Origin: an uncultured Bacillales bacterium
GTDB lineage: Bacteria > Bacillota_I > Bacilli_A > RF39 > UBA660
Assembly (NCBI GenBank): GCA_902477075.1
Contig: CABSFU010000001.1
Coordinates: 94,555-158,554, forward strand
DNA: 64,000 nucleotides
Direction of reading: 5' to 3'
Shown: in pieces, positions 1 through 64,000 of the stretch
How the letters are laid out: the number at the start of each line of letters is the position of its first letter
How positions within the stretch are numbered: the first letter of the stretch is position 1
Notes under the pieces: model-generated
What the model was told of the DNA's origin: nothing
The model's input: only the letters and a program-made list of their open reading frames with translations
The model's database searches: none
Translations under genes and position numbers: made by a program

Positions 1-192
1 TGTTGTTTAAAGTATGAAAATGAAACGTATCAAAAATGTAAAAAGAAGTTACCAAAAATAGGTGAAATTGTTGAAATAAATAATGAAAAAGGTCAGGTAA
101 TAAGTGTAAACTTAATTAAAGAAACTTATAAAGTGGATTTACAAAAACAAGGAATTGTAGAGGTTCAATATAAAGATGGAAGTAGTAAATGA
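1..192 (+). CDS. 3' end of an upstream gene (partial, C-terminal 63 aa; ...KIGEIVEINNEKGQVISVNL...); product unknown
   Basis: Open frame from the window edge to TGA at 190-192. The position upstream of the yabB-like and rsmI genes suggests a yaaT/yabA-region gene, but this is not established. Confidence 0.3.
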   Translation, partial: CCLKYENETYQKCKKKLPKIGEIVEINNEKGQVISVNLIKETYKVDLQKQGIVEVQYKDGSSK

Positions 193-895
193 TATTCTTG
201 GATATCAAAATTTAAAAATATATCAAAATACAGATATGTTTCAATTTTCTTTGGATTCTGTACTACTTGCTAATTTTGTCACAATAAATCCGAAAGTCCA
301 TAACATTTTAGACATTGGTACTGGAAATGCTATTATACCTATTATTTTAAGTAAAAAGACATCTGCCAAAATAACAGGTGTAGAAATTCAAAAAGAATCA
401 TTTAAATTAGCTATTAAATCTGTGAAAATAAATCAATTAGAAAATCAAATTCAATTAATTCAAAGTGATATTAAAGAATATAGCCAAAAGTTATCCACTG
501 AAACATTTGATGTAATTACCTGTAATCCACCTTTCTTTAAAATAAATGAAAATTCAAATGTAAATGAAAGTATTTATAAAAGAATTGCTAGACATGAAAT
601 TTACTTAAATTTAGAAGATATTATTACTATAAGTAAAAAAATATTAAAAAATAATGGCAGATTAGCTATAGTGCATAGACCAGAAAGATTAATAGAAATT
701 ATAATACTTATGAAAAAACATCGTATTGAACCAAAAAAAATTTGTTTCATTTATCCAAAAATAGGAAAAGAAGCCAACATATTATTAATAGAGGGTGTAA
801 AAAATGGAAAATCGGGTTTAAAAATATTACCTCCCATTTATACATATGACACAAATGGTAATTATACAGAAGAAATTCAAAAATTTTTTAGTTAG
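176..895 (+). CDS. SAM-dependent N6-adenine methyltransferase family protein (YabB/TrmN6-like)
   Basis: Gly-rich SAM motif ILDIGTGNA and catalytic NPPF motif (DVITCNPPFF); sits upstream of rsmI as in the Bacillus yabB-yabC arrangement. Confidence 0.6.
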   Translation: MEVVNDILGYQNLKIYQNTDMFQFSLDSVLLANFVTINPKVHNILDIGTGNAIIPIILSKKTSAKITGVEIQKESFKLAIKSVKINQLENQIQLIQSDIKEYSQKLSTETFDVITCNPPFFKINENSNVNESIYKRIARHEIYLNLEDIITISKKILKNNGRLAIVHRPERLIEIIILMKKHRIEPKKICFIYPKIGKEANILLIEGVKNGKSGLKILPPIYTYDTNGNYTEEIQKFFS

Positions 896-906
896 GAGAA
901 TTCACT

Positions 907-1746
907 ATGTCACAAATTAGTTATAATAACACTCCAACATTGTACTTGATACCAACTCCAATTGGTAATCTAGATGATATTACACTTAGAGCAATTCATG
1001 TATTAAAGGAAGTAGAAGTGGTATTTTCAGAAGATACAAGAGTAACTGCTCTATTATTAAATCATTTAAATATCAAAAAAAAATTAATATCTAATCATGA
1101 ATACAATGAGAGAGAAAATAAAGATAAATTGTTAGAATACTTAAAAAACGGTTATTCTGTTGGACTGGTAAGTGATCGTGGAACGCCTGTTATTAGTGAT
1201 CCAGGATATGAATTAGCTCAAGTGGCAATCGAAAATAATTACAATGTTGTATCTTTACCAGGAGCAACTGCATTAATACCAGCACTTACTGTTTCTGGAA
1301 TTGAACCAATGCCTTTTTTATATTATGGTTTTTTAAATAGCAAAGAAAGTAAAAGAAAAAAAGAGTTAGAAAATTTAAAAAATATAAAATATACAATGAT
1401 TTTTTATGAAGCTCCACATCGTATTACCAAGACATTAGAAGAAATGTTAGAAATTTTGGGAAATAGAAAAATTAGTATTTCTCGGGAAATAACTAAAAAA
1501 TTTGAAGAAGTTTATAGAGGAACTATTCAAGATGTAATAGAAGAAACCAAGGAAATCAAGGGTGAAATCGTTATTGTTGTTTCGGGAAATAAAGAAGAAA
1601 TTTCCTATGATGATTTAAGTATCGAAGATCATATTAATTTGTATATTAAAAATGGTTTAAATTCTAAAGAAGCAATCAAAAAAGTAGCAGAAGATAGAAA
1701 TATTAAAAAAAGCGAAGTTTATAATATTTATCATAGAGGTGAATAA
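907..1746 (+). CDS. rsmI: 16S rRNA (cytidine1402-2'-O)-methyltransferase RsmI
   Basis: Tetrapyrrole-methylase-like N-terminus LYLIPTPIGNLDDITLRA with conserved spacing; 279 aa. Confidence 0.8.
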   Translation: MSQISYNNTPTLYLIPTPIGNLDDITLRAIHVLKEVEVVFSEDTRVTALLLNHLNIKKKLISNHEYNERENKDKLLEYLKNGYSVGLVSDRGTPVISDPGYELAQVAIENNYNVVSLPGATALIPALTVSGIEPMPFLYYGFLNSKESKRKKELENLKNIKYTMIFYEAPHRITKTLEEMLEILGNRKISISREITKKFEEVYRGTIQDVIEETKEIKGEIVIVVSGNKEEISYDDLSIEDHINLYIKNGLNSKEAIKKVAEDRNIKKSEVYNIYHRGE

Positions 1747-1747
1747 A

Positions 1748-2296
1748 ATGAAATTGATAGTAGGACTAGGAAATCCTGGAAAAGAATATGAACAAACACG
1801 TCACAATATGGGCTTTATGATAATTGATGCTTTTGCTTCAAAACATCATATAGTGATTAATAAAAATAAGTTTGATGGGCTTTATACAGAATTTATGGAT
1901 CAAAATGAGAAAGTTATACTTTTAAAACCTCAGAAATATATTAATTTATCTGGAGAAGTAATTAAAAAATATATGGATTTTTTTAAAATTTCAATTAATG
2001 ATCTATTAATTATTAATGATGACTTAGATATGCCATTTGGTAAAGTTAAAATTAAATATAAAGGTAGTAGTGGTGGTCATAATGGTCTTAAAAATATTGA
2101 ATTGCATTTAAAAACACAGGAATATAAAAGAATTAAAGTGGGAATATCTAATAATAAACAAATTGATACAAAAGATTATGTTTTAGGAAAGATAACAGAC
2201 AAAAAATCATTAGAAGAAACGATTCAATTAGGTGTTCATATCTTAGAGGATTATTTCAATATTTCCTTTGACAATTTAATGAATAAATATAATTAA
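1748..2296 (+). CDS. pth: peptidyl-tRNA hydrolase
   Basis: MKLIVGLGNPGKEY...HNGLKN signature; RBS AGAGGTGA precedes the ATG at 1748. The ORF-track start at 1739 is a GTG. Confidence 0.85.
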   Translation: MKLIVGLGNPGKEYEQTRHNMGFMIIDAFASKHHIVINKNKFDGLYTEFMDQNEKVILLKPQKYINLSGEVIKKYMDFFKISINDLLIINDDLDMPFGKVKIKYKGSSGGHNGLKNIELHLKTQEYKRIKVGISNNKQIDTKDYVLGKITDKKSLEETIQLGVHILEDYFNISFDNLMNKYN

Positions 2297-2340
2297 TGAT
2301 ACAAATGTATCATTTTTGTCGTAAAGAAAGGAGAAAAAAT

Positions 2341-5300
2341 ATGTCAATTTTTAATCAATTTATTACAACTAAAGAGTCTTCTATTTCAGGTCTTACAGAT
2401 GAATTAAAAGCTATTTACATTCAAAGTAGATATCAGGACAATTCTATTGTTGTTGTTACAAATACTTTATATGAAGCAAATATACTATTTCAAAGATTAA
2501 AAAGTTACACTAACGAAGTATTGTTTTTTCCCATGGATGATTTTTTAACAAGTGAAGCGTTAGCTGTTTCTCCTGAATTGAAAACAACAAGATTGGAAAC
2601 ACTTTATTCCTTATTAAAAAACAATCATCAAATTGTAGTAACAAATTTAATGGGATATTTAAGATATTTACCAACAAAAAAAGTATTAAATAACAAAATT
2701 ATATCTTTAAAAGTAAATCATGATTATAATATGAATGAACTGATTCAAAAAATTTATTCTATAGGTTATACTAAGGAAACAATTACCTCTGTAACAGGAA
2801 ATTATTCTACTAGAGGATTTGTCATTGATATCTTTCCTATTATGGAAGAACATCCTATTCGATTAGAATTCTGGGGAGATACTTTAGATAGTATAAAATA
2901 TTTTGATGAAAATACTCAAAAAACAATTTCTAGTTTATCAGAAATAAATATTTTTCCGAATACAGAAACTTTAACAGAAACAAATGAAGAATTAAAAAAG
3001 TATTATGAAATAGCCAATTATGGAATTTCAACAAATATAAATCATTATTTATCTCAAGCAATTACTATCTATTACAATTATGATGAATTATTAAAAGGAT
3101 ATGAATTATTACTTTCAGAAATAAAAGATTATAATGAAACGAATCATCAAAATGAAAAATATATGAATCATTTGGATGAAATAGAGGAAAAATCTACTAT
3201 TTATTTATTATCATTTGATAATTGTGTACAAAGTACAGCAAATTATGCTTCTTATAATTTAGAAGAATTGCCGAAAAAAATAGAAGATTTAGAGAAACAA
3301 TTATCAAGTTATATAGAGCATAAAAAAACAGTTATAATTTGTTTATCAGACCAATATAAAATTAATAAAGTATTAGATGAACTATCTATTCCAACAATTT
3401 TAACAAATGAAAATGAGATTTTTTCTCAAAAAATTAATATTATTCAAAAAAATATAATGAATGGTTTTTTGTTTGAAAATTATATTGTAATTAGTGAGAA
3501 TGAATTATTTCATAAAAAGAATGTCATTTCTAAATATCATAGCACTTTTAAATATGGTACTAAAATAAGAGATATTAATAAATTAAATATTGGAGATTAT
3601 ATTGTTCATAATTTATATGGAATCGGTAAATACATGGGTTTAAAAACTTTACAAAAAAATGGCTATAAAAAAGATTATTTGACAGTAGAATATCAAGACC
3701 ATGATAAACTTTATATACCGGTTGAAAAAATTGAATTTATTAGTAAATTTTCATCAAATGAAGGTGTACAACCTAAAATTAATAAATTAGGTTCTTCTGA
3801 ATGGGAAAAAACAAAGTTAAAAGTTCGTAAAAAAATAGAAGATATAGCAGGTGACCTAATAAGATTGTATGCAGCTAGAGAATCAAGCATAGGATTTGCA
3901 ATGGAAAAAGATGACGAAACACAAATTTTATTTGAAAGTAGATTTCCTTATCAAGAAACGGAAGATCAAAAGAAAGCCTCGGAAGAGATAAAAAAAGATA
4001 TGGAAAGTTTAAAACCAATGGATCGATTATTATGTGGAGATGTTGGTTTTGGTAAAACAGAAGTTGCTTTTAGAGCTATTATGAAAGCTATTTTGTCAGG
4101 AAAACAAGTAGCTTATTTATGTCCGACAACTATCCTATCTAATCAGCATTATAATAACGCTTTGGAAAGATTTAAGAATTTTCCAGTAAACATAGCGTTA
4201 TTAAATCGTTTTGTTACACCGAAAGAAGTGAAACAAACACTACAGGACTTAAAAGAAGGAAAAGTAGATTTTATTATTGGTACTCATCGTTTACTAAGCG
4301 AAGATGTTCAGTTTAAAAATTTAGGATTATTAGTAATAGATGAAGAACAAAGATTTGGTGTAAAGCATAAAGAAAAAATTAAATCATTAAAAAATAATAT
4401 TGATATTTTGACATTATCAGCTACTCCAATTCCTAGAACTTTGCAAATGTCAATGATGGGAATACGAAATTTATCTTTAATTGAAACACCACCAGTAGAT
4501 CGTTTTCCGGTTCAAACTTATGTACTAGAAGAAAATAATAGCATTATTAAAGATGCCGTTTATAAAGAAATTGCTCGTGATGGCCAAGTATTTATTTTGT
4601 ATAATTATGTAGCGGATATTGAAAGAAAGAAACAAGAATTAGAGAGAATCTTACCAGGTGTAAAGATTGGTTTTGCACATGGCAGAATGTCAAAGACAGA
4701 ATTAGAAAATGTAATGCTTCGCTTTATAAATAAAGAATTTGATGTTTTATTATGTACGACTATTATTGAAACTGGTATTGATATACCAAGCGCTAATACT
4801 TTAATAATTATTGATGCAGATCATTTTGGTTTATCCCAATTGTATCAAATAAGAGGTAGAGTAGGAAGAAGCAATAAAATAGCTTATTGTTATTTAATGT
4901 ATAATAAAGGTAAGTCTTTATCAGATATTGCTACGAAACGATTAAACGTTATAAAAGAATTTACTGAGCTTGGAAGTGGTTTTTCAATTGCTATGCGAGA
5001 TTTATCTATTCGAGGTGCTGGTGATATTTTAGGAAGCGAGCAAGCTGGCTTTATTGATACAGTAGGTATTGATTTATATTTACAAATGTTAGAGGAAGAG
5101 GTAAATAAAATAAAAGGTTTACCTGTAAAAACAATTTCAAAAGAAGATGAAAAACCTCTTATTGATATTTCAACATCTATAGAAGATAGTTATGTAGATG
5201 ATACGGATTTAAAATTAGAAATTCATAAAAAAATTAATGAAATTGATACTTATGAAAAATTGTTGGAAATCAAAGAGGAATTGGAAGATCGATTTGGTAA

Positions 5301-5601
5301 AATCAGCGATAACTTGTTAATTTACATGTATGAAGAATGGTTTGAAAAATTAGCAAAAAATTTGAAAATTAACAAGATTAGACAAACACCTAACTTTATT
5401 GAAGTAACTTTACCAAAAGAAATATCAAATAATTTAAATGGTGAATTATTCTTTAAAGAGGTTAGTAATTTATCAAGAATGTTTCGCTTTTCTAAAAAAC
5501 AGGATAACATTATTATTACCTTAGATATTATTAAATTAGATAAACATTTTATTTATTACTTGATTGATTTAATGAAAATATTACAGAAATCTATAAATTA
5601 A
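2341..5601 (+). CDS. mfd: transcription-repair coupling factor Mfd
   Basis: UvrB-homology N-terminus, Walker A GDVGFGKTEV, DEEQRFGV helicase box and TRG/C-terminal domain; pth-mfd-spoVT synteny; RBS AAGGAGAAAAAATATG at 2341. Confidence 0.9.
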   Translation: MSIFNQFITTKESSISGLTDELKAIYIQSRYQDNSIVVVTNTLYEANILFQRLKSYTNEVLFFPMDDFLTSEALAVSPELKTTRLETLYSLLKNNHQIVVTNLMGYLRYLPTKKVLNNKIISLKVNHDYNMNELIQKIYSIGYTKETITSVTGNYSTRGFVIDIFPIMEEHPIRLEFWGDTLDSIKYFDENTQKTISSLSEINIFPNTETLTETNEELKKYYEIANYGISTNINHYLSQAITIYYNYDELLKGYELLLSEIKDYNETNHQNEKYMNHLDEIEEKSTIYLLSFDNCVQSTANYASYNLEELPKKIEDLEKQLSSYIEHKKTVIICLSDQYKINKVLDELSIPTILTNENEIFSQKINIIQKNIMNGFLFENYIVISENELFHKKNVISKYHSTFKYGTKIRDINKLNIGDYIVHNLYGIGKYMGLKTLQKNGYKKDYLTVEYQDHDKLYIPVEKIEFISKFSSNEGVQPKINKLGSSEWEKTKLKVRKKIEDIAGDLIRLYAARESSIGFAMEKDDETQILFESRFPYQETEDQKKASEEIKKDMESLKPMDRLLCGDVGFGKTEVAFRAIMKAILSGKQVAYLCPTTILSNQHYNNALERFKNFPVNIALLNRFVTPKEVKQTLQDLKEGKVDFIIGTHRLLSEDVQFKNLGLLVIDEEQRFGVKHKEKIKSLKNNIDILTLSATPIPRTLQMSMMGIRNLSLIETPPVDRFPVQTYVLEENNSIIKDAVYKEIARDGQVFILYNYVADIERKKQELERILPGVKIGFAHGRMSKTELENVMLRFINKEFDVLLCTTIIETGIDIPSANTLIIIDADHFGLSQLYQIRGRVGRSNKIAYCYLMYNKGKSLSDIATKRLNVIKEFTELGSGFSIAMRDLSIRGAGDILGSEQAGFIDTVGIDLYLQMLEEEVNKIKGLPVKTISKEDEKPLIDISTSIEDSYVDDTDLKLEIHKKINEIDTYEKLLEIKEELEDRFGKISDNLLIYMYEEWFEKLAKNLKINKIRQTPNFIEVTLPKEISNNLNGELFFKEVSNLSRMFRFSKKQDNIIITLDIIKLDKHFIYYLIDLMKILQKSIN

Positions 5602-5639
5602 GTAGTTTTAATACTTGAAATTCTAATGCTTATTTGATA

Positions 5640-5776
5640 TATTAGACATGTAAATAAAAATAGTAATATAGTTTGTAGATAGCAAATTTTTAGCGTTTGC
5701 TATATGCAAACGGGGGGGGGGAGTATTTTTAAATACCTCTTCTTTTTTGTTGCTATAAAAGGGAAGGATGAAGGAC
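5640..5776 (+). promoter_or_regulatory. Conserved 5' leader of pilin-like gene copy 1: TAGTAATAT -10-like box, GTTTGC-N5-GCAAAC palindrome, G10 homopolymer (5712-5721), hairpin plus U-run
   Basis: About 85-90% identical to the sequences upstream of the paralogs at 35940 and 40495, although the upstream genes there are unrelated. Confidence 0.45.
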
Positions 5777-6784
5777 ATGAAAAAAGGATTTACATTAATA
5801 GAATTATTAGCTGTGATAGTAATATTATCCGTGATTACCTTAATTACAGTACCAATGATAACAAATGTAATCGAAGAAAGTAAAAAGAAAGCACTAGCAT
5901 CTAGTGTAGAGGGACTAGTAGAATCCGCTAATTTGTATGCCATAGAAAAAGATGGAGTCTATGAATTTTTATTTGATGAAGAACACAAAGGAAGTACAAA
6001 AAAAGGAGAAAGCCTAGATTATAGAGGAACCATAGATGGGGAAGGAAAACTCTATTTAGATAAAGAGGGAAATGTAAGTGTTTGTATCTCAAATGATAAT
6101 TATTATGTATATAAAAACTATAATAGTGGAATTATCGTAGGAGAGAGAAAAGCTGGAAATTGTATCATAGGATTTGATGCTTTAACAAATAAATATGTAG
6201 CAATGTTAGATAATGGAACAGGGAATGTTAGTAATGTGTATTCCAAAGATGAAGTAAATAACTTAGTAGATACAAAAGTAACAGAATTAGATACTAAAAT
6301 AACAAATAATACAAATGAAATCACAAACATGAAAAGTAATATAGAAGAATTACAAAATAATTTAAATAACTATGCTTTACAAAGTGAATTGGATAAGACA
6401 AATACCAATGTAGAAAACTTATCTAGTTTGGTAAATAGCAATCAAAAATCAATACAAGAATTACAAAATTCATCTTCTAATTTAAATGGAACACATGGTA
6501 TTGTAGTTGTATTTAGTAGACTTCATTCCAATGTTTATGCTCTTTCTAATACTGTTTACATGGGAGATTTAAGAAATAAAAGTGTTTCTATAACTAATGC
6601 AGCTATCGACGGAGAAGTGTTCTTAACTGACTCAGAACTAAAAATTATAAATCAATATCTTGAAGTAGGAAAAGACGGTATAACTGTTAAATTAGAAAAT
6701 TTAAATGATTCTAACGTAGTTGCTTTAGCAAAAAAATTAGCAACAGCAGCACTTAATATGGTAGTAGTAATATCTGATAAATAA
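5777..6784 (+). CDS. prepilin-type N-terminal cleavage/methylation domain protein (pilin-like/pseudopilin-like), paralog 1
   Basis: MKKGFTLIELLAVIVILSVITLITVPM class-III signal peptide; Asn/Thr-rich coiled-coil middle region; unique C-terminal ~100 aa. Confidence 0.6.
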   Translation: MKKGFTLIELLAVIVILSVITLITVPMITNVIEESKKKALASSVEGLVESANLYAIEKDGVYEFLFDEEHKGSTKKGESLDYRGTIDGEGKLYLDKEGNVSVCISNDNYYVYKNYNSGIIVGERKAGNCIIGFDALTNKYVAMLDNGTGNVSNVYSKDEVNNLVDTKVTELDTKITNNTNEITNMKSNIEELQNNLNNYALQSELDKTNTNVENLSSLVNSNQKSIQELQNSSSNLNGTHGIVVVFSRLHSNVYALSNTVYMGDLRNKSVSITNAAIDGEVFLTDSELKIINQYLEVGKDGITVKLENLNDSNVVALAKKLATAALNMVVVISDK

Positions 6785-6825
6785 AATAAAAAAATTCTAA
6801 TTTTATGTTAGAATTTTTAATTTTA

Positions 6826-8445
6826 TTATTTTTTTTCAAGAAAATCAATAATGTTAGGTATAATTTGTTTTTTTCTAGAAACACATTCAGGAATAAAAGC
6901 TCCTTCTTTTAAATCATTGATATCAAAACAATTATCTAAAATATCTTGTGCTGTTTCATTGTAAATAATATAAGAACCATTTTTTATAATATCTGTAACA
7001 AATAATGCAATAATTAAATTATCATTATGCTCGGCTACTTCATTAACAAGGTCTACATAGTCATTTAGTTCATCTAATACATCATTAGGTGACAAAGTCA
7101 GAATTTGTCCAATACCGATTTTATTATTATTAACATTAAAATTTTTAAAATCGGAATATAAAACTTCTTCTTTTGTTTTATTTTTTAATGAAGAACCGGC
7201 TTTTAACATTTCCATTCCATAATTTTCATAATCTACATTTGCTATATTTGCTAAATCAAATACAGCTTCTTTATCTTTGCTTGTTGTAGTAGGAGATCTA
7301 AATAATAAGGTATCTGAAATTATACCAGATAACATTAATCCTGCTATATTAGCTGGAATTTCAATATTATTTTCTTTGTACATTGCATAAAGAATAGTAT
7401 TTGTACTACCAACTGGCATATTTCTAAAGCTAATAGGATATTTTGTATCTAAATTTCCAATTTTATGGTGATCAACTATTTCCATAATTTCTGCTTCTTC
7501 AATACCATCTACACTTTGTAACATTTCATTATGATCTACTAGAATTACTTTTTTCTTTGTTGCGTCATTAATATCTGATAATCTTAACATTCCTAAACAT
7601 TTATCTTCTTTGTCTAATACAGGATAATTTGTATATTTATTTTTTTTCGTAATAGCAATAAAATCATCAACATCTTCATCATCTGTAATTGTAATAATAT
7701 TTTCTTTTAATGTAATACTGTCTACATAATTAGATAACCAAATTTTTCTTGTTGTATCAAAACTGCTTTCATTGGATAAAATAATATTGATGTGATATTG
7801 TTTTGCTAAAGCTAAATGTTCATCCTTAATAAAAGAATTTTTAGTTAAAATAATCATTTTAACTTTCGATTTAATAGCATATTCAATGATACTATGTCTA
7901 TCTCCAACAATTAAAACAGTATCTTTATTTAGTGATATATTTTCAATAAAGGTAGTACTACTATAAGAGGTAACTACTACATTACCATTTATTTCATCAT
8001 CAAATTTTAATATTTCCTTCGCATTTAATGTTTTAATGATATTATTGTATGAAGTACACAAAGTATCAATTTTATCATTTATTTGATGTTTAGCAATATC
8101 TTTTAACGAAACTAGTCCAACAAATTTATCATTTTTAACAACTGGAACAGATCCGACATTATATTCGTTCATATAAAGAAAACAATTATAGATTGTGTCA
8201 TGATAATCTTTTGCATAGTTTTTTAAATAATTTAAATCTTTAATTTGTAATCTAACATCATTTAAATATTTTGGTTCTTTTTCATTGAAATAATTCAAAA
8301 CAAACTTTGTTTCATTGTTAGGATGCCCTAGAATTCTAGCTTCTGTATTCAATCCTAATTTATTTTTTAAATAAGATAGTGAAATAGCTGCCGTTACACT
8401 ATCGGTATCAGGTTTTTTGTGCCCAAAAATGCTTATTTTTTCCAT
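6826..8445 (-). CDS. CBS-domain-containing family II (Mn-dependent, DHH/DHHA2) inorganic pyrophosphatase
   Basis: HKKPDTDS DHH motif, a central CBS pair, and GIISDTLLFRSPTTT DHHA2 motif. Confidence 0.7.
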   Translation of the reverse strand: MEKISIFGHKKPDTDSVTAAISLSYLKNKLGLNTEARILGHPNNETKFVLNYFNEKEPKYLNDVRLQIKDLNYLKNYAKDYHDTIYNCFLYMNEYNVGSVPVVKNDKFVGLVSLKDIAKHQINDKIDTLCTSYNNIIKTLNAKEILKFDDEINGNVVVTSYSSTTFIENISLNKDTVLIVGDRHSIIEYAIKSKVKMIILTKNSFIKDEHLALAKQYHINIILSNESSFDTTRKIWLSNYVDSITLKENIITITDDEDVDDFIAITKKNKYTNYPVLDKEDKCLGMLRLSDINDATKKKVILVDHNEMLQSVDGIEEAEIMEIVDHHKIGNLDTKYPISFRNMPVGSTNTILYAMYKENNIEIPANIAGLMLSGIISDTLLFRSPTTTSKDKEAVFDLANIANVDYENYGMEMLKAGSSLKNKTKEEVLYSDFKNFNVNNNKIGIGQILTLSPNDVLDELNDYVDLVNEVAEHNDNLIIALFVTDIIKNGSYIIYNETAQDILDNCFDINDLKEGAFIPECVSRKKQIIPNIIDFLEKK

Positions 8446-8554
8446 ATACTTCTCCTTCCCTGATTTCTACTAAAAAATTATATCATAAAATTTCAAAAAT
8501 TAAAGTATAAAAAACGTATTTTAAACGAAAATATCTTATAGAGAGAGGTGAGGT

Positions 8555-9079
8555 ATGAAATCAACTGGTATGATGCGACGAATTGATGAACTTGGTAGAA
8601 TTGTTATTCCAAAAGAGATTCGAAAAAATTTAAGAATCAAAGAAGGAGAAAATTTAGAAATTTATGTAGAAAATGAAACAATTTTGCTAAAAAAATATTC
8701 ACCATTAAAGAATTTAGTGGAAATGGCTACCATTTATGCAGAAGTTATTAATTCATTTATAAAAGAAAATGTTGTTATCACGGATAATGATACAATAATT
8801 GCAGTTAGTGGAAAATACAAAAAGAAATTATTAAGTAAAAATATCAGTGATTCTTTATTAAAATCAATTGAAAGAAGAGAAAATATTTTAGAAACACATA
8901 AAAAAACTTTAAGTATTGTAGATGACTATGAAGTAACTTACTCTTTACATACTATTGTGGTAAATGGTGATTCTGTTGGGTTAGTTTTAATTTTCTCTGA
9001 AAATGATAAAATGGATGAAAAAATAGATAATGCTTGTGTTATGGCTGCAAATTTTTTAGCAAAATATCTTGAAGACTAA
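8555..9079 (+). CDS. spoVT: stage V sporulation protein T (AbrB-type N-domain plus GAF-like C-domain)
   Basis: RIDELGRIVIPKEIR swapped-hairpin motif; about 174 aa; lies next to mfd as in Bacillus. Confidence 0.7.
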   Translation: MKSTGMMRRIDELGRIVIPKEIRKNLRIKEGENLEIYVENETILLKKYSPLKNLVEMATIYAEVINSFIKENVVITDNDTIIAVSGKYKKKLLSKNISDSLLKSIERRENILETHKKTLSIVDDYEVTYSLHTIVVNGDSVGLVLIFSENDKMDEKIDNACVMAANFLAKYLED

Positions 9080-9099
9080 GGAAAAATATGATATATTAG

Positions 9100-9318
9100 G
9101 TACGTAAAAATGTTGAAGGAAAGAAAAATATCTTCTTTTTGTAGAGACTTTGTGGTTGGTGTAAACAAAGAAAAGAAATATTGTAAATGGTTCTGGAGTT
9201 GCCTATGTGATATTTAGCTTAGGCCGTAATCTTGCGTTAAAAGTTTGAGATAAAAACAATGTTTTTAAATAAGGTGGTACCGCGATAAATTCGCCCTTAT
9301 AAGGTACTTTTTTTTGTT
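9100..9318 (+). promoter_or_regulatory. T-box riboswitch leader (probably Met-specific) ahead of metG
   Basis: Stem-I AGAGA motif at ~9143; canonical T-box sequence AAGGTGGTACCGCG at 9269-9284; downstream hairpin and U8 run 9310-9317 immediately 5' of the metG RBS. Confidence 0.65.
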
Positions 9319-9334
9319 GTTTAAGGAGGATTTT

Positions 9335-10888
9335 ATGAAAGAAAAATTTTATATTTCAACTGCAATAGCTTATGCTTCTGCAAAACCCCATATTGGAAAT
9401 ACTTACGAAATTGTTTTAGCAGATTCTATTGCTCGTTATAAAAGACTATTAGGATATGATGTTTATTTTCAAACAGGTACTGATGAACATGGGGAAAAAA
9501 TAGAAATTAAAGCTAGAGAAAAAGGAATCCAACCACAAGAATATGTAGATGAAAATTCCTTAGAAGTTCGCAAAATTTGGGATGTTATGAATACAAGTTA
9601 TGATAAATTTATTCGTACTACAAATGCATCTCATAAGGAAATGGTAGCTAAAATTTTTAAAAAGTTATATGATCAGGGAGATATTTATAAAGGAATTTAT
9701 CAAGGCCTTTATTGTACACCTTGTGAGTCTTTCTGGACAGAAACACAGTTAGTAGACGGCAAATGTCCTGATTGTGGCAGAGAAGTACATGTCGCAGAAG
9801 AAGAGGCTTATTTCTTTAAATTGAGCAATTATAGTAAAAGATTAGAAGAATATATTGAAACACACCCAGAATTTATTAAACCTGAAAGTAGAAAAAATGA
9901 AATCGTAAATAACTTTATAAAACCAGGGTTACAAGACCTTTGTGTATCTCGTACATCATTTGACTGGGGTATTCCAGTATCATTTGATGATAAACATGTT
10001 ATTTATGTATGGATTGATGCTTTAAGCAACTATATTACTTTCTTAGGATATGATGTAGATGGTAATCATTCAGAAGAATTTAAAAAATATTGGCCAGCTG
10101 ATATTCATTTAATCGGTAAAGATATTTTACGTTTTCACACAATTTATTGGCCAATTATGTTGATGGCTTTAAATTTACCACTTCCAAAACAAGTTTTCGG
10201 TCATCCATGGGTATTGTTTGGAAATGACAAGATGAGTAAATCGAAAGGAAATATTTTATATGCTGATGATTTAGTAAAAGAATTTGGTGTAGATGCTATT
10301 CGTTATTATTTACTTCATGAAATACCTTATTCTAATGATGGATCAATTACTTATGAATTAATTATTGATCGTATCAATTCTGATTTAGCAAATATTTTAG
10401 GAAATTTAGTAAACCGTACGATTTCTATGTGTCAAAAATATTTTAATGGAATCGTCTATGAACCAACTACTTACACTGAATTAGACTTAGAATTAAGAGA
10501 TATGGTAATGTCTTTACCTAATAAAGTAAAAGCAAAAATGGATGATTTGAGAGTAGCAGAAGCTATTGATGAGATATTTGAGGTATTAAGAAGATGTAAT
10601 AAATATATAGATGAAACAACTCCATGGATTTTAGCAAAAGAACAAAATGAGGAAAGGTTAAAAACAGTATTGTATACATTACTAGAATCAATTAGAAGTT
10701 GCGCTGTAATGTTGCAACCATTTTTACCAGATACAGCAGATGAAATTTTTAAACAATTAAATACAGAAAACAGATATATTGACAGTATTAATTTTAAAGG
10801 AATGGATCCATTAATTAAATTGAATGAACCAACTCCTTTATTCTTAAGAATTGATAAAGAAAAAAAATTACAAGAATTATCTAAATAG
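9335..10888 (+). CDS. metG: methionine--tRNA ligase (short form)
   Basis: HIGN (HIGH-type) motif, CxxC...CxDC zinc knuckle and KMSKS motif; RBS GGAGGA. Confidence 0.9.
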   Translation: MKEKFYISTAIAYASAKPHIGNTYEIVLADSIARYKRLLGYDVYFQTGTDEHGEKIEIKAREKGIQPQEYVDENSLEVRKIWDVMNTSYDKFIRTTNASHKEMVAKIFKKLYDQGDIYKGIYQGLYCTPCESFWTETQLVDGKCPDCGREVHVAEEEAYFFKLSNYSKRLEEYIETHPEFIKPESRKNEIVNNFIKPGLQDLCVSRTSFDWGIPVSFDDKHVIYVWIDALSNYITFLGYDVDGNHSEEFKKYWPADIHLIGKDILRFHTIYWPIMLMALNLPLPKQVFGHPWVLFGNDKMSKSKGNILYADDLVKEFGVDAIRYYLLHEIPYSNDGSITYELIIDRINSDLANILGNLVNRTISMCQKYFNGIVYEPTTYTELDLELRDMVMSLPNKVKAKMDDLRVAEAIDEIFEVLRRCNKYIDETTPWILAKEQNEERLKTVLYTLLESIRSCAVMLQPFLPDTADEIFKQLNTENRYIDSINFKGMDPLIKLNEPTPLFLRIDKEKKLQELSK

Positions 10889-10974
10889 TGTAAATTGTTG
10901 TAAAATGTCGAAGATTTCTAATTGAGCTTTTTACTATGGTATGTTATAGTAAATTTGTGCTTAAGGAGGAAATA

Positions 10975-11115
10975 TGTCATTTCATAAACTAAAGGAAAAT
11001 AGGTATGCTGTTGCTTTTGGAGTACTTATCTTTGTTTTAGTATTATGTAGTTTGATTACTGACTTTAATGTATATGATTTAGGATATCTGATCTTCGCAT
11101 TTATTTGGTTGTTAA
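10975..11115 (+). CDS. small hydrophobic peptide (46 aa), hypothetical
   Basis: Strong RBS TAAGGAGGAAATATG; single predicted TM segment; too short for the ORF track. Confidence 0.2.
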
Positions 11116-11236
11116 GATATTTATATATATGCAAAAAAGATTGACTTTTTATAGTCAATTTTTTTTTATAAAAGTATTGTGTCGTAAATATAAATTGTAT
11201 ATACTTAAAATATCAAAAGGAAAAAGGAGTAATAAT

Positions 11237-11980
11237 ATGTATATAGATACCCATTGTCATTTAGACAGTAGAGAATGTGAAAATATAGAGGAAATCATAA
11301 AAAATATTGAAAATAATATTATTATAGTAAGTGGCTATGATGATTTATCTAATCAAGAAGTAATTGAAATGATAAATCAATATCCTAATGTGTATGGTAC
11401 TATTGGTATTCATCCTAGTGAAGTGACAAGTTCTCATCTATCTATAGTAGAGCAATATATCACTAATTCAAAAATAGTAGGAATTGGAGAAATAGGTCTA
11501 GACTATCATTATGGAAAAGAAAATATCTATTTACAGAAAGAAATTTTTCAAAAACAAATTGAACTGGCTAGAAAATATCACAAACCAGTCGTAATTCATA
11601 GTAGAGACGCCGCACAAGATACATTAGAAATTATCAAAAATAATGCCGATGTAGAATATATTATGCATTGTTATAGCTATAGTGTTGAAATAGCCAAACA
11701 ATTATTAAAATATTCTGTCAAATTTGGTATTGGTGGTGTCCTTACTTTTAAAAATAGCAAAGAAATTAAAGAAGTTGTAAAAATGTTACCAATTGATAAA
11801 ATAGTCTTAGAAACAGATAGTCCATGGTTAACTCCGGAACCTTATAGAGGTCAAAAAAATGAGCCTAAAAATGTTGTTTTAGTAGCAAAAAAAATAGCAG
11901 AAATAAAAGAAATATCTTTAGATGAAGTATTAGAAAAGACAACAAAAACGGCAATTAAACAATTTGACTTGCCCATCTAA
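11237..11980 (+). CDS. tatD: TatD-family metal-dependent DNase/hydrolase
   Basis: MYIDTHCHLD and GEIGLDYH motifs; follows metG as in Bacillus (metS-yabD). Confidence 0.8.
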   Translation: MYIDTHCHLDSRECENIEEIIKNIENNIIIVSGYDDLSNQEVIEMINQYPNVYGTIGIHPSEVTSSHLSIVEQYITNSKIVGIGEIGLDYHYGKENIYLQKEIFQKQIELARKYHKPVVIHSRDAAQDTLEIIKNNADVEYIMHCYSYSVEIAKQLLKYSVKFGIGGVLTFKNSKEIKEVVKMLPIDKIVLETDSPWLTPEPYRGQKNEPKNVVLVAKKIAEIKEISLDEVLEKTTKTAIKQFDLPI

Positions 11981-12019
11981 TTATGTTACAATTTGAATGT
12001 AGTAGAGGTGAAAATAAAC

Positions 12020-12718
12020 ATGTATTTACTTGATTTTTTAGGTAAAATATTGAGTTTTATTATCATAAGCATAAATGCTTTTTTCAATGTGGATATTTAT
12101 AAAGAAAGCCAAGTAGAAATAGACAATGCAAATAAAGATAGAGATATAAGTATTACTAATTATGTCGAAAAACATGCTACTACATATATTTATAATAATA
12201 AAATGCCTTCTAATGAATCAAAAATAATAACAGAAGGAATTGATAGAATTACCTATACTGTAATGGGAAATAATGAAATAAAAGTATTACAAGAAGGTGT
12301 TACAGAGGTCATAGAAAAAGGAACAGGTGCTTATGGTATTTTTACTGGCAAATTGACTGGTTATAGTGCAGAATGTAAAGGTTGTTCTAAAGAGGGATAT
12401 GTTGCCTGCTTGACGCAAGAAAAACAAAAATTTAGTCTTATAAAAGACGGATTATATTATGAAGATAGTGAATATGGCAAAGTTAGAGTAGTAGCAGCAG
12501 CTAGTCAAAAGTTTCCTTGTGGGACTATTATTGAGATTACAAAAACAAACAATGAACCTTATTATACCGTTGTAATGGATAGGGGTTCTGCCATGAATAA
12601 AGCTTGGAGTCAAGGTGGCGTGGTAATAGATTTGTCATTTGATTCCAATGAATCTGCAATTTCTAGCGATTTAACAGGAAAAAACATAACATTTAAAGTA
12701 AAAAGATGGGGTTGGTAA
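12020..12718 (+). CDS. 3D-domain (YuiC/MltA-like) cell-wall protein with N-terminal signal/TM
   Basis: C-terminal GTGAYG...D...DRGSAM 3D-domain signature. Confidence 0.55.
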   Translation: MYLLDFLGKILSFIIISINAFFNVDIYKESQVEIDNANKDRDISITNYVEKHATTYIYNNKMPSNESKIITEGIDRITYTVMGNNEIKVLQEGVTEVIEKGTGAYGIFTGKLTGYSAECKGCSKEGYVACLTQEKQKFSLIKDGLYYEDSEYGKVRVVAAASQKFPCGTIIEITKTNNEPYYTVVMDRGSAMNKAWSQGGVVIDLSFDSNESAISSDLTGKNITFKVKRWGW

Positions 12719-12834
12719 ATCCCTTTTTTAAATTTATGAAAATAATCGCAATAATTAAAATAAAAATAATCTACCAATTTTATATAAACTATGATAAAAT
12801 AGATAATAGTTAAGAAGTAGAAAATGGTGATATT

Positions 12835-13620
12835 ATGGGTAAAGTAATAGCTTTAGTAAATCAAAAAGGTGGGGTAGGAAAAACAACATCTAGTATTAAT
12901 CTAGCTGCTTCTTTAGGATACCTAAAAAAAAGAGTATTATTAGTGGATCTTGATCCACAAGGAAATGCTACAACTGGTGTAGGAATTGAAAAATCTGATT
13001 ATGATAAAAGTATGTATGAACTTTTAAAAGGAGATGCCGAAATCGGCGACGTCATTATCAAAACGAAATTTAAAAATTTATATATTATTCCAGCTACAAT
13101 TAATTTAGCTGGTGTTGATTTTGAATTGATAGAAAAACATAACCAAGATTCTACCTTTGTAAAGGGTAGTCAATTAAAAAAACATTTAGATGAAGTAAAA
13201 GATCAATTTGACTATATCATTATTGATTGCCCACCATCCTTAGGTGTTTTAACAACAAATGCTTTAACAGCAGCAAATTCTGTTATTATTCCAATTCAAT
13301 GTGAATTCTTTGCTTTGGAAGGGGTTATGCAGTTATTAAATACGATTATTTTAGCACAAAAAAATATCAATCCAACATTAGGAATAGAAGGCGTTTTACT
13401 TACTATGTTAGATTGCAGAACTAATTTAGGATTAGAAGTAGTGGAAGATATTAAAAGTTATTTTAAAGAAAGTGTTTATGATACTATTATTCCAAGACTT
13501 ATTAAATTAGCAGAAGCACCAAGTCATGGAAAACCAATTATAGCTTATGCACCAGATCATATAGGAGCAGAAGCTTATCTTAATTTAGCAAAGGAAGTGA
13601 TTGCAAGAAATGGAAACTAA
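12835..13620 (+). CDS. parA: chromosome partitioning ATPase ParA/Soj
   Basis: Deviant Walker A NQKGGVGKTT. Confidence 0.85.
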   Translation: MGKVIALVNQKGGVGKTTSSINLAASLGYLKKRVLLVDLDPQGNATTGVGIEKSDYDKSMYELLKGDAEIGDVIIKTKFKNLYIIPATINLAGVDFELIEKHNQDSTFVKGSQLKKHLDEVKDQFDYIIIDCPPSLGVLTTNALTAANSVIIPIQCEFFALEGVMQLLNTIILAQKNINPTLGIEGVLLTMLDCRTNLGLEVVEDIKSYFKESVYDTIIPRLIKLAEAPSHGKPIIAYAPDHIGAEAYLNLAKEVIARNGN

Positions 13621-14491
13621 AAAAAGAGCACTAGGTAGAGGTTTAGAAGAATTATTTAACAATGAAAATTTAGATTTAAATAGTTTTGAAAAACAAGTTT
13701 ATGAAACTGCAACACATGAGGAAATTATTGAAATTTCCCTAAAAGAATTAAGACCAAATCCATATCAACCTAGAAAAGTATTTGATGAGGAAGCTTTAAA
13801 AGAATTGGCTTCTTCTATTAAAGAACATGGCGTTTTTCAACCAATTATTGTAAAAAGAAGTATTAAGGGTTATGAAATTATAGCAGGTGAAAGAAGGTAC
13901 CGTGCTTCTCAATTAGCCGGAAAAGAAACTATTCCAGCTATTGTGCGTGAATTAACAGATGAAACAATGATGGAAATTGCCCTACTAGAAAATTTACAAA
14001 GAGAAAATTTAACTGCTATAGAAGAAGCATATGCTTATAAAAATATGTTAGAAAAATTGGGCTTAACACAAGAAGAATTAGCTACTAAAGTGGGAAAAAG
14101 TAGAAGTCATATTACTAATATTTTAGGGTTAATTCGTCTACCAAAAGAAGTTCAATCAATGATTGCAAAACAAGAAATATCTATGGGACATGCCAGAATT
14201 TTGAGTAAATTAAATGATGAAGGAAAAATAAAAGATTTAGCAAATCGTATTACCAATGAAAAGTTGTCGGTTCGTGAGGTAGAAGAGTTATCTAACGAAA
14301 ATCATTTAGAAAGAAAAGTTAAGATAGAACGTAAACCAAAAGAATCTACACAAGATTATAAATATGTAGAAGAAATATTAAGAGATAAGTTGGATACAAA
14401 GGTAAAAATTAAAGATAAAAAGATAGAAATATCATTCACTAGCATAGCAGATTTAAATCGAATAATTGAAATAATCAACGAAAGAAATTAG
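13610..14491 (+). CDS. parB: chromosome partitioning protein ParB/Spo0J
   Basis: GERRYRA ParB box and HTH; overlaps the parA stop. Confidence 0.85.
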   Translation: METKKRALGRGLEELFNNENLDLNSFEKQVYETATHEEIIEISLKELRPNPYQPRKVFDEEALKELASSIKEHGVFQPIIVKRSIKGYEIIAGERRYRASQLAGKETIPAIVRELTDETMMEIALLENLQRENLTAIEEAYAYKNMLEKLGLTQEELATKVGKSRSHITNILGLIRLPKEVQSMIAKQEISMGHARILSKLNDEGKIKDLANRITNEKLSVREVEELSNENHLERKVKIERKPKESTQDYKYVEEILRDKLDTKVKIKDKKIEISFTSIADLNRIIEIINERN

Positions 14492-14499
14492 GTGAGGAT

Positions 14500-15291
14500 A
14501 TGCTTGAAAAAATTTTGTCAAAAGAGGTTATAGCGCCAATTGTGATAGCTGTTAGCTTTTTTGTTATCTATAAAATTCTTAGTAGAATTGTGAAAAAGAT
14601 TGCCGCTATTAAAATGGGACATGTAAATGATAAACGAAAAAAAACAATCATTAGTTTAATTAATAATATTATTAAATACACTTTTTTACTTTTAGCCATT
14701 TTAATGATATTAAATATTTACAGTATTAATACCAGCGCTATTGTTGCATCTTTTGGGGCTGTTAGTTTAGTGGCAGGACTTGCTTTACAAGATACTTTAA
14801 AAGATTTTTTATCAGGTCTTTCTATTATTTTTGAAAATCAATATGCGATAGGAGACACAGTAACGATAGGTGGTTTTAAAGGAGAAGTCATCTCATTAGG
14901 ATTAAAATCTACCAGAATTAAAGCTTATACAGGAGAAGTTAAAATTATTTCTAACAGAAATATTTGTGAAGTAATCAATCATACGATTGCCTTTTCCTTA
15001 GCACAAGTAGATGTTCAGGTTTCTTATGAAGATGATATAAAGAAAGTAAAAAAGGTTTTAGATGAACTATGTATTAGATTAAGCAAAGAATTACCAGACT
15101 TAAAAGAAGATATTAAGTGCTTAGGTATTAATTCACTAGATGAATCTGGTATTACGTTTAGAGTAGAAGCTAAAACAAACCCCTTAAAACATTATGGAAT
15201 CGAAAGAATACTATATAAAGAAATTAAATTAGAACTGGATAAGAATGGAATTACAATTCCATATCAACAGGTGGTGATTAGAAATGCCTGA
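14500..15291 (+). CDS. small-conductance mechanosensitive channel (MscS family)
   Basis: TM3 plus beta-domain signature ...GLALQDTLKDFLSG...IGD.V.IGG..G.V. Confidence 0.75.
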   Translation: MLEKILSKEVIAPIVIAVSFFVIYKILSRIVKKIAAIKMGHVNDKRKKTIISLINNIIKYTFLLLAILMILNIYSINTSAIVASFGAVSLVAGLALQDTLKDFLSGLSIIFENQYAIGDTVTIGGFKGEVISLGLKSTRIKAYTGEVKIISNRNICEVINHTIAFSLAQVDVQVSYEDDIKKVKKVLDELCIRLSKELPDLKEDIKCLGINSLDESGITFRVEAKTNPLKHYGIERILYKEIKLELDKNGITIPYQQVVIRNA

Positions 15292-15463
15292 ATATCAATT
15301 AGGAAGTATTGTAATTATGAAAAAACAGCACCCTTGTGGTACAAATCAATGGGAAATTACCAGAATTGGTGCGGATATTAAAATTAAATGTTTAAATTGT
15401 GGTAGGACTATTATGTTACCTAGAATAGAATTTAACAAAAAATTAAAAAAAGTAGTGAAGTAG
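15284..15463 (+). CDS. DUF951-like small Cys-containing protein (59 aa)
   Basis: Overlaps the mscS stop; CGTNQW...CLNCG motif; conserved origin-region small ORF in Firmicutes. Confidence 0.45.
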   Translation: MPEYQLGSIVIMKKQHPCGTNQWEITRIGADIKIKCLNCGRTIMLPRIEFNKKLKKVVK

Positions 15464-15471
15464 GAGGAAAT

Positions 15472-16998
15472 ATGGCAAAGAAGAAAAAAACAAAGAAATA
15501 TGGACCCGTCTTTATTATTTTTATTATCTTAGCGATTTTATCAATTTTAAGTCTTCTATTTTCTGTACTTAATATAGAAGCTTATAAAACAGTCATCGCT
15601 AATAATACATTGGAATCACAATTAGTGACTGTAAGAAATATTATTAGTATTGATGGTATTCAATATTTATTTGGTAATATAGTAAATAATTTTAAAAACT
15701 TTGAACCATTAGTTCTATTTATTATATTTTTATTAGGGTTAGGTATTTGTGAAAGAAGTGGTTTAATAGATGCCATTATTTCTCCATTTAAAAAGATAAA
15801 AATAAATGTTGTTATTTTTATTACCTTATTTTTAGGAATTATTGCTTCTTTCTTTGGTGATATTAGTTATATTGTTTTAATTCCACTTACTGGTGTCATT
15901 TATAAATATTTAGATAAAAATCCAACTTTAGGTATTTTAACCGCTTTTATTGGTATTACAATTGGATATGGAACTGGAATTATCTTTAACTATAATGATC
16001 ATTTAATTGGTACTTTAACACAAGCATCCGCAACGTTAGAGGTAGATAAAAATTATAAGTTTAGTTTACTTTCAAATTTATATATTATGTGGTTTTCTAC
16101 TTTGTTAATTACTTGTTTAGGAAGTATTTTTATTAATAAGTTTTTAGCACCAAAAATAAATAAAAAATATGAATATGAAAAAGAAGAACTGGTAATAGAT
16201 AAGAATGCTAAAAAAGTTAGTATGATTGCTTTTTTTGTAACTGTATTATTTATTCTTTATTTTATATTACCAATTAATTTACCTTTTTCAGGTATTCTTT
16301 TAGACAAAAATTCTACTAGATATATTGATCAATTGTTTGGAAGTAATTCCCCATTTGGAAATGGAATTATTGTTATTATTAGTTCTGTTTTCACACTTTG
16401 TGGCTTTATTTATGGTAAAAAATCTGGAAATATTAAAAATAGTCATGATTTTAGTTTAGGTTTATCAAAGAGTTTTGAAAATTTAGGATTTTTATTTGTA
16501 TTATTATTTTTTGCTTCTCAGATACCAGCTATAGTAGAATGGACAAATTTAGGTACTGTTATTGGAGCTAGATTAATAGAATTTATAGGAAGTTTACAAT
16601 TATCGGGTATTTTACTAATTGTATTGTTTATTTTGATTACTATTATTATCAGTATATTAATACCAGATACACTAACAAAATGGGAGTTGATGTCTCCTAC
16701 AATTGTTCCTTTATTTATGCAAGCAAATATTACACCAAATTTTGTTAATTTTATTTTTAAAGTAGCGGATAGCATTGGTAAATGTTTCAGTCCATTGTTT
16801 GTTTATTTTATTGTAACATTAGCTTTTCTAGAAAAGTATCGAGATAAAGACAGTGAGAGATATCAAATTAGTTATTTTGGAACTTATAAAATTATTTTAC
16901 CAGTAATGCTTGTAATGGCTATTATTTGGATACTAATTATTGTTTTCTGGTATTTAATAGGATTCCCAATTGGAGTTGGAAACTATTCGACATTGTAA
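15472..16998 (+). CDS. AbgT-family (p-aminobenzoyl-glutamate/antimetabolite) transporter
   Basis: 508-aa polytopic membrane protein with an AbgT-like N-terminus; RBS TAGGAGGAAATATG. Confidence 0.65.
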   Translation: MAKKKKTKKYGPVFIIFIILAILSILSLLFSVLNIEAYKTVIANNTLESQLVTVRNIISIDGIQYLFGNIVNNFKNFEPLVLFIIFLLGLGICERSGLIDAIISPFKKIKINVVIFITLFLGIIASFFGDISYIVLIPLTGVIYKYLDKNPTLGILTAFIGITIGYGTGIIFNYNDHLIGTLTQASATLEVDKNYKFSLLSNLYIMWFSTLLITCLGSIFINKFLAPKINKKYEYEKEELVIDKNAKKVSMIAFFVTVLFILYFILPINLPFSGILLDKNSTRYIDQLFGSNSPFGNGIIVIISSVFTLCGFIYGKKSGNIKNSHDFSLGLSKSFENLGFLFVLLFFASQIPAIVEWTNLGTVIGARLIEFIGSLQLSGILLIVLFILITIIISILIPDTLTKWELMSPTIVPLFMQANITPNFVNFIFKVADSIGKCFSPLFVYFIVTLAFLEKYRDKDSERYQISYFGTYKIILPVMLVMAIIWILIIVFWYLIGFPIGVGNYSTL

Positions 16999-17051
16999 TA
17001 GATGAAAAATGTATTAAAATTTAAATAAGAGATTTAGGAGAAATTAGTTTT

Positions 17052-17348
17052 ATGTTAATGTCAGCTATTTTATCTGCAATTTGCATTTATTTTCAGTATA
17101 TAGAATTTGAAAAAAAAGGTTTCATAGGAGGTTTTTTTGTAAAAATAATTTTTCTTGTGTTAAATTTATTTTTAATAGGAAAGATAAAGACTTTAGCTTT
17201 ATTTGTTTGGCTTGTATATATAGTTAAAATATTAATTTTATGTTTTATTGAATATGCAATGTATAATAGAACAAGAAATATGATGTCATGGATCATCTCT
17301 TGTTTTATTATAGAACTTATTATTGAAATAGTATTAAGGTTTATTTAA
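17052..17348 (+). CDS. small membrane protein, hypothetical
   Basis: RBS TTAGGAGAAA; three predicted TM segments. Confidence 0.3.
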   Translation: MLMSAILSAICIYFQYIEFEKKGFIGGFFVKIIFLVLNLFLIGKIKTLALFVWLVYIVKILILCFIEYAMYNRTRNMMSWIISCFIIELIIEIVLRFI

Positions 17349-17396
17349 CTAAATAAATTTTAATATAAATCAAATTCTGAATCACAAAATTAGACT

Positions 17397-18044
17397 TTAT
17401 GGTCTTTTTTTTGTTAACTTTTTACTTATTTCATATGTAACATTTGTTTTTTCATTTACTTTTATATCAAATAAATCATATATATTTTTACAATCAGAAC
17501 CATTTTTAACAAAATGCAAATAAATACTTTTAAAAAGTTTCATTAATTCTTTTTTATTAGCTATTTTTAATCTCTCTTTTTCATAATTTACTATTTTATA
17601 AGCATCTGGATCTATTAAAATAATTTTATCCTTTGTTAATATTGTATTTTCGTATTTAACATCATTTACTTTAATTTTATTTTTTGTTAATTCATCAAAT
17701 AGTTGTTCAATATGATTCATGTTTTCAAGCGTATAATCAACCTCTTTGTCAAAAATATTAATTTTTTCTTTTGTATAATATTTTGCAATATAACCACTTA
17801 TTTGTAATAAATCGTCATCTTTATATAGAAGGTCTAATATTTTTATCATATTTTCACTAGCTAATTGCTCCAGTACTACAAAAACATCATTATCTAATTT
17901 ATATTTATCACTTGTATAAGCAAAATATTTTTTGTAAATAGAGTCACCTATTTTATAAATGTTAGCTGTGCCCCCATATCCTATACATAGAAGTTCCTCA
18001 AAATTTAAAATCTTTATTAACTTGTCTTTTGTATATAATTGCAT
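17397..18044 (-). CDS. protein-kinase-like fold protein (YrbL/CotS-like), hypothetical
   Basis: GYGGTANIYK Gly-rich loop and LIDPDAYK; RBS AGGTGATTACAATG at 18044. The ORF-track start at 18230 is an overextension. Confidence 0.35.
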   Translation of the reverse strand: MQLYTKDKLIKILNFEELLCIGYGGTANIYKIGDSIYKKYFAYTSDKYKLDNDVFVVLEQLASENMIKILDLLYKDDDLLQISGYIAKYYTKEKINIFDKEVDYTLENMNHIEQLFDELTKNKIKVNDVKYENTILTKDKIILIDPDAYKIVNYEKERLKIANKKELMKLFKSIYLHFVKNGSDCKNIYDLFDIKVNEKTNVTYEISKKLTKKRP

Positions 18045-18155
18045 TGTAATCACCTTTAAAATTTTGCTTATTATACTATAAAAATTATTGATATACAAAT
18101 TTTTCTTGCTCTCAATAAAAAAGTATTTTATAATAGTCAAACAAGGGGGAAAATT

Positions 18156-18971
18156 TTGATGGATGATATTGTACTTGCACAACAAATAGTCGCAAATCGT
18201 TATAGAAATATAAAAAAAGATATTTATCATGATACTTCATTTATATTTGCTGCTACAAATGAAAAGATAAATTTATATTCTTCATTTTATCAAAATAAAA
18301 GTAAGATTTTATCAGTAATTGGCTCTGGTGACCAAATGTTAAATATGATATTATCTGGTTGTAAGCAAATCGATGGATTTGATATTAGTCGATTTCCAAA
18401 ATATTTTTTAGAATTAAAAAAATCAGGAATTTTATCTTTATCTAGAGATGATTATATTAATTTTTTCTTTGATATTGATTGCCATAAAAATGAACTATAT
18501 GATGATATGTATTTTGAGATGCGTAATTATTTAAAACAAGAAGATAGAAATTTTTGGGATGGATTAATCAACTTTTATGATTGGTCAGAAATTAATGAAT
18601 CTACTTTGTTTTCTTCTCAGACGGTAGTATTAGATAAAATTATTGAATACAATCCATATTTGCAAAAAGAAAATTATTTAAAATTAAAAGAATTAATATT
18701 AAATATAAAAGGTCAATATTATACTGGTAATATTCAATTATTATCTTCTAAGCTTAATTATCAATATGATTTTATTCATCTTTCTAGTATTATATATTAT
18801 GTAAATCAGTATAAAAAACTACTTTTAAATTTACCGCTTGGAGATAATGGAATGGCATTAACCTATTTATATCAAGTTACGCAAGAACTTATAGAAGGAT
18901 ATTTAGAATGTCAAATTATTCCTTTTCATCAAGAAAATGTGAAAGAAGGGGTTATGGTTTATAAAAAATAA
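18156..18971 (+). CDS. class I SAM-methyltransferase-fold-like protein, hypothetical
   Basis: ILSVIGSGDQ (motif I), GFDIS (post-I acidic residue) and YDFIHLSSII (motif II). Confidence 0.35.
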   Translation: MMDDIVLAQQIVANRYRNIKKDIYHDTSFIFAATNEKINLYSSFYQNKSKILSVIGSGDQMLNMILSGCKQIDGFDISRFPKYFLELKKSGILSLSRDDYINFFFDIDCHKNELYDDMYFEMRNYLKQEDRNFWDGLINFYDWSEINESTLFSSQTVVLDKIIEYNPYLQKENYLKLKELILNIKGQYYTGNIQLLSSKLNYQYDFIHLSSIIYYVNQYKKLLLNLPLGDNGMALTYLYQVTQELIEGYLECQIIPFHQENVKEGVMVYKK

Positions 18972-19125
18972 GTTATTTTAAAATAAATTAGTATGTTTTA
19001 GAAGATTTGATGATTAGTATAATTTAGCATTTACTATAATTATTAAAAATGAAACAAAATACATAGAAGAATGGATTTTATTTTAAAAAATTTATTTTAT
19101 TGTTATAATAGCTATATATAAATTT

Positions 19126-19578
19126 GTGCTAGTGAAAGGGATGAAATTCATGTACTTAGTGTTAGATGGTATTATTTCTGATGAATTGGAAGATTTTTTA
19201 TTAAGTCAGGAAGAAATTAAGAAAGTTGAAATTAATAGAGGCAAAATTGGAAACAAAATTCATGTGGAATATGATACTAGCACTTCTCCAGTTATTATTA
19301 TGAAATATATCGCATTGTTTGAAGAATATGAATGTTCAGAATTACTGGAGTTTGATAAAGGATTACACTGCAAAACAAGAAAAATAAAATATACAATTGA
19401 AAGTGTATGTTGTGAATATTGTTACAAGTCATTTGTAATGAAATTATTTGAAAATAAATATATTAATACATTCAAATCTAATTTTGATTTTGATAGATTT
19501 ACATCTATTATAATTGAGTTAGAATATACAAATTATAGTGAAGATGAAATAGTAGAGATAATCAAAAAAAATATATAG
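19126..19578 (+). CDS. hypothetical protein (CCEYCY cysteine cluster)
   Basis: ORF only. Confidence 0.3.
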   Translation: MLVKGMKFMYLVLDGIISDELEDFLLSQEEIKKVEINRGKIGNKIHVEYDTSTSPVIIMKYIALFEEYECSELLEFDKGLHCKTRKIKYTIESVCCEYCYKSFVMKLFENKYINTFKSNFDFDRFTSIIIELEYTNYSEDEIVEIIKKNI

Positions 19579-19694
19579 AGTAATATTTAATAAAATGTAT
19601 AGATAAATTTATTTAAATGAAAAATGTAATTTATTTTTAAATTTATCTTATACCTATTAAAAATTCATAACAAATGATATATATGGGGGTAATT

Positions 19695-20771
19695 ATGGAA
19701 CTAAAATATCAAATTCAAAAAACAGAATATGACTATTTAATTTATTTGTTATTAATAAAAATTATTGGATTTCTTCAATTAAATGAAAATTATGTTGATA
19801 AACAAAAAATAGACGAAGTTATTGAACAATTAAATTTCATCTATTCTGGATTGTACATGTTTGATCAATCAAATATTATTAGTTTAGGGAAAAAAGTTAT
19901 TGAAGATAGCTTTCCCATTATTTTAGAACAAATGAAAAATTCTATTATAAGTCCAGAGATTATTTTATCAAAAGATAAATTCAATCAAATAGATGATAAT
20001 TTAAAAAATGATAAAAAAAATTTTCATTTTCAAAACCGTGGAGATTTGTTAAGTGACTATGCTAATGGTAGATACTATCGCTTTTTTCGAAATATTCAAG
20101 GAATTGTTGATCAATATAGTAGTAGTAGAACGGATATATGTGCTGGTGAAACAATATATCATTCTTTTGCAAGATTTTATACAGAAGGAGTAAATGAATA
20201 TTTTAAATATTTTGAAGAAATGAGTCGACATAATTTAATAAATTTTCAAAACCAAAGTCAAGAAAATGGTTTTTGTGATTGCAGACCATGTTATTATTGG
20301 TATTTAGATTCAAAACAAGATTTATATTACTTTAATAAATTAATAAAAACAAAAAATATAAAGTTAAATCATATTGAGGGAAATGAACATGGACCATCTG
20401 CATTAAGTTTAATTATTACAAAAATTGAAACTAATGTTAATTATGATAGAAGAAAACATAGAAATATTACATTAGATGATAATTTTAGAGAAATCTTATT
20501 CCAGACTTTATTCAATATAGTTAAATCTAACTATTCTATATCATTTGACGCTGAGGAATTAATGAAACTATTTAAAAAATATCAAGATGAGCATTATGTA
20601 AAACAGATAATGCAATATATTATTAGTGACGAGGGGATAAAAAAACAAAGAGAGAATAATAAATATCCAATTGTAAAGGGTGGATATCTTACTTCTACTA
20701 CTGAATTAGAATTAAATAATGAATTAGATTCCGTAATTACATTCACCAAAAAACTACTTATCAAGAGATAA
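19695..20771 (+). CDS. hypothetical protein (358 aa)
   Basis: RBS TATGGGGGTAATTATG; no recognisable motif. Confidence 0.4.
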   Translation: MELKYQIQKTEYDYLIYLLLIKIIGFLQLNENYVDKQKIDEVIEQLNFIYSGLYMFDQSNIISLGKKVIEDSFPIILEQMKNSIISPEIILSKDKFNQIDDNLKNDKKNFHFQNRGDLLSDYANGRYYRFFRNIQGIVDQYSSSRTDICAGETIYHSFARFYTEGVNEYFKYFEEMSRHNLINFQNQSQENGFCDCRPCYYWYLDSKQDLYYFNKLIKTKNIKLNHIEGNEHGPSALSLIITKIETNVNYDRRKHRNITLDDNFREILFQTLFNIVKSNYSISFDAEELMKLFKKYQDEHYVKQIMQYIISDEGIKKQRENNKYPIVKGGYLTSTTELELNNELDSVITFTKKLLIKR

Positions 20772-20878
20772 GTAGTTTTAAAAATGATTGGTTCAAGCAA
20801 ATGCACATTTCTGTTGTTACATAATCTATCATTTGCATTCTTTAAAAAATTAATATATACTAACACTAGGAGGGTTTT

Positions 20879-21388
20879 TATGAAAAATAACAAACAGGAA
20901 ATTATTTTATCACAGGAGGTAGCTTCTGTAGATAAGTTTTGGGATATGATCAAAAAAACATCTTTCCTCTATGCATTTATTTAGATGAAAAACAAAGACA
21001 AGAATACATTGAGAAAGGTAAAATAGGAAATGTTGATTTAGTAAATGAATTGTATTCTACCTTATGTTTAGAAAAATATTTGTTTTTATCTGGACATGAA
21101 TTAAGAGAAAAAATTGAATCAGGTGAAGTTTATGTAAATCGCTTCTTAGATGATTCAAAAAAGGTAAAAAATGTTAGATTTATTGCTCCAGCATTTGGGT
21201 ATGACCTTGACACTCCTAAAGTAGTTTTTAGAAAAACACCAAGGTTATTTTTTAGAAAGATGGATCACTTTTCCCTTGATTCTAAATATAATGGTGAGGA
21301 AATATTTAGTTTATGTATTCAAACTGCAGAAGCAGACGAAAAGCAAAAAAGTTTTGTTAAGATTAAACAACAATCAAAAATGTCATAA
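20879..21388 (+). pseudogene. hypothetical gene disrupted by a frameshift at an A7 run (~20948-20954)
   Basis: Good RBS (AGGAGGG) and an ATG at 20879 open a frame that stops at 20984; the +1 frame continues from 20939 to 21388. Confidence 0.35.
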
Positions 21389-21713
21389 TAATTCCATTAT
21401 ACAAGTAAGAGGTTGTTTGAAACTTCTTCTTTACGAAATCATATTAAGAATATGTTACCCTTATTTTTAATAGATAAAATTTACTTATCAATCAATCATA
21501 TTTTGAAAAATTGATTGGGAATCTGCGTATTAATAACTAATTTATTTGCTATATGATGATTGTATTTTAAAAATCTGTATTAGTTAGAGAATTTTGAAGA
21601 AACAAAATGTTACAGTTTTAATTAATCCTTTTTGCTGATGAATAGTTTTATAATTTTTAGAAATTTTTTCATAATTATAAAAATTATAATAATTTAAATG
21701 AAGGGGAAAGTAT

Positions 21714-22352
21714 ATGACATATGAGACAAAAGAATATACAATTTACTACAATGAATGTGATAGTGTATATATTAAAGGACTAGTTTTTTATTTTGAAAAA
21801 GAGAAGAAAAAAATATTTGATTTTTTTGAAATTAAATCATTGGATAAAAAGCTTGTGATAAAATTATATGATAATTTAGATAAATACATTGAATATAGGA
21901 ACGGTAATTTAGCAGAATCATCTGTTGGAAATATGGATGTAGATGACAATAATTATTATATTCATATACTTTCTTACAAAGAATTTGTTAAAAGAAAAGG
22001 ACATATGAATCAAACTTTAACAAATTTTTATAAGTTGTTGATGCATGAGTTTGTTCATGTTTGTCACGAACAAACGGGAAAATATCATGACTCATTGATA
22101 TGGGTAAAAGAAGGAATTGCAATTTTTCTTTCTAATCAATATGATGGCTATACAGAAAAGATGGATCATTGTAATTTACAAAATTTACTAAATGATAACA
22201 GGACTTGGTATATAAATTATTATACTTTAATAAAACATGCATATTGTATGAATGGAATTTCATATTTAAAAATGTTATCTTTAAATCCTTCTTTTGCCTT
22301 AGACCAAACTCCACTTATTTATAAAAATTGTATGAATAAGTTTCAAAAATAA
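21714..22352 (+). CDS. HExxH-motif protein (putative Zn-metallopeptidase-like)
   Basis: LLMHEFVHVCHE. Confidence 0.4.
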   Translation: MTYETKEYTIYYNECDSVYIKGLVFYFEKEKKKIFDFFEIKSLDKKLVIKLYDNLDKYIEYRNGNLAESSVGNMDVDDNNYYIHILSYKEFVKRKGHMNQTLTNFYKLLMHEFVHVCHEQTGKYHDSLIWVKEGIAIFLSNQYDGYTEKMDHCNLQNLLNDNRTWYINYYTLIKHAYCMNGISYLKMLSLNPSFALDQTPLIYKNCMNKFQK

Positions 22353-22613
22353 AACTATTGAGCTAATAAAATTATAGTTTTATGCTTAAATAATAAAAAA
22401 ATAAATTGTTAATTGCTATGAATTATAATAGGAGGATTTTTTATTGATATAACGCCAAATTTAATATAAAAGCACCACCTGAGCATTTAGGAAAAGTTAG
22501 AAGTGCATATTTGTCTATTCTTGATGAAAATAATCTTATTTATATTAATGGAATGTAACCGATTGAAAATATATTTGGTGAAGTTATTGAAAAAATAGAG
22601 GAGTTTAGAAAAA

Positions 22614-23201
22614 ATGCAAGAGGAATTTAACATCTTATTAGAAAAATTGAAAAAATGTGAAATTTGCAAAGAGAGATTTGGATTTCAACCACATCCTATA
22701 TTTTTAGGAAATGTCAATTCAAAAATAGTTCAAATTAGTCAAGCACCATCTGCAACTGTTCATGAAACATTAAAGCCTTTTACAGATCAAAGTGGGAAAA
22801 AATTAAAATATGAATGGTATCAAGTTGATGATGATACTTTTTATAATTCGGATAATTTTTATATTGCAGCGCTTGCACATTGCTATCCTGGAAAAGATAA
22901 AAATGGTAATGATAGAGTACCACCAAGAGTTTGTTTTGAAACATGAATAAAAAGAGAACTGGAATATATTAATAATAAGATTTATATAATAATTGGTGCG
23001 AAATCAGCAAATGTATTTTTCCCAAATGAAAAGTTTAATGAATTAATTTTCAAGAATAATTATATAAATAATAAATTAGCAATTGTGCTACCTCACCCCT
23101 CACCACTTAACATAAAATGGTTCAAAGATCATCCAGAATTTATGGAAAAAAGAATTTTTGAAATAAGAAAAATAATAAATGAAGTATTAAAAAAAGAATA
23201 A
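22614..23201 (+). pseudogene. uracil-DNA glycosylase superfamily (family 4/5-like) gene interrupted by an in-frame TGA at 22947-22949
   Basis: SQAPS (GEAPG-like) motif A and HPSPLN motif B lie on either side of the single TGA. The reading frame continues unbroken to TAA at 23199-23201. Confidence 0.5.
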
Positions 23202-23578
23202 ATTTAAATCAGTATGTTTTTATTATGTTCTGATAATAAAGCAATAAAAAATTTAAATTTTATGTCCATGAATTATGAAAGTATTTGAATAAGTAGAACG
23301 GAATTAAAAAAATGAATTTCAAAATTTATTTAATTTGAATCATTTCATAAACAAAATATATTATTTTGGTTTTCTGTTAAGTTCTCTTGAAACTGAGATT
23401 TTTATGGATTGAAAATGCGTAATAAGTGATGTATTATATATAATTTATTAGAACAAAGCAATTATGATTCAAATGAAAATAATATGTAATAATGTAAAAG
23501 AAAGTATTATTAAAGTAACTTTCTTGTTTTATCGTATATAAAATGATAAAATACAAATAATTAAAGGGATGATTTATT

Positions 23579-25540
23579 ATGTTTAAATTAGTGTCAAAAT
23601 ATACACCTAATGGTGATCAACCGGAAGCAATAGATAAGTTAGTTAAAGGAATAGAAAATGGTGACAAATACCAAGTTTTGCTAGGAGCAACGGGAACTGG
23701 AAAAACTTTTACAATCGCAAATGTTATTGCAAAAGTAAATAAACCAACGTTAGTTCTAGCTCATAACAAAACATTAGCTGGACAATTATACTCAGAATTA
23801 AAAGAGTTGTTTCCTGAAAACAAAGTGGAGTATTTTGTATCCTATTATGACTATTATCAACCAGAAGCATATGTTGCCTCTTCTGATACATACATAGAAA
23901 AAGATGCTTCTATCAATGAAGAAATAGATGAACTTAGACATGCAGCAACCAGTGCTTTATTAACTAGGGAAGATACAATAGTAGTTGCGAGTGTATCTTG
24001 TATTTATGGAATTGGAGAAGTAGATGATTACCGAAACATGATGTTAACATTAAATGTCGGAGATACCATTCCAAGAGAAGAAGTAATGTTAAAATTAATT
24101 AATATGTTTTATGAAAGAAATAATTTGGATTTAAAAAGAGGTACTTTTAGGGCTAGAGGTGATATTCTAGAAATTATGCCTGTAAATGAACACGGAAAAT
24201 GTATTCGAATTGATTATTTTGATGATGAAATTGAATCTATTTATGAGGTCGATACTGTTACTGGTAGTATTTTGAATAGTAAGAATTCTATTTCTTTATT
24301 TGCTGCTTCTCACTTTGTTGTAAATGAAGAAAAAATAAAAAAGGCGATATTTAATATTCGTGAAGAATTAAAAGAAAGATTAGAATATTTTAAAAAAGAA
24401 AACAAATTATTAGAGTATCAAAGATTAATGGAAAGAACCAATTATGATTTAGAAATGTTGAGTGAGACAGGTAGTTGTAGAGGCGTAGAAAATTATTCTA
24501 GACATTTAGCTTTAAAACCTGCTGGAGCAACACCAACTACTTTAATTGACTTTTTTCCAAAAGATTTTTTAATGGTAATTGATGAATCGCATGTGACAAT
24601 TCCACAAATTAGAGGAATGTATAATGGAGATCAAGCTCGAAAACAAGTATTAGTAGACTATGGATTTCGTTTGCCAAGCGCTAAAGATAATAGACCTTTA
24701 AAATTCAATGAGTTTGAAAATAAAATTAATCAGGTGGTTTGTGTATCCGCAACTCCAGGTGATTATGAATTAGGATTAGCTAGTCAAGTAGTAGAGCAAA
24801 TTATTCGTCCAACTGGATTATTGGATCCTGAAATAGAAGTTAAACCTACTAAAAATCAAATAGACGATTTGGTTAGTCAAATCAATAAAAGAATTGAAAA
24901 AGATGAAAGAGTACTAATCACCACTTTAACAATAAGGATGGCAGAAGAATTAACCGATTATCTAAAAAAATTAGATATCAAGGTTGCTTATCTACATAGT
25001 GAAATTAAAACATTAGAAAGAATGCAAATTATAAGAGATTTAAGATTAGGAAAATATAATGTAGTTGTTGGAATTAATTTACTTAGAGAAGGAATTGATA
25101 TCCCAGAAGTTAGTTTAATTGCAATTATGGATGCAGATAAACAAGGATTTTTAAGAAGTGATAGAAGTTTAATTCAAACAATTGGTAGAGCAGCAAGAAA
25201 TGCTAATGGTCATGTTATTATGTATGCCGATAAAATTAGTGAAGCAATGGATATTGCAATCAAAGAAACAGCAAGAAGAAGAAAAATTCAAGAAGAGTAC
25301 AATAGCGTTCATCATATTATACCAACTACAATTAAAAAAGAAATTAGAGATTTAATTAGCAATAATAAAGAATTAGAAAATAAAACAGATAAAAAATTAA
25401 CAAGGAGAGAAAAAGAAGAACTTGCTATTAAATTAGAAAAAGAAATGAAAGAAGCAGCTCGTAATTTAGATTTTGAAAGGGCAACAGAACTTAGAGATGC
25501 TTTATTTGAACTAAAAAGTGAGATTTCATCACATAAATAA
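23579..25540 (+). CDS. uvrB: excinuclease ABC subunit B
   Basis: GATGTGKTF Walker A, helicase motifs and C-terminal UVR domain (ERATELRD). Confidence 0.9.
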
Positions 25541-25578
25541 CTGGCTTGTGATATAATGAAAATAGGGAGGAAAATAAA

Positions 25579-26394
25579 ATGAATGCAATACTATTTCAAT
25601 TAGGACCAATTACGATTTATTGGTATACAGTTATGATTTTAATTGCTTTTTTGTTAGGCGGTACTTTAGCTATTCACGAAGCAAAAAAATGGAAAATACC
25701 AGAAGATTTTATGATCAATTTATTTTTCTATTTAATACCAGTCTCTATTATTGGAGCAAGACTATACTATGTATTATTTAATTTAGATTATTATTCTGTA
25801 AATCCTATCTCTATTTTTAAAATATGGGAAGGTGGGCTTGCTATTCATGGAGGATTAATAACTGGGCTCTTATTTACTTTAATTTACTGTAAAAAATATA
25901 AAGTAAATTGGGTAAGATTATTAGATATTTTAGTAGTTAGTGTAGCACTTGGACAGGCAATTGGAAGATGGGGTAATTTCTTTAATGGCGAAGCTCATGG
26001 TGGAATTACCACTATAGAAGCTCTAAAAGCATGGCATTTACCTAATTTTATTATTGAAGGAATGCATATTGGTGGAAATTACTATGTTCCAACATTTTTA
26101 ATCGAATCTATTTTTTGTTTTATTCTATTTATTGTTTTATTCATCATTAGAAGCAATAAATATACTAAATTAGGCCAAACAACATGTTTATATCTTATGT
26201 TATATGCTGTTGAAAGATTTATTGTAGAAGGTTTTAGAACAGACAGTTTAATGCTTGGAAACATTAGAATTGCGCAATTAATATCGGTCTTAATGTTTAT
26301 TTTAGGTTTGATTTTCTTTTTAAAACTACGTAAAGGCTCTATTTTTTCTAACAAATATAATGACATCAATAATACAAATGAATCCCATTTTTGA
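25579..26394 (+). CDS. lgt: prolipoprotein diacylglyceryl transferase
   Basis: GRWGNFFNGEAHG and EGFRTD signatures. Confidence 0.85.
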   Translation: MNAILFQLGPITIYWYTVMILIAFLLGGTLAIHEAKKWKIPEDFMINLFFYLIPVSIIGARLYYVLFNLDYYSVNPISIFKIWEGGLAIHGGLITGLLFTLIYCKKYKVNWVRLLDILVVSVALGQAIGRWGNFFNGEAHGGITTIEALKAWHLPNFIIEGMHIGGNYYVPTFLIESIFCFILFIVLFIIRSNKYTKLGQTTCLYLMLYAVERFIVEGFRTDSLMLGNIRIAQLISVLMFILGLIFFLKLRKGSIFSNKYNDINNTNESHF

Positions 26395-27259
26395 TTGTAT
26401 TGTAATAGGAGGAGGTATTGCTGGTACTACTGCTTCTATTTATTTAAAAAGAGCTGGACTTAAGATATTATTGTTAGAAAAAAAAGCAATTGGTGGTCAA
26501 ATTATAAATACTTCTGAAATAGAAAATTATCCAACGATTTTATCTACAGATGGTTTTACTTTTTCCAATCATTTAAAAAAGCAATTGGAAAATTTAAATA
26601 TACAAATTCAATATGAAGAAGTAATCGATATAAAAAATAACGAAATAAAAGAAGTTATAACTAATAAAAACACTTATTTTACTAAAAATATTATTATTGC
26701 AACAGGAAGAATACCAAGAAAATTACAAATAGAACATGCTGATCAATTACTAGGAAAAGGAATTAGTTATTGCGCTACTTGTGATGGCTTTTTCTACAAA
26801 AATAAAGATGTAGCAGTTTTAGGTGGAGGAAATAGTTCTTTAGAAGCGGCTATCTATTTATCTAGATTATGTCATCAAGTGACTATTATTAATCGTAGTG
26901 ATAAATTAAGAGCAGATCAAGAACTAATTCAAGAAGTAAATCAGTTAGAAAATGTTAAAATCATATATAATGAAAATATTCAATCTTTAGAAAGTCGAGA
27001 AGGATATTTATCTAAAATAATTCTAAATAATGAAGAATTAAAGGTAGAAGGTTTATTTGTTTATATTGGACTAGTTCCAACATTACCTTTTATAAGTCAT
27101 TTGAATTTAAATTTAGAAGATGGGTATATAAAGGTAGACTCTAAGATGAAAACAAATTTAGTTGGAATTTATGCATGTGGAGATATTATAAAAAAAGATT
27201 TATACCAAATTATAACAGCTTCCAGTGAAGGCGCTATTGCAGCTAGTAATATTAAATAG
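26360..27259 (+). CDS. trxB: thioredoxin-disulfide reductase-like flavoprotein
   Basis: GGGIAG FAD motif, CATCDGFF redox CxxC and GGGNSSLEAA NAD(P) motif. Confidence 0.7.
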   Translation: MTSIIQMNPIFDCIVIGGGIAGTTASIYLKRAGLKILLLEKKAIGGQIINTSEIENYPTILSTDGFTFSNHLKKQLENLNIQIQYEEVIDIKNNEIKEVITNKNTYFTKNIIIATGRIPRKLQIEHADQLLGKGISYCATCDGFFYKNKDVAVLGGGNSSLEAAIYLSRLCHQVTIINRSDKLRADQELIQEVNQLENVKIIYNENIQSLESREGYLSKIILNNEELKVEGLFVYIGLVPTLPFISHLNLNLEDGYIKVDSKMKTNLVGIYACGDIIKKDLYQIITASSEGAIAASNIK

Positions 27260-27361
27260 CCAGTGAAAAACACTAGTTTTGTTTGACTTTGCACATGTTG
27301 TATGTTAACATAATGCGTAGGAAGTGGCAAAATCGCCATTATATCAGATATATAAATGCTT

Positions 27362-27396
27362 AAGAGGCGATTAATTATTTTAATTGCCTCTTTTTG
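27362..27396 (+). terminator. rho-independent terminator downstream of trxB
   Basis: AGAGGCGATTAATTATTTTAATTGCCTCT followed by TTTTT. Confidence 0.6.
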
Positions 27397-27497
27397 TTAA
27401 AAAATAAAAATTTTTAGTAAGATAAATTCAAATATTAACAAAAAAATCATTAAATGAAAGGAATAACTGATAGTTAATTTAGAAAGGGTAGAATAAT

Positions 27498-27833
27498 ATG
27501 AAGAAAAAAGATATCAATTATTATAGAATATGTGATTTATTTAGAAAAGTTATTACTTCGTTAGTTTGTATTGAATATAAAATATCTAATGAATCAATAA
27601 AGGAAGAAATTAAACCAATTTTGGAGGATTTTGTTAATCAATATGAATTATATTCTGTAAAATCAAATTCTAATTTAATAGGATTTAAATACAGTGAAAA
27701 ACAAATAACTGAATTTGCTAATAATTTATATGATAATATTGATGTATTTAATTTTGCAGAAGATTTGGAATTTGGATTTTCTGAACTGGTTAAATATATT
27801 ATGCTAGAAAGGGAGAAAAAAAATGAGTGCTAG
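27498..27833 (+). CDS. hypothetical protein; first gene of a 4-gene operon
   Basis: RBS AGAAAGGGTAGAATAATATG; tightly packed with the three genes that follow. Confidence 0.35.
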   Translation: MKKKDINYYRICDLFRKVITSLVCIEYKISNESIKEEIKPILEDFVNQYELYSVKSNSNLIGFKYSEKQITEFANNLYDNIDVFNFAEDLEFGFSELVKYIMLEREKKNEC

Positions 27834-28386
27834 AGAAACTGAGGGTGGAACATGGATTAATGTAAATAGTAAAGATGAAAAAGCACATGTTAATATTTAC
27901 GATAAAGATCCAAGAGATGAACATAATACTTCAATACATGTGAATATAAATTATGAAGAAGAAACTTTTAATATTACTGAAAAAGATGATGGCAAAAAAA
28001 CAACCACTGACTGCAGTTGTTTCTTAACAACTGCTTGTATGAAACACTTTCATAAACAATTTGATGATAATTGTTATGAACTTAAAGTCCTTAGATGGTT
28101 TAGAGATAAATTTGTGTCTAAAGAAGACATAGAACATTATTATGAAATAGCTCCAATAATAGTAGAAAATATAAATAGATTTGATAATTGTAATGAATTA
28201 TATAATGGAATTTATGAAAATGTAATTTTATTATGTGTAAAAGCAATAGAAAATAATGAATATGATTTAGCGTACAATATTTATAAAAATAGTATTTTAA
28301 ATTTGGAAGAAGAATATGCAAGACCAGCATTAGAACAAAAACTAGTTAAAGTTTTAAGAAATAGAATAAAGAATATTAATAATTAA
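27823..28386 (+). CDS. hypothetical Cys/His-rich protein (CSCFLTTAC...LRWFRD)
   Basis: Overlaps the previous gene by 11 nt. Confidence 0.35.
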   Translation: MSARETEGGTWINVNSKDEKAHVNIYDKDPRDEHNTSIHVNINYEEETFNITEKDDGKKTTTDCSCFLTTACMKHFHKQFDDNCYELKVLRWFRDKFVSKEDIEHYYEIAPIIVENINRFDNCNELYNGIYENVILLCVKAIENNEYDLAYNIYKNSILNLEEEYARPALEQKLVKVLRNRIKNINN

Positions 28387-28453
28387 AATCTTTATGTTGT
28401 TTAAAGATTTTAATTATTATATAATAAGTGTGGATTTTAGTTATGGAGGATAT

Positions 28454-29515
28454 ATGAAAAAAGATATTGATCAAATTTTTGAAGAATATAAAAAAAGAAA
28501 AAAAGAAATTATTGAACAAAATTTACCTATAACAGGTATAGAAGATGCAAAGAAAGTTTATCCTAAAACTAAAAAATTATTAAAAATAATTACATTTTTA
28601 TCAGGTGAAAATATAGAATGGTTAAAAGGCAAGGATGTTAGTGTTCCATCTGATAGAACAGTCATTTTTGCTAATACACATAGATTTAAACCTGACTTTG
28701 AAAAAATAACTATTGTGACTGATAGACCATCTTTTGTTATTGCAAGTGATTTTAGAAATTCATATGGAACTATTAGTGGATGGTATTTTAATACAAGACC
28801 AACAATTTTTGTTGACCCATATTCAAAAGAGGATAAACATTATTCATATGAATTAATGAAAAGATATCTAAATTTGGGATTAGATTGTACAATATTTCCT
28901 GAAGCTGTTTGGAATTTATCCGAAAACGAAATTATTTTAGATACATTTTTTGGTAGTGTAAATGCAGCTTTAGAAACTAATTCTCTTATAATTTGTACTG
29001 CAATTGAAAGATATGGTAAAAAATATATAATTAACAGAAGTGAACCAATTGATTTAAGTTTAATTGTGAAAAAAAATACAGATATTTCATTTGGAAAACT
29101 TGATAAAAATGATGAAAAGCAGAAAAAAATTATTAATAAAATATTAAATGATTGCAACATTGCTATGAGAGATTGTATGGCAACATTACTTTTTGAAATT
29201 TGGGAAGATATAGCAAAAAAAGATGGTGTCACTAAAAGACAATTAATTCCTAATAATTATTGGGACAGCTTTGTAAACAATTTAACGGAAGAATGGCCTG
29301 GATACAAAATGAGTGATAATGATGAGCAGAAATTTCAAAATAAATTTCGTATTGAGCAACAACAAGTAGAAAGAGATATGGAAAAATTAAAACACAACAT
29401 TAATGATAAAAATATGTTTATGATTGCTTCTAATGACAGATTTTTGAATTATATGAGATTGAAAGACGAAATTTCTGAAATAGAAGAAATAGTATCAAAA
29501 AGAAAGAGAAAGTGA
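28454..29515 (+). CDS. PlsC/LPLAT-family acyltransferase-like protein with a C-terminal extension
   Basis: HX4D motif (NTHRFKPD) and FPEAVWN (FPEGTR-like motif III); RBS GGAGGATATATG at 28454. Confidence 0.45.
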   Translation: MKKDIDQIFEEYKKRKKEIIEQNLPITGIEDAKKVYPKTKKLLKIITFLSGENIEWLKGKDVSVPSDRTVIFANTHRFKPDFEKITIVTDRPSFVIASDFRNSYGTISGWYFNTRPTIFVDPYSKEDKHYSYELMKRYLNLGLDCTIFPEAVWNLSENEIILDTFFGSVNAALETNSLIICTAIERYGKKYIINRSEPIDLSLIVKKNTDISFGKLDKNDEKQKKIINKILNDCNIAMRDCMATLLFEIWEDIAKKDGVTKRQLIPNNYWDSFVNNLTEEWPGYKMSDNDEQKFQNKFRIEQQQVERDMEKLKHNINDKNMFMIASNDRFLNYMRLKDEISEIEEIVSKRKRK

Positions 29516-29519
29516 TTAT

Positions 29520-31319
29520 ATGAGTAATTTACAACTTCCGTTATGTTCTGTTTTATTAAGCTTGATATTATTAATTTTATATTATTCAAAAGATAATATA
29601 AACAATACGGAAACTAAGATTTTTGGTAATATTTTAATGACACAATTTATTGGCTCATTAGCTGAATTTATTATTTATCTTTTGGCATATGTTTTTTACA
29701 ATGAACTAATTATAATATTTCTAAATAATATAGTATGTATATCATATTGTATATGGTCTTTTCTATTTTGTATATATATCTATTATATATCTCTTGATAA
29801 TACAAAAGGGTATATCAATAGTATTAAAAAAGCTATGATTGCTAATGTTATTGTATTTATATTAATTATAATTTCACCTATTGTATTGATTAATGAAGAT
29901 GGTATGATGTATTCATCTGGTTTAAAACCAACAATAACATATATATATTGTTTAATTTGGTTTGTTCTAGCTATTATAGTTTGGTTCTGTAATATTAAAA
30001 ATTTTAAAAATATAAAATATGCTCCTTTATATTTCTTTTATGGTGTAGCAGTATTAATATTTATAATAAGAGTGGTAGATCCAAGTATATTAATAATATC
30101 GTTAGCACTAACTCTTATTAATTTAGTAATGTATCATACAATAGAAAACCCAGATATTAAAATGTTAAGAGAATTCCATAAACAAAGAGAATTAGCGAAT
30201 GAATCTAATCAAGAAAAAACATCATTCTTATTTAATATGTCTAATCAAATTAAAGAACCAATTTTAGCCATTTCAAATATCAGTGGAGAAGCATTACTGG
30301 AAGATAATATGGAAGAAGTAAAAGAAGATTTAAGAAGAATAAAATCTTCATCAAATGAATTATTACAATTAGTAAATGATGTATTAGATATTTCAGATAT
30401 AGAAAAAAGGAAAATAGGTATTAGAGAAGTTAAATATAATGTTTATCATTTATTTGAAGTATTAAATAAAAACTTTAGTAAAAATGTAAGTAAAAAAATA
30501 GAATATCGTTTTCATTTTGATAAAAGTATTCCAGAATATTTATATGGAGATTCTATCCGTATTAAACAAGTAATGAATATTTTATTAGAAAATGCTTTGG
30601 AATATACCAACGAAGGATTTATAGAAGTAAATGTTAATTATGTTATAAAACATGATGTATGTAGATTAATTATTACAGTAGAAGATTCAGGACTAGGAAT
30701 GAGTGTTGATGAAATAAAACATTTATTTGATAAAGAAAAAATATATAGTGATGAATTATTAAAAGAAGTAGATGATACTAAAAATAATTTAGGTGTATTA
30801 AAATCAATTATTAATTTAATGAATGGTAATATACTAGTAAATAGTGAAATAGGAAAAGGAAGTAAATTTACTATTATAATTGATCAAAAAATAAAAGAAG
30901 AAAAAACAAAAATAATTGAAACAGTAGAACAATATGAAGAGATGTATGAAAATAAAGAAAAAATATTGTTAGTAATCAATCATAAAGAACTTAGCAAAAA
31001 AATAAATAAGATGTTTAAAAAAGATACTTATGAAATAGAAGAAGTAACTGGTGGACAAGCTTGTTTAGAAAAAATAAGAAAAAATGAAAAATTTGATTTA
31101 ATTATAATGGAAGAAGATTTAGAAAAATTAAGTAGTGAAGATACCTTAATAAAATTAAAAGATACATCTGGTTATAAAATACCAGTAATCTTAATTAGCA
31201 ATAACAAAGGATTTGGAGCTAAAGAAATGTATCAAGAAAAAGGATTTAAAGATGTATTATTTTTACCACTTAAAAAAGAAGAAGTTTTAAAACAAGTAGA
31301 AGAATATATTAAAGATTAA
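29520..31319 (+). CDS. membrane-bound hybrid histidine-kinase-like protein (6 TM + HisKA-like + HATPase_c + REC-like) with both phospho-acceptor residues substituted
   Basis: The H-box reads FLFNMSNQIKEP, so His is replaced by Asn. N, G1 (DSGLGM) and G2 (GKGSKF) boxes are present. The receiver reads LLVINH...FDLIIMEED, so the acidic pair DD is replaced by IN and the phospho-Asp by Glu. Confidence 0.55.
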   Translation: MSNLQLPLCSVLLSLILLILYYSKDNINNTETKIFGNILMTQFIGSLAEFIIYLLAYVFYNELIIIFLNNIVCISYCIWSFLFCIYIYYISLDNTKGYINSIKKAMIANVIVFILIIISPIVLINEDGMMYSSGLKPTITYIYCLIWFVLAIIVWFCNIKNFKNIKYAPLYFFYGVAVLIFIIRVVDPSILIISLALTLINLVMYHTIENPDIKMLREFHKQRELANESNQEKTSFLFNMSNQIKEPILAISNISGEALLEDNMEEVKEDLRRIKSSSNELLQLVNDVLDISDIEKRKIGIREVKYNVYHLFEVLNKNFSKNVSKKIEYRFHFDKSIPEYLYGDSIRIKQVMNILLENALEYTNEGFIEVNVNYVIKHDVCRLIITVEDSGLGMSVDEIKHLFDKEKIYSDELLKEVDDTKNNLGVLKSIINLMNGNILVNSEIGKGSKFTIIIDQKIKEEKTKIIETVEQYEEMYENKEKILLVINHKELSKKINKMFKKDTYEIEEVTGGQACLEKIRKNEKFDLIIMEEDLEKLSSEDTLIKLKDTSGYKIPVILISNNKGFGAKEMYQEKGFKDVLFLPLKKEEVLKQVEEYIKD

Positions 31320-31392
31320 AATATATTCTTTTTTGTTGTAATTTACAACTTATTATATAAATGTTATAATACTTTACGAAAGAGATGATGTT

Positions 31393-32493
31393 ATGAGTTT
31401 ACAAGCAGGTATAGTAGGTTTACCAAATGTCGGTAAATCAACATTATTTAATGCCATTACAAAGAAAAATATTTTAGCAGCAAATTATCCATTTGCGACA
31501 ATTGATCCAAATGTAGGAATTGTTACAGTTCCAGATAAAAGACTAGAATTTTTAGAAAATTTATATTTACCTAAAAGCTTAGTGCCAACAACTTATGAAT
31601 TTACAGATATTGCAGGTTTAGTAAAAGGTGCTTCTAATGGGGAAGGACTTGGAAATAAGTTTTTAAGTCATATAAGAGAAGTAGACGCTATTGTAGAAGT
31701 AGTAAGATGTTTTCAGGATACGAACATTATTCATGTAGAGGGCAATGTAGATCCTGTTAGGGATATTGAAATCATTAATGTAGAGTTGATGCTATCTGAC
31801 CTAGAAATTGTAGAAAACAGAATGAACAAAATAGGAAAAAAAGCAGCTATGACAAAAGATAAAGAAGCAGCTTTGGAAGTAGAAGTTTTAAATAAAATAA
31901 AAGATTCATTAGAAAAAAATATTCCTCTAAGAAGAGTAGGATTTACGGAAGCGGAAGAAAAAATTATTAAAAATTTTCATTTTTTAACAATAAAACCAAT
32001 TATTTATATGGCTAATGTTAGTGAAGAAGATTTGTTAACAGATGGTAATGAATATGTTGAAAAAGTCAAAGAATATGCTAAAGGTGAAAATGCAGAGGTT
32101 GTAGTAGTATCAGCAAAAATTGAAAGTGAATTAGTAGAATTAAGTGATGAAGATAAAATAGAATTTCTACAAGATTTAGGAATTAAAGAGAGTGGATTGG
32201 ATAAATTGATTAAAGCTACATATGATTTATTAGGCCTTGCTACATATTTTACAGCAGGTAGTGATGAATGTAGAGCTTGGACCTTTAAGAAAGGAATGAA
32301 AGCGCCTGAATGTGCAGGTATTATCCACAGTGATTTTGAACGCGGGTTTATTAAGGCAGAAATTATGAGTTACGAAGATTTAGAAAAATATGGTTCGGAA
32401 GTAAAAGTAAAAGAAGCTGGAAGAATGCGTTTAGAAGGAAAAGAATATATTATGCAAGATGGAGATATCTGTCATTTTAGATTTAATGTATGA
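31393..32493 (+). CDS. ychF: ribosome-binding ATPase YchF
   Basis: GIVGLPNVGKST and a C-terminal TGS domain. Confidence 0.9.
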   Translation: MSLQAGIVGLPNVGKSTLFNAITKKNILAANYPFATIDPNVGIVTVPDKRLEFLENLYLPKSLVPTTYEFTDIAGLVKGASNGEGLGNKFLSHIREVDAIVEVVRCFQDTNIIHVEGNVDPVRDIEIINVELMLSDLEIVENRMNKIGKKAAMTKDKEAALEVEVLNKIKDSLEKNIPLRRVGFTEAEEKIIKNFHFLTIKPIIYMANVSEEDLLTDGNEYVEKVKEYAKGENAEVVVVSAKIESELVELSDEDKIEFLQDLGIKESGLDKLIKATYDLLGLATYFTAGSDECRAWTFKKGMKAPECAGIIHSDFERGFIKAEIMSYEDLEKYGSEVKVKEAGRMRLEGKEYIMQDGDICHFRFNV

Positions 32494-33224
32494 TAAGAGA
32501 ATTTTTTCTTGATGAAGTAGTTGGTATACCATTTCACTTATTTGGTATCATTCATTTTGGGTGTTTAGCAATTTTAATTTTTCTGTTGATAGCTATTTAT
32601 AGAAACAGAAATAAAATTAAACAAATAAAAAATAAAAAGAAAATTAAAATAGCGATATTTGTTCTTTTAATGAGCAATATGTTAATATGGTATGGAAGCT
32701 ATATTTATTATGGAATTTATGATATTAGAATTCATTTGCCATTACATTTTTGTTTTATTGCTGGAAACTTATTTATGTTATATTTGATAACTGGTTGGAA
32801 ATCTTTATATAAAGTTACTTTCTTTTTTACTTTTATTGGACCACTTCCCGCCGTTCTTTTTCCAGACTTGGTTAGTAGTTTTGATGCTTATATATTTTAT
32901 CAATATTTCATTAGTCATCATTTATTAATGGTATTTAGTTATTTTACCTTTTATATGGATGATATCACAATTACTTATAAAGATGCAGTTAAAACATTTA
33001 TTTGGGGGAACATTCTTTTTATAACGATGATGAATGTAAATGAAATATTTGGAACCAATTATATTATGTCAAAAAAATTACCAGATCATATTTATGAATT
33101 ATTTCCAATTTTTCAAACAATTCACCCATTTATTATTTTAGAAATAACTGGTATAATAGTGGTGTTAATGTTGATGATACCAGTTAACATTAAAAATAAG
33201 GAGGATAGATATGGTTCAAAATAA
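32490..33224 (+). CDS. polytopic membrane protein, hypothetical
   Basis: Hydrophobic throughout. Confidence 0.4.
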   Translation: MIREFFLDEVVGIPFHLFGIIHFGCLAILIFLLIAIYRNRNKIKQIKNKKKIKIAIFVLLMSNMLIWYGSYIYYGIYDIRIHLPLHFCFIAGNLFMLYLITGWKSLYKVTFFFTFIGPLPAVLFPDLVSSFDAYIFYQYFISHHLLMVFSYFTFYMDDITITYKDAVKTFIWGNILFITMMNVNEIFGTNYIMSKKLPDHIYELFPIFQTIHPFIILEITGIIVVLMLMIPVNIKNKEDRYGSK

Positions 33225-33849
33225 TTATTCAAAAGTATTCATGTGGATGTTCATAGGATTACTTGTTACTTTCGCAACTGGTTACTTTGTATCAACAAAC
33301 GAAAATATGTTATTAGCAGTTTTTAGTGGTTGGTATTTTTTCCTTGTTATTGCGGAGTTTGCAGTTGTTATCTTTTTAACAGCTAGAATTCATAAAATGA
33401 GTGAAACAACAGCTAAAATATCATTTATTTTATACTCGTTTTTAACAGGATTGACTTTTTCTTGTGTATTTGTGGCATTTGATATTACATCTATTATGTA
33501 TGCATTTCTTATTAGTTCCCTTTTATTTGGCATTTTCGCTTTAATAGGTGCATTTACCAAAATTGACTTAAGCAAACTAAGTACGATTTTATTAATGTTA
33601 CTAGTTGGCATTATTCTTTGTACTTTGGTTAATATGTTTATTGGAAGTGAATCATTTAATTTTGCTTTATGTATTATTGGATTAGTAGTATTCATGTTAT
33701 ATGTAGCTTATGATATGCAAAAAATAAAGCAATTAGCTGAAATCTATGATGGTGATAAATTAGCAATCATTGGTGCATTAGAATTGTATTTAGATTTTAT
33801 TAATATTTTCTTAAGATTATTAGAATTATTTGGAAGAAATCGAGATTAA
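33211..33849 (+). CDS. BAX-inhibitor-1/YccA-family membrane protein
   Basis: YSKVFMWMFIGLLVTFATGYF N-terminus typical of the BI-1 family; 7 TM segments; ~212 aa. Confidence 0.5.
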   Translation: MVQNNYSKVFMWMFIGLLVTFATGYFVSTNENMLLAVFSGWYFFLVIAEFAVVIFLTARIHKMSETTAKISFILYSFLTGLTFSCVFVAFDITSIMYAFLISSLLFGIFALIGAFTKIDLSKLSTILLMLLVGIILCTLVNMFIGSESFNFALCIIGLVVFMLYVAYDMQKIKQLAEIYDGDKLAIIGALELYLDFINIFLRLLELFGRNRD

Positions 33850-33863
33850 ATACATATGATATA

Positions 33864-33892
33864 AAAAAGCTTTACATTTCAAAGCTTTTTTG
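33864..33892 (+). terminator. rho-independent terminator
   Basis: AAAAGCTTTACATTTCAAAGCTTTTTT. Confidence 0.6.
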
Positions 33893-33964
33893 TTATAATC
33901 TTTTACGAGTAATTATTTACTCCTTGCTAAGAAATTAGCCATAAGACCAAAAGGAGGTGTAGAC

Positions 33965-34255
33965 ATGAAAAACTATGAAATTATGTTTATCGTTAGACCT
34001 ACATTAGGAGAAGATGAAATTAAAAAAGTTATTGAAAACTTTGGAAAAATCTTAACTGATAATGGTGCTAAAATTGTAGACAAAAAAGATATGGGTCAAA
34101 GAGAATTAGCTTATGAAATTAAAAAATTTAAAAGCGGTTATTACTATCTTTACGAAGTTGAAGCAAATGATGACAAAGCCATTAAAGAATTTGATCGTTT
34201 AGCTTTAATTAGTAGTGATATCGTTCGTCACTTAATCACAAAAATCGAAAAATAG
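33965..34255 (+). CDS. rpsF: 30S ribosomal protein S6
   Basis: MKNYEIMFIVRP signature. Confidence 0.85.
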   Translation: MKNYEIMFIVRPTLGEDEIKKVIENFGKILTDNGAKIVDKKDMGQRELAYEIKKFKSGYYYLYEVEANDDKAIKEFDRLALISSDIVRHLITKIEK

Positions 34256-34270
34256 AAGTGAGGTATTCAT

Positions 34271-34741
34271 ATGAATAGAGTAATGTTAATAGGAAGATTA
34301 ACTGCTAAACCAGAGCTTAGATATACAGGATCTAATATCCCATATGCTAGATTTTCGATTGCTATTAATCGTACATTTAGTAATAGTCAAGGTCAAAGAG
34401 AAACAGATTTTATCAACATAATTATTTGGAGAAAACAAGCAGAAAATGTTTGTAATTTCTTAGATAAAGGTAGTTTAGTTTCTGTTGAGGGTAGACTACA
34501 AACAAATACTTATGATGATAAAGATGGAAATAAAAGATATTCAATGGATGTAGTAGCTGATAGTGTTCAATTCTTAGAATCAAGAAGTCAAGCACAAAGC
34601 AGACAAAGTTCTAGTTATAATGAACCAAGCGTAACACCATATGATTATCAAAATGAACCAACAAATAGTGTGAGTGTGGATAATGATCCATTTGCTGATT
34701 TTGGTGATAGTGTATCAATTGATGATAGCTTCCTAGATTAG
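34271..34741 (+). CDS. ssb: single-stranded DNA-binding protein
   Basis: MNRVMLIGRLT OB-fold N-terminus and acidic C-terminal tail DDSFLD. Confidence 0.85.
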   Translation: MNRVMLIGRLTAKPELRYTGSNIPYARFSIAINRTFSNSQGQRETDFINIIIWRKQAENVCNFLDKGSLVSVEGRLQTNTYDDKDGNKRYSMDVVADSVQFLESRSQAQSRQSSSYNEPSVTPYDYQNEPTNSVSVDNDPFADFGDSVSIDDSFLD

Positions 34742-34757
34742 AAAAGGAGGAAAAAAC

Positions 34758-34976
34758 ATGGCAGAATTTTATAGAAAAAAGAAAAAAATTTGTCAAATGT
34801 GTGCTGGTAAATCTGTAGATTATAAAGATGCAGAAATTATTAAAAAATATGTAAGTGCTGATAAAGGTAAAATTTTACCTAGAAGAGTAACAGGCGCTTG
34901 TTCTAAACATCAAAGACATATTGCTAATGAAGTTAAAAAAGCACGTTTTATGGCAATTTTACCATTCGTAAAATAA
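34758..34976 (+). CDS. rpsR: 30S ribosomal protein S18
   Basis: Conserved rpsF-ssb-rpsR operon. Confidence 0.85.
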   Translation: MAEFYRKKKKICQMCAGKSVDYKDAEIIKKYVSADKGKILPRRVTGACSKHQRHIANEVKKARFMAILPFVK

Positions 34977-34997
34977 GGATTATTCCTTATTTTTTTT
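34972..34997. terminator. bidirectional hairpin terminator between rpsR (+) and mscL (-)
   Basis: ATAAGGATTATTCCTTAT flanked by an A-run on one side and a T8 run on the other. Confidence 0.55.
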
Positions 34998-35012
34998 GAT
35001 ATAAAAAAAGAT

Positions 35013-35408
35013 TTACTTTTTATTTTTAAGTAAATCCCTAATTTCTTCTAATAATAGAACCTCATTGCTTTTAACAGGTTGAATTTTAGGCTGCTCTTTT
35101 TCTTTATGTAATTTATTCATAATTTTAACAAAGACAAAAATGCAGAAAGCAACAATTAAAAAATCAACCACATTTTGAATAAAATTTCCGTAAGATATCA
35201 CAGCGTCTTTAATTTTGAAAGAAAGAGAAGTAAAATCAAGTCCACCTAAGATAGTTCCTATTATTGGCATTAAAATATCATTTACAAGTGAAGAAACGAT
35301 TTTGCTAAAACTACTACCAATGATAACACCAACAGCTAAATCCAATACATTTCCTTTTGAAATAAACTCTTTAAATTCAGTTATAAAATTCTTAATAAAT
35401 TTTTTCAT
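35013..35408 (-). CDS. mscL: large-conductance mechanosensitive channel MscL
   Basis: [16 protein letters not shown]...MPIIG signature; RBS AAGGAGGAATATATG at 35408. Confidence 0.8.
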
Positions 35409-35608
35409 ATATTCCTCCTTGAGTATATTATACAATGTTTTACTCTTTTCTTTAGCAAAATTTTTATAAAAAATAACTATATTTGTAAAATAATTCTTGA
35501 ATTTCCATAAAATTGTATTGGTAATACTTGCAAAAAATTTAAAAAATTGTTATACTATACAAGTAAATTTCTATGACTTATCAAAGTTATGGCGAAAGGA
35601 GACTTATC

Positions 35609-35821
35609 ATGAAAAAAGGAATTCATCCAAATTACAATGAAACAAAAGTAACTTGTGCATGTGGTAATACTTTTACTGTTAAATCTAGTAAAGCAGAATT
35701 ACACTTAGAAACATGTAATAAATGTCATCCATTTTATACTGGAGAACAAGGAGCAGTTTCTAAAACAGGTAGAGTAGAAAAATTCAATAAAAAATATGGT
35801 TTTGATAAAAAAGCAGCTTAA
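35609..35821 (+). CDS. rpmE: 50S ribosomal protein L31
   Basis: MKKGIHPNY plus CxC...CxxCHPFYTG zinc motif; RBS AAAGGAGA. Confidence 0.85.
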
Positions 35822-35939
35822 TTACTGATGTTATTGATTTAGAAAGATAGATTTTAAATTTCTATCTTTTTTAGTGTAGAAGTTAGAATGAGAATCAATT
35901 GAAGCAAAGGTACTTGAAAAAATTATTGTTATTTTGTAT

Positions 35940-36069
35940 AATGGATATAGATAAAAAATAGTAATATAGTTTACGTGTAGCAGTTAAATTTCATGTTTGC
36001 AATATGTAAACGGGGGGGGTATTTTAAAAATACTCTCTTTTTTGTTGCTATAAAAGGAAGGAGGAGGTT
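35940..36069 (+). promoter_or_regulatory. Conserved 5' leader of pilin-like gene copy 2 (G8 tract 36012-36019)
   Basis: Same conserved blocks as at 5640-5776 and 40495-40614. Confidence 0.45.
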
Positions 36070-36990
36070 ATGAAAAGAAAAGGATTTACGCTTATTGAAT
36101 TACTAGCTGTAATTGTAATATTATCAGTAATTACATTAATTACAGTACCAATGATAACCAGTGTAATAGAAGAAAGTAAAAAGAAAGCACTTGTATTTAG
36201 TGTACAAGGATTAATAGAATCCGCTAATTTATACGCTATCGAAAATGAAGGAGTGCATGAATTTTTATTTGATAAAGAACATCAAGGAAGTACCATAAAA
36301 GGAGAAAGTTTAGATTATAAAGGAAAAATAGAAGGAGAAGGGAAACTCTATATAGATAAAGAAGGAAATACGAGTATTTGTATTTCGAATGATACCTATT
36401 ATGTATATAAAAACTATAATAGTGAAATTATCATAGGAGAAAGAAGCAAAGATAATTGTAATATTGAATATGATGCTTTAACGAATAAATATGTAGCCTT
36501 TTTAGAAAGTACAGGAAGCGGAAGTAATGTATACTCCAAAGATGAAGTCAATAACTTAGTAGATAGTTTAGATACTAAAATAACAAATAATACTAGTGAA
36601 ATAACAAATCTAAAAAGTAATATCGAAGAGTTACAAAATAACTTAAATAATCTATCTAGCGTTGTTAATAATAATAAAGAAAAAATAGATAGTTTAAATA
36701 GCAAGTTAGTTAATGTAATCGTTAAAAATATATATAAAGAAACAAAATCATATTCAATAGTTAAAGGTGTAAATGTGGTGGTATTTGATATTCCACAAAT
36801 TGATGGGTATAAACCCATTATGTATGTAGCTAATGCTCATGCATGGTATCCTAACATAAGGCCATACGGTAATGAAAGCTCTCTAATATATGATAATGCA
36901 AGTAACATTGGTGTTTATTATTACTTTGATGCAGATTTTACACTTGATGGTGGTAATTTTAGTTGTACAGTATTATATATTACTGTTTAA
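36070..36990 (+). CDS. prepilin-type N-terminal domain protein (pilin-like), paralog 2
   Basis: MKRKGFTLIELLAVIVILSVITLITVPM; N-terminal ~200 aa shared with the other two paralogs; unique C-terminus. Confidence 0.6.
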   Translation: MKRKGFTLIELLAVIVILSVITLITVPMITSVIEESKKKALVFSVQGLIESANLYAIENEGVHEFLFDKEHQGSTIKGESLDYKGKIEGEGKLYIDKEGNTSICISNDTYYVYKNYNSEIIIGERSKDNCNIEYDALTNKYVAFLESTGSGSNVYSKDEVNNLVDSLDTKITNNTSEITNLKSNIEELQNNLNNLSSVVNNNKEKIDSLNSKLVNVIVKNIYKETKSYSIVKGVNVVVFDIPQIDGYKPIMYVANAHAWYPNIRPYGNESSLIYDNASNIGVYYYFDADFTLDGGNFSCTVLYITV

Positions 36991-37201
36991 TGTATATTTT
37001 GCAATGATAATGTAAGAGAACATTTTATATACATTATCATTTTTTATTGAAAAGATATCCATAATTTTTTTATCGTCAAATTTATCTTTATTTATCATTT
37101 TATTTTTCCTTTTACTATTTTATTAAAATAAAAAAATAAGGTTTATTAAGCTTAAAAATTTTTAAATAATAAGCAACCTTATGTATATATTGTGTAGTAT
37201 T

Positions 37202-38452
37202 TTACTTTATTTTTCTATAGATAGGTAGTAGTTTTTTATAAGAAAAATATAAAAATTTATGAATTACTAAATCAAATTCTCCAATAAATTCAGTATATTC
37301 TCCTCCAAATCTTTTTTTGAATGAGTGGATTCCAAAAATAGGATTGGATTTATCTGGATTTGCTATTCCACTTGTACCAAAGAAATCTACTATTTTGTAA
37401 CCTTCTTCATGTGCATCCTTAATAATTTGATAATATAGTAAATAATTAGAATTTAGCTCTCTTAAAATATTGCTATTGCCTCCATGAATGGTCCATACTT
37501 TATCTCCATATTTTACAGTAATAATAGATGAAAGTATAATATGTTCTTTTTCAATAGTATGAATGAAATCAATTTCTTTTTTTGTTTTATCAATTTTGTT
37601 AATCAAATCTTTTTTAATATTTTCTTGTTTTTCTTTATTTTTATATTTAGGATCATCTAAATTTTTAAGTTCTAATTCTAAATATTCCAAATTTTTTTCA
37701 TAAGTAATAATTAAATCATGAATGTCAACTTCTACAATATATAGATCACTCATATTTTGTTTATTTAAAATGGCATAAAAATTTTTATAATATTCCATTG
37801 GTGTTAAATGTAGGTGTTCTCTAACGGCTGTATCTTTCATTGTTTCATAAAATTTAGGAATATCTTCTATAGAACCTTTATACATATTTAAATGATATTG
37901 ATTTCCTTTATTTAAAATTTTCCTAGTAGTTGGATGAATATTTTTATAGATATCATCTAAGCTTTTATTAATATCTAATCTGAAAGTAAATCTAGGTTGC
38001 TCATTTACAAATTCTGTATTAAATCCTTTATGCTTATAACCTAGCATTTCTAAATAATCTACTACTTTTTCATGAGAATTTCCTAGTACATTTCCATCTT
38101 GATCCAAATCATGTAACTTTACATCAGGATCAATTTTTACAAACAAAGCTTTATTTTTTTTAGCAAACTTTTTAATATAATTAGTAAATGTATTTAGTAA
38201 TTTGTAATTACTATAATCCATTATATATCCTCTAGGGCAATAGAAATAGCAGTAATTTCCAATTAATTTTTTTTTGAGTAATAATGCAGTAGCAACTAAT
38301 TTATCATTTTCCTTTAATCCAACGTAATAAGGAGTAAAGTTTTTATATTTCATAATTTCACCAAAATAATGACTTTGCATGAAATGGGATTTATTGCTAT
38401 TTAAAACGAAATCTTCATACTCATTTATATCTATGTCTGTTATAAATTTCAT
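37202..38452 (-). CDS. FemAB-family peptidoglycan interpeptide-bridge aminoacyltransferase
   Basis: ~416 aa with two acyltransferase lobes and a central coiled coil; FemX/MurM-like. Confidence 0.7.
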   Translation of the reverse strand: MKFITDIDINEYEDFVLNSNKSHFMQSHYFGEIMKYKNFTPYYVGLKENDKLVATALLLKKKLIGNYCYFYCPRGYIMDYSNYKLLNTFTNYIKKFAKKNKALFVKIDPDVKLHDLDQDGNVLGNSHEKVVDYLEMLGYKHKGFNTEFVNEQPRFTFRLDINKSLDDIYKNIHPTTRKILNKGNQYHLNMYKGSIEDIPKFYETMKDTAVREHLHLTPMEYYKNFYAILNKQNMSDLYIVEVDIHDLIITYEKNLEYLELELKNLDDPKYKNKEKQENIKKDLINKIDKTKKEIDFIHTIEKEHIILSSIITVKYGDKVWTIHGGNSNILRELNSNYLLYYQIIKDAHEEGYKIVDFFGTSGIANPDKSNPIFGIHSFKKRFGGEYTEFIGEFDLVIHKFLYFSYKKLLPIYRKIK

Positions 38453-38561
38453 TATGAACCTCTTTTCTATCTTTTTTAAGTATATCCTTTATTTAAAGAA
38501 TAGTCAAATGATTCTCTTTTAAAAAAATGTAATTTATAGTATACTAATTATGGGTGATAAT

Positions 38562-39827
38562 ATGATAGAAAAATTAACGCCGGAAGAATTTAATGAATTT
38601 TCTAAAAACAGTAATCAAGGTACTTTTTTTCAATCTTCTTATTGGGGAGAATTAAAATCTTTTACAGGTTGGACTCACCATATGGTTGGGTTAAAAAAAG
38701 ATAATAAAGTAGTAGCAGCAACTCTTTTATTAGGAAAAAAAATTCCGTTACTTGGAAAATATATTTATTATGCACCAAGAGGTTTTTTGATAGATTATCA
38801 TGATAATGAACTTTTAGAATTGTTTGTTTCTAGTATGAAACAATATATCAAAAAAAATAAAGGAATTTTTATTAAAATTAATCCTTATGTAGAGTACCGA
38901 AAAAGGGATATTAATGGCGATATTATGAATGATGAAACAAATCAAAGTATTATCGATAAATTGATTGATTTAGGTTTTGTTCATAATGGTTTTACTATTA
39001 ATTATGGAATTGATTTAGAACCAAGATGGATTTCTGTTTTAGATTTAAAAGGAAAAACAGAAGAAGACATTTTATCTAATATGAGACAATCGACTAGATG
39101 GAGAGTGAATAATTCCTATAAACATGGTTTAGAATTAAATGAAATAGATGAATCTAGATTACCTGAATTTAAAAAGTTGATGGAACATACAGGGGAAAGA
39201 AGAGGGTTTATTGATCGACCTTTATCTTATTATCAAAAAATGTATGAAGCATTTAAAAAAGATGATAATATTAAAATTATGCTTGTCGATCTTAATATCG
39301 AAGATTATTTAACAAACTTAAAAAATCAGAAAAATGAATTAATGCTTAAAATAGCAGAAGTTAAAACAAAAAATATGACAACGCGTAATCAAAATTATTT
39401 AAATGAGTTACAAACTCAATTGAAATCATTAGATGAAAGAATTGAAATGTTGTACATTTTACTAGAAACAAAGGGTAAAGTAATTACAGTAGCGGGTGGT
39501 TTATTTATGACATTTGGAAAACAAGTAATTTCTTTATTTGGTGCTTCTTATCAGGAGTATATGAAATTTAATGGTCAATATTTTTTAAATTTTAAAATGA
39601 TAAAATATGCTTTAAATAATGGTTTTGAAAAATATAATTTTTACGGAATAACTGGCGAATTTAATGAAGATTCTCCAATGTTTGGATTATTTGATTTTAA
39701 AAGAGGATTTAATGCTGAAGTAGTTGAATTAATAGGAGAATTTACTTTAGTTACTAGAAAACTTAGTTATAAAGTTTATAGATTAATGTTGAAAATATAT
39801 CATAAATTAAAGAAAAGAGGAAAATAA
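38562..39827 (+). CDS. FemAB-family peptidoglycan interpeptide-bridge aminoacyltransferase (second copy, divergent)
   Basis: Paralogous to 37202-38452; RBS GGGTGA. Confidence 0.7.
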   Translation: MIEKLTPEEFNEFSKNSNQGTFFQSSYWGELKSFTGWTHHMVGLKKDNKVVAATLLLGKKIPLLGKYIYYAPRGFLIDYHDNELLELFVSSMKQYIKKNKGIFIKINPYVEYRKRDINGDIMNDETNQSIIDKLIDLGFVHNGFTINYGIDLEPRWISVLDLKGKTEEDILSNMRQSTRWRVNNSYKHGLELNEIDESRLPEFKKLMEHTGERRGFIDRPLSYYQKMYEAFKKDDNIKIMLVDLNIEDYLTNLKNQKNELMLKIAEVKTKNMTTRNQNYLNELQTQLKSLDERIEMLYILLETKGKVITVAGGLFMTFGKQVISLFGASYQEYMKFNGQYFLNFKMIKYALNNGFEKYNFYGITGEFNEDSPMFGLFDFKRGFNAEVVELIGEFTLVTRKLSYKVYRLMLKIYHKLKKRGK

Positions 39828-50668: not shown

Positions 50669-50895
50669 CCCTTTTATTTTCTCATATAAAACTGAAATAT
50701 AATATAGATTAATAGTCTATACTATTTTCCACTCTAGTAGTAGTATGTTCTTTTTGTGTAAATATTTACATATATTATTGTAAGTCATTTAAAAATGTGA
50801 TAAAGTATACTTGATTTGTTAGTTATTTTGTTCCTTTCCTAATTGAAAAGATAAGATAAGTTTAATGAAATCAATAATTGGAAAGGAGTTTATTT

Positions 50896-51081
50896 ATGCA
50901 AGACGAAAAAATTATTTGCAAAGATTGTGGTAAAGAATTTATTTTTACTGTTAGAGATCAAGAATTTTATGCTGAAAAAGGTTTCCAAAATAAACCAGTT
51001 AGATGCAAAGAATGTAGACAAGCAAAAAAAGATAGAATTGAAAATTCAAGAAAATCTTTTAATGATGCTAGAAATAATTAA
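50896..51081 (+). CDS. small zinc-ribbon protein (CxxC...CxxC)
   Basis: RBS GGAAAGGAG; CKDCGK...CKEC motifs. Confidence 0.4.
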   Translation: MQDEKIICKDCGKEFIFTVRDQEFYAEKGFQNKPVRCKECRQAKKDRIENSRKSFNDARNN

Positions 51082-51110
51082 AAACTCTTATTTTTTAAGA
51101 GTTTTTTTGT
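51082..51110. terminator. bidirectional rho-independent terminator
   Basis: AAAACTCTTATTTTTTAAGAGTTTTTTT between convergent genes. Confidence 0.6.
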
Positions 51111-51476
51111 ATTTTATTTTCTAAGTAGTAGTTTCTCAATTCTTTAAATCTTTGGTAATGAATAATTTCTCTTTGTCTTAAAAAAGATAATGGAGCTAAA
51201 ACAGATATATCATTAGTCAAATCCATTAAATGTTCATAAGTAGCGCGAGCTCTTTGTTCTGCGGCCATATCACTTTCAATATCTGCTATAAAGTCACCAC
51301 TTGTTTCAATGTAAGACGTTGTAAAAGGCACTCCCATAGCATCAGCAGGGAATAAGGCAGTATCATGTTCAGCAAATATGCCACCTAAACCAGCTTGTTT
51401 CATTTCTTCTATTGTTGCTCCTTTTGTTAATTGATAAATCATGGCACCAATCATTTCTAAATGAGCTAATTCATTT
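51095..51476 (-). pseudogene. cotJC: 3' two-thirds of a cotJC-like manganese-catalase-family spore coat gene, truncated at its 5' end by prophage insertion
   Basis: ...ELAHLEMIGAMIYQLTKGAT...FLRQREIIH aligns with CotJC residues ~75-189. Its open frame runs into the attachment junction, where it meets a stop 15 nt from the stop codon of the serine recombinase gene. Confidence 0.6.
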
Positions 51477-51494
51477 TTACAAGTATGTTATCAG

Positions 51495-53654
51495 TTAAAA
51501 AGACAACAATATAATCTTGAGAGAAAAATTCTCTTTTAAGTATCGACCGCCTTTTTCTTTCTTATAAATTACTTGTTTTATTATAGTTGATAATAAAGCG
51601 TTTTTTTCTTCTGCGGTCATATCTTTTGAATATTTACTTATAACATCTTCTAAAATTGGTATAGCTTTCTTTTTACTATATAAATCTTTAGTTCTATCTT
51701 TTGACTTAGATAGTTCTGTTTTTTGATTTAATAATGTTTCTAATTGTTCATTTAAAGTATTAGTTCTTTTAATAAATAAATCTTGAGTATATGCTCCAGT
51801 CTCTACTAATTCGCAAGCCTTTTCTATTTGGCTTTTTATTTTATCTATTTCGTGATCTATTGCTTCTATCATTTCCTTATTAGTACATATTTCTTTTTTT
51901 ACTGCTTCTTCATAATTATTAACATAGTTTTTATATTCACTCATTATTATTTTAAGAGATTTTAATATTTTATCTTCTACAAGTTCTAATTCACTTGATA
52001 CACACTTACATCTAGGTCTACTACACATTAAAGTATCTGTATGTGGTGGAGTTATGCTTTCTTCTATTGTAGTTATAGCTTTATCAAACTCGTTTGTTTC
52101 TATATTCAATAGTTTTTTTAGATCCTCCCATTTATCAGCGTGTGGTATACAAAATTTCTCGTCGTTAGAACTAAACCAATGATCCACAGAGTTTTTAGAA
52201 ACGTGTAGAGCTCTAGCTATGTCATTAAGACTATAATTTCCTTTATGTTCCCTTAATAATAATCGTAATTTAGGCTTATCTATATCATAAATACGTTTAG
52301 CGGTAGGCTTAGCGTCTTTTCTTAAATAATATGGACGTCTAGTCATATTATTACCACAATAGCCACATACAACCAAACCTAATAAAGGGTTTTTCATTTC
52401 TTTATTATCTGGCACTGTTTTAAGTCTGTTAGATAAAAATTTAGCTTCTATCTGTTGTTTTATATCTTCGCCGAGTATTGCTTCGTGTTTACCTCTAACA
52501 AGCGTAAAATCGTCATTATTAGGGTTTTTCTTAACAATATGTCCATTTACTAGTGTCTTAGTAGTTTTACGTCTGTCCCACGTCAAATAGCCGTATATAG
52601 TGTAACCCTGTAATATATTTCTAACCATATTAGCGGTCCACTCTTTAGACTTTCTAGGTTTTATTTTAAGATAATTAAGATAGTGTGCTATATTAGTAGC
52701 TCTCATATCATTTAATATAATCTTAATATTTTCTCCTGGTTTAAAAAAGTTATGAGGTATATGTATATTGTTTATATCTATATTATAGCTAGCTGCTATA
52801 CTTTCCAATGTATCATTTTCTTTTATTTTATATGGTAATGATTTACTATTAACTGTTAATCTTATTTCTTGATCTACTTTTAAATCTAAATTACAAGTGA
52901 TTATATCTTTCTTATGTGTTCCAAACAATTTAGCTATATCTGATATAATCTCGTTTTCTTTAACAGTGTAAGTAGTATTTAGTCCGTTTAAGAATAAATC
53001 AGCTAATAATTTTACTACTTTAGACTCTGACTCATTTTCTACTAAAACATAACCTTTCTCGTTAGGTATTTTCTGTTTATTATAACCGTATGGCAATACA
53101 GAACCAACGTATTTACCGTCTTTAACACTTCTTAATCTACCACGAGCTAATATACGTTTAGTATATTTTAAATATTTTCTAGCTTGATATAAACCGTCTT
53201 CAAAATAAGATAAATCGTCCTCGTTATCTAAATTATATATTTTCATAGGAGTTATTATCTTTGTGTTGGAATATTGAAAAGCTTGAGCTATTATTCCCTG
53301 GTCCATAGTATTACCACGAGCTAGACGTTCTATTTCAATACATACAACTCCTTTTACACGATCTTCTTCTATTAAAGATAATACTTCTTGAATTATTGGA
53401 CGATCTTCGATAGTATCTCCAGACGCTACCTCTCTATAAATATTATGCTCTGGTATTGGCTTACCGAAAATACTTACAATAAAGTCTTGTAATTCTTTTT
53501 CGTGTCTTTGTAAAGTCTTTTCTATAGACTCGTCTTTATAATAGTCCATATCTTTACGTGATTTTCTTAAATATATTATAAACATATCTAGTATCTCGTC
53601 GACAGTAAGGTCCCTAGATACGTTCATTATTTGTAAAAATGTATCTAAATTCAT
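51495..53654 (-). CDS. large serine recombinase (phage integrase)
   Basis: YLRKSRKD catalytic Ser region, recombinase domain, CGYCG...C zinc ribbon and C-terminal coiled coil; 719 aa. Confidence 0.85.
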   Translation of the reverse strand: MNLDTFLQIMNVSRDLTVDEILDMFIIYLRKSRKDMDYYKDESIEKTLQRHEKELQDFIVSIFGKPIPEHNIYREVASGDTIEDRPIIQEVLSLIEEDRVKGVVCIEIERLARGNTMDQGIIAQAFQYSNTKIITPMKIYNLDNEDDLSYFEDGLYQARKYLKYTKRILARGRLRSVKDGKYVGSVLPYGYNKQKIPNEKGYVLVENESESKVVKLLADLFLNGLNTTYTVKENEIISDIAKLFGTHKKDIITCNLDLKVDQEIRLTVNSKSLPYKIKENDTLESIAASYNIDINNIHIPHNFFKPGENIKIILNDMRATNIAHYLNYLKIKPRKSKEWTANMVRNILQGYTIYGYLTWDRRKTTKTLVNGHIVKKNPNNDDFTLVRGKHEAILGEDIKQQIEAKFLSNRLKTVPDNKEMKNPLLGLVVCGYCGNNMTRRPYYLRKDAKPTAKRIYDIDKPKLRLLLREHKGNYSLNDIARALHVSKNSVDHWFSSNDEKFCIPHADKWEDLKKLLNIETNEFDKAITTIEESITPPHTDTLMCSRPRCKCVSSELELVEDKILKSLKIIMSEYKNYVNNYEEAVKKEICTNKEMIEAIDHEIDKIKSQIEKACELVETGAYTQDLFIKRTNTLNEQLETLLNQKTELSKSKDRTKDLYSKKKAIPILEDVISKYSKDMTAEEKNALLSTIIKQVIYKKEKGGRYLKENFSLKIILLSF

Positions 53655-53775
53655 TATAGCACTTTCTTTCTTTATAATTTTATGCTATAATCGTATAGAA
53701 AAGCCTATACAATTATAGTTGGTTGTTTCTTCTATTTTGTTTTAAGTGTGATAGCTTTTAGGGTTTTTCATTTCA

Positions 53776-53810
53776 ACGCTTCGTGTTCGCGCACGAGGCG
53801 TCTTTTTTTT
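53776..53810 (+). terminator. GC-rich hairpin plus T8 (terminator-like) between int and the repressor
   Basis: ACGCTTCGTG-ttcgcg-CACGAGGCGT followed by TTTTTTTT. Confidence 0.4.
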
Positions 53811-54037
53811 ATGCTTTTTTACCTTTCGAGCAAGAAAACGTACATTTCGAGCAATGTTAATCACAATTAACGGTAAAAAATGGTAAAATGTTGTATTAAA
53901 ATTTATAATATACCCCTAAGGAGGGGGTTAGTATGAAAACTAAATATGATGTGTTATATGAAAAACTGCTTAATGATCATATTAACATCAGTTTATTTAT
54001 TAAACTACTTGAGTATATCAAATAAGATATACTCTTT

Positions 54038-54406
54038 TTATTTGTCCTCTTTATCAATTATAAATTCTTTGTTTTTTTCTATAAATTTCATAAGCTTATC
54101 AAAATTTTCTTCTGATAAATCTTCGCCGTCAAAAAGATTATTTTCTTTTAAAGCGTCTTTCAATTTACTTTTGATATTTTTGGTAGCTTTTTTTTCTTCC
54201 CAGTCAAGCATATAGTTAGCGTCTACTCCTAATACTTTACATAAAAGCATTATGCTATCTGCGTCTGGTTTATGATTTCCACTTTCCCAGTCGCTAATAG
54301 TGTTATGAGATACGCCTAATTGCTTGGCAAGCTCTTTTTGTGTCATATTTTTATTTTTTCTTGAGTTCCTTATATTATCACATAAAGCCATATTAGTTAC
54401 CTCCAT
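54038..54406 (-). CDS. cI-like phage repressor (XRE HTH)
   Basis: MTQKELAKQLGVSHNTISDWE HTH; divergent from the cro-like gene. Confidence 0.7.
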   Translation of the reverse strand: MEVTNMALCDNIRNSRKNKNMTQKELAKQLGVSHNTISDWESGNHKPDADSIMLLCKVLGVDANYMLDWEEKKATKNIKSKLKDALKENNLFDGEDLSEENFDKLMKFIEKNKEFIIDKEDK

Positions 54407-54560
54407 TTCATTAAAATTTTATCACAAAAAATATGTATAGTAAATAAATAATTTCGAAAAAATCGAAAAAATTAGCGTTTTTGTATTGACATTTCGATAA
54501 TACCGAATTACAATGTATATAGAGTTCGACAATATCGAAGTCTTGGAAGGAGGAAATTAA
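54407..54560. promoter_or_regulatory. phage immunity switch region: three palindromic operators (54453-54467, 54493-54507, 54525-54539) with a rightward sigma-A-like promoter (-35 TTGACA 54486-54491, -10 TACAAT 54509-54514)
   Basis: TTCGAaaaaaTCGAA, TTCGAtaataCCGAA and TTCGAcaataTCGAA; the middle operator fills the 17-bp promoter spacer. Confidence 0.55.
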
Positions 54561-54818
54561 ATGTCAAACCCTAAATCACTAGAAGTAGGAAAAAAGATAA
54601 AGTTACTTTTGGTAGAACATAATATCAACCAAAATCAAGTAGCAAGATACCTAAATGTTAGTGATTCTTTATTTTCTGATAAGTTAAATGGAAAAGTAAA
54701 GATTACTGTAGACGAATTTTACGATATTATTACTTATCTAAATGAAGAATTTAACATTACTGTAGACGCTAATTACTTTATGCCACAAACACCAAACGAA
54801 ACATCAGACACTAACTAA
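54561..54818 (+). CDS. Cro-like XRE-family regulator
   Basis: INQNQVARYLNVSDSLFSD HTH; RBS GGAAGGAGG. Confidence 0.55.
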   Translation: MSNPKSLEVGKKIKLLLVEHNINQNQVARYLNVSDSLFSDKLNGKVKITVDEFYDIITYLNEEFNITVDANYFMPQTPNETSDTN

Positions 54819-54842
54819 CATAAAATTTAATGAGGTGTTGAA

Positions 54843-55085
54843 ATGGAAAAAAACGAAAGCTATCACACAATAAAAAACTTAACACTAGGTCAAACAGAAA
54901 TTGAGATATGTATAGAGAGTATTCCAACAATAGAAGAAAAAAGAAATCATTTAATAAAAATATATGACGTCGTAAATGATATAGCTAGAAAAGCTGAAAA
55001 ACGCGGCGTTGATACTTCTAAATGGTTTTATACAGAAAAACAATTAAAGCTCTTAAAACAAGATCCAATAAATGAATTTATCTAG
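54843..55085 (+). CDS. phage hypothetical protein
   Basis: ORF in the early operon. Confidence 0.3.
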   Translation: MEKNESYHTIKNLTLGQTEIEICIESIPTIEEKRNHLIKIYDVVNDIARKAEKRGVDTSKWFYTEKQLKLLKQDPINEFI

Positions 55086-55462
55086 TAAATCAATTTAAAA
55101 AAACAAAGGAGAAACAATTATGAAAAAAAAATACAGGCTTAAAAAATGGGTAAAAGTAACCCTAAATATATTATGCGCAATAAGCGTATTTATAATACTT
55201 GCTTTATTAGTGAAGAAAGGAGTTAATGACTTTGAAGATTTGGCTAAGCAATGTGATAAGGAATATGGCTATACTTGTACTTATTACGATATTAGACAAT
55301 ACTCTTTAGGTAAATAAATTATGTATGTTAAAGAAAATAAAAAAAGATTTATGAATTGGATCAGAACTCATAAATCAAGTTGTAAACTTTCTTATAATTT
55401 ACTCTCTAATTGTACCATAATTTGGGGGTAAAAGTCAAAAAATGGACGATTGGAGGTAAAAC

Positions 55463-56131
55463 ATGAAAGATAGTTATATAATGCACTGCGATTACGGAAA
55501 TCATTTTGAATTATTAACAGACGCTGAATTAGGTCGGCTTATAAGAGATGTAAATAACTATGTTAAAAATGGTGTTTTGCCTCAATATACAAAAGAGGAT
55601 CGTGTTCTAAATATGGCCTTTAGTTTTATGAAAACTAACATTGATATAGAAACAGAAAAATATATAAAAAAATGTGAAAAAAATCGAGAAAATGGCCGTC
55701 GTGGTGGTCGACCTAGAAACCCAGAAAAACCGAACGGTTTTGAAGAAAACCCACAAGAAACGAAAAAAGCCGATACTGATACTGAAACTGATACTGATAC
55801 TGAAACTGATACTGATACTGAAACTGATACTGAAACAAACATAAAAAAAAGTGTGTGTGATAAAAGCGCACGCGCAAAAGAATTTTATTGTCATTTAGGA
55901 AGTGATTATAAATCGGAGTCATGTTTCTACTGCATGAAAAAACAGATATGTCCTAATAAGGAGTCTACGGAGTTTAGATTAAACCACCGAAACGAAACTT
56001 TCGACGAGTGGAATAAAAGACACGAAGATTATCGGGAACAACTTATTGAGGACTTAAAGTCCAGGGGGAAGGATCCAGATATAGAGCTTATCGACTATGA
56101 CTGGTTAAATGAAGATAATGATATAGATTAG
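55463..56131 (+). CDS. phage early protein with an internal acidic (TDTE)n repeat; possible replication-module protein
   Basis: Contains an 18-bp tandem repeat; basic RRGGRPRN stretch; C-terminal Cys cluster. Confidence 0.35.
   Translation: MKDSYIMHCDYGNHFELLTDAELGRLIRDVNNYVKNGVLPQYTKEDRVLNMAFSFMKTNIDIETEKYIKKCEKNRENGRRGGRPRNPEKPNGFEENPQETKKADTDTETDTDTETDTDTETDTETNIKKSVCDKSARAKEFYCHLGSDYKSESCFYCMKKQICPNKESTEFRLNHRNETFDEWNKRHEDYREQLIEDLKSRGKDPDIELIDYDWLNEDNDID
55782..55847 (+). repeat. tandem repeat, 18-bp unit GATACTGATACTGAAACT x3.7
   Basis: Direct reading of the sequence. Confidence 0.8.
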
Positions 56132-56151
56132 AAAATGGAGGAATAATTATT

Positions 56152-56427
56152 ATGAAAAATACTATAACAAAACAAGATATAGATAACATTTTAAAAGATA
56201 CACTAATTAAAGTTGAACAATACGGAGATAAAACAACCGTTTTAAAAGCTACATTGCCTAATGACTTTGTAATTGTTGAGAGTTCTAGCTGCGTAGATCC
56301 TGCAAACTTCGATATGAAAATTGGAGAAGAAATATGTATGGACAAGCTAGTTAATAAAATTTGGGAACTTGAAGGCTATAAACTTCAATGTCAAACTAAG
56401 GAGGTAGCAGAAAATGGAAATAACTAG
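56152..56427 (+). CDS. phage hypothetical protein
   Basis: ORF with RBS GGAGGAATAATTATTATG. Confidence 0.35.
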   Translation: MKNTITKQDIDNILKDTLIKVEQYGDKTTVLKATLPNDFVIVESSSCVDPANFDMKIGEEICMDKLVNKIWELEGYKLQCQTKEVAENGNN

Positions 56428-56668
56428 CGTTAAAGTAAAAAAAATAAATGAAGAAAACTCTCGTTTAGTTGGAGCTGCTTCTGTAGTTGTTGATAAAGAA
56501 TTTATTATCAAAGATATAAAAATTATTAAAGGAGACGACCGTCTATTCCTGGCTATGCCTAGTCAAAAAATGCCAGACGGCTCATACGCAGATTTAGCAC
56601 ACCCTCTTAATGTTGAGTGTCGCAAAAAATTTGAAGATATTATTTTAGCAGAATATGATAAGTGCTAA
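56414..56668 (+). CDS. spoVG: SpoVG-family protein (phage-encoded)
   Basis: MEITSVKVKKINEE...FLAMPSQKMPDGSYADLAHPLN closely parallels SpoVG (MEVTDVRLRRV...[22 protein letters not shown]). Confidence 0.7.
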   Translation: MEITSVKVKKINEENSRLVGAASVVVDKEFIIKDIKIIKGDDRLFLAMPSQKMPDGSYADLAHPLNVECRKKFEDIILAEYDKC

Positions 56669-57200
56669 TGAATTATGGAAGTCAATAGAATATGATACTC
56701 GTTATCAAGTATCAAACTATGGACGTTTTAGAAAGAAAAACCCTAAAAATGGTTATAGATATTTAAAACCTTTTAGAAAACATAATCTATTTTTAGTAAA
56801 GATTAAAGATAAAGATTTTAACTGTGCTCGATTAGTCGCTAATGCTTTTATTAAGCAATTAGCTTCTAATGATAGAGTCTATCATAAAAATAAAATAGAA
56901 TTTGATAATTACTATAAAAATTTAGAAGTTATATCTTTAAAAGAGCTTGGTAAACGAACTGGCTATATATCAAAATCTAAACGAGTTGTAGAAGTTAAAA
57001 ACGGCGAGATTATAAGAGACTGGCCTTCAAGTAGAAAAGCCGCTAAAGACTTATATATTTCTTATCAGACCGTTTCCGACTACTGCAATAATAAGGTAGA
57101 AAGCCCTATGTTTAATCTTATGTGGGAAGACGATTATTTTGACGAAGTATTAGAGCCGTTTAAATGGGAACATAAAAAAAGAAAGGAAAAAAAGAAATGA
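56655..57200 (+). CDS. NUMOD4-motif/HNH-type homing-endonuclease-like protein
   Basis: WKSIEYDTRYQVSNYGRFR NUMOD4 signature. Confidence 0.55.
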   Translation: MISANELWKSIEYDTRYQVSNYGRFRKKNPKNGYRYLKPFRKHNLFLVKIKDKDFNCARLVANAFIKQLASNDRVYHKNKIEFDNYYKNLEVISLKELGKRTGYISKSKRVVEVKNGEIIRDWPSSRKAAKDLYISYQTVSDYCNNKVESPMFNLMWEDDYFDEVLEPFKWEHKKRKEKKK

Positions 57201-57559
57201 AAACTAAAATCAAAAACACAATAAAAGACATCATTGATTATACGCTAACAAATGAATTTAAAGCTTTAGTAATGATTATGTTATTTATGTTCTTATGTGT
57301 TTCCCTATTCTGGGGTGCTATATGTACAGTAATGACTAATGACATTACAGAAGTAGCTACAGAGCAAAAAGAAGAAAATATAAAACTTCAAGCAGAATAT
57401 GACAAGTTATCTCAAGAGTACGCTCGTATGAAAATGGCTTATGAGGAAACTTACGAACTATTTACTACTTGTCAAGAGTCTACATCTTGGTATGAACAAT
57501 TTTATTATGACAATGTAGATCCAACAACTGGAGAAATTGAGGGGGAATATTATGAGTAG
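57197..57559 (+). CDS. phage membrane/coiled-coil protein, hypothetical
   Basis: One TM segment followed by a coiled coil. Confidence 0.3.
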   Translation: MKTKIKNTIKDIIDYTLTNEFKALVMIMLFMFLCVSLFWGAICTVMTNDITEVATEQKEENIKLQAEYDKLSQEYARMKMAYEETYELFTTCQESTSWYEQFYYDNVDPTTGEIEGEYYE

Positions 57560-57893
57560 TATTATTTGTTTATTATTAGGTTTAATATTAGGCTCTGGTT
57601 TATGTTATCTTGCCTTTAATCAAGTATTAACTTCTAAAGACGATATTATAGACGATTATAAAAAAGGTATAGAAATACATAATCAAAGAGAATTAAAACT
57701 TATATATATAAATCAGTCTACTAAAGACTATGTAAAACAACAACAAGATATTCTTAAAACTGTACCTATTAAGGTAAAAGAAATTACAGACGAAGCTAGT
57801 TTACAAGCTGGTAGATATATGGCTTTAAAAGATATAGAAAAAACTATTATTCAATTAGAAAAGAACTCCGAAAGCTTAGTAAATAAAAAATAA
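57537..57893 (+). CDS. phage membrane protein, hypothetical
   Basis: N-terminal TM segment. Confidence 0.3.
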   Translation: MRGNIMSSIICLLLGLILGSGLCYLAFNQVLTSKDDIIDDYKKGIEIHNQRELKLIYINQSTKDYVKQQQDILKTVPIKVKEITDEASLQAGRYMALKDIEKTIIQLEKNSESLVNKK

Positions 57894-57904
57894 GGAGTGA
57901 TGTT

Positions 57905-58534
57905 ATGCCTAGAGTGTTTAGAAACAAGTTCGGTCGTAAAACTGTTAGACCTTTCAAAAAGCAAGATCTAAATAGTATGATCGTAATTTGTAAGAAAAAT
58001 AAAAACGCAGCCGAAGAAGAAGAAAACAAAGAACAAGTTTATTTATGGGATCGTAACTATATGATACTACACCTAGGTAGAAATCTAGCTTTTCGTATAG
58101 AGGATCTATTACAGTTGAAAACTGATAATTTTAAAAATGGAGGTATTTATACAAGAGAGTTCAAAACTGGTAAAGAACAAGCTTTTGAACTCCACCCTTC
58201 ATTGAGAAAAGATTTAGAAGATTATATAAATAGAAATAAGCTTGTTGAAGGAGAATATTTATTTAAAAGTCGTAAAGGTACTAATATACCTATTACACGT
58301 CAAAGAGCTTGGCAGATTATTAAAGAATTATCAGACGAAGTTAAAGTATCTTATGTTGTAGGCTGCCACTCCTTACGTAAGTATTTTGCTAGAGAGTATT
58401 ACGAACAGACTGGAGATTTAATCGGTTTAAAAGAAATGTTAAATCACTCTAGCGAAACAGTAACATTAAGGTATATATGCTGGGAAGAAGACGACAAAAA
58501 CATCAAGCGAAAGAACTTTTATTTAGGAGGTTAA
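57905..58534 (+). CDS. short tyrosine-recombinase catalytic-domain protein (phage integrase family, no N-terminal core-binding domain)
   Basis: LGRNLAFRIEDL (Arg I), GCHSLRKYFA (H-x-x-R) and LNHSSETVTLRYI (terminal Tyr) motifs; RBS AAGGAGTGA. Confidence 0.5.
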   Translation: MPRVFRNKFGRKTVRPFKKQDLNSMIVICKKNKNAAEEEENKEQVYLWDRNYMILHLGRNLAFRIEDLLQLKTDNFKNGGIYTREFKTGKEQAFELHPSLRKDLEDYINRNKLVEGEYLFKSRKGTNIPITRQRAWQIIKELSDEVKVSYVVGCHSLRKYFAREYYEQTGDLIGLKEMLNHSSETVTLRYICWEEDDKNIKRKNFYLGG

Positions 58535-58536
58535 TT

Positions 58537-59082
58537 ATGCAAGTAGTTAATTTTAATCAAAAACAATGGCGTCAAGATTTTGCCGCATACGTTAAAGATA
58601 AATTGGACTGGTCCTCCGCTAGAGTAACAAAACCAGAAGTTATCAAAAAAGGTTATTATGATAATTCTTTGGGAGAACGCCTTTCCTCATTAAAAGAATT
58701 TAGAGTTATTAACGGAACTGGTGGCGAAGTTAGAATACAATACTATCACAACAATATTGTTGGCGAAGACGGTATGACTTATACTGATCGTGATTTTGAA
58801 CTAGTTTACAATTATTTAAAAGAAGCAGAAAAAGAGCCATTATGGTTATTGATGAGTGATTTCTTTTATAAAAATAAATGCAACTCTGGTTTAATAAGTG
58901 AAGATAAAGACTACTACGCTTTTAGAAAAAGGAAAAAACTTTATAGAGTCTATAGAAAAGACAACGATAAATTTAAGTTAGAAATTGAAGAAGTACATTT
59001 ATTTGAGTATGTAGATTTAAAAGTAATAGATAACTTAAATAGTATTGAAGAAGTAGAAAATACAATATTACAGTATTTTTAA
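58537..59082 (+). CDS. phage hypothetical protein, paralog A (VNFNQKQWRQDF motif)
   Basis: RBS AGGAGG; N-terminal ~60 aa shared with 60285-60623. Confidence 0.4.
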   Translation: MQVVNFNQKQWRQDFAAYVKDKLDWSSARVTKPEVIKKGYYDNSLGERLSSLKEFRVINGTGGEVRIQYYHNNIVGEDGMTYTDRDFELVYNYLKEAEKEPLWLLMSDFFYKNKCNSGLISEDKDYYAFRKRKKLYRVYRKDNDKFKLEIEEVHLFEYVDLKVIDNLNSIEEVENTILQYF

Positions 59083-59264
59083 AAAACTAATAACAATTTT
59101 ACATAATGAAAATATGTAAATTGATATAAAAAATAACACTTTCCTGATGTCGGGAAAATGCTTATAAAATCTGGGTAAAACTACTCTTTTATAGGGTGGC
59201 TAGTGAATTTAACAGAATTATGTCATTTTGTAAAATTCAATATATAGGAAATGAGGTGCTAGAA

Positions 59265-59561
59265 ATGCTTGTATTACCAATAAAAAAGAAATGGTTTGAC
59301 ATGATACTTAGTGGAGAAAAAAAAGAAGAATATCGAGAAATAAAACCATATTATGATAGTCGCTTAAATAAAAAAGTAAATTTTTGTGAAAGTACAGGTT
59401 ATGGTTATTATATTCTTTTAAGAAATGGTTACTCAAAAAATAGTCCTACTCTAAAAGTTGGTTGTGTAATAAAAAAAGATTATGGTAACCCTGCTTGGGG
59501 AGCAATACCAGGTCAACTATATTATGTTTTAAAAATATTAAGTGTTGAGGTGGTTAAATGA
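59265..59561 (+). CDS. ASCH-domain (PUA-like) protein
   Basis: GEKKEEYR matches the ASCH GxKxxExR motif; RBS GAGGTG. Confidence 0.45.
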   Translation: MLVLPIKKKWFDMILSGEKKEEYREIKPYYDSRLNKKVNFCESTGYGYYILLRNGYSKNSPTLKVGCVIKKDYGNPAWGAIPGQLYYVLKILSVEVVK

Positions 59562-59834
59562 AAGCTTTTATAAAAAAAGAAAAATGGGAAGAATTTAAAA
59601 AAGATTATGTAAAATATGGTTTCTCACTTGCTGTTTTCCCAGATAAATTTTATACAAAACCAATAGATAGATTTTTAGTAATACTTATAAGCCGAAAAAC
59701 TAGAGAAATTAAACTTAGAACACCATACGGAGAGAGTCCATTTATGGAAGTTCAAGGAAATTATTTCGAAGATCTAATAATTAATAATTTTGTTGAATAT
59801 AAAAAAGGTATATTTGATTAAGGAAGGTGTCGAA

Positions 59835-60062
59835 ATGGCTAAATTAAAAGATAAAATAGTTGGTTATATTTCTCCTAAACAAAGAAAAATAAATACACTA
59901 GAAAATAAAGTCTCTACTCTTGAAGGAGTAATAAAAGACGAATTATATAATCTATTTATCGAAAAGCTGGGAGAACCAGCAGAAATGAAACGTCTAAAAA
60001 AAGACAATAAAAGATTAAGGCAACAAAATAAGTCTTTAAAAGAAATAATTAAAAATAGTTAA
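59835..60062 (+). CDS. phage coiled-coil small protein
   Basis: RBS AAGGAAGGTG. Confidence 0.3.
   Translation: MAKLKDKIVGYISPKQRKINTLENKVSTLEGVIKDELYNLFIEKLGEPAEMKRLKKDNKRLRQQNKSLKEIIKNS

Positions 60063-64000: not shown

What the first reader, a model, noticed from the sequence alone, without database searches (positions are those of the whole stretch)
5640..5776. Conserved ~120-bp leader carrying a variable homopolymeric G tract (G10/G8/G6) upstream of each of three pilin-like paralogs
The same leader precedes the genes at 5777, 36070 and 40615, although the upstream neighbours (mfd, rpmE, rpiB) are unrelated. The conserved blocks are a TAGTAATAT -10-like box, a GTTTGC-N5-GCAAAC palindrome, the G run, a GAGTATTT/AAATACCTC hairpin, a U-run (terminator/attenuator-like), and an RBS. 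The only block that differs markedly in length between copies is the G run: 10, 8 and 6 G. In a genome of ~27% GC a G10 homopolymer is highly improbable by chance. It is the classic substrate for slipped-strand mispairing. This points to phase-variable contingency control of a pilin-like family in a spore-forming Firmicute, whether transcriptional or attenuator-based. It could alternatively be an undescribed cis-regulatory RNA.
Basis: seen in the sequence. Interest (0 to 1): 0.8.

Follow-up and report, generated by a model that had tools for sequence, protein, structure and literature searches.

The report
Variable poly-G tract in pilin leaders
Each member of a large family of pilin-like surface-protein genes in an uncultured human-gut bacterium is preceded by the same transcribed leader, in which a run of 6-10 G forms one arm of a terminator-like hairpin and changes length between otherwise identical strains; this looks like a mutational switch or dimmer for surface proteins, but no effect on expression has been measured.

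Summary
G10 (5712-5721), G8 (36012-36019) and G6 (40559-40564) sit in a shared leader upstream of three type IV pilin-like paralogs. They are the only G/C runs of 7 or more in a 26.8% GC window.

The leader recurs in 37 further copies from other gut assemblies. All carry G6-G10 (one tract interrupted) and all are linked to pilin-like genes. No Rfam family matches.

A consensus-quality promoter (TTGAAA-N14-TGnTATAAT) lies upstream, so the G run is most likely transcribed. It would then form the 5' arm of a hairpin whose 3' arm is an all-pyrimidine run followed by Us, an intrinsic-terminator shape. A second hairpin (P2) tolerates variation almost only through G-U wobble.

At the rpiB-pilin locus, 11 strains carry G6, G7, G8 or G9. 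Strain pairs with zero substitutions over 2.3 kb differ only in this tract. At three other loci the length is the same in the three strains seen at each.

Best reading (about 0.4): a slippage-prone G tract tunes read-through of a leader terminator. Rivals are a weak internal promoter whose spacer is 9+n, and a structural tract whose length changes are neutral.

This is a new variant of a known kind. No expression effect or within-population switching is shown.

The parts
5615..5643 (+). Copy A promoter: -35 TTGAAA (5615-5620), 17-nt spacer, TG-extended -10 TATATT (5638-5643)
   Evidence: 10 of 12 matches, TG present. Across paralogs the hexamers are conserved while the spacer sequence and the upstream DNA are not.
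5656..5674 (+).
   Evidence: three exact copies in the window. Nearly invariant in alignment A3. Its role is unknown. Pairing with the 3' block (P1) appears in the minimum-energy folds, but natural variants do not support it.
5671..5711 (+). Copy A P2 hairpin (GUUUGUAGAUAGCAAA...UUUGCUAUAUGCAAAC), which includes the GTTTGC-N5-GCAAAC palindrome
   Evidence: 14 pairs, 98.4% of cells paired in 27 sequences. Variation is mostly G-U wobble, and two pairs show compensatory changes.
5712..5721 (+). Copy A G10 tract, followed by AG at 5722-5723 (possibly an interrupted G12)
5712..5748 (+). Copy A terminator-like hairpin P3. The G tract plus AGUAUUU pairs with AAAUA plus the pyrimidine run CCUCUUCUUUUUU (5736-5748).
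   Evidence: about -14.6 kcal/mol.
5743..5760 (+). Copy A invariant 3' block TTTTTTGTTGCTATAAAA, followed by the Shine-Dalgarno GGGAAGG (5761-5767)
5777..6784 (+). Pilin-like gene A (prepilin motif MKKG/FTLIELL)
35914..35942 (+). Copy B promoter TTGAAA-17-TATAAT
   Evidence: 11 of 12 matches.
35954..35972 (+). Copy B invariant 5' block
35969..36011 (+). Copy B P2 hairpin (GUUUAC...GUAAAC closing pairs, compensatory relative to copy A)
36012..36019 (+). Copy B G8 tract
   Evidence: Also G8 in two other strains.
36012..36040 (+). Copy B terminator-like hairpin (13 pairs), followed by a U run
36038..36055 (+). Copy B invariant 3' block
36070..36990 (+). Pilin-like gene B
   Evidence: structure model.
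40462..40490 (+). Copy C promoter: TTGAAT (40462-40467), 17-nt spacer, TGa-TAAGAT (40482-40490)
   Evidence: Read.
40503..40521 (+). Copy C invariant 5' block
40518..40558 (+). Copy C P2 hairpin
40559..40564 (+). Copy C G6 tract. The same locus has G7, G8 or G9 in ten other assemblies.
40559..40581 (+). Copy C terminator-like hairpin (10 pairs), followed by a U run
40581..40598 (+). Copy C invariant 3' block
40615..41583 (+). Pilin-like gene C

Best explanation
Each pilin-like gene carries its own module of about 160 bp. It consists of a strong sigma-A-type promoter, a leader of roughly 130 nt with a conserved hairpin (P2), and then a terminator-shaped hairpin (P3). The 5' arm of P3 is the G tract. 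Its 3' arm is an all-pyrimidine run that merges into the U tail. The ribosome-binding site and the gene follow.

Because G pairs with both C and U, the helix stays intact whatever the tract length. Each G beyond about the seventh pairs with the proximal U tail.

The tract is a slipped-strand hot spot. Its length changes between otherwise identical strains.

Inferred, not shown: tract length sets how much transcription reads through P3 into the gene. This would be a heritable but reversible dimmer, set independently for each of the many paralogs whose C-terminal domains differ, and would give combinatorial surface variation.

Shown:
- The anatomy of the module.
- The pattern of promoter conservation.
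- Pairing-compatible variation in P2 and P3.
- Length polymorphism of the tract between strains.

Inferred:
- Transcription from the upstream promoter.
- Termination at P3.
- Dependence of expression on tract length.
- Switching within populations.
For: Recurrence:
- 40 copies from many assemblies all keep a G tract of 6-10 in a 26.8% GC genome.
- All are linked to pilin-like genes.

Promoter:
- The promoter hexamers, including the TG extension, are conserved across paralogs. The spacer sequence and the DNA upstream of the -35 are not. This places the tract in the transcript.

Hairpins:
- P3 is called as an intrinsic terminator in copies B and C.
- Its energy falls from -9 to -14 kcal/mol as n rises from 6 to 10.
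- The 3' arm varies only by C/U exchange.
- In the divergent L015 and L017 copies the hairpin survives although its inner sequence changes or is deleted.
- P2 and P3 together: 98.6% of cells are paired, against 49-63% when the partners are slid. 12 of 21 pairs vary through wobble, which fits only the + strand RNA.

Tract purity:
- The tract stays pure G. G-to-A changes opposite U would keep pairing and would follow the AT mutational bias, yet only 2 interrupted tracts are seen.

Polymorphism:
- At the rpiB locus 11 strains carry 6, 7, 8 or 9 G.
- L024/L030 against L026/L027, and L025 against L032, have 0 substitutions in 2,288 bp. Their only indel is at the tract.
- T7 and T6 runs in the intergenic region do not vary.

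Literature:
- A base directly upstream of a terminator hairpin that can pair with the U tail, A or G, lowers read-through (bioRxiv 10.64898/2026.07.06.736697).
- G(n) tracts upstream of uspA1 give graded mRNA levels and vary from 6 to 11 between strains (PMC7302503).
Against: - No expression data and no read-level data exist.
- At three loci (mfd, rpmE, ABC/uvrC) the pure tract length is the same in the three strains seen at each: 10, 8 and 7. Mutability is therefore not extreme, or selection holds the state.
- Equilibrium folding predicts that hairpin formation and accessibility of the ribosome-binding site saturate at n of 7 or more. Yet 35 of 40 copies have 8-10 G.
- 12 of 40 copies ('long variant') carry an extra 75 nt with a second promoter-like site downstream of P3, which would bypass the terminator.
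- Covariation is not significant against shuffles (42 of 500 reach the observed value) because the sequences are too similar.
- Homopolymer lengths in short-read assemblies can be miscalled by one base.
- No antiterminator structure was found.
Confidence: 0.4

Rival explanations
1. Promoter-spacer phase variation. The working pilin promoter lies inside the leader: -35 TTGCTA (within the P2 3' arm), a spacer of 9 nt plus the G tract, and -10 TATTTT. G8 gives the optimal 17 bp, G9 gives 18, G10 gives 19 and G6 gives 15. Slippage would then turn each gene up or down, as in Bordetella fim, Neisseria porA/opc and Mycoplasma hyorhinis vlp.
For: The observed lengths of 6-10 map to spacers of 15-19 bp and straddle the 17-bp optimum (sequence). 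This is the pattern typical of known spacer switches (own knowledge). TATTTT is kept in nearly all copies, whereas its pairing partner AAATA varies more: ACATA, AAATT, AAATG and CCCAC are seen. Two leaders lack the upstream promoter but keep this region (L002, L022).
Against: The hexamers match only 8 of 12 consensus positions and are not reported by the scan, while the upstream promoter matches 10-11 of 12 with a TG extension. Conservation of the -35 and -10 candidates is already explained by P2 and P3 pairing, including strand-specific wobble variation. Transcripts starting here would lack the G arm, and their pyrimidine run can then pair with the Shine-Dalgarno sequence (low-n folds). Copy A would have a 21-bp spacer. 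L017 has lost TATTT.
Confidence: 0.15
2. An ordinary leader with a structural G tract. The leader is an attenuator or mRNA-stabilising 5' structure, possibly controlled by an unknown protein or ligand that binds P2 and the conserved blocks. The G run is simply the G-rich arm of the hairpin. Its length differences are near-neutral slippage noise with no regulatory use.
For: Hairpin stability and ribosome-binding-site accessibility are predicted to be almost flat for n = 7-10. Length is constant among three strains at each of three loci. Leader identity between paralogs is no higher than synonymous-site identity. The two invariant blocks, whose function is unexplained, suggest a trans-acting partner.
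Against: A merely structural arm should accept G-to-A changes opposite U and G/C mixtures. Instead a pure homopolymer is kept in 38 of 40 copies in an AT-rich genome, while the opposite arm drifts. A G-U-rich helix is a poor way to build a stable stem. The tract is the only indel between strains with zero substitutions over 2.3 kb. No Rfam family matches and no antiterminator was found.
Confidence: 0.25
3. An independent multi-copy small RNA. The promoter, P2 and P3 form a separate gene for an RNA of about 95 nt placed upstream of every pilin-like gene. Its pyrimidine-rich terminator arm could act in trans on the purine-rich ribosome-binding sites of the family.
For: The module from promoter to terminator is intact in both the short and long variants. 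The long variants have what looks like their own promoter after P3. The CU run is complementary to AAAAGGAAG at the ribosome-binding site (low-n folds). At least 16 copies occur in one metagenome assembly.
Against: In the short variant, 28 of 40 copies, no other acceptable promoter exists between P3 and the start codon about 40 nt away, so the gene must be read from the same promoter. The CU run is sequestered by the G tract in the predicted structure. No expression data exist.
Confidence: 0.1
4. Leader-peptide attenuation of the Streptococcus gallolyticus pil1 type. A short ORF would read through the G tract. Slippage would shift its frame, so that the ribosome either stops before the terminator or melts it.
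For: Frames through the tract end either in the hairpin loop (TAA) or beyond the hairpin, depending on n mod 3. There is precedent in a Gram-positive pilus locus (PMC3894217).
Against: No Shine-Dalgarno sequence precedes any candidate start. The start codons are inconsistent between copies: ATG CAA becomes ATG TAA or TTG TAA in many, and AGCG variants have none. The candidate starts also lie inside the P2 stem.
Confidence: 0.03
5. A recombination signal. The G tract would be a DNA-level structure, a G-rich or G4-like element, that promotes cassette exchange among pilin paralogs, by analogy with the pilE-associated G4 of Neisseria gonorrhoeae.
For: The family shows mosaic C-termini, presence/absence of whole cassettes and one locus with a different downstream neighbour. 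Contigs break inside the genes.
Against: A single run of 6-10 G cannot form an intramolecular quadruplex. The opposite pyrimidine arm and the U tail are explained by an RNA hairpin but not by this model.
Confidence: 0.02

Closest known systems
Moraxella catarrhalis uspA1 upstream G(n) tract
   Same: A homopolymeric G tract a few tens of nt upstream of the ORF of a surface adhesin. Lengths of 6-11 differ between strains, and mRNA changes in a graded way rather than on/off (PMC7302503).
   Different: It is a single gene in a Gram-negative pathogen. No terminator hairpin built from the tract has been described, and there is no multigene family sharing the leader.
Bordetella pertussis fim2/fim3/fimX promoter C stretch; Mycoplasma hyorhinis vlp poly(A); Neisseria porA/opc poly-G/C (own knowledge)
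   Same: Paralogous surface or fimbrial genes each carry the same conserved upstream region with a homopolymer. The independent length of each tract sets expression of that copy.
   Different: In those systems the tract lies between the -35 or activator site and the -10. Here the consensus-quality promoter lies wholly upstream and the tract lies in the transcribed leader. Only a weak internal promoter (8 of 12 matches) would fit that design.
Streptococcus gallolyticus pil1 phase variation by attenuation (PMC3894217)
   Same: A Gram-positive gut-associated bacterium in which a pilus gene is preceded by a leader with a premature terminator, and slipped-strand repeats in the leader decide read-through.
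   Different: There the repeats are GCAGA pentamers inside a translated leader peptide, and the ribosome melts the terminator. Here no credible leader peptide exists and the repeat is itself the terminator arm. The pilus there is sortase-assembled, not type IV.
Clostridioides difficile pilA1 c-di-GMP-II riboswitch (own knowledge)
   Same: A type IV pilin gene of a spore-forming Firmicute controlled through a structured leader with a terminator.
   Different: No match to c-di-GMP-I/II or to any other Rfam model, even at E <= 10. There is no homopolymer in that riboswitch.
Bacillus subtilis pyrG reiterative-transcription attenuator (own knowledge)
   Same: A poly-G segment in the leader RNA pairs with a C+U-rich terminator strand to decide termination.
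   Different: In pyrG the extra Gs are added by polymerase slippage at the 5' end when CTP is low, and they prevent terminator formation. Here the Gs are encoded in the DNA and form the terminator.

Membership tests
Simple-sequence-repeat contingency locus (slipped-strand phase variation) | Homopolymeric tract long enough to slip (about 7 or more) in the promoter, 5' region or ORF | tested here: met
   G6-G10 in 40 of 40 copies, with a mode of 10.
Simple-sequence-repeat contingency locus (slipped-strand phase variation) | Tract length varies between closely related strains while the flanks stay the same | tested here: met
   rpiB locus: 6, 7, 8 or 9 G in 11 strains. Pairs with 0 substitutions in 2,288 bp differ only at the tract. 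Not seen at three other loci with 3 strains each.
Simple-sequence-repeat contingency locus (slipped-strand phase variation) | Length heterogeneity within a population and reversible switching | not testable with these tools
   Only consensus assemblies are available, not reads.
Simple-sequence-repeat contingency locus (slipped-strand phase variation) | Expression depends on tract length | not testable with these tools
   Folding models only.
Promoter-spacer homopolymer switches (fim, vlp, porA/opc type) | Tract lies between the -35 and -10 of the functional promoter | tested here: inconclusive
   The best promoter (10-11 of 12 matches, TG-extended, conserved hexamers) lies upstream and does not contain the tract. 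A weak candidate, TTGCTA-(9+n)-TATTTT (8 of 12), does contain it.
Intrinsic (Rho-independent) terminator / leader attenuator | Stable hairpin immediately followed by a U run, between the promoter and the ORF | tested here: met
   13 and 10 pairs, then a T run; -9 to -14.6 kcal/mol. Copy A has a bulged version.
Intrinsic (Rho-independent) terminator / leader attenuator | Mutually exclusive antiterminator structure or a known effector-binding element | tested here: not met
   No alternative pairing for the G arm was found in the folds. No Rfam family matched.
Described cis-regulatory RNA families (Rfam 15, including c-di-GMP riboswitches) | Covariance-model match | tested here: not met
   Nothing at gathering score in the window except a T-box elsewhere. 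The best hit on the leader is E = 1.1 to a plant miRNA.
Leader-peptide repeat attenuation (S. gallolyticus pil1 type) | Translated short ORF with a ribosome-binding site that spans the repeat | tested here: not met
   No Shine-Dalgarno sequence, and start codons are inconsistent or followed at once by a stop.
Type IV pilin / pseudopilin (downstream genes) | Class III signal peptide with G/FTLIE and a hydrophobic alpha-1 helix | tested here: met
   PF07963 at E about 1e-6 to 1e-7, above its cut-off. The model has helix 8-58 followed by a beta sheet (mean pLDDT 71.7).
Type IV pilin / pseudopilin (downstream genes) | Assembly machinery (PilB/PilC/prepilin peptidase) in the genome | not tested
   None among the 29 window ORFs scanned (9, 10 each). 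The rest of the genome was not available.

The most novel reading that the evidence does not exclude
A phase-variable intrinsic terminator. The hypermutable homopolymer is itself the stem of a leader terminator. It is built from G opposite C/U so that the helix survives slippage in any register. Its length sets read-through for each of more than 15 pilin-like adhesin genes independently, giving an uncultured human-gut Bacilli lineage a combinatorial, heritable and reversible surface repertoire.
Probability: 0.3. Interest if true: 0.75.

Novelty: new variant of a known kind. Interest (0 to 1): 0.6.

Why it matters
Slipped-strand contingency loci are textbook biology for Neisseria, Haemophilus, Campylobacter, Bordetella and mycoplasmas. 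For gut commensals the variation mechanisms I know of are mostly invertible promoters (own knowledge), and the five literature searches aimed at this system found no description of it.

If tract length controls expression, this would be a large repeat-driven surface-variation system in a common but uncultured human-gut member of the Bacilli. It would also be an unusual design, in which the repeat is the terminator stem.

The hypothesis is directly testable from existing metagenomic reads, because the organism is abundant in many public samples. Such tests could explain strain-level differences in adhesion or immune recognition.

The leader is also a candidate new cis-regulatory RNA motif that is absent from Rfam.

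Tried and rejected
1. Known RNA families. The Rfam gathering scan of the window and the E <= 10 scan of copy A gave nothing relevant.

2. Species-representative genomes. A protein-pattern scan of genome contigs returned only an unrelated planctomycete pilin.

3. Viral contigs. A loose pattern gave four chance matches inside unrelated genes. A stricter pattern gave none.

4. Leader-peptide model. Rejected for lack of a ribosome-binding site and of consistent start codons.

5. P1 three-way-junction helix. The two invariant blocks pair in the minimum-energy folds of copies A and B. Natural variants (the 5' arm of L022, the 3' arm of L059) break this pairing without compensation, so I do not claim it.

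6. 'TGCTATAAA' as a downstream extended -10. Rejected because the start site would fall in or after the Shine-Dalgarno sequence.

7. TATAGT as the -10 (scan hits). Its -35 partner is not conserved across paralogs.

8. Orthologues of locus A reached from the DHH-gene side. All seven contigs end inside the pilin gene, which is a repeat-induced assembly break.

9. The 82-aa reading of L31. This retrieved other species that lack the cassette. The 70-aa form worked.

10. Fold search of the pilin-like protein. Only insignificant matches (E >= 0.2) of the C-terminal beta domain to lectins and phage or pyocin fibre tips.

11. Second hairpin in the long variant. RNAalifold on 8 sequences gave no covariation and a different pairing from the one I proposed. 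This remains unresolved.

Full report
OBSERVATION

The three leaders are real and lie where stated. The tracts are G10 at 5712-5721 (followed by AG), G8 at 36012-36019 and G6 at 40559-40564. GGGGGG windows are 11 against 1.8 +/- 1.65 in shuffles. The window is 26.8% GC, and the G8 and G10 tracts are its only G or C runs of 7 or more.

Two blocks are invariant in all three leaders and occur nowhere else in the window without mismatch: AAAAATAGTAATATAGTTT and TTTTTTGTTGCTATAAAA.

The downstream genes carry the prepilin N-methylation motif. The upstream genes are Mfd, L31 and RpiB. The three proteins are 61-74% identical. The first 200 residues or so are conserved and the C-terminal third is unrelated between copies.

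An AlphaFold model of copy B (mean pLDDT 71.7) shows three parts: a pilin head (helix 8-58 plus a sheet), a 64-residue helix and a C-terminal beta domain. That domain has no significant structural match.

ORGANISM AND FAMILY

The window comes from a 177-kb contig of an NCBI metagenome-assembled genome labelled only 'Tenericutes/Mycoplasmatota bacterium'. It encodes SpoIID, and SpoVT/YunB appear at related loci. Its TypA protein has no relative named below order level: the only names given are 'Tenericutes', 'Bacilli' and 'Lactobacillales bacterium' metagenome-assembled genomes, the last two at 87-88% identity. The organism is common in human-gut assemblies. The pilin-like family has 2,128 database relatives at E <= 0.001.

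THE LEADER ELSEWHERE

A DNA pattern from the leader found 16 metagenome loci, 14 of them from one assembly. A profile search of everything fetched by that point gave 33 copies.

By the end I held 40 copies. Their G tracts are 6 (1 copy), 7 (4), 8 (7), 9 (11, plus one interrupted GGTGGGGGG) and 10 (16). None exceeds 10.

Every copy precedes a pilin-like ORF. The one exception is L015, from a more distant organism. There the leader heads a six-gene operon that ends in a pilin-like gene.

Twelve copies are a 'long variant' with about 75 extra nt after the hairpin. This stretch includes a second promoter-like site, TTTACA-N14-TGnTAAACT.

No Rfam family matches.

ANATOMY

It is TTGAAA-17-TATATT or TATAAT, matches 10-11 of 12 positions and has a TG extension.

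Across about 20 independent paralogs the -35 and the extended -10 are conserved at fixed spacing. The spacer sequence and everything further upstream are not. That is the signature of a promoter under selection. The G tract therefore sits at about +62 to +72 of a leader of roughly 130 nt.

Folding gives two elements:
- P2, a 14-pair hairpin that contains the GTTTGC-N5-GCAAAC palindrome.
- P3, in which the G tract plus UAUU pairs with AAUA plus an all-pyrimidine run (consensus CCUCUUCUUUUUU) that merges into the U tail.

The scan calls P3 an intrinsic terminator in copies B and C. Fold z-scores are -3.6, -4.5 and -1.9.

In 27 distinct sequences 98.6% of pair cells are standard pairs, against 49-63% when the partners are slid. 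Twelve of 21 pairs vary on one side through G-U wobble. Two pairs show compensatory change, for example C-G to U-G to U-A. Wobble tolerance fits only the + strand RNA. The shuffle control is not significant, however (42 of 500), because diversity is low.

The 3' arm of P3 changes only between C and U. The G arm stays pure, even though G-to-A changes opposite U would keep pairing.

In L015 the inner stem is replaced, and in L017 it is deleted. In both the pairing of G run with pyrimidine run persists.

IS THE TRACT HYPERMUTABLE?

At the rpiB-to-pilin locus I recovered ten other strains. The 370-nt intergenic region is almost identical among them, and among the short-variant strains the only indel is at the G tract (L025 and L032 carry the long-variant block instead). 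The lengths are 6 (window), 7, 8 (three strains) and 9 (six strains).

Over 2,288 bp upstream of the pilin start, two comparisons show zero substitutions and a single indel event at the tract: L024/L030 against L026/L027, and L025 against L032.

At three other loci the three strains available share one length:
- G10 at the mfd locus, with changes immediately 3' of the tract.
- G8 at the rpmE locus.
- G7 at the ABC/uvrC locus.

The tract is thus the fastest-changing site where change is seen at all. It is not so unstable that every strain differs. One-base miscalls in assemblies cannot be excluded, but they would not explain a range from 6 to 9.

MECHANISM

Hairpin energy falls from about -9 kcal/mol at n = 6 to -14 at n = 10. 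From the seventh G onward the extra Gs pair with the proximal U tail.

A recent systematic study reports that an A or a G directly upstream of a terminator hairpin that can pair with the U tail lowers read-through (10.64898/2026.07.06.736697).

I therefore favour a length-tuned leader terminator, that is, a dimmer for each gene. A weakness is that equilibrium folding of the whole leader changes little between n = 7 and 10. Only at n <= 6 does the pyrimidine run begin to pair with the ribosome-binding site: the unpaired fraction of the Shine-Dalgarno sequence falls from 0.77 to 0.55-0.37. Most copies have 8-10 G.

The main mechanistic rival is an internal promoter, TTGCTA-(9+n)-TATTTT. Here n = 8 gives the optimal 17 bp, so the natural range of 15-19 bp straddles the optimum as in the fim, vlp and porA systems. 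It matches only 8 of 12 consensus positions, and RNA pairing already explains its conservation.

A leader-peptide mechanism like that of S. gallolyticus pil1 (PMC3894217) is rejected for lack of a ribosome-binding site and of consistent start codons.

A neutral, purely structural tract remains a serious possibility.

COMPARISON AND NOVELTY

The logic is that of known contingency loci: a conserved upstream module, carrying an independently variable homopolymer, in front of each member of a variable surface-protein family.

The closest parallels are uspA1 for the position and length range of its G(n) tract (PMC7302503), and pil1 for coupling repeats to a leader terminator.

Three things differ here:
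- The host, an uncultured spore-forming gut member of the Bacilli.
- The gene family, type IV pilin-like proteins with a stalk and a variable C-terminal domain.
- The placement of the homopolymer as the terminator arm opposite a C/U run.

Literature searches found no description of this system. I rate it a new variant of a known kind, with interest 0.6. Its value depends on showing length-dependent expression and heterogeneity within populations, both testable with existing reads and simple reporters.

Noticed in passing
window 9104-9301 (+), upstream of ORF 9314-10888: A T-box leader (RF00230, 118 bits) precedes a class I aminoacyl-tRNA synthetase gene. The synthetase was identified from Pfam hits tRNA-synt_1/1g and Anticodon_1 on the orthologue in L044.
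   Followed up: partly
window ~51495-63100: A probable prophage or integrative element. It has a large serine recombinase (51495-53654, minus strand), a phage-integrase-family gene (57905-58534), a DUF6291 gene and many short same-strand ORFs. The only other G/C runs of 6 in the window lie here (62573-62578 and 62649-62654).
   Followed up: partly
window 35822-37201; compare L053, L056, L055: The whole module of promoter, leader and pilin gene B is a presence/absence polymorphism. In two strains rpmE abuts the FemAB gene directly. In another strain an ORF of 818 aa or more occupies the site.
   Followed up: partly
L026 3305-3441, compared with L024/L027: At the rpiB locus one strain has a 337-aa pilin-like allele followed by an RNase HII gene instead of spoIID, while the 2.3 kb upstream is identical. 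This points to recombination between paralogs at different loci, or to an assembly chimera.
   Followed up: no
L044-L050 (orthologues of window 5777-8445): All seven contigs reached from the DHH-gene side end inside pilin gene A. The conserved 5' two-thirds of the family breaks short-read assemblies, so copy numbers in metagenome-assembled genomes are probably underestimated.
   Followed up: partly
L003, L010, L011, L014, L016-L019, L025, L032 (for example L025 2236-2371): Long-variant leaders carry about 75 extra nt after the terminator-like hairpin. This stretch includes a repeat of the TATAGTTTAC motif, alternative hairpins and a second promoter-like site, TTTACA-N14-TGnTAAACT, with conserved hexamers and a variable spacer.
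   Followed up: partly
L010 6051-6159; window 5712-5723: There are two interrupted tracts: GGTGGGGGG in L010 and G10-A-G in window copy A. Such interruptions would be expected to stabilise tract length. Across 40 copies no pure tract exceeds 10 G although 16 have exactly 10, and this sharp ceiling is unexplained.
   Followed up: partly
window 36070-36990 (model m6a67b5557249): The pilin-like proteins are predicted to have a pilin head, a helix of about 64 residues and a variable C-terminal beta domain. That domain weakly resembles lectins and phage or pyocin fibre tips (E >= 0.2, not significant). No pilus assembly genes were found among the window ORFs scanned.
   Followed up: partly
window 37202-38452 (-) and 38550-39827 (+): Two divergently oriented FemAB-family genes sit between pilin loci B and C.
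   Followed up: no

What the first reader, a model, noticed from the sequence alone, without database searches (positions are those of the whole stretch)
5777..6784. Three-member dispersed family of prepilin-type proteins with near-identical N-terminal ~200 aa and unrelated C-terminal tips, with no pilus assembly genes nearby
All three copies (5777-6784, 36070-36990, 40615-41583) share a class-III signal peptide (MKxKGFTLIELLAV...), a globular segment, and an Asn/Thr-rich coiled-coil stretch (ITNNTNEITN.KSNIEELQNNLNN) with many N-x-T/S sequons. They then diverge completely in the last ~100 aa. Copies 1 and 3 are ~90% identical at the nucleotide level over ~650 nt. This is the constant-stem/variable-tip architecture of antigenically varying pilins or adhesins. 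No PilB/PilC/PilD/ComG genes lie within 64 kb. The proteins may be minor pilins or pseudopilins of a distant machine, or a distinct surface-display family.
Basis: partly seen in the sequence, partly recalled or inferred. Interest (0 to 1): 0.65.

Follow-up and report, generated by a model that had tools for sequence, protein, structure and literature searches.

The report
Phase-variable pilins with phage-fibre tips
An uncultured low-GC gut bacterium carries many scattered genes that join a pilin-type anchor to a stalk and a swappable binding tip, at least one tip type shared with phage tail fibres, and each gene has an unstable run of G's upstream that probably switches it on and off.

Summary
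Three + strand genes (5777-6784, 36070-36990, 40615-41583) share about 220 near-identical residues and then diverge completely. No pilus machinery lies in the 64 kb.

Public metagenomes hold over 1,100 relatives. The closest 120 carry about 36 unrelated tip types. Gut relatives hold copies at 11 or more further sites, always between housekeeping genes.

Two features are new:
- The repeated DNA starts about 135-165 nt upstream of the ATG and contains a poly-G tract (G10, G8, G6). These are the only G runs longer than 6 in a 27% GC window. At three orthologous loci, otherwise identical or near-identical sequences differ in tract length. This marks slipped-strand phase variation.
- The tip of copy 3 (AF2 pLDDT 94, 8-strand beta sandwich) is homologous to the C-terminal domain of phage tail-fibre or receptor-binding proteins. 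One sits directly before a phage lysis cassette.

Best reading: phase-variable modular minor pilins that display phage-fibre-like receptor-binding heads. This is a new variant of known kinds.

Unresolved:
- whether a pilus machine exists elsewhere in the genome
- how the tract controls expression
- what the tips bind

The parts
5612..5776 (+). Copy 1 conserved upstream cassette: sigma70-like promoter TTGAAA-17-TATATT (5615-5643), conserved leader, C/U-rich anti-SD, RBS
   Evidence: Inter-copy DNA homology starts here. Alignment A3. Promoter scan.
5712..5721 (+). Copy 1 poly-G tract, G10 (followed by AG)
   Evidence: About 0.0006 G or C runs of 10 or more are expected by chance in the window. 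The orthologue in L208 has G10 with a different 3' junction.
5777..6784 (+). Copy 1 gene (335 aa). Sub-parts are placed by alignment to the copy 3 model and are approximate: class III signal plus pilin module to about 6230, long helix about 6245-6505, tip about 6506-6781.
   Evidence: The same tip occurs in 9 database proteins. The orthologue P0113 lies at the same mfd-adjacent locus in L208.
35911..36069 (+). Copy 2 conserved upstream cassette: promoter TTGAAA-17-TATAAT (35914-35942, 11 of 12 matches), leader, anti-SD, RBS
36012..36019 (+). Copy 2 poly-G tract, G8. Together with UAUUU/AAAUA and CUCUCUU it forms a terminator-like hairpin (36012-36040).
   Evidence: The orthologous locus in L205 has G9.
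36070..36990 (+). Copy 2 gene (306 aa), the most divergent paralogue, with a coiled coil shorter by 18 aa. Tip about 36715-36987.
   Evidence: The L205 orthologue is 304/306 identical, including the tip.
40480..40614 (+). Copy 3 conserved upstream cassette. A promoter-like TTGAAT-17-TAAGAT lies just upstream at about 40453-40481, read by eye from the alignment.
40559..40564 (+). Copy 3 poly-G tract, G6. It forms a terminator-like hairpin at 40559-40581.
   Evidence: The orthologous locus has G9 in L205 and G10 in L206, which encode the identical protein P0001.
40615..41064 (+). Copy 3 class III signal peptide plus pilin module (alpha1 helix residues 8-58, beta sheet 63-145, invariant Cys104 and Cys130)
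   Evidence: AF2 model m50a71bd7fb7a with pLDDT 72-87 in this part. PF07963. PDB matches only to alpha1 of PilE1, MshA and geopilin. Invariant columns.
41086..41346 (+). Copy 3 single 87-residue helix (residues 158-244). This is the putative trimeric coiled-coil stalk and contains ITNNTNEI. The family recombination boundary lies at about residues 220-230 (about 41275-41305).
   Evidence: (pLDDT 75-92 over most of the helix, falling towards its C-terminal end).
41326..41580 (+). Copy 3 tip: an 8-strand beta sandwich homologous to the C-terminal domain of phage tail-fibre or receptor-binding proteins
   Evidence: AF2 pLDDT 94.2, pTM 0.80. 49 homologues, mostly C-terminal in non-pilin proteins. 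Phage signatures and context.

Best explanation
These genes encode phase-variable modular type IV (minor) pilins whose effector module is a phage-tail-fibre-like stalk and head.

**Shown.**
- Each gene is a self-contained unit. It has a conserved promoter and leader carrying a hypermutable poly-G tract, a class III signal peptide, a pilin-type module, one long helix, and then a 65-120 aa tip.
- The tip belongs to one of many unrelated sequence families.
- The tip of copy 3 is homologous to the C-terminal domains of phage tail-fibre or receptor-binding proteins.
- The G tract changes length between otherwise identical or near-identical alleles.

**Inferred.**
- A prepilin peptidase encoded elsewhere cleaves after Gly.
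- The hydrophobic alpha1 helix puts the protein into the membrane and then at or near the tip of a type IV or Com-type filament.
- The helix forms a parallel trimer, as phage fibres and the tip pilins CofB and TcpB do.
- The head binds a surface ligand, most likely a glycan on another cell, on mucus or on the producer itself.
- Slippage in the G tract switches individual copies on and off. A clonal population then displays different subsets of heads.
- Recombination within the coiled-coil coding region, partly with phage fibre genes, supplies new heads.

**Unresolved.** How tract length acts is open. One option is the spacer between TTGCTA and TATTTT, which is 9+n nt, so G8 gives 17. The other is the leader hairpin in which the G run pairs with the C/U-rich anti-Shine-Dalgarno stretch.
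For: - **Pilin identity.** PF07963 and TIGR02532 score above their cut-offs, with Gly-1, Phe+1 and Glu+5 invariant across 46 members. AF2 gives a 51-residue alpha1 helix followed by a beta sheet.
- **Modular build and scale.** One helix runs over residues 158-244 and a separate tip follows. One search found 1,172 database hits. The top 120 match over only 64-100% of the query, and the 123 proteins fall into 38 tip clusters, two of them truncated proteins. Conservation drops sharply at residues 220-230.
- **Phage link for the copy 3 tip.** It has 49 homologues among 1.84 billion representatives. Most of those not in long repetitive proteins sit at the extreme C-terminus of proteins of 65-515 aa, and none of the 16 I read has a pilin N-terminus.
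  - P0133 carries PF22337 Phage_fiber_rpt (3.5e-14) and aligns with W3 residues 159-322, including coiled coil (1e-32). It lies next to a Gp10_C baseplate or fibre gene.
  - P0150 carries PF24243 Phage_tail_C.
  - P0179 matches tail-fibre PHROGs and PF12789.
  - P0153 matches the tail PHROG 13289 (6e-12). It sits directly upstream of an endolysin and an r1t holin, on a contig that also has an integrase and an S24 repressor.
- **Phase variation.**
  - G10, G8 and G6 are the only G runs longer than 6 in the window.
  - The tract is present upstream of every family copy examined. In 24 observations it is G10 x13, G9 x5, G8 x2, G7 x3 and G6 x1.
  - L203 and L204 are 100% identical over 322 nt except G9 against G10.
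  - At the rpiB locus the tract is G6, G9 or G10. At the rpmE locus it is G8 or G9.
  - Pilin-like genes of more distant MAGs lack such tracts (1 of 58).
- **Precedents.** Modular pilins (PMC8179133). Trimeric tip minor pilins CofB and TcpB (PMC6048534, PMC5207764). Promoter homopolymer switching of the Vlp family (PMC10502178).
Against: - No prepilin peptidase, assembly ATPase or platform gene was seen in the window or in about 190 kb of flanks from relatives. Whole genomes could not be searched, so pilus incorporation rests only on conservation of the class III motif.
- The phage link is shown for one tip type only. The tips of copies 1 and 2 gave no informative hits. The profile of the copy 3 tip matches no other tip cluster.
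- The tip fold has no significant structural match. The best Foldseek E-values are 0.11 in PDB (R2 pyocin fibre) and 0.011 in BFVD.
- Trimerisation was not modelled.
- Tract-length differences come from assembly consensus sequences, not reads. No expression data link length to state.
- Within the sampled close strains, the tip at a given locus is conserved. Rapid tip turnover is therefore not demonstrated.
Confidence: 0.5

Rival explanations
1. Machine-independent surface display. The class III signal and hydrophobic helix act only as a cleavable membrane anchor. This would resemble archaeal class III signal sugar-binding proteins, or be functionally like Mycoplasma variable lipoproteins. The stalk holds the variable head above the membrane. 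The family serves immune, phage or antigenic evasion and adhesion without any pilus.
For: - No pilus genes lie near any of more than 15 loci.
- Many low-GC Bacilli or 'Tenericutes' gut MAGs carry numerous long pilin-like genes that are not next to secretion ATPases.
- The same promoter, G tract and signal cassette is fused to a quite different 588-aa body in L209. This parallels the Vlp-style shared 5' cassette (PMC10502178).
Against: - Gly-1, Phe+1 and Glu+5 are invariant, and Glu+5 matters for filament assembly rather than for anchoring (established pilin biology, my own knowledge).
- The organism has peptidoglycan genes: FemAB x2, SpoIID, MreB, MurT and a PBP. A stalk of about 13 nm anchored in the membrane might not clear the wall.
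- Dispersed minor pilin genes far from the machine are common.
Confidence: 0.25
2. Anti-phage receptor masking or decoy. Heads copied from the receptor-binding proteins of phages that infect this bacterium bind the cell's own surface receptor, or compete with incoming virions. This blocks adsorption. Tip diversity tracks phage diversity, and phase variation limits the cost.
For: - The copy 3 tip is homologous to phage receptor-binding tips, including one on a contig of similar low GC (29.6%).
- There are very many tip types.
- Each copy is individually switchable.
- The window itself holds a prophage.
Against: - This is purely inferential and no such system is known to me.
- No close phage counterpart of any of the three tips was found in 50,697 phage genomes or in IMG/VR.
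- No PADLOC or defence-gene context was tested or seen.
- Adhesion explains the same facts more simply.
Confidence: 0.1
3. Phage- or tailocin-derived structural genes. The proteins are fibres of a prophage, a phage-like particle or another mobile element, and the pilin-like N-terminus is incidental.
For: - The C-terminal half resembles tail fibres.
- There are weak PHROG tail hits over the coiled coil.
Against: - Every copy sits alone between conserved housekeeping genes (mfd, rpmE, rpiB, secE, clpP, parC, uvrC, murT), in synteny across samples and with no phage genes beside it.
- The N-terminus passes the curated pilin thresholds.
- The PHROG hits are confined to low-complexity coiled coil.
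Confidence: 0.04
4. Ordinary competence or type II secretion pseudopilins (ComGC, ComGD, GspG or GspH orthologues) that merely duplicated.
For: - One source names a member 'type II secretion system GspH family protein'.
- The best NCBIfam hits are ComGC, ComGD and GspG.
Against: - All these equivalog scores are far below the cut-offs (28-38 bits against 70-89) and cover only the N-terminal helix.
- The proteins are 2-3 times longer than those pilins and carry a coiled coil and unrelated tips.
- They are not in com or gsp operons.
Confidence: 0.02

Closest known systems
Modular type IV minor pilins (Streptococcus sanguinis PilB with a vWA module and PilC with a lectin module; Raynaud et al. 2021, PMC8179133)
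   Same: A class III signal peptide and a small pilin module carry a grafted C-terminal effector module. That module is presumed to be exposed for ligand binding. Both are monoderm hosts.
   Different: - Here the graft is a long coiled-coil stalk plus a small head related to phage fibres, at least for copy 3. It is not a vWA or lectin Pfam domain.
- The genes are not in a pil operon.
- There are many paralogues with unrelated heads.
- Each has its own poly-G-bearing promoter region.
Trimeric tip-located type IVb minor pilins CofB (ETEC) and TcpB (Vibrio cholerae) (PMC6048534, PMC5207764)
   Same: A pilin module is followed by extra C-terminal beta domains. Those proteins act as homotrimers at the pilus tip, where they bind partners. 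This shows that a trimeric pilin can cap a filament.
   Different: - No sequence similarity was detected.
- CofB and TcpB trimerise through beta domains, not a long coiled coil.
- They are single-copy, operon-encoded and not phase-variable.
- Trimerisation here is inferred only.
Phage tail fibres and receptor-binding proteins with coiled-coil shafts and exchangeable C-terminal heads
   Same: The copy 3 tip is homologous to the C-terminal domains of proteins carrying Phage_fiber_rpt, Phage_tail_C, and tail or tail-fibre PHROG signatures. One of them sits at the gene position before the lysis cassette. Both share a constant proximal part and a swappable distal head.
   Different: - The N-terminus is a pilin, not a baseplate-attachment domain.
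- The genes are chromosomal, isolated and switchable.
- The fold has no significant match to solved fibre tips.
Mycoplasma hyorhinis Vlp family and similar homopolymer-switched surface gene families; Bifidobacterium breve pilus G-tract switch (PMC10502178, PMC9187656)
   Same: Both are multigene families with a conserved 5' cassette (promoter with a homopolymeric tract, plus signal sequence) and divergent surface-exposed 3' regions. Slipped-strand length changes occur in the tract.
   Different: - The signal is a class III prepilin signal, not a lipoprotein signal, and there is no lipobox.
- The tract is poly-G. Its position relative to the true promoter is unresolved.
- The variable part is a folded head rather than tandem repeats.
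- ON/OFF behaviour has not been demonstrated.

Membership tests
Type IV pilin / class III signal peptide proteins (PF07963, TIGR02532) | Short basic leader ending in Gly, then Phe(+1), Glu(+5) and about 20 hydrophobic residues | tested here: met
   MK(x)KG|FTLIELLAVIVILSVITLI in all three copies. PF07963 scores 26.7-29.9 bits against a cut-off of 21.2. TIGR02532 scores 28-31 bits against 16.3. The motif is invariant in 46 members.
Type IV pilin / class III signal peptide proteins (PF07963, TIGR02532) | Pilin fold: a long N-terminal alpha1 helix packed on an antiparallel beta sheet | tested here: inconclusive
   The AF2 secondary structure fits, with helix 8-58, six to seven strands over 63-145 and pLDDT 72-87. 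Foldseek of the whole elongated model found nothing. The PDB sequence search matched only the alpha1 helix of PilE1, MshA and geopilin.
Type IV pilin / class III signal peptide proteins (PF07963, TIGR02532) | Processed by a prepilin peptidase and assembled by a type IV filament machine encoded in the same genome | not testable with these tools
   None was found in the window or in about 190 kb of flanks from relatives.
ComGC / ComGD / GspG / GspH orthologues | Score above the curated NCBIfam equivalog cut-off over the full-length model | tested here: not met
   ComGC scores 35.6-38.2 bits against 75. ComGD scores 32.7-36.5 against 70. GspG scores 28.5-32.6 against 88.85. GspH scores 16.7-17.6 against 80. 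ComGC, GspG and GspH align only over the N-terminal helix, and ComGD extends over about the first 100-117 residues.
Modular pilins (sensu Raynaud et al. 2021) | An N-terminal pilin module plus an additional C-terminal module not specific to pilus biology | tested here: met
   A pLDDT dip at residues 150-156 separates the pilin module from helix 158-244 and from an independently folding tip with pLDDT 94.
Phage tail-fibre / receptor-binding protein C-terminal head domains | Sequence homology of the tip to the C-terminal domains of proteins with phage-fibre signatures or context | tested here: met
   This holds for copy 3 only. There are 49 hits at E of 1e-3 or better in 1.84 billion representatives. 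Phage signatures appear. The position before the lysis cassette is shown.
Phage tail-fibre / receptor-binding protein C-terminal head domains | The same homology for the tips of copies 1 and 2 and for the other tip clusters | tested here: inconclusive
   There were no hits in phage genomes, IMG/VR or PDB. The word-index searches failed even on known identical tips. The copy 3 tip profile matches no other cluster. No exhaustive search was available for these tips.
Phage tail-fibre / receptor-binding protein C-terminal head domains | Homotrimeric assembly | not testable with these tools
   Only monomer prediction was available. The ITNNTNEI motif suggests Asn-at-d trimer layers, from my own knowledge.
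Simple-sequence-repeat contingency (phase-variable) loci | A homopolymeric tract in the promoter or 5' region, far longer than chance allows | tested here: met
   G10, G8 and G6 lie 50-55 nt upstream of the ATG. The expected number of runs of 8 or more is 0.02 per window. The tract is present upstream of all 24 copies examined.
Simple-sequence-repeat contingency (phase-variable) loci | Tract length polymorphic between otherwise identical or near-identical alleles | tested here: met
   L203 and L204 differ as G9 against G10 within 322 otherwise identical nt. L205 has G9 and L206 has G10 upstream of the identical protein, and the window has G6 at that locus. The rpmE locus has G8 or G9. These are consensus assemblies only.
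Simple-sequence-repeat contingency (phase-variable) loci | Tract length determines the ON/OFF expression state | not testable with these tools
   Only models are available. One is a spacer of 9+n nt between TTGCTA and TATTTT. The other is a leader hairpin competing with the SD.
Mycoplasma Vlp-type variable lipoproteins | A lipoprotein signal peptide with a lipobox Cys | tested here: not met
   The N-terminus is a class III prepilin signal, and no Cys lies near the signal.

The most novel reading that the evidence does not exclude
A gut bacterium has domesticated phage receptor-binding modules by fusing them to a pilin anchor. It keeps a large, individually switchable library of them and exchanges heads with its own phages by recombination in the shared coiled-coil shaft. 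The library may be used to bind other cells' surface glycans. More radically, it may occupy or mimic the bacterium's own phage receptors as a programmable adsorption block.
Probability: 0.2. Interest if true: 0.9.

Novelty: new variant of a known kind. Interest (0 to 1): 0.72.

Why it matters
This would show a new way to build surface diversity. It combines three known ideas in one compact gene unit repeated around a small genome: a pilin carrier, a phage-fibre head and a homopolymer switch. Such a unit would give uncultured, reduced-genome gut Bacilli a switchable repertoire of binding specificities.

The family offers a natural catalogue of small (65-120 aa) head domains on a constant scaffold. 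That is useful for studying how receptor-binding heads evolve and move between phages and hosts.

It also gives a direct test. Tract length against expression can be read from metagenome and metatranscriptome data, without cultivation.

Tried and rejected
- **Ordinary ComG/Gsp pseudopilins.** Rejected on NCBIfam scores and architecture.
- **Silent tip cassettes or partial copies in the window.** None found by tblastn of all tips or by blastn of the constant region and of tip DNA.
- **Word-index searches with tips only.** The searches with the copy 2 and copy 1 tips returned nothing. Yet L205 encodes an identical copy 2 tip and nine listed proteins carry the copy 1 tip. These nulls are tool failures on short queries, not evidence of uniqueness.
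- **PHROG scan of ten stalk-plus-tip segments.** Only coiled-coil, low-complexity matches to large tail proteins appeared. I did not use them as evidence.
- **Structure searches.**
  - Tip model against PDB and BFVD: nothing significant.
  - Full-length model against PDB: nothing.
- **Cultured phages and IMG/VR.** tblastn of the three tips against 50,697 phage genomes found nothing. IMG/VR scans with the three tips and with P0133 found no close relatives.
- **Collection scans.** The metagenome pattern scan was too AT-rich and returned mostly noise. Only L106, L177 and L184 were true hits.
- **Search for pilus machinery.** Motif scans of all fetched loci found secretion ATPases only next to unrelated, higher-GC pilins.
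- **Context of two unannotated tip homologues (P0156, P0164).** The contigs were too short to be informative.
- **Covariation test of the leader hairpin.** Not attempted, because the paired blocks are almost invariant.
Full report
**1.

The window has about 27% GC. Three + strand ORFs lie at 5777-6784 (335 aa), 36070-36990 (306 aa) and 40615-41583 (322 aa).
- All three begin MK(x)KG|FTLIELLAVIVIL and pass the curated thresholds of PF07963 and TIGR02532.
- They are 80-92% identical over the first 198 alignment columns and 21-39% identical after that.
- At the DNA level, copies 1 and 3 are 88% identical over 817 nt. Copy 2 is 80-82% identical to each of them over 720-770 nt.
- The homology does not start at the ATG. 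It starts about 135-165 nt upstream and stops abruptly inside the gene, at 6445, 36655 and 41286.

**2. No pilus genes in the window**

- A six-frame scan finds no further prepilin motif and no secretion-ATPase Walker A.
- Pfam on the ambiguous ORFs gives TatD, MscS, AbgT, a hybrid histidine kinase, TMEM164, Bax1-I, an M23 peptidase, an HD domain, a family 4 glycosyltransferase, YetF, SNase and DHH-CBS. None is T2SSE, T2SSF or Peptidase_A24.
- The syntenic contigs L205 and L208 carry precomputed Pfam labels for window regions about 29.5-51 kb and 0-17 kb. They show only housekeeping genes.

The three genes sit between mfd and a DHH-CBS gene, between rpmE and two femAB genes, and between rpiB and spoIID.

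**3. The family is far larger than three**

- A search with copy 3 returns 1,172 proteins. The best 120 are 300-358 aa long and 65-96% identical, but over only 64-100% of the query.
- Clustering the last 65-120 residues of 123 proteins gives 38 clusters with no BLAST similarity between them. Two clusters are truncated proteins, which leaves about 36 tip types.
- Conservation across 46 representatives is above 0.85 up to residue about 215 and below 0.3 from residue about 230.
- One member is named by NCBI as a GspH-family protein of a 'Tenericutes/Mycoplasmatota bacterium' MAG. The contigs are from human gut samples.
- In these relatives, further copies lie at the following sites:
  - upstream of secE (two in tandem)
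  - between ezrA and clpP
  - after parC
  - before uvrC
  - before murT
  - at least three more loci
- A 588-aa protein next to pyk has the same 5' cassette fused to a different body.
- No copy has a pilus gene within 10 kb.
- At the three window loci, relatives carry the same tip type as the window. The copy 2 orthologue is 304/306 identical and the copy 3 orthologue 295/322. Tips are therefore stable per locus among the close strains sampled.

**4. Architecture**

AF2 on copy 3 with a 46-sequence alignment gives four parts:
- an alpha1 helix over residues 8-58
- a beta sheet over residues 63-145, at pLDDT 72-87
- a dip at residues 150-156
- one uninterrupted helix over residues 158-244, at pLDDT 75-92 over most of its length, followed by a poorly predicted tip

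The helix contains ITNNTNEI, an I-x-x-N-T-x-x-I unit. From my own knowledge this unit marks Asn-at-d layers of trimeric coiled coils. Neither reading was testable here.

NCBIfam hits to ComGC, ComGD, GspG and GspH lie far below their cut-offs. They cover the N-terminal helix, with ComGD extending over about the first 100-117 residues. The PDB sequence search matches only alpha1 of PilE1, MshA and geopilin. These are pilin-type proteins but not orthologues of any named pilin.

**5. The tip of copy 3 is a phage-fibre head**

An exhaustive HMMER search of the 85-residue tip against 1.84 billion representatives gave 49 hits. Most hits outside long repetitive proteins lie at the extreme C-terminus of proteins of 65-515 aa. 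None of the 16 I read has a pilin N-terminus. Several are recognisably phage fibre proteins:
- P0133 carries PF22337 Phage_fiber_rpt (3.5e-14).
- P0150 carries PF24243 Phage_tail_C.
- P0179 carries PF12789 and matches tail-fibre PHROGs.
- P0153 matches the tail PHROG 13289 (6e-12).
- P0159 matches phrog_9994 (1e-59).
- P0175 matches tail-fibre PHROGs.

P0133 aligns with copy 3 from residue 159 to the end, so it shares part of the coiled coil as well as the head (39% identity, E 1e-32). Its 29.6% GC contig has an adjacent gene with PF21939 Gp10_C and a fibre repeat.

P0153 lies directly before an endolysin and an r1t-type holin, on a contig with an integrase and an S24 repressor. That is the usual place of a siphophage receptor-binding protein.

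With a 17-sequence alignment of these domains, AF2 predicts the tip as an eight-strand beta sandwich at pLDDT 94.2 and pTM 0.80. Foldseek finds no significant match in PDB or BFVD. The weak top hits are fibre tips: R2 pyocin at E 0.11 and T7 gp17.

The phage link is established for this one tip type only. The profile matches no other tip cluster. The tips of copies 1 and 2 gave nothing in phage genomes, IMG/VR or PDB. The two word-index searches with tips failed even though identical tips are present in public data, so they carry no weight.

**6. A hypermutable poly-G tract precedes every copy**

- The conserved upstream block holds G10 (5712-5721), G8 (36012-36019) and G6 (40559-40564). These include the only G or C runs longer than 6 in the window. 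The expected number of runs of 8 or more is 0.02.
- All 24 copies examined have the tract: G10 x13, G9 x5, G8 x2, G7 x3 and G6 x1.
- Length differs between alleles that are otherwise identical or nearly so:
  - L203 and L204, from two samples, are 100% identical over 322 nt except G9 against G10.
  - L205 and L206 encode the identical protein behind G9 and G10. The window has G6 at that locus.
  - The rpmE locus has G8 in the window and G9 in L205.
- Pilin-like genes of more distant low-GC MAGs lack such tracts (1 of 58).

This is the signature of slipped-strand contingency loci. The caveat is that these are assembly consensus sequences.

**7. How the tract might act is unresolved**

Two models fit the sequence.
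- **Spacer model.** The tract lies between TTGCTA/TTGCAA and TATTTT, giving a spacer of 9+n nt. G8 gives the optimal 17, while the common G10 gives 19. This would make most copies silent, as in the Vlp family of Mycoplasma hyorhinis (PMC10502178). One copy (L001 at 8763) keeps only this core and lacks the upstream blocks.
- **Leader model.** A better sigma70-like promoter lies upstream: TTGAAA-17-TATAAT at 35914-35942 (11 of 12 matches) and TTGAAA-17-TATATT at 5615-5643. It sits exactly where the inter-copy homology begins. In its transcript, the G run plus UAUUU pairs with AAAUA plus a C/U-rich stretch and is followed by a U run. The scan tool calls this a terminator-like hairpin. The same C/U stretch is complementary to the Shine-Dalgarno sequence. 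In an in-silico series, the probability that the SD is unpaired rises from 0.23 (G4) to 0.92 (G8) and 0.98 (G10).

No Rfam family matches the leader. I could not decide between the models.

**8. Interpretation**

The closest known things are these:
- modular minor pilins (PMC8179133)
- the trimeric tip pilins CofB and TcpB (PMC6048534, PMC5207764)
- phage fibres with exchangeable heads
- homopolymer-switched surface gene families (PMC10502178, PMC9187656)

I found no paper describing pilin and tail-fibre chimeras or this family.

I read the genes as phase-variable modular minor pilins that display phage-fibre-like receptor-binding heads. This is a new variant of known kinds.

The main rival is machine-independent membrane display. 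It stays open because no prepilin peptidase or assembly genes could be looked for genome-wide. None occurs in the window or in about 190 kb of flanks.

A more radical idea is that heads copied from the bacterium's own phages mask receptors. This is not excluded but has no direct support.

Noticed in passing
window 51095-64000: An integrated prophage-like element. A 719-aa large serine recombinase (Resolvase, Recombinase and Zn ribbon, with a LysM insert; 51495-53654, minus strand) abuts a truncated Mn-catalase fragment (51095-51454, model positions 72-189 of 284). It is followed by a CI-like repressor, DUF6291, NUMOD4, a tyrosine-integrase-like ORF, an HNH gene and many small ORFs. The syntenic contig L205 has a catalase gene at this place (cut by the locus end) and no prophage genes in the stretch fetched, so the element appears to have integrated into the catalase gene.
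   Followed up: partly
window 9104-9301: A T-box leader (RF00230, 118 bits) lies upstream of the methionyl-tRNA synthetase gene (9314-10888). This is ordinary.
   Followed up: yes
L209 18613-20440; L216 20540-20951: The same promoter, G9 leader and class III signal cassette is fused to a different, 588-aa body next to pyk. That body has no coiled coil. By eye, its C-terminal region looks like an FGE-sulfatase-type domain, which I did not test. A further 391-aa pilin-like gene follows a PBP gene, but its N-terminus is more divergent and it has no G run of 6 or more in the fetched stretch upstream. The 5' cassette therefore seems to be a portable module.
   Followed up: partly
L205 9869-10000 and L206 307-439 against window 40559-40614: The orthologues of copy 3 carry a roughly 73-nt insertion between the anti-SD stretch and the RBS. 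The insertion repeats the upstream TAATA(C)TATAGTTT block and brings a different RBS. The copy after parC has the same arrangement (L203, L204). This suggests recombination among the 5' cassettes of paralogues.
   Followed up: no
window 5663-5671 with 5747-5755 (same blocks in copy 2; similar fold in copy 3): The two most invariant upstream blocks, AUAGUAAUA and UGUUGCUAU, are complementary. RNAfold pairs them as an outer stem that encloses the two leader hairpins. There is no covariation to test this, because the blocks do not vary.
   Followed up: partly
window 5623-5943, 6118-6330, 36414-36818, 40569-40772, 40959-41174 (minus strand): Antisense ORFs of 67-134 aa recur inside the constant region of all three copies. 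They are most simply a by-product of the repeated DNA, not genes.
   Followed up: no
L003-L082 (low-GC 'uncultured Bacilli/Tenericutes' MAG loci): Many reduced-genome gut Bacilli carry numerous long pilin-like genes (130-1011 aa, often in tandem arrays of 2-4) with diverse C-termini. None lies within 6 kb of a secretion ATPase. L030 has a G9 run 141 nt upstream of one such gene. Class III signals may be a general display route in this clade.
   Followed up: partly
(tool behaviour): the search for homologous proteins returned no hit for 97- and 102-residue tip queries. Yet the copy 1 tip is carried by proteins that tool had itself returned, and an identical copy 2 tip is encoded on a public contig (L205). 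Null results from short queries with that tool should not be read as absence.
   Followed up: yes
P0148 (231 aa): One homologue of the copy 3 tip has an N-terminal hydrophobic signal or transmembrane segment (MNKWKTKFRELIIFVLGIIFATCSIVLA) rather than a phage-type or pilin N-terminus. The same head domain may therefore be displayed by other bacterial anchoring routes.
   Followed up: no

What the first reader, a model, noticed from the sequence alone, without database searches (positions are those of the whole stretch)
29520..31319. Hybrid histidine kinase with the phospho-acceptor His replaced by Asn and the receiver phospho-Asp replaced by Glu
The HisKA H-box reads FLFNMSNQIKEP where the canonical form is FLANMSHELRTP. 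The ATP-binding N, G1 and G2 boxes are intact. The fused receiver-like domain lacks the DD pair (LLVINH) and has Glu at the phospho-Asp position (DLIIMEED). Both substitutions are needed to read the open frame as a single protein, so this is not a single sequencing error. It suggests a phosphorelay-independent sensor ATPase or pseudokinase.
Basis: seen in the sequence. Interest (0 to 1): 0.6.

Follow-up and report, generated by a model that had tools for sequence, protein, structure and literature searches.

The report
Pseudo-histidine kinase with swappable sensor cassette
A membrane signalling protein of an uncultured gut bacterium has lost the residues needed to take up and pass on phosphate, yet it is strongly conserved, and its sensor half plus a neighbouring lipid-enzyme gene is exchanged between lineages as one unit, much like pheromone-receptor cassettes in staphylococci.

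Summary
The ORF (29520-31319, 599 aa) is real. It has a 7-TM domain, then HisKA, HATPase_c and REC domains. Two further points: the G2 box is not intact (GxGxG has become DDTKNN), and the receiver Lys is lost (Leu582). None of this is strain-specific. All 120 nearest relatives lack the His. The degenerate proteins form one clade (bootstrap 60/60) inside a large family of canonical 7-TM hybrid kinases from uncultured gut Bacilli. That clade lost His and G2 once, then eroded the receiver pocket stepwise, and it lacks the Hpt-REC partner gene found next to canonical members (0/25 vs 31/61). The cytoplasmic block is under purifying selection (dN/dS 0.12-0.16). New here: the upstream enzyme gene (PlsC-like acyltransferase or acyl-CoA-ligase-like) and the 7-TM domain are co-inherited as a cassette that recombines with the cytoplasmic module at a conserved TIENPD hinge, including one same-species allelic replacement. 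Verdict: a genuine, conserved pseudo-hybrid kinase, not an ATPase. Its output is most likely phosphorylation-independent. Its ligand and downstream partner are unknown.

The parts
29520..31319 (+). Whole gene: 7-TM sensor + degenerate DHp + degenerate CA + pseudo-receiver (599 aa)
29520..30140 (+). N-terminal 7-TM sensor domain (aa 1-207). Inferred N-out/C-in topology. Extracytoplasmic beta-hairpin at aa 122-133. No Pfam model covers it.
   Evidence: AF2 pLDDT 85.5, pTM 0.84. Only weak GPCR-like 7-TM matches. No Pfam hit. Profile finds 4278 representatives, always N-terminal.
30138..30155 (+). TIENPD hinge motif (aa 207-212) between TM7 and DHp helix 1. Nearly invariant across canonical and degenerate members. 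It marks the recombination breakpoint.
30225..30260 (+). Degenerate H-box FLFNMSNQIKEP. Asn242 (30243-30245) replaces the phospho-acceptor His. The +1 acid and +4 Thr/Asn of the kinase/phosphatase motif are also replaced (Gln, Glu).
30429..30890 (+). CA (HATPase_c) domain. N358 and G1 (DSGLG, 30684-30698) are kept. The N-box Lys is Glu361.
30771..30794 (+). Former G2 box, now DDTKNNLG (aa 418-425). No GxGxG motif.
30957..31313 (+). Pseudo-receiver (aa 480-598): DD replaced by I486 N487, phospho-Asp by E531 (31110-31112), Thr by S560, Lys by L582
30124..31341 (+). Conserved, recombining cytoplasmic block. It is 94-96% DNA-identical in loci whose membrane domain and neighbours are unrelated. dS is 0.14, against 0.24-0.75 in flanking genes.
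27281..30123 (+). Variable cassette: orf111, orf187, the orf373 acyltransferase and the HK membrane domain. No detectable similarity to the syntenic locus L084.
28394..29515 (+). orf373: PlsC/LPLAT-like acyltransferase with HX4D (HRFKPD) and FPEAVWN motifs. Its stop codon lies 4 nt before the HK start. It is co-inherited with the 7-TM domain.
27823..28386 (+). orf187: cassette ORF with a sub-threshold CFI-box-CTERM-like segment. No homologue next to other family members.
27498..27833 (+). orf111: cassette ORF with no family hit
27362..27392 (+). Strong terminator-like hairpin after trxB. It marks the left edge of the cassette and its likely transcription unit.

Best explanation
The gene encodes a catalytically dead descendant of a 7-TM hybrid histidine kinase: a pseudo-hybrid kinase.

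Shown. It cannot autophosphorylate at the canonical site (Asn242). It lacks the G2 glycines and the N-box Lys that hold the ATP phosphates. Its fused receiver cannot accept phosphate (no DD pair, Glu for Asp, Leu for Lys). It belongs to a single old clade that lost His and G2 once, then lost the receiver pocket stepwise, and lost the Hpt-REC partner gene. It is nevertheless under purifying selection. The 7-TM domain and the enzyme gene just upstream (here a PlsC-like acyltransferase, elsewhere an acyl-CoA-ligase-like adenylating enzyme, or both) are inherited together. They recombine with the cytoplasmic module at the TIENPD hinge.

Inferred. The 7-TM domain recognises a lipid-like molecule that is the substrate or product of its cognate enzyme. 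It transmits this through the TIENPD hinge into the dimeric DHp/CA/pseudo-receiver module. That module works as a conformational switch or scaffold that binds a conserved, still unidentified partner instead of transferring phosphate.
For: Catalytic sites.

Family-wide fixation: 0/120 nearest relatives have His (N95/K24/S1). N358 and G1 are kept in 120/120. Of 99 full-length representatives, 73 lack His and all 73 lack G2. Their receivers are intact in 21, have lost DD in 17, DD+K in 14 and everything in 16.

One clade: 46 degenerate vs 61 canonical split perfectly, with bootstrap 60/60 when the motif columns are masked.

Partner loss: an Hpt gene sits at +1/+2 in 31/61 canonical loci and 0/25 degenerate loci, p=1e-6. 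Long canonical forms have a fused Hpt. There is no other HK, REC or Hpt in the window.

Selection: dN/dS is 0.12-0.16. The protein is identical or near-identical across many samples.

Cassette: against syntenic L084, the stretch 27.3-30.1 kb is unrelated while 30124-31341 is 93-100% identical. The window's TM domain is closest to canonical L005/L009/L012 (48/39/33%), which carry orf373-like genes (about 51% identity to L009's) but have only 32-36% identical cytoplasmic parts. Across 81 loci, Spearman enzyme~TM is 0.41, enzyme~cytoplasm 0.02 and TM~cytoplasm 0.05. L089 and L091 are 99% identical downstream but carry replaced cassettes whose enzymes are 28% identical. An enzyme gene lies upstream in about 75/86 loci set in unrelated genomic contexts.

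Enzymes look active: HX4D and FPEGxWN motifs are conserved, and the AMP-binding enzymes match FadD-type ligases at E=1e-37.

Precedents: the DivL pseudokinase (PMC4211667) and phosphorelay-independent signalling by the RpfC REC domain (PMC4504480).
Against: No ligand, no partner and no output have been identified. The mechanistic half is inference from gene linkage and co-variation.

Co-inheritance of the enzyme gene and the TM domain could partly reflect physical adjacency, because recombination is anchored in the conserved block.

The pairwise statistics ignore phylogenetic non-independence.

In the window the cassette holds an acyltransferase only, with no AMP-binding enzyme, plus two ORFs of unknown role.

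The tree is neighbour-joining only.

Nearly all data come from metagenome assemblies, where a shared 1.2-kb block could cause chimeric joins. The window's own arrangement, however, is reproduced in three independent assemblies.

Retention of N358 and G1 leaves some nucleotide binding possible.

I could not establish whether the window's genome also holds a canonical paralogue.
Confidence: 0.55

Rival explanations
1. Decoy or modulator of a canonical paralogue, in the manner of RetS or DivL. The pseudo-kinase heterodimerises through its DHp with a canonical 7-TM hybrid kinase of the same family, or it binds a phosphorylated receiver or Hpt-REC protein. Either way it adds a second sensory input to a real phosphorelay encoded elsewhere in the genome.
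For: Canonical and degenerate members share the DHp family and the hinge. Genomes carry several family members (shared contig lengths). Early-branching degenerate members keep an intact receiver pocket that another kinase could phosphorylate. RetS and DivL are among the closest solved relatives or precedents (PMC4211667).
Against: No canonical copy or Hpt-REC is in the 64-kb window or next to any of the 25 degenerate loci. The window's own receiver cannot be phosphorylated. The window's H-box has also lost the +1 acid and +4 Thr/Asn used in phosphatase and receiver chemistry. Co-occurrence within one genome could not be tested.
Confidence: 0.2
2. Phosphorelay-independent sensor ATPase. The CA domain still binds and hydrolyses ATP, and nucleotide turnover drives signalling.
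For: The Mg-binding N358 and G1 (DxGxG) are invariant in 120/120 close relatives and kept in most of the clade. This suggests continued selection on the adenine pocket.
Against: The G2 glycines are absent in every clade member. The N-box Lys is Glu/Thr/Asp. The lid carries acidic DD residues and is modelled at pLDDT below 50. Even DivL, which keeps all the boxes, binds ATP more than 19-fold more weakly than typical kinases (PMC4211667).
Confidence: 0.1
3. Direct enzyme regulator in the manner of RpfC-RpfF. The pseudo-receiver or CA domain binds and controls the upstream-encoded acyltransferase or adenylating enzyme.
For: The gene pair is conserved, with only 4 nt between the genes. The RpfC REC domain represses RpfF by protein contact without phosphorelay (PMC4504480).
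Against: Enzyme similarity does not track the cytoplasmic module at all (Spearman 0.02, partial 0.003). In L089/L091, 99%-identical cytoplasmic modules pair with enzymes of different classes and 28% identity. That argues against a specific interface.
Confidence: 0.08
4. A decaying relic, or a sequencing or strain-specific artefact, with no function.
For: Many catalytic residues are lost, and Pfam scores are about half those of canonical relatives.
Against: Full-length ORFs persist throughout a deep clade. dN/dS is 0.12-0.16. New clade-specific motifs are invariant (DDTKNNL, HLFDKEKIY, EFHK). The protein is identical across many samples.
Confidence: 0.03
5. Phosphorylation moved to another residue, for example the sub-clade-invariant His220 in the EFHK motif.
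For: His220 is nearly invariant in the window's sub-clade.
Against: His220 lies 22 residues (about six helical turns) upstream of the canonical site on the same long helix. It is N/Y/E in canonical members and in the other degenerate branches. The ATP site is degraded anyway.
Confidence: 0.03

Closest known systems
DivL pseudo-histidine kinase (Caulobacter; PMC4211667)
   Same: HisKA-type DHp/CA module. The phospho-His is replaced in all orthologues. There is no kinase activity, and the transmitter has been repurposed for protein-protein signalling.
   Different: DivL has Tyr, keeps the N, G1, F and G2 boxes, uses PAS sensors and has no fused receiver. Here the replacement is Asn (Gln or Lys in relatives), G2 is destroyed, the sensor is a 7-TM domain and a pseudo-receiver is fused. 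No phospho-RR partner is known.
RetS (Pseudomonas hybrid sensor that acts on GacS; PDB 6DK7/6DK8)
   Same: A membrane hybrid kinase whose signalling does not rely on its own autokinase activity. It is among the closest solved sequences (E=3e-18).
   Different: What I say about RetS mechanism is from my own knowledge, not tested here. RetS keeps a His and works on a defined partner kinase. No partner is identified here.
agr (agrB-agrD-agrC) hypervariable specificity groups, and the comQXP pherotypes (PMC10482373; com from my own knowledge)
   Same: A polymorphic segment covers the upstream gene(s) and the multi-TM sensor domain of the kinase, while the cytoplasmic module is conserved. One same-species allelic replacement is seen (L089/L091).
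   Different: Here the upstream genes are lipid-type enzymes (PlsC-like acyltransferase, ANL adenylating enzyme), not a peptide precursor and its processing protein. The kinase type is HisKA hybrid rather than HPK10. In this clade the kinase is dead. No signal molecule is known.
Rpf/DSF system (RpfC hybrid kinase, RpfB fatty acyl-CoA ligase, RpfF; PMC4504480)
   Same: A multi-TM hybrid kinase with REC (+Hpt) that senses a fatty-acid signal and is linked to a fatty acyl-CoA ligase gene. Its REC domain also signals without phosphorelay.
   Different: No RpfF-type crotonase and no HD-GYP regulator are present. The host phylum is different. The co-variation data argue against a specific REC-enzyme interface.
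Pseudo-receiver domains (FrzS, KaiA N-terminal domain, ShkA Rec1, plant PRRs with Glu at the Asp site)
   Same: A receiver fold without a phospho-accepting pocket. FrzS and KaiA_N appear among the hits.
   Different: Those sit in other architectures. Here the erosion is captured stepwise within one clade. The point about Glu in plant PRRs is from my own knowledge.

Membership tests
HisKA-type sensor histidine kinase (functional enzyme) | DHp domain matching HisKA | tested here: met
   PF00512 scores 32.4 bits against a cut-off of 26.9, at aa 233-295. The model has two long helices, 211-260 and 264-299.
HisKA-type sensor histidine kinase (functional enzyme) | Phospho-acceptor His in the H-box | tested here: not met
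   Asn242 aligns to His260 of HK853 and to the His of 61 canonical relatives.
HisKA-type sensor histidine kinase (functional enzyme) | HATPase_c fold with N-box Asn and G1 DxGxG | tested here: met
   PF02518 scores 57 bits. N358, D389, G391 and G393 are present and invariant in 120 relatives.
HisKA-type sensor histidine kinase (functional enzyme) | G2 box GxGxG (ATP lid / phosphate binding) | tested here: not met
   DDTKNNLG replaces EGTGLGLA. G2 is absent in all 73 non-His representatives.
HisKA-type sensor histidine kinase (functional enzyme) | ATP-dependent autophosphorylation | not testable with these tools
   Needs a biochemical assay.
Phospho-accepting receiver (REC) of a hybrid kinase | Receiver fold | tested here: met
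   PF00072 scores 38.5 bits against a cut-off of 30.2. The model shows the alternating strand/helix pattern of a receiver at aa 480-598.
Phospho-accepting receiver (REC) of a hybrid kinase | Acidic pair, phospho-Asp and conserved Lys | tested here: not met
   DD is I486 N487, Asp is E531 and Lys is L582. Only Thr to S560 is conservative.
Phosphorelay (hybrid HK - Hpt - RR) | Hpt domain fused or encoded nearby | tested here: not met
   No Hpt in the protein or in the window. 0/25 degenerate loci have one, against 31/61 canonical loci plus fused forms.
DivL-like pseudo-histidine kinase | His substitution conserved across orthologues with retention of the fold | tested here: met
DivL-like pseudo-histidine kinase | Homology or architecture of DivL (PAS sensors, Tyr at the site, all ATP boxes kept) and binding of a phospho-RR | tested here: not met
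   The sensor is a 7-TM domain, the site is Asn and G2 is lost. Partner binding is not testable. So it works like a pseudo-HK but is not a DivL family member.
agr/com-type polymorphic signal-receptor cassette | Variable segment spanning the upstream gene(s) and the kinase's sensor domain, with a conserved cytoplasmic module | tested here: met
agr/com-type polymorphic signal-receptor cassette | Allelic variants within one species | tested here: inconclusive
   Met for family members L089/L091, whose flanks are 99% identical. Not seen in the window's own species: L001-L003 carry the same cassette. The nearest alternative cassette is in a relative with about 85% identical flanks.
agr/com-type polymorphic signal-receptor cassette | Upstream genes make a secreted signal that the sensor domain binds | not testable with these tools
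   The enzymes are PlsC-like or ANL-type. No peptide precursor or AgrB/ComQ homologue lies in the cassette.

The most novel reading that the evidence does not exclude
The family is a previously unrecognised lipid-based signal-receptor system of uncultured gut Bacilli. Each [adenylating enzyme and/or acyltransferase + 7-TM sensor] cassette defines a specificity type, like an agr or com pherotype, for a self-made or scavenged acyl compound. The window's clade has rewired the output from a His-Asp-His-Asp phosphorelay to a phosphorylation-independent conformational signal through a conserved pseudo-transmitter.
Probability: 0.25. Interest if true: 0.8.

Novelty: new variant of a known kind. Interest (0 to 1): 0.6.

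Why it matters
Pseudo-histidine kinases are known from only a few studied cases, with DivL the paradigm. Here a whole, species-rich clade captures the path from a working hybrid kinase to a dead one. His and G2 go first, the Hpt-REC partner disappears, and the receiver pocket then erodes stepwise, all under purifying selection. That gives a natural series for asking what a transmitter does once phosphotransfer is gone.

Public annotation calls these proteins 'hybrid sensor histidine kinase/response regulator'. Counts of two-component systems in these gut genomes are therefore inflated.

The co-inherited enzyme-plus-sensor cassette points to a ligand class (acyl or lipid compounds). It also points to strain-level specificity types in a group of abundant but uncultured human and animal gut bacteria.

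Tried and rejected
1. An alternative phospho-acceptor. His220 (EFHK) is conserved only in a sub-clade and lies far from the catalytic position.

2. Sequencing error or strain-specific mutation. Rejected by three independent assemblies and by 120 relatives.

3. Homogenisation of the cytoplasmic block among paralogues within one genome. Paralogues that appear to share a contig (P0017/P0090, P0036/P0092) are divergent throughout, with TM 28-29% and cytoplasm 50-59% identical. I judged contig sharing only from equal contig lengths and did not verify it.

5. orf111 and orf187. No Pfam or PHROG hits, only a sub-threshold CFI-box-CTERM match. orf373 has no PDB sequence relative.

6. Promoter scan. 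The number of promoter-like sites is no higher than in shuffled sequence (39 vs 44), so only the terminator after trxB is used.

7. Whether the window's genome also carries a canonical paralogue.

8. Literature searches found no description of this family.
Full report
THE OBSERVATION

Window 29520..31319 (+) is an intact 599-codon ORF. Pfam places HisKA at aa 233-295, HATPase_c at 343-456 and Response_reg at 482-593. All three are above their gathering thresholds. NCBIfam matches only generic hybrid-kinase models (LuxQ, TorS, ArcB, BarA), far below their equivalog cut-offs.

The alignment to Thermotoga HK853 puts Asn242 (AAT) opposite the phospho-acceptor His260, within FLFNMSNQIKEP vs FIANISHELRTP. 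The alignment of the C-terminal domain to the cognate receiver RR468 puts Ile486-Asn487 opposite D9-D10, Glu531 (GAA) opposite D53, Ser560 opposite T83 and Leu582 opposite K105.

Two corrections are needed. First, the G2 box is not intact. HK853's GTGLGL aligns to DTKNNL, and aa 400-435 hold a single Gly. Second, the receiver Lys and the N-box Lys (Glu361) are lost as well.

The gene is identical or 99.4-100% identical at the DNA level over about 13 kb in three independent metagenome assemblies. The protein cluster has 18 members seen on many contigs, and none of them varies at 242 or 531. NCBI names it 'hybrid sensor histidine kinase/response regulator' of a Mycoplasmatota/Tenericutes MAG. 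The window has about 25% G+C.

NOT A STRAIN-SPECIFIC LESION

The 120 best database relatives (45-72% identity, full length) never have His at position 242 (N 95, K 24, S 1). All have D-D-T/N-K-N-N-L in place of G2. All keep N358 and D389xG391xG393. Position 531 is E in 64 and D in 55.

A scan of one genome per species found at least 593 stretches that encode relatives. The 80 returned are almost all uncultured gut MAGs labelled Bacilli, Tenericutes or Mollicutes. Named relatives sit in Bacilli or Bacillota incertae sedis.

In those more distant proteins the same N-terminal domain and a nearly invariant TIENPD hinge are joined, in 61 of 86 cases, to a fully canonical hybrid kinase (MSHEIRTPL, EGTGLGLAIT, VDDN, LMDDMM, SKP). 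In the other 25 cases they are joined to proteins degenerate at these sites.

On a tree of the cytoplasmic part, the 46 degenerate and 61 canonical sequences split perfectly. The split has 60/60 bootstrap support when every catalytic-motif column is masked.

Within the degenerate clade every member lacks His and G2, and nearly all keep N358 (43/46) and G1 (46/46). The receiver pocket ranges from intact (DD/D/T/K) in early branches to fully eroded in the window's sub-clade.

An unbiased profile search with the membrane domain alone found 4278 representatives at 50% identity. The domain is always N-terminal. Of 99 full-length proteins among the best 150, 73 lack His (Gln is commonest) and all 73 lack G2. 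Their receivers are intact in 21, have lost DD in 17, DD+K in 14 and everything in 16.

Pfam scores show the erosion. HATPase_c, REC and HisKA score about 98, 80-92 and 51-66 bits in canonical relatives, against 57, 38 and 32 bits here.

LOSS OF THE PHOSPHORELAY PARTNER

In canonical loci the gene just downstream encodes Hpt+REC, either fused (about 260 aa) or split (about 119 + 127 aa). Pfam confirms Hpt and Response_reg. Longer canonical kinases carry a fused Hpt.

An Hpt gene lies at +1/+2 in 31/61 canonical loci and 0/25 degenerate loci (Fisher p = 1e-6). All degenerate proteins are about 600 aa, so they have no fused Hpt.

In the window the downstream gene is ychF. Profile searches of all six frames find no other kinase, receiver or Hpt in the 64 kb. 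Related genomes do have ordinary two-component systems, for example an agr-like set in L088.

STILL UNDER SELECTION

For the cytoplasmic block (aa 205-599), dN/dS against three relatives is 0.12-0.16. The sub-clade has its own invariant motifs (EFHK, HLFDKEKIY, IDDTKNNL). This rules out a decaying relic.

THE MOSAIC

P0002-P0006 are 88-100% identical to the window protein from residue 205 onward but only 20-32% identical in residues 1-204.

P0004 lies in a syntenic locus of a pig-gut relative (uvrB-lgt-trxB-...-HK-ychF-TMEM164-Bax1-I-rpsF-ssb), where the flanking proteins are 70-95% identical. There, orf111, orf187, orf373 and HK residues 1-204 have no detectable counterpart. They are replaced by an AMP-binding enzyme (760 aa) and a HAD-acyltransferase (455 aa). 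HK residues 205-599 are 96.5% identical, and their DNA is 93-100% identical, which is higher than ychF next door at 77-91%.

Synonymous divergence of the block is 0.14, against 0.75 (ychF), 0.45 (ssb) and 0.24 (rpsF). So the block is younger than its surroundings, which means it was recently recombined.

In L085 the same block (30126-31341, 94%) sits between unrelated sequences on both sides.

Among the 120 close relatives, 702 pairs combine under 40% membrane-domain identity with over 88% cytoplasmic identity. Only one pair shows the reverse.

The REC segment can also move separately. P0007 has a REC 100% identical to the window's, while its DHp/CA is 75-77% identical.

THE CASSETTE IS ENZYME PLUS SENSOR

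The gene immediately upstream, on the same strand, is one of three things in about 75 of 86 loci, and these loci are embedded in unrelated genomic contexts. It is an ANL-superfamily AMP-binding enzyme of about 610 aa (best solved relative a long-chain fatty-acid-CoA ligase, E = 1e-37), or a PlsC-like acyltransferase of 300-400 aa homologous to the window's orf373, or both.

orf373 and its homologues keep the HX4D and FPEGxWN motifs of the PlsC/LPLAT family. Only 4 nt separate its stop from the HK start, and a strong terminator follows trxB upstream of the cassette.

The window's membrane domain is most similar to those of L005, L009 and L012 (48, 39 and 33%). All three are canonical kinases preceded by orf373-like genes (about 51% identity to the window's for L009). 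Their cytoplasmic parts are only 32-36% identical to the window's.

Across 81 loci, similarity of the upstream enzyme correlates with similarity of the membrane domain (Spearman 0.41, and 0.41 after controlling for the cytoplasmic part). It does not correlate with the cytoplasmic part (0.02, partial 0.003). Membrane and cytoplasmic similarities are themselves uncorrelated (0.05). The enzyme's nearest neighbour is also the membrane domain's nearest neighbour in 41/73 loci, against 15/73 for the cytoplasmic part (Wilcoxon p = 4e-8, though the pairs are not independent).

In L089 and L091, 6 kb downstream is 98.96% identical, which is same-species level. Yet the segment from the enzyme's start codon to the end of TM7 is replaced: 2.3 kb with one AMP-binding enzyme versus 4.2 kb with an AMP-binding enzyme plus a HAD-acyltransferase. 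The two AMP-binding enzymes are only 28% identical. L088 and L090 show the same pattern at 94% flank identity.

STRUCTURE

AlphaFold2 with a 68-sequence alignment gives mean pLDDT 77. The model has seven TM helices, a beta-hairpin at 122-133, a break at the ENP of the hinge, two long DHp helices (211-260, 264-299), a CA domain whose lid (406-421) is below pLDDT 50, and a receiver fold.

The membrane domain alone models at pLDDT 85.5 and pTM 0.84. Lys-rich loops at 24-29, 92-104 and 158-166 fit an N-out/C-in topology, which I infer from the positive-inside rule.

Foldseek against the PDB returns only GPCR-type 7-TM bundles (TM-score 0.54-0.70, E at or above 1e-3, 8-15% identity). That shows a generic 7-helix bundle and is not evidence of homology.

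HOW IT MOST LIKELY WORKS

Shown. There is no acceptor His, no G2, no N-box Lys, no receiver pocket and no Hpt. So there is no autophosphorylation at the canonical site and no phosphorelay.

Inferred. The enzyme co-varies with the membrane domain and not with the cytoplasmic module. So the enzyme and the sensor probably share a specificity, meaning the sensor reads the enzyme's substrate or product. That molecule is probably an acyl or lipid compound in or at the membrane. The cytoplasmic module is kept nearly invariant across very different cassettes, so it probably addresses a common, conserved partner by conformation-dependent binding.

The same co-variation argues against a specific REC-enzyme interface of the RpfC-RpfF kind (PMC4504480).

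The main rival is a RetS/DivL-like role as decoy or co-sensor for a canonical paralogue (PMC4211667). It remains open because I could not survey whole genomes.

COMPARISON AND NOVELTY

The protein works like a pseudo-histidine kinase, but it is not a DivL relative. The sensor differs, the substituted residue differs, G2 is destroyed and a pseudo-receiver is fused.

The locus organisation resembles the agr hypervariable region, which spans agrB, agrD and agrC (PMC10482373). Here, though, lipid-type enzymes stand in place of a peptide and its processing protein.

Literature searches found no description of this family.

I rate it a new variant of a known kind. The pseudokinase call is secure. 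The ligand and output model is a hypothesis.

CAVEATS

Nearly all the data are metagenome assemblies, and a shared 1.2-kb block could cause chimeric joins. The window's own arrangement is nevertheless reproduced in three assemblies. The tree is neighbour-joining only. The correlation tests ignore shared ancestry. The assignment of these MAGs to the RF39-type lineage is my recollection and was not tested.

Noticed in passing
window 27823-28386 (+): orf187 inside the variable cassette has a Cys-rich segment (..DCSCFLTTACMKHF..LRWFRDKF..) that matches NCBIfam CFI_box_CTERM below threshold (30.9 bits vs a cut-off of 40). It has no homologue next to other family members. orf111 (27498-27833) has no hits at all.
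   Followed up: partly
window 9104-9301 (+): T-box leader (RF00230, 118 bits) immediately upstream of the 524-aa ORF 9314-10888. That ORF is presumably an aminoacyl-tRNA synthetase or an amino-acid-related gene.
   Followed up: no
window 37202-38452 (-) and 38550-39827 (+): Two divergently oriented FemAB-family genes (annotation from the identical locus L002). They imply peptidoglycan cross-bridge synthesis in a MAG that NCBI labels Mycoplasmatota/Tenericutes, so the organism is probably walled.
   Followed up: no
window 36070-36990 and 40615-41583 (+); L001 16417-19779: ORFs with weak N_methyl (type IV pilin-like) hits. Between rpmE and femAB, strain L001 carries a 1120-aa gene where the window/L002 has the 306-aa one, and L003 has neither. 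This is a second strain-variable spot.
   Followed up: no
L089 11917-16600 and L091 5812-10924: Downstream of two family members lies a RiPP-like cluster: small ORFs (29, 34 and 67 aa), an acetyltransferase and two or three radical-SAM/SPASM enzymes. The cluster is 99% identical between the two loci although their sensor cassettes differ.
   Followed up: no
L088 3061-5872: An agr-like set (AgrB, HATPase_c_5 kinase, two LytTR regulators) lies about 4 kb upstream of a degenerate family member. So these genomes do run conventional peptide quorum sensing.
   Followed up: no
P0007 / P0008 / P0123 / P0132 (relatives of window 30957-31313): The receiver segment is itself mosaic. P0007 has a REC 100% identical to the window's but a DHp/CA only 75-77% identical. 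P0008 equals P0007 except for its REC (71%). Two same-species variants (P0123, P0132) differ only in a tract at aa 577-599.
   Followed up: partly
L084 3351-3734: The syntenic pig-gut relative has a Phage_holin_4_2 gene inserted between uvrB and lgt. The window lacks it.
   Followed up: no
window aa C381 (30660-30662) and C515 (31062-31064): Two cysteines, in CRLIITVEDSG of the CA domain and GGQxCLE of the REC domain, are invariant in the close clade. They are also common in canonical members (73/86 and 64/86). This is a family-wide feature of unknown meaning.
   Followed up: partly
window 62001-64000: G+C rises to 36% at the right end of the window, against about 25% elsewhere. Many short, same-strand ORFs lie from about 55 kb onward. 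This may be a ribosomal-protein operon.
   Followed up: no

What the first reader, a model, noticed from the sequence alone, without database searches (positions are those of the whole stretch)
51095..53654. Prophage inserted inside a cotJC-like (Mn-catalase family) spore-coat gene by a large serine recombinase
The minus-strand ORF at 51095-51476 matches only CotJC residues ~75-189 (ELAHLEMI...FLRQREIIH). Its frame stays open up to the junction and stops 15 nt from the stop codon of the 719-aa serine recombinase gene, so int sits directly at attL. The organism is a spore-former: spoIID, spoIIID and spoVT are present. This mirrors the skin/SPbeta-type intervening elements that split sporulation genes and excise in the mother cell. 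The 5' part of cotJC should lie beyond attR, outside this window.
Basis: partly seen in the sequence, partly recalled or inferred. Interest (0 to 1): 0.7.

Follow-up and report, generated by a model that had tools for sequence, protein, structure and literature searches.

The report
Phage splitting spore-coat gene cotJC
A working 30-kb gut phage has inserted itself, using a large serine recombinase, into one codon of the spore-coat gene cotJC of an uncultured small-genome Bacilli bacterium; this is a known kind of event, but the same site turns out to be a very widely used phage landing pad.

Summary
Window 51095-51472(-) encodes only residues 65-190 of a 190-aa CotJC/Mn-catalase. It abuts the 3' end of a 719-aa SprA-like large serine recombinase, followed by a CI/Cro switch, early genes and a terminase.

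All four att forms were recovered from related sequences:
- attB: intact, syntenic cotJB-cotJC-zfTbcl-HTH-bipA loci.
- attP: integrase joined to endolysin in more than 10 assemblies.
- attR: the 65-aa N-fragment ending ...GTEE+LTQ*, next to cotJB, in more than 15 contigs.
- attL: the junction in the window.

The crossover is the GA of codon Glu65 (GAA), the metal-ligand EExxH motif. The prophage is about 30.1 kb. The window's own attR, expected near +30 kb, could not be fetched.

The same phage (98-100% nt identity) sits in hosts whose cotJC is only 65-71% identical. Most of the 160 IMG/VR contigs examined carry cotJC halves broken at this site or at a second one (QYGG|PD). A 76%-identical relative is inserted in the opposite orientation.

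Mother-cell-specific excision, as in skin or SPbeta, remains untested. No directionality factor and no host-type sporulation promoter were found in the phage. cotJC was already cited as an intervening-element target. Verdict: a new member of a known kind.

The parts
51095..51472 (-). 3' fragment of cotJC (codons 65-190 plus stop), a Mn-catalase-family spore-coat gene
   Evidence: Pfam PF05067 E 6e-29. 90% identity to residues 65-190 of intact P0001.
51471..51472 (-). Crossover dinucleotide GA (TC on the + strand), the first two bases of codon Glu65
   Evidence: attL junctions have phage ...AAAAAT-GA-A followed by variable host sequence. attR junctions have variable host ...GAR-GA-A followed by phage TTGACACAA. 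attP is dyad-symmetric around GA.
51447..51500 (-). attL (approximate extent): host B' arm at 51447-51470, the GA core, and phage P arm at 51473-51500, which overlaps the integrase stop codon
   Evidence: Alignment of attL, attB and attP.
51495..53654 (-). 719-aa large serine recombinase (integrase), SprA-like, with two roughly 90-aa insertions
   Evidence: Pfam Resolvase, Recombinase, Zn_ribbon_recom and LysM. PHROG integrase. PDB SprA 9dxh E 4e-37.
53655..54037 (.). Intergenic region between repressor and integrase, with a bidirectional hairpin after cI (54011-54034) and a GC-rich hairpin (53776-53801)
54038..54406 (-). CI-like repressor (HTH_3)
   Evidence: Pfam and PHROG hits.
54561..54818 (+). 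Cro-like regulator, divergent from cI
   Evidence: PHROG transcriptional repressor. sigma-70-like promoter 54486-54514, 11 of 12 matches.
54843..62420 (+). Early and middle phage genes: SpoVG homolog 56414-56668, HNH/NUMOD4 56655-57200, Tyr-recombinase-like 57905-58534, ArpU-like late regulator 61399-61947, HNH 62091-62420
62677..63063 (+). 128-aa protein directly upstream of the large terminase (position of a small terminase)
   Evidence: phrog_1066. Followed by TerL on identical contigs. Listed in 6513 index blocks of the assembly collection.
63063..64000 (+). 5' part of the large terminase, which runs off the window; the rest of the prophage and attR lie outside
   Evidence: TerL_ATPase on L002 (100% identical to the window) and on L118-L121.
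48582..51081 (.). Host flank bipA (48582-50417 +), HTH (50435-50668 -) and zf_Tbcl (50878-51081 +), syntenic with the empty sites

Best explanation
The window holds the left end of an intact, currently active temperate siphovirus-like phage of about 30.1 kb. The phage integrated into the host's cotJB-cotJC spore-coat operon.

Its SprA-like large serine recombinase recombined phage attP with an attB inside cotJC. attP is a dyad-symmetric site that overlaps the integrase stop codon. The crossover is the GA dinucleotide of codon Glu65 (GAA), within the invariant metal-ligand motif EExxH. This leaves a 65-aa N-terminal stub (+LTQ*) next to cotJB at attR, and the 125-aa C-terminal part next to the integrase at attL (the window).

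Integrase plus an unidentified directionality factor can reverse the reaction exactly, restoring the reading frame without a scar.

Shown: attL, attP, attB and attR sequences; the crossover position; completeness of the phage; the free attP form; recurrence in many hosts.

Inferred: the site is favoured because its DNA is almost invariant among CotJC-bearing Firmicutes, which would give a broad host range. It is also favoured because the gene is dispensable in vegetative cells, so insertion would cost little.

Open: whether excision is also triggered in the sporulating mother cell to rebuild cotJC. I put this at about one in three.
For: - Truncated CotJC and the integrase domains.
- Identical integrase plus a CotJC C-fragment on 18 contigs, with at least 5 different host alleles that are 49-61% identical in protein to the window's fragment.
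- Empty syntenic sites with intact cotJB-cotJC-zfTbcl-HTH-bipA.
- attP, with the integrase directly followed by the endolysin: L096, L284 plus 9 similar places, L290 plus 7 similar places, and L295.
- attR exactly as predicted from attL+attP+attB.
- The crossover is confined to GAA.
- Prophage size is about 30.1 kb from overlapping loci, and L302's contig is 30,121 bp ending at att.
- Both gene halves on one contig, 30.4 kb apart, for a phage whose integrase is 62% identical. Joining them in silico gives a gap-free 192-aa CotJC.
- The phage is 98.4-100% identical beside host fragments that are 65-71% identical.
- 93 of the 120 listed N-terminal hits break at codon 65, with 45 different tails.
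- Of 160 IMG/VR loci, only 3 have an intact gene. The breakpoints cluster at residues ~62-68 and ~31-35.
Against: - The attR of the window's own genome was not retrieved. None of the sampled N-fragments is close enough to P0001 (best 52 of 65 residues) to belong to this host.
- No directionality factor was identified: no PHROG excisionase and no SprB-like ORF.
- The broad-host-range and low-cost rationale is inference.
- The host has never been shown to sporulate. Only sporulation genes are seen (PMC10868615).
Confidence: 0.88

Rival explanations
1. Developmental switch. The prophage behaves like SPbeta, skin or phiS63: integrase plus a directionality factor are expressed from a sporulation sigma-factor promoter in the mother cell. 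The element excises there, cotJC is rebuilt and expressed from its own promoter, and the forespore keeps the prophage.
For: - The target is a coat gene preceded in these hosts by a conserved CYATAC-N14-17-CATAnnnTA motif. From my own knowledge this resembles mother-cell sigma-E/K promoters.
- The integrase's closest solved relative is SprA, the SPbeta enzyme that rebuilds spsM.
- Every intervening element in a sporulation gene that was tested experimentally in the papers read here excised during sporulation (PMC5595907, PMC5499854, PMC3442830, PMC10747680).
- All C- and N-fragments seen keep intact reading frames.
- The phage carries a SpoVG homolog.
Against: - The host cotJB-type promoter motif is absent from the phage: 0 strict hits against 0.2 expected, and loose hits at chance level.
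- No directionality factor was found.
- A related phage uses the same site in the opposite orientation, so nothing depends on orientation.
- The phage is recent and mobile (98-100% identical across hosts), so intact fragments do not prove selection.
- cotCB/cotD mutants of C. difficile lose catalase activity but show no significant defect in coat formation (PMC11222575), so pressure to rebuild the gene may be weak.
Confidence: 0.33
2. Plain safe-harbour integration. cotJC is simply inactivated in lysogens. Excision happens only on ordinary prophage induction and has no link to sporulation.
For: - The attB core lies in the most conserved stretch of the gene (E64, E65, H68 and E70 are invariant), which suits a phage that infects divergent hosts.
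- Many unrelated attP arms and two hot spots use the gene.
- Both orientations occur.
- No sporulation-type promoter and no directionality factor are evident.
- The free attP form is common in stool assemblies, as expected for ordinary induction.
Against: - Targeting genes used only in the mother cell is the hallmark of the developmentally excised elements (PMC5595907).
- The negative promoter scan uses a crude motif in a genome of about 27% G+C.
Confidence: 0.52
3. Decayed gene remnant or assembly chimera. The CotJC piece is a pseudogene fragment that merely lies next to a prophage, or the junction is a mis-join.
For: Only one half of the gene is visible in the window.
Against: - The junction is base-identical in 18 independent contigs.
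- The complementary half sits at the other prophage end.
- attP and attB are recovered, and the four sites obey the exchange rule around GA.
- The fragment has no frameshift or internal stop.
Confidence: 0.01

Closest known systems
SPbeta prophage of Bacillus subtilis (SprA integrase and SprB directionality factor, splitting spsM)
   Same: - An active temperate phage with a large serine recombinase gene next to the att site.
- It splits a spore-envelope gene expressed in the mother cell.
- SprA is the best solved relative of this integrase (E 4e-37).
- Excision would be scarless.
   Different: - SPbeta is about 134 kb, against about 30 kb here.
- The target gene differs (spsM, not cotJC).
- SprB with its sporulation promoter is known (PMC5499854); here no directionality factor or such promoter was found.
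- This integrase has two extra ~90-aa insertions, one LysM-like and one HTH-like.
- The host is an uncultured small-genome gut Bacilli.
skin element (SpoIVCA, sigK) and the functional sigK-intervening phage phiS63 of Clostridium perfringens
   Same: - A serine recombinase-bearing element inside a sporulation gene.
- The phiS63 integrase is among the tblastn hits (37% identity over the catalytic domain).
- phiS63 is a fully functional phage of about 34 kb (PMC3442830).
   Different: - sigK is essential for sporulation, so excision is obligatory.
- cotJC is a coat component whose loss is mild in the organisms tested.
- skin of B. subtilis is defective, whereas this phage is active.
cotJC-interrupting elements noted by Abe et al. 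2013 (as cited in bioRxiv 10.1101/2021.11.22.469490)
   Same: The target gene is the same. [quoted passage not shown]
   Different: - The original paper is not held in the library, so species, site and recombinase cannot be compared.
- The cited examples are said not to be from the Subtilis clade.
- Nothing suggests they concern uncultured gut Bacilli or the two hot spots and prevalence found here.
Listeria phage A118 / phi10403S in comK (active lysogeny)
   Same: A large serine recombinase phage splits a host gene and can restore it by precise excision. A118 integrase is a serine recombinase (PMC3556126).
   Different: comK is not a sporulation gene. The link between excision and phagosome escape is stated from my own knowledge and was not tested here.
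gin (gerE, B. cereus) and yin (yabG, C. botulinum) intervening elements
   Same: These elements interrupt genes of late mother-cell expression (PMC5595907, PMC10747680). gin carries serine recombinase genes; the recombinase of yin was not checked here.
   Different: gin has no phage genes and yin is described as prophage-like. This element is a complete, mobile phage found free as attP.

Membership tests
Large serine recombinase (phage integrase) | N-terminal resolvase catalytic domain with the conserved Ser motif | tested here: met
   Pfam Resolvase E 1e-7. YLRKSRKD aligns to SprA YLRRSRQD.
Large serine recombinase (phage integrase) | Recombinase domain, zinc-ribbon domain and C-terminal coiled coil | tested here: met
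   Pfam Recombinase E 7e-11. Zn_ribbon_recom is below its cutoff (20.9 vs 25.3 bits). Three collinear blocks align to SprA residues 15-208, 210-338 and 347-511.
Large serine recombinase (phage integrase) | Short att sites with imperfect dyad symmetry, minimal attP/attB identity and a 2-bp crossover | tested here: met
   Shared identity is only GAA. The attP arms match at 15 of 26 positions around GA, counted by eye on the sequence. An AACTGATA motif lies 5 bp further from the centre in attP than in several attB left arms, which fits the architecture reviewed in PMC3783163.
Large serine recombinase (phage integrase) | Catalyses attP x attB recombination, and needs a directionality factor for attL x attR | not testable with these tools
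   Only the products (attL, attR) and substrates (attP, attB) are seen in assemblies. No directionality factor was recognised.
Sporulation gene-intervening element (skin/SPbeta type) | Inserted within the coding sequence of a sporulation gene | tested here: met
   Codon 65 of cotJC in a cotJB-cotJC operon.
Sporulation gene-intervening element (skin/SPbeta type) | Carries its own site-specific recombinase at the junction | tested here: met
   The integrase stop codon is 22 nt from the crossover.
Sporulation gene-intervening element (skin/SPbeta type) | Excision restores an intact, in-frame gene | tested here: met
   In silico only. attR-left plus attL-right equals attB of the intact alleles. 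The joined halves from one contig give a gap-free 192-aa CotJC.
Sporulation gene-intervening element (skin/SPbeta type) | Excision is sporulation- and mother-cell-specific | not testable with these tools
   This needs junction PCR or read counts in sporulating versus vegetative cells.
Sporulation gene-intervening element (skin/SPbeta type) | Recombinase or directionality factor under a sporulation sigma-factor promoter | tested here: inconclusive
   The host cotJB promoter motif has 0 strict matches in the phage, and loose matches are at chance level. The motif is crude and the directionality factor is unknown.
CotJC / Mn-catalase family | Mn_catalase fold with EExxH and downstream ligands, about 190 aa, encoded directly after cotJB | tested here: met
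   Pfam and NCBIfam hits. Intact homologs are 185-190 aa and follow CotJB. E64, E65, H68 and E70 are invariant. For the window itself only residues 65-190 are present.
Temperate tailed phage (Caudoviricetes) | Lysogeny switch, terminase, portal, capsid, tail and lysis genes, and a free attP form | tested here: met

The most novel reading that the evidence does not exclude
cotJC could be a general phage regulatory switch locus of gut spore-formers. A family of large serine recombinase phages, including this highly prevalent one that lysogenises hosts of different genera with one nearly identical genome (perhaps helped by its tail-fibre DGR), would occupy two invariant codon clusters of cotJC and excise in the mother cell. 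Spore-coat catalase would then be made only after phage departure. This would also give the first handle on sporulation in the never-cultured small-genome Bacilli (RF39, RFN20 or ML615J-28 type).
Probability: 0.25. Interest if true: 0.7.

Novelty: new member of a known kind. Interest (0 to 1): 0.48.

Why it matters
Prophages that split sporulation genes and leave during sporulation are a classic case of a mobile element wired into host development. This example matters for four reasons.

- It extends the phenomenon to uncultured, genome-reduced gut Bacilli, whose ability to sporulate is only predicted from genes.
- It defines all four att sites and the exact crossover, which makes the integrase usable as a tool and directly testable.
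- It shows that cotJC, at two invariant codon clusters, is one of the commonest prophage landing sites in IMG/VR and stool assemblies.
- One phage genome is found nearly unchanged in hosts whose target gene differs by about a third. That makes it a candidate for studying cross-species host range of temperate gut phages.

If excision proves to be sporulation-coupled, ratios of attB to attL/attR junctions in metagenomes could report on sporulation of unculturable bacteria in situ.

Tried and rejected
- megablast of the phage part against GenBank phages found no match. The integrase is below 42% identical to any isolated phage protein.
- A search for attR in IMG/VR with the exact phage arm returned only the attP contig.
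- The search for related loci with single P0001 in viral contigs found nothing. A narrow alignment gave only one locus. Broader alignments were needed.
- The GTDB genome scan returned 80 loci, all with essentially full-length cotJC matches. The closest are about 78% nt identical to the window flank, so the window's species representative with a split gene was not among them.
- I tried to find the window host's own attR through N-fragment proteins and through exact endolysin variants. Many attR sites turned up, but none from this host.
- No SprB-like directionality factor was found. The query was the last CDS of phage Goe12, which I only assumed to be SprB; the best hit had E 0.08. No PHROG excisionase was found.
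- The sporulation-promoter motif scan of the phage was at chance level.
- The sigma-70 scan of 50400-54900 was not enriched: 31 sites against 28 expected.
- Rfam found only a host T-box in the window and nothing in the phage.
- The single-sequence AlphaFold model of the LysM-like insertion was unusable (pLDDT 42.6), so no fold search was run.
- Abe et al. 2013 is not held in the library.
- The decayed-remnant and chimera readings were rejected (see rival explanations).
Full report
**1. What is in the window**

The minus-strand frame at 51095-51478 reads **HTCKN-ELAHLEMIGAMIYQ...KIQKNS*. It matches Pfam Mn_catalase over profile positions 65-189 of 284, E 6e-29.

Database relatives are 185-190-aa proteins. 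The best, P0001, is 90% identical, and the match starts at its residue 65 (tblastn 51472-51098, E 5e-76). The window contains no N-terminal part of the gene and no cotJB.

The ORF 51495-53654(-) lies 22 nt upstream of the last homologous codon. It encodes a 719-aa protein with Resolvase, Recombinase and zinc-ribbon domains. Its closest solved relative is SprA/YokA of phage SPbeta, E 4e-37, aligned in three collinear blocks.

To the right lie the following genes:
- a CI-like repressor at 54038-54406(-);
- a divergent Cro-like gene at 54561-54818;
- about 20 small early genes, including a SpoVG homolog, two HNH genes, a 209-aa tyrosine-recombinase-like ORF and an ArpU-like regulator;
- a 128-aa protein in the small-terminase position;
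- the start of TerL, which runs off the window.

The left flank is host DNA: bipA, an HTH gene and a zf_Tbcl gene. Further left are spoIID (NCBIfam equivalog above cutoff), a SpoIIQ-like gene, spoIIID, mreB and a SpoVT-like gene. G+C is about 27% throughout.

**2. Source and host**

The window is 100% identical to ENA contig ERZ1749120 NODE_21_length_101550. The nearest GTDB species representatives are titled 'uncultured Bacilli bacterium' (Hadza gut MAGs) and are only about 78% identical over the host flank. More distant CotJC-bearing relatives are titled 'uncultured Tenericutes', 'Mycoplasma sp. CAG:472' and similar, and include chromosomes of 1.2-1.5 Mb.

These look like the genome-reduced Bacilli orders discussed by Field et al., for which sporulation is predicted from gene content but never observed (PMC10868615). 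The assignment to an order is my inference.

**3. The four att sites**

- **attB.** Contigs carrying intact P0001 and P0003 show cotJB-cotJC-zfTbcl-HTH-bipA, the same order as the window's flank but with an uninterrupted 189-190-aa gene. In the DNA alignment the window follows these loci up to ...GAATTAGCTCAT and then diverges into phage sequence.
- **attP.** IMG/VR contig L096 carries the integrase (2 aa different) followed directly by ...CTTGTAAAAATGAATTGACACAATAAGTTTATC..., a terminator and a GH25-LysM endolysin, holins, tail genes and a DGR. The same integrase-endolysin junction occurs in L284 (plus 9 similar places), L290 (plus 7) and L295. The excised or virion form is therefore common.
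- **attR.** From attL, attP and attB I predicted host ...GGTACAGAAGAA|TTGACACAATAAG..., giving an N-fragment that ends GTEE-LTQ*. Nine metagenome stretches hold the phage arm, and eight of them show exactly this junction with different host N-termini. Contigs found through the endolysin show endolysin, then a 68-aa Mn_catalase fragment, then CotJB and host genes.
- **attL.** This is the junction in the window.
- **Crossover.** In attL the bases after GAA vary with the host (TTA, CTT, CTA, ATA, ATT). In attR the bases before GAA vary (GAA or GAG). Exchange is therefore confined to GAA. attP is dyad-symmetric around GA: AAT-GA-ATT, ACAA/TTGT, TGATAA/TTATCA, with 15 of 26 positions matching when counted by eye on the sequence. 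The central dinucleotide is thus GA, at window 51471-51472 (TC on the + strand).
- **Target motif.** Glu64, Glu65, His68 and Glu70 are invariant in 21 CotJC sequences.
- **Site architecture.** An AACTGATA motif sits 5 bp further from the centre in attP than in several attB left arms. This is the geometry described for serine integrases (PMC3783163). That reading is an inference.

**4. Size and completeness**

Loci reached from the 128-aa gene run from the integrase to the tape-measure gene: TerL, portal, protease, capsid, connectors and tail. Loci reached from the endolysin run from the tape measure to attR. Together they give about 30.1 kb. Contig L302 is 30,121 bp long and ends at the att site.

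The window's own attR should therefore lie near coordinate 81,600, outside the window. I could not fetch it. None of the sampled N-fragments is close enough to this host (best 52 of 65 residues identical to P0001).

For a relative whose integrase is 62% identical, both halves lie on one IMG/VR contig, 3300029215_000223: the C-fragment at 13-387 and the N-fragment at 30781-30984. Joining them gives a gap-free 192-aa CotJC. Contig k141_183991 (100,697 bp) should hold both ends of the present phage, but only its attR side could be read.

**5. How general is it**

- **Many hosts, one phage.** The identical 719-aa integrase abuts six distinct CotJC C-fragments; the other five are 49-61% identical in protein to the window's. 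On the attR side, the phage is 98.4-100% identical over 2.5 kb, while the adjoining host N-fragments are 65-71% identical in DNA. The neighbouring host genes also differ. Each of the 80 GTDB loci comes from a different assembly, so paralogs within one genome are an unlikely explanation.
- **Prevalence.** The 128-aa phage protein is listed in 6513 index blocks of the assembly collection, including contigs above 1 Mb.
- **Protein-level breakpoints.** Of the 120 best cluster representatives matching the CotJC N-terminus, 93 stop at codon 65. They carry 45 different non-CotJC tails, so many different phage arms use this site.
- **IMG/VR.** 103 contigs match the CotJC N-terminal query and 249 match the C-terminal query. 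Of the 160 loci examined, only 3 carry an intact gene. Breakpoints cluster at residues ~62-68 and at a second site, ~31-35 (QYGG|PD). A serine recombinase lies within 3.5 kb of 31 of these junctions.
- **Opposite orientation.** A relative whose integrase is 76% identical (L114) is inserted the other way round, with the integrase next to the N-fragment. Its integrase-proximal arm aligns in register with ours, but the central dinucleotide reads GA toward the integrase instead of TC. From my own knowledge, a central dinucleotide is expected to be the sole polarity determinant in these enzymes. The same host context (ArgRS...HSP20-cotJB) also carries the present phage in the usual orientation.

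**6. Does it excise during sporulation?**

This cannot be tested here.

In favour:
- The target operon is preceded by a conserved CYATAC-N14-17-CATAnnnTA motif in more than 15 genomes. This resembles mother-cell sigma-E/K promoters; the resemblance is my own knowledge.
- The integrase is SprA-like.
- Tested elements of this kind excise in sporulation (PMC5595907, PMC5499854, PMC3442830, PMC10747680).

Against, or neutral:
- The host promoter motif is absent from the phage, and looser versions occur at chance frequency.
- No excisionase or directionality factor was recognised.
- Orientation is free.
- The phage is a recent, mobile invader of many hosts, so the intact reading frames of the fragments carry no information about selection.
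- Loss of CotJC-type catalases has mild effects in C. difficile (PMC11222575).

My estimates are: sporulation-coupled excision about 0.33, plain safe-harbour integration about 0.52, and anything else negligible.

**7. Comparison with the known**

This kind of element is well described: prophage or prophage-like elements with serine recombinases that split sporulation genes. The text of bioRxiv 10.1101/2021.11.22.469490, citing Abe et al. 2013, already lists cotJC among genes frequently used for such integrations. The original paper is not held. Phage phi027 of C. difficile R20291 lies next to a CotJC homolog.

What is new here:
- the host clade;
- the complete att definition with a GA crossover in the metal-ligand codon;
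- the two hot spots and their prevalence;
- the flipped-orientation relative;
- one phage genome spread over divergent hosts.

I file it as a new member of a known kind.

**8. Limits**

- All evidence beyond the window comes from other contigs.
- Counts from capped lists are lower bounds.
- Host taxonomy rests on record titles.
- Statements on function (coat catalase, sporulation) rest on homology.

Noticed in passing
window 52706-52972 (aa 228-316 of the integrase) and 52043-52312 (aa 448-537): Relative to SprA, the integrase has two insertions of about 90 aa each. One consists of two LysM-like repeats (Pfam LysM E 8e-9, above cutoff) between the catalytic/alphaE part and the recombinase domain. 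The other is an HTH-like segment inside the zinc-ribbon domain. From my own knowledge, a peptidoglycan-binding motif in a cytoplasmic recombinase is odd. The insertions are conserved in the 76%- and 62%-identical relatives (L114, L204).
   Followed up: partly
L096 13275-16145 (same phage, outside the window): The phage carries a diversity-generating retroelement. The reverse transcriptase is at 13275-14339(-), the template repeat at 14641-14747, and the variable repeat at 15038-15144, at the 3' end of a 372-aa tail gene. The differences fall mostly at template adenines. Two more diverged repeat copies lie at 14486-14592 and 14795-14901, spaced about 155 nt apart.
   Followed up: partly
window 56414-56668 (+): The phage encodes a full-length SpoVG homolog (Pfam E 4e-28). 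It is conserved in all relatives seen (L001-L005, L114, L118-L121). It might influence host septation or sporulation.
   Followed up: no
window 57905-58534 (+): A 209-aa ORF with a tyrosine-recombinase catalytic domain (Pfam E 3e-19, phrog_216) sits in the early operon of a phage that integrates with a serine recombinase. Its role is unknown; dimer resolution or a regulatory function are possibilities.
   Followed up: no
L101-L112, L282-L302 (attR sides); L001-L008 (attL sides): One phage genome (98.4-100% nt identity) is integrated in hosts whose cotJC fragments are only 65-71% identical in DNA and whose flanking genes differ. This implies an unusually broad host range for a temperate phage.
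   Followed up: partly
L174/L265, L201/L279 and about 80 other IMG/VR loci: There is a second prophage integration hot spot in cotJC at the invariant QYGG|PD codons (residues ~31-33), mostly in higher-G+C hosts. It is at least as frequent in IMG/VR as the Glu65 site.
   Followed up: partly
L114 6001-8375 versus L300 11144-11856: The same host context carries two related phages at the same cotJC site in opposite orientations. Their integrase-proximal att arms are in register, but the central dinucleotide is inverted (GA versus TC).
   Followed up: partly
L011, L014, L016-L033, about 30-70 nt upstream of cotJB: A conserved CYATAC-N14-17-CATAnnnTA motif lies upstream of cotJB, resembling a mother-cell sigma-factor promoter. 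No cotJA ORF is evident, and a conserved tRNA-like sequence lies just upstream on the other strand in many genomes.
   Followed up: partly
window 53776-53801: A GC-rich 11-bp-stem hairpin (6 GC pairs) sits in the otherwise AT-rich spacer between the repressor and integrase genes. The T-run is on the + strand, where no gene is read. There is no Rfam match.
   Followed up: no
window 55760-55830 (within ORF 55463-56131): A Thr-Asp/Thr-Glu dipeptide repeat (TDTETDTDTETDTDTETDTE) occurs in the DUF6291-like early protein. Its length differs between phage copies (220-235 aa).
   Followed up: no
window 9104-9301 (+): A T-box leader (Rfam RF00230, 118 bits) lies upstream of the 524-aa ORF 9314-10888. 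This is an ordinary host feature.
   Followed up: no
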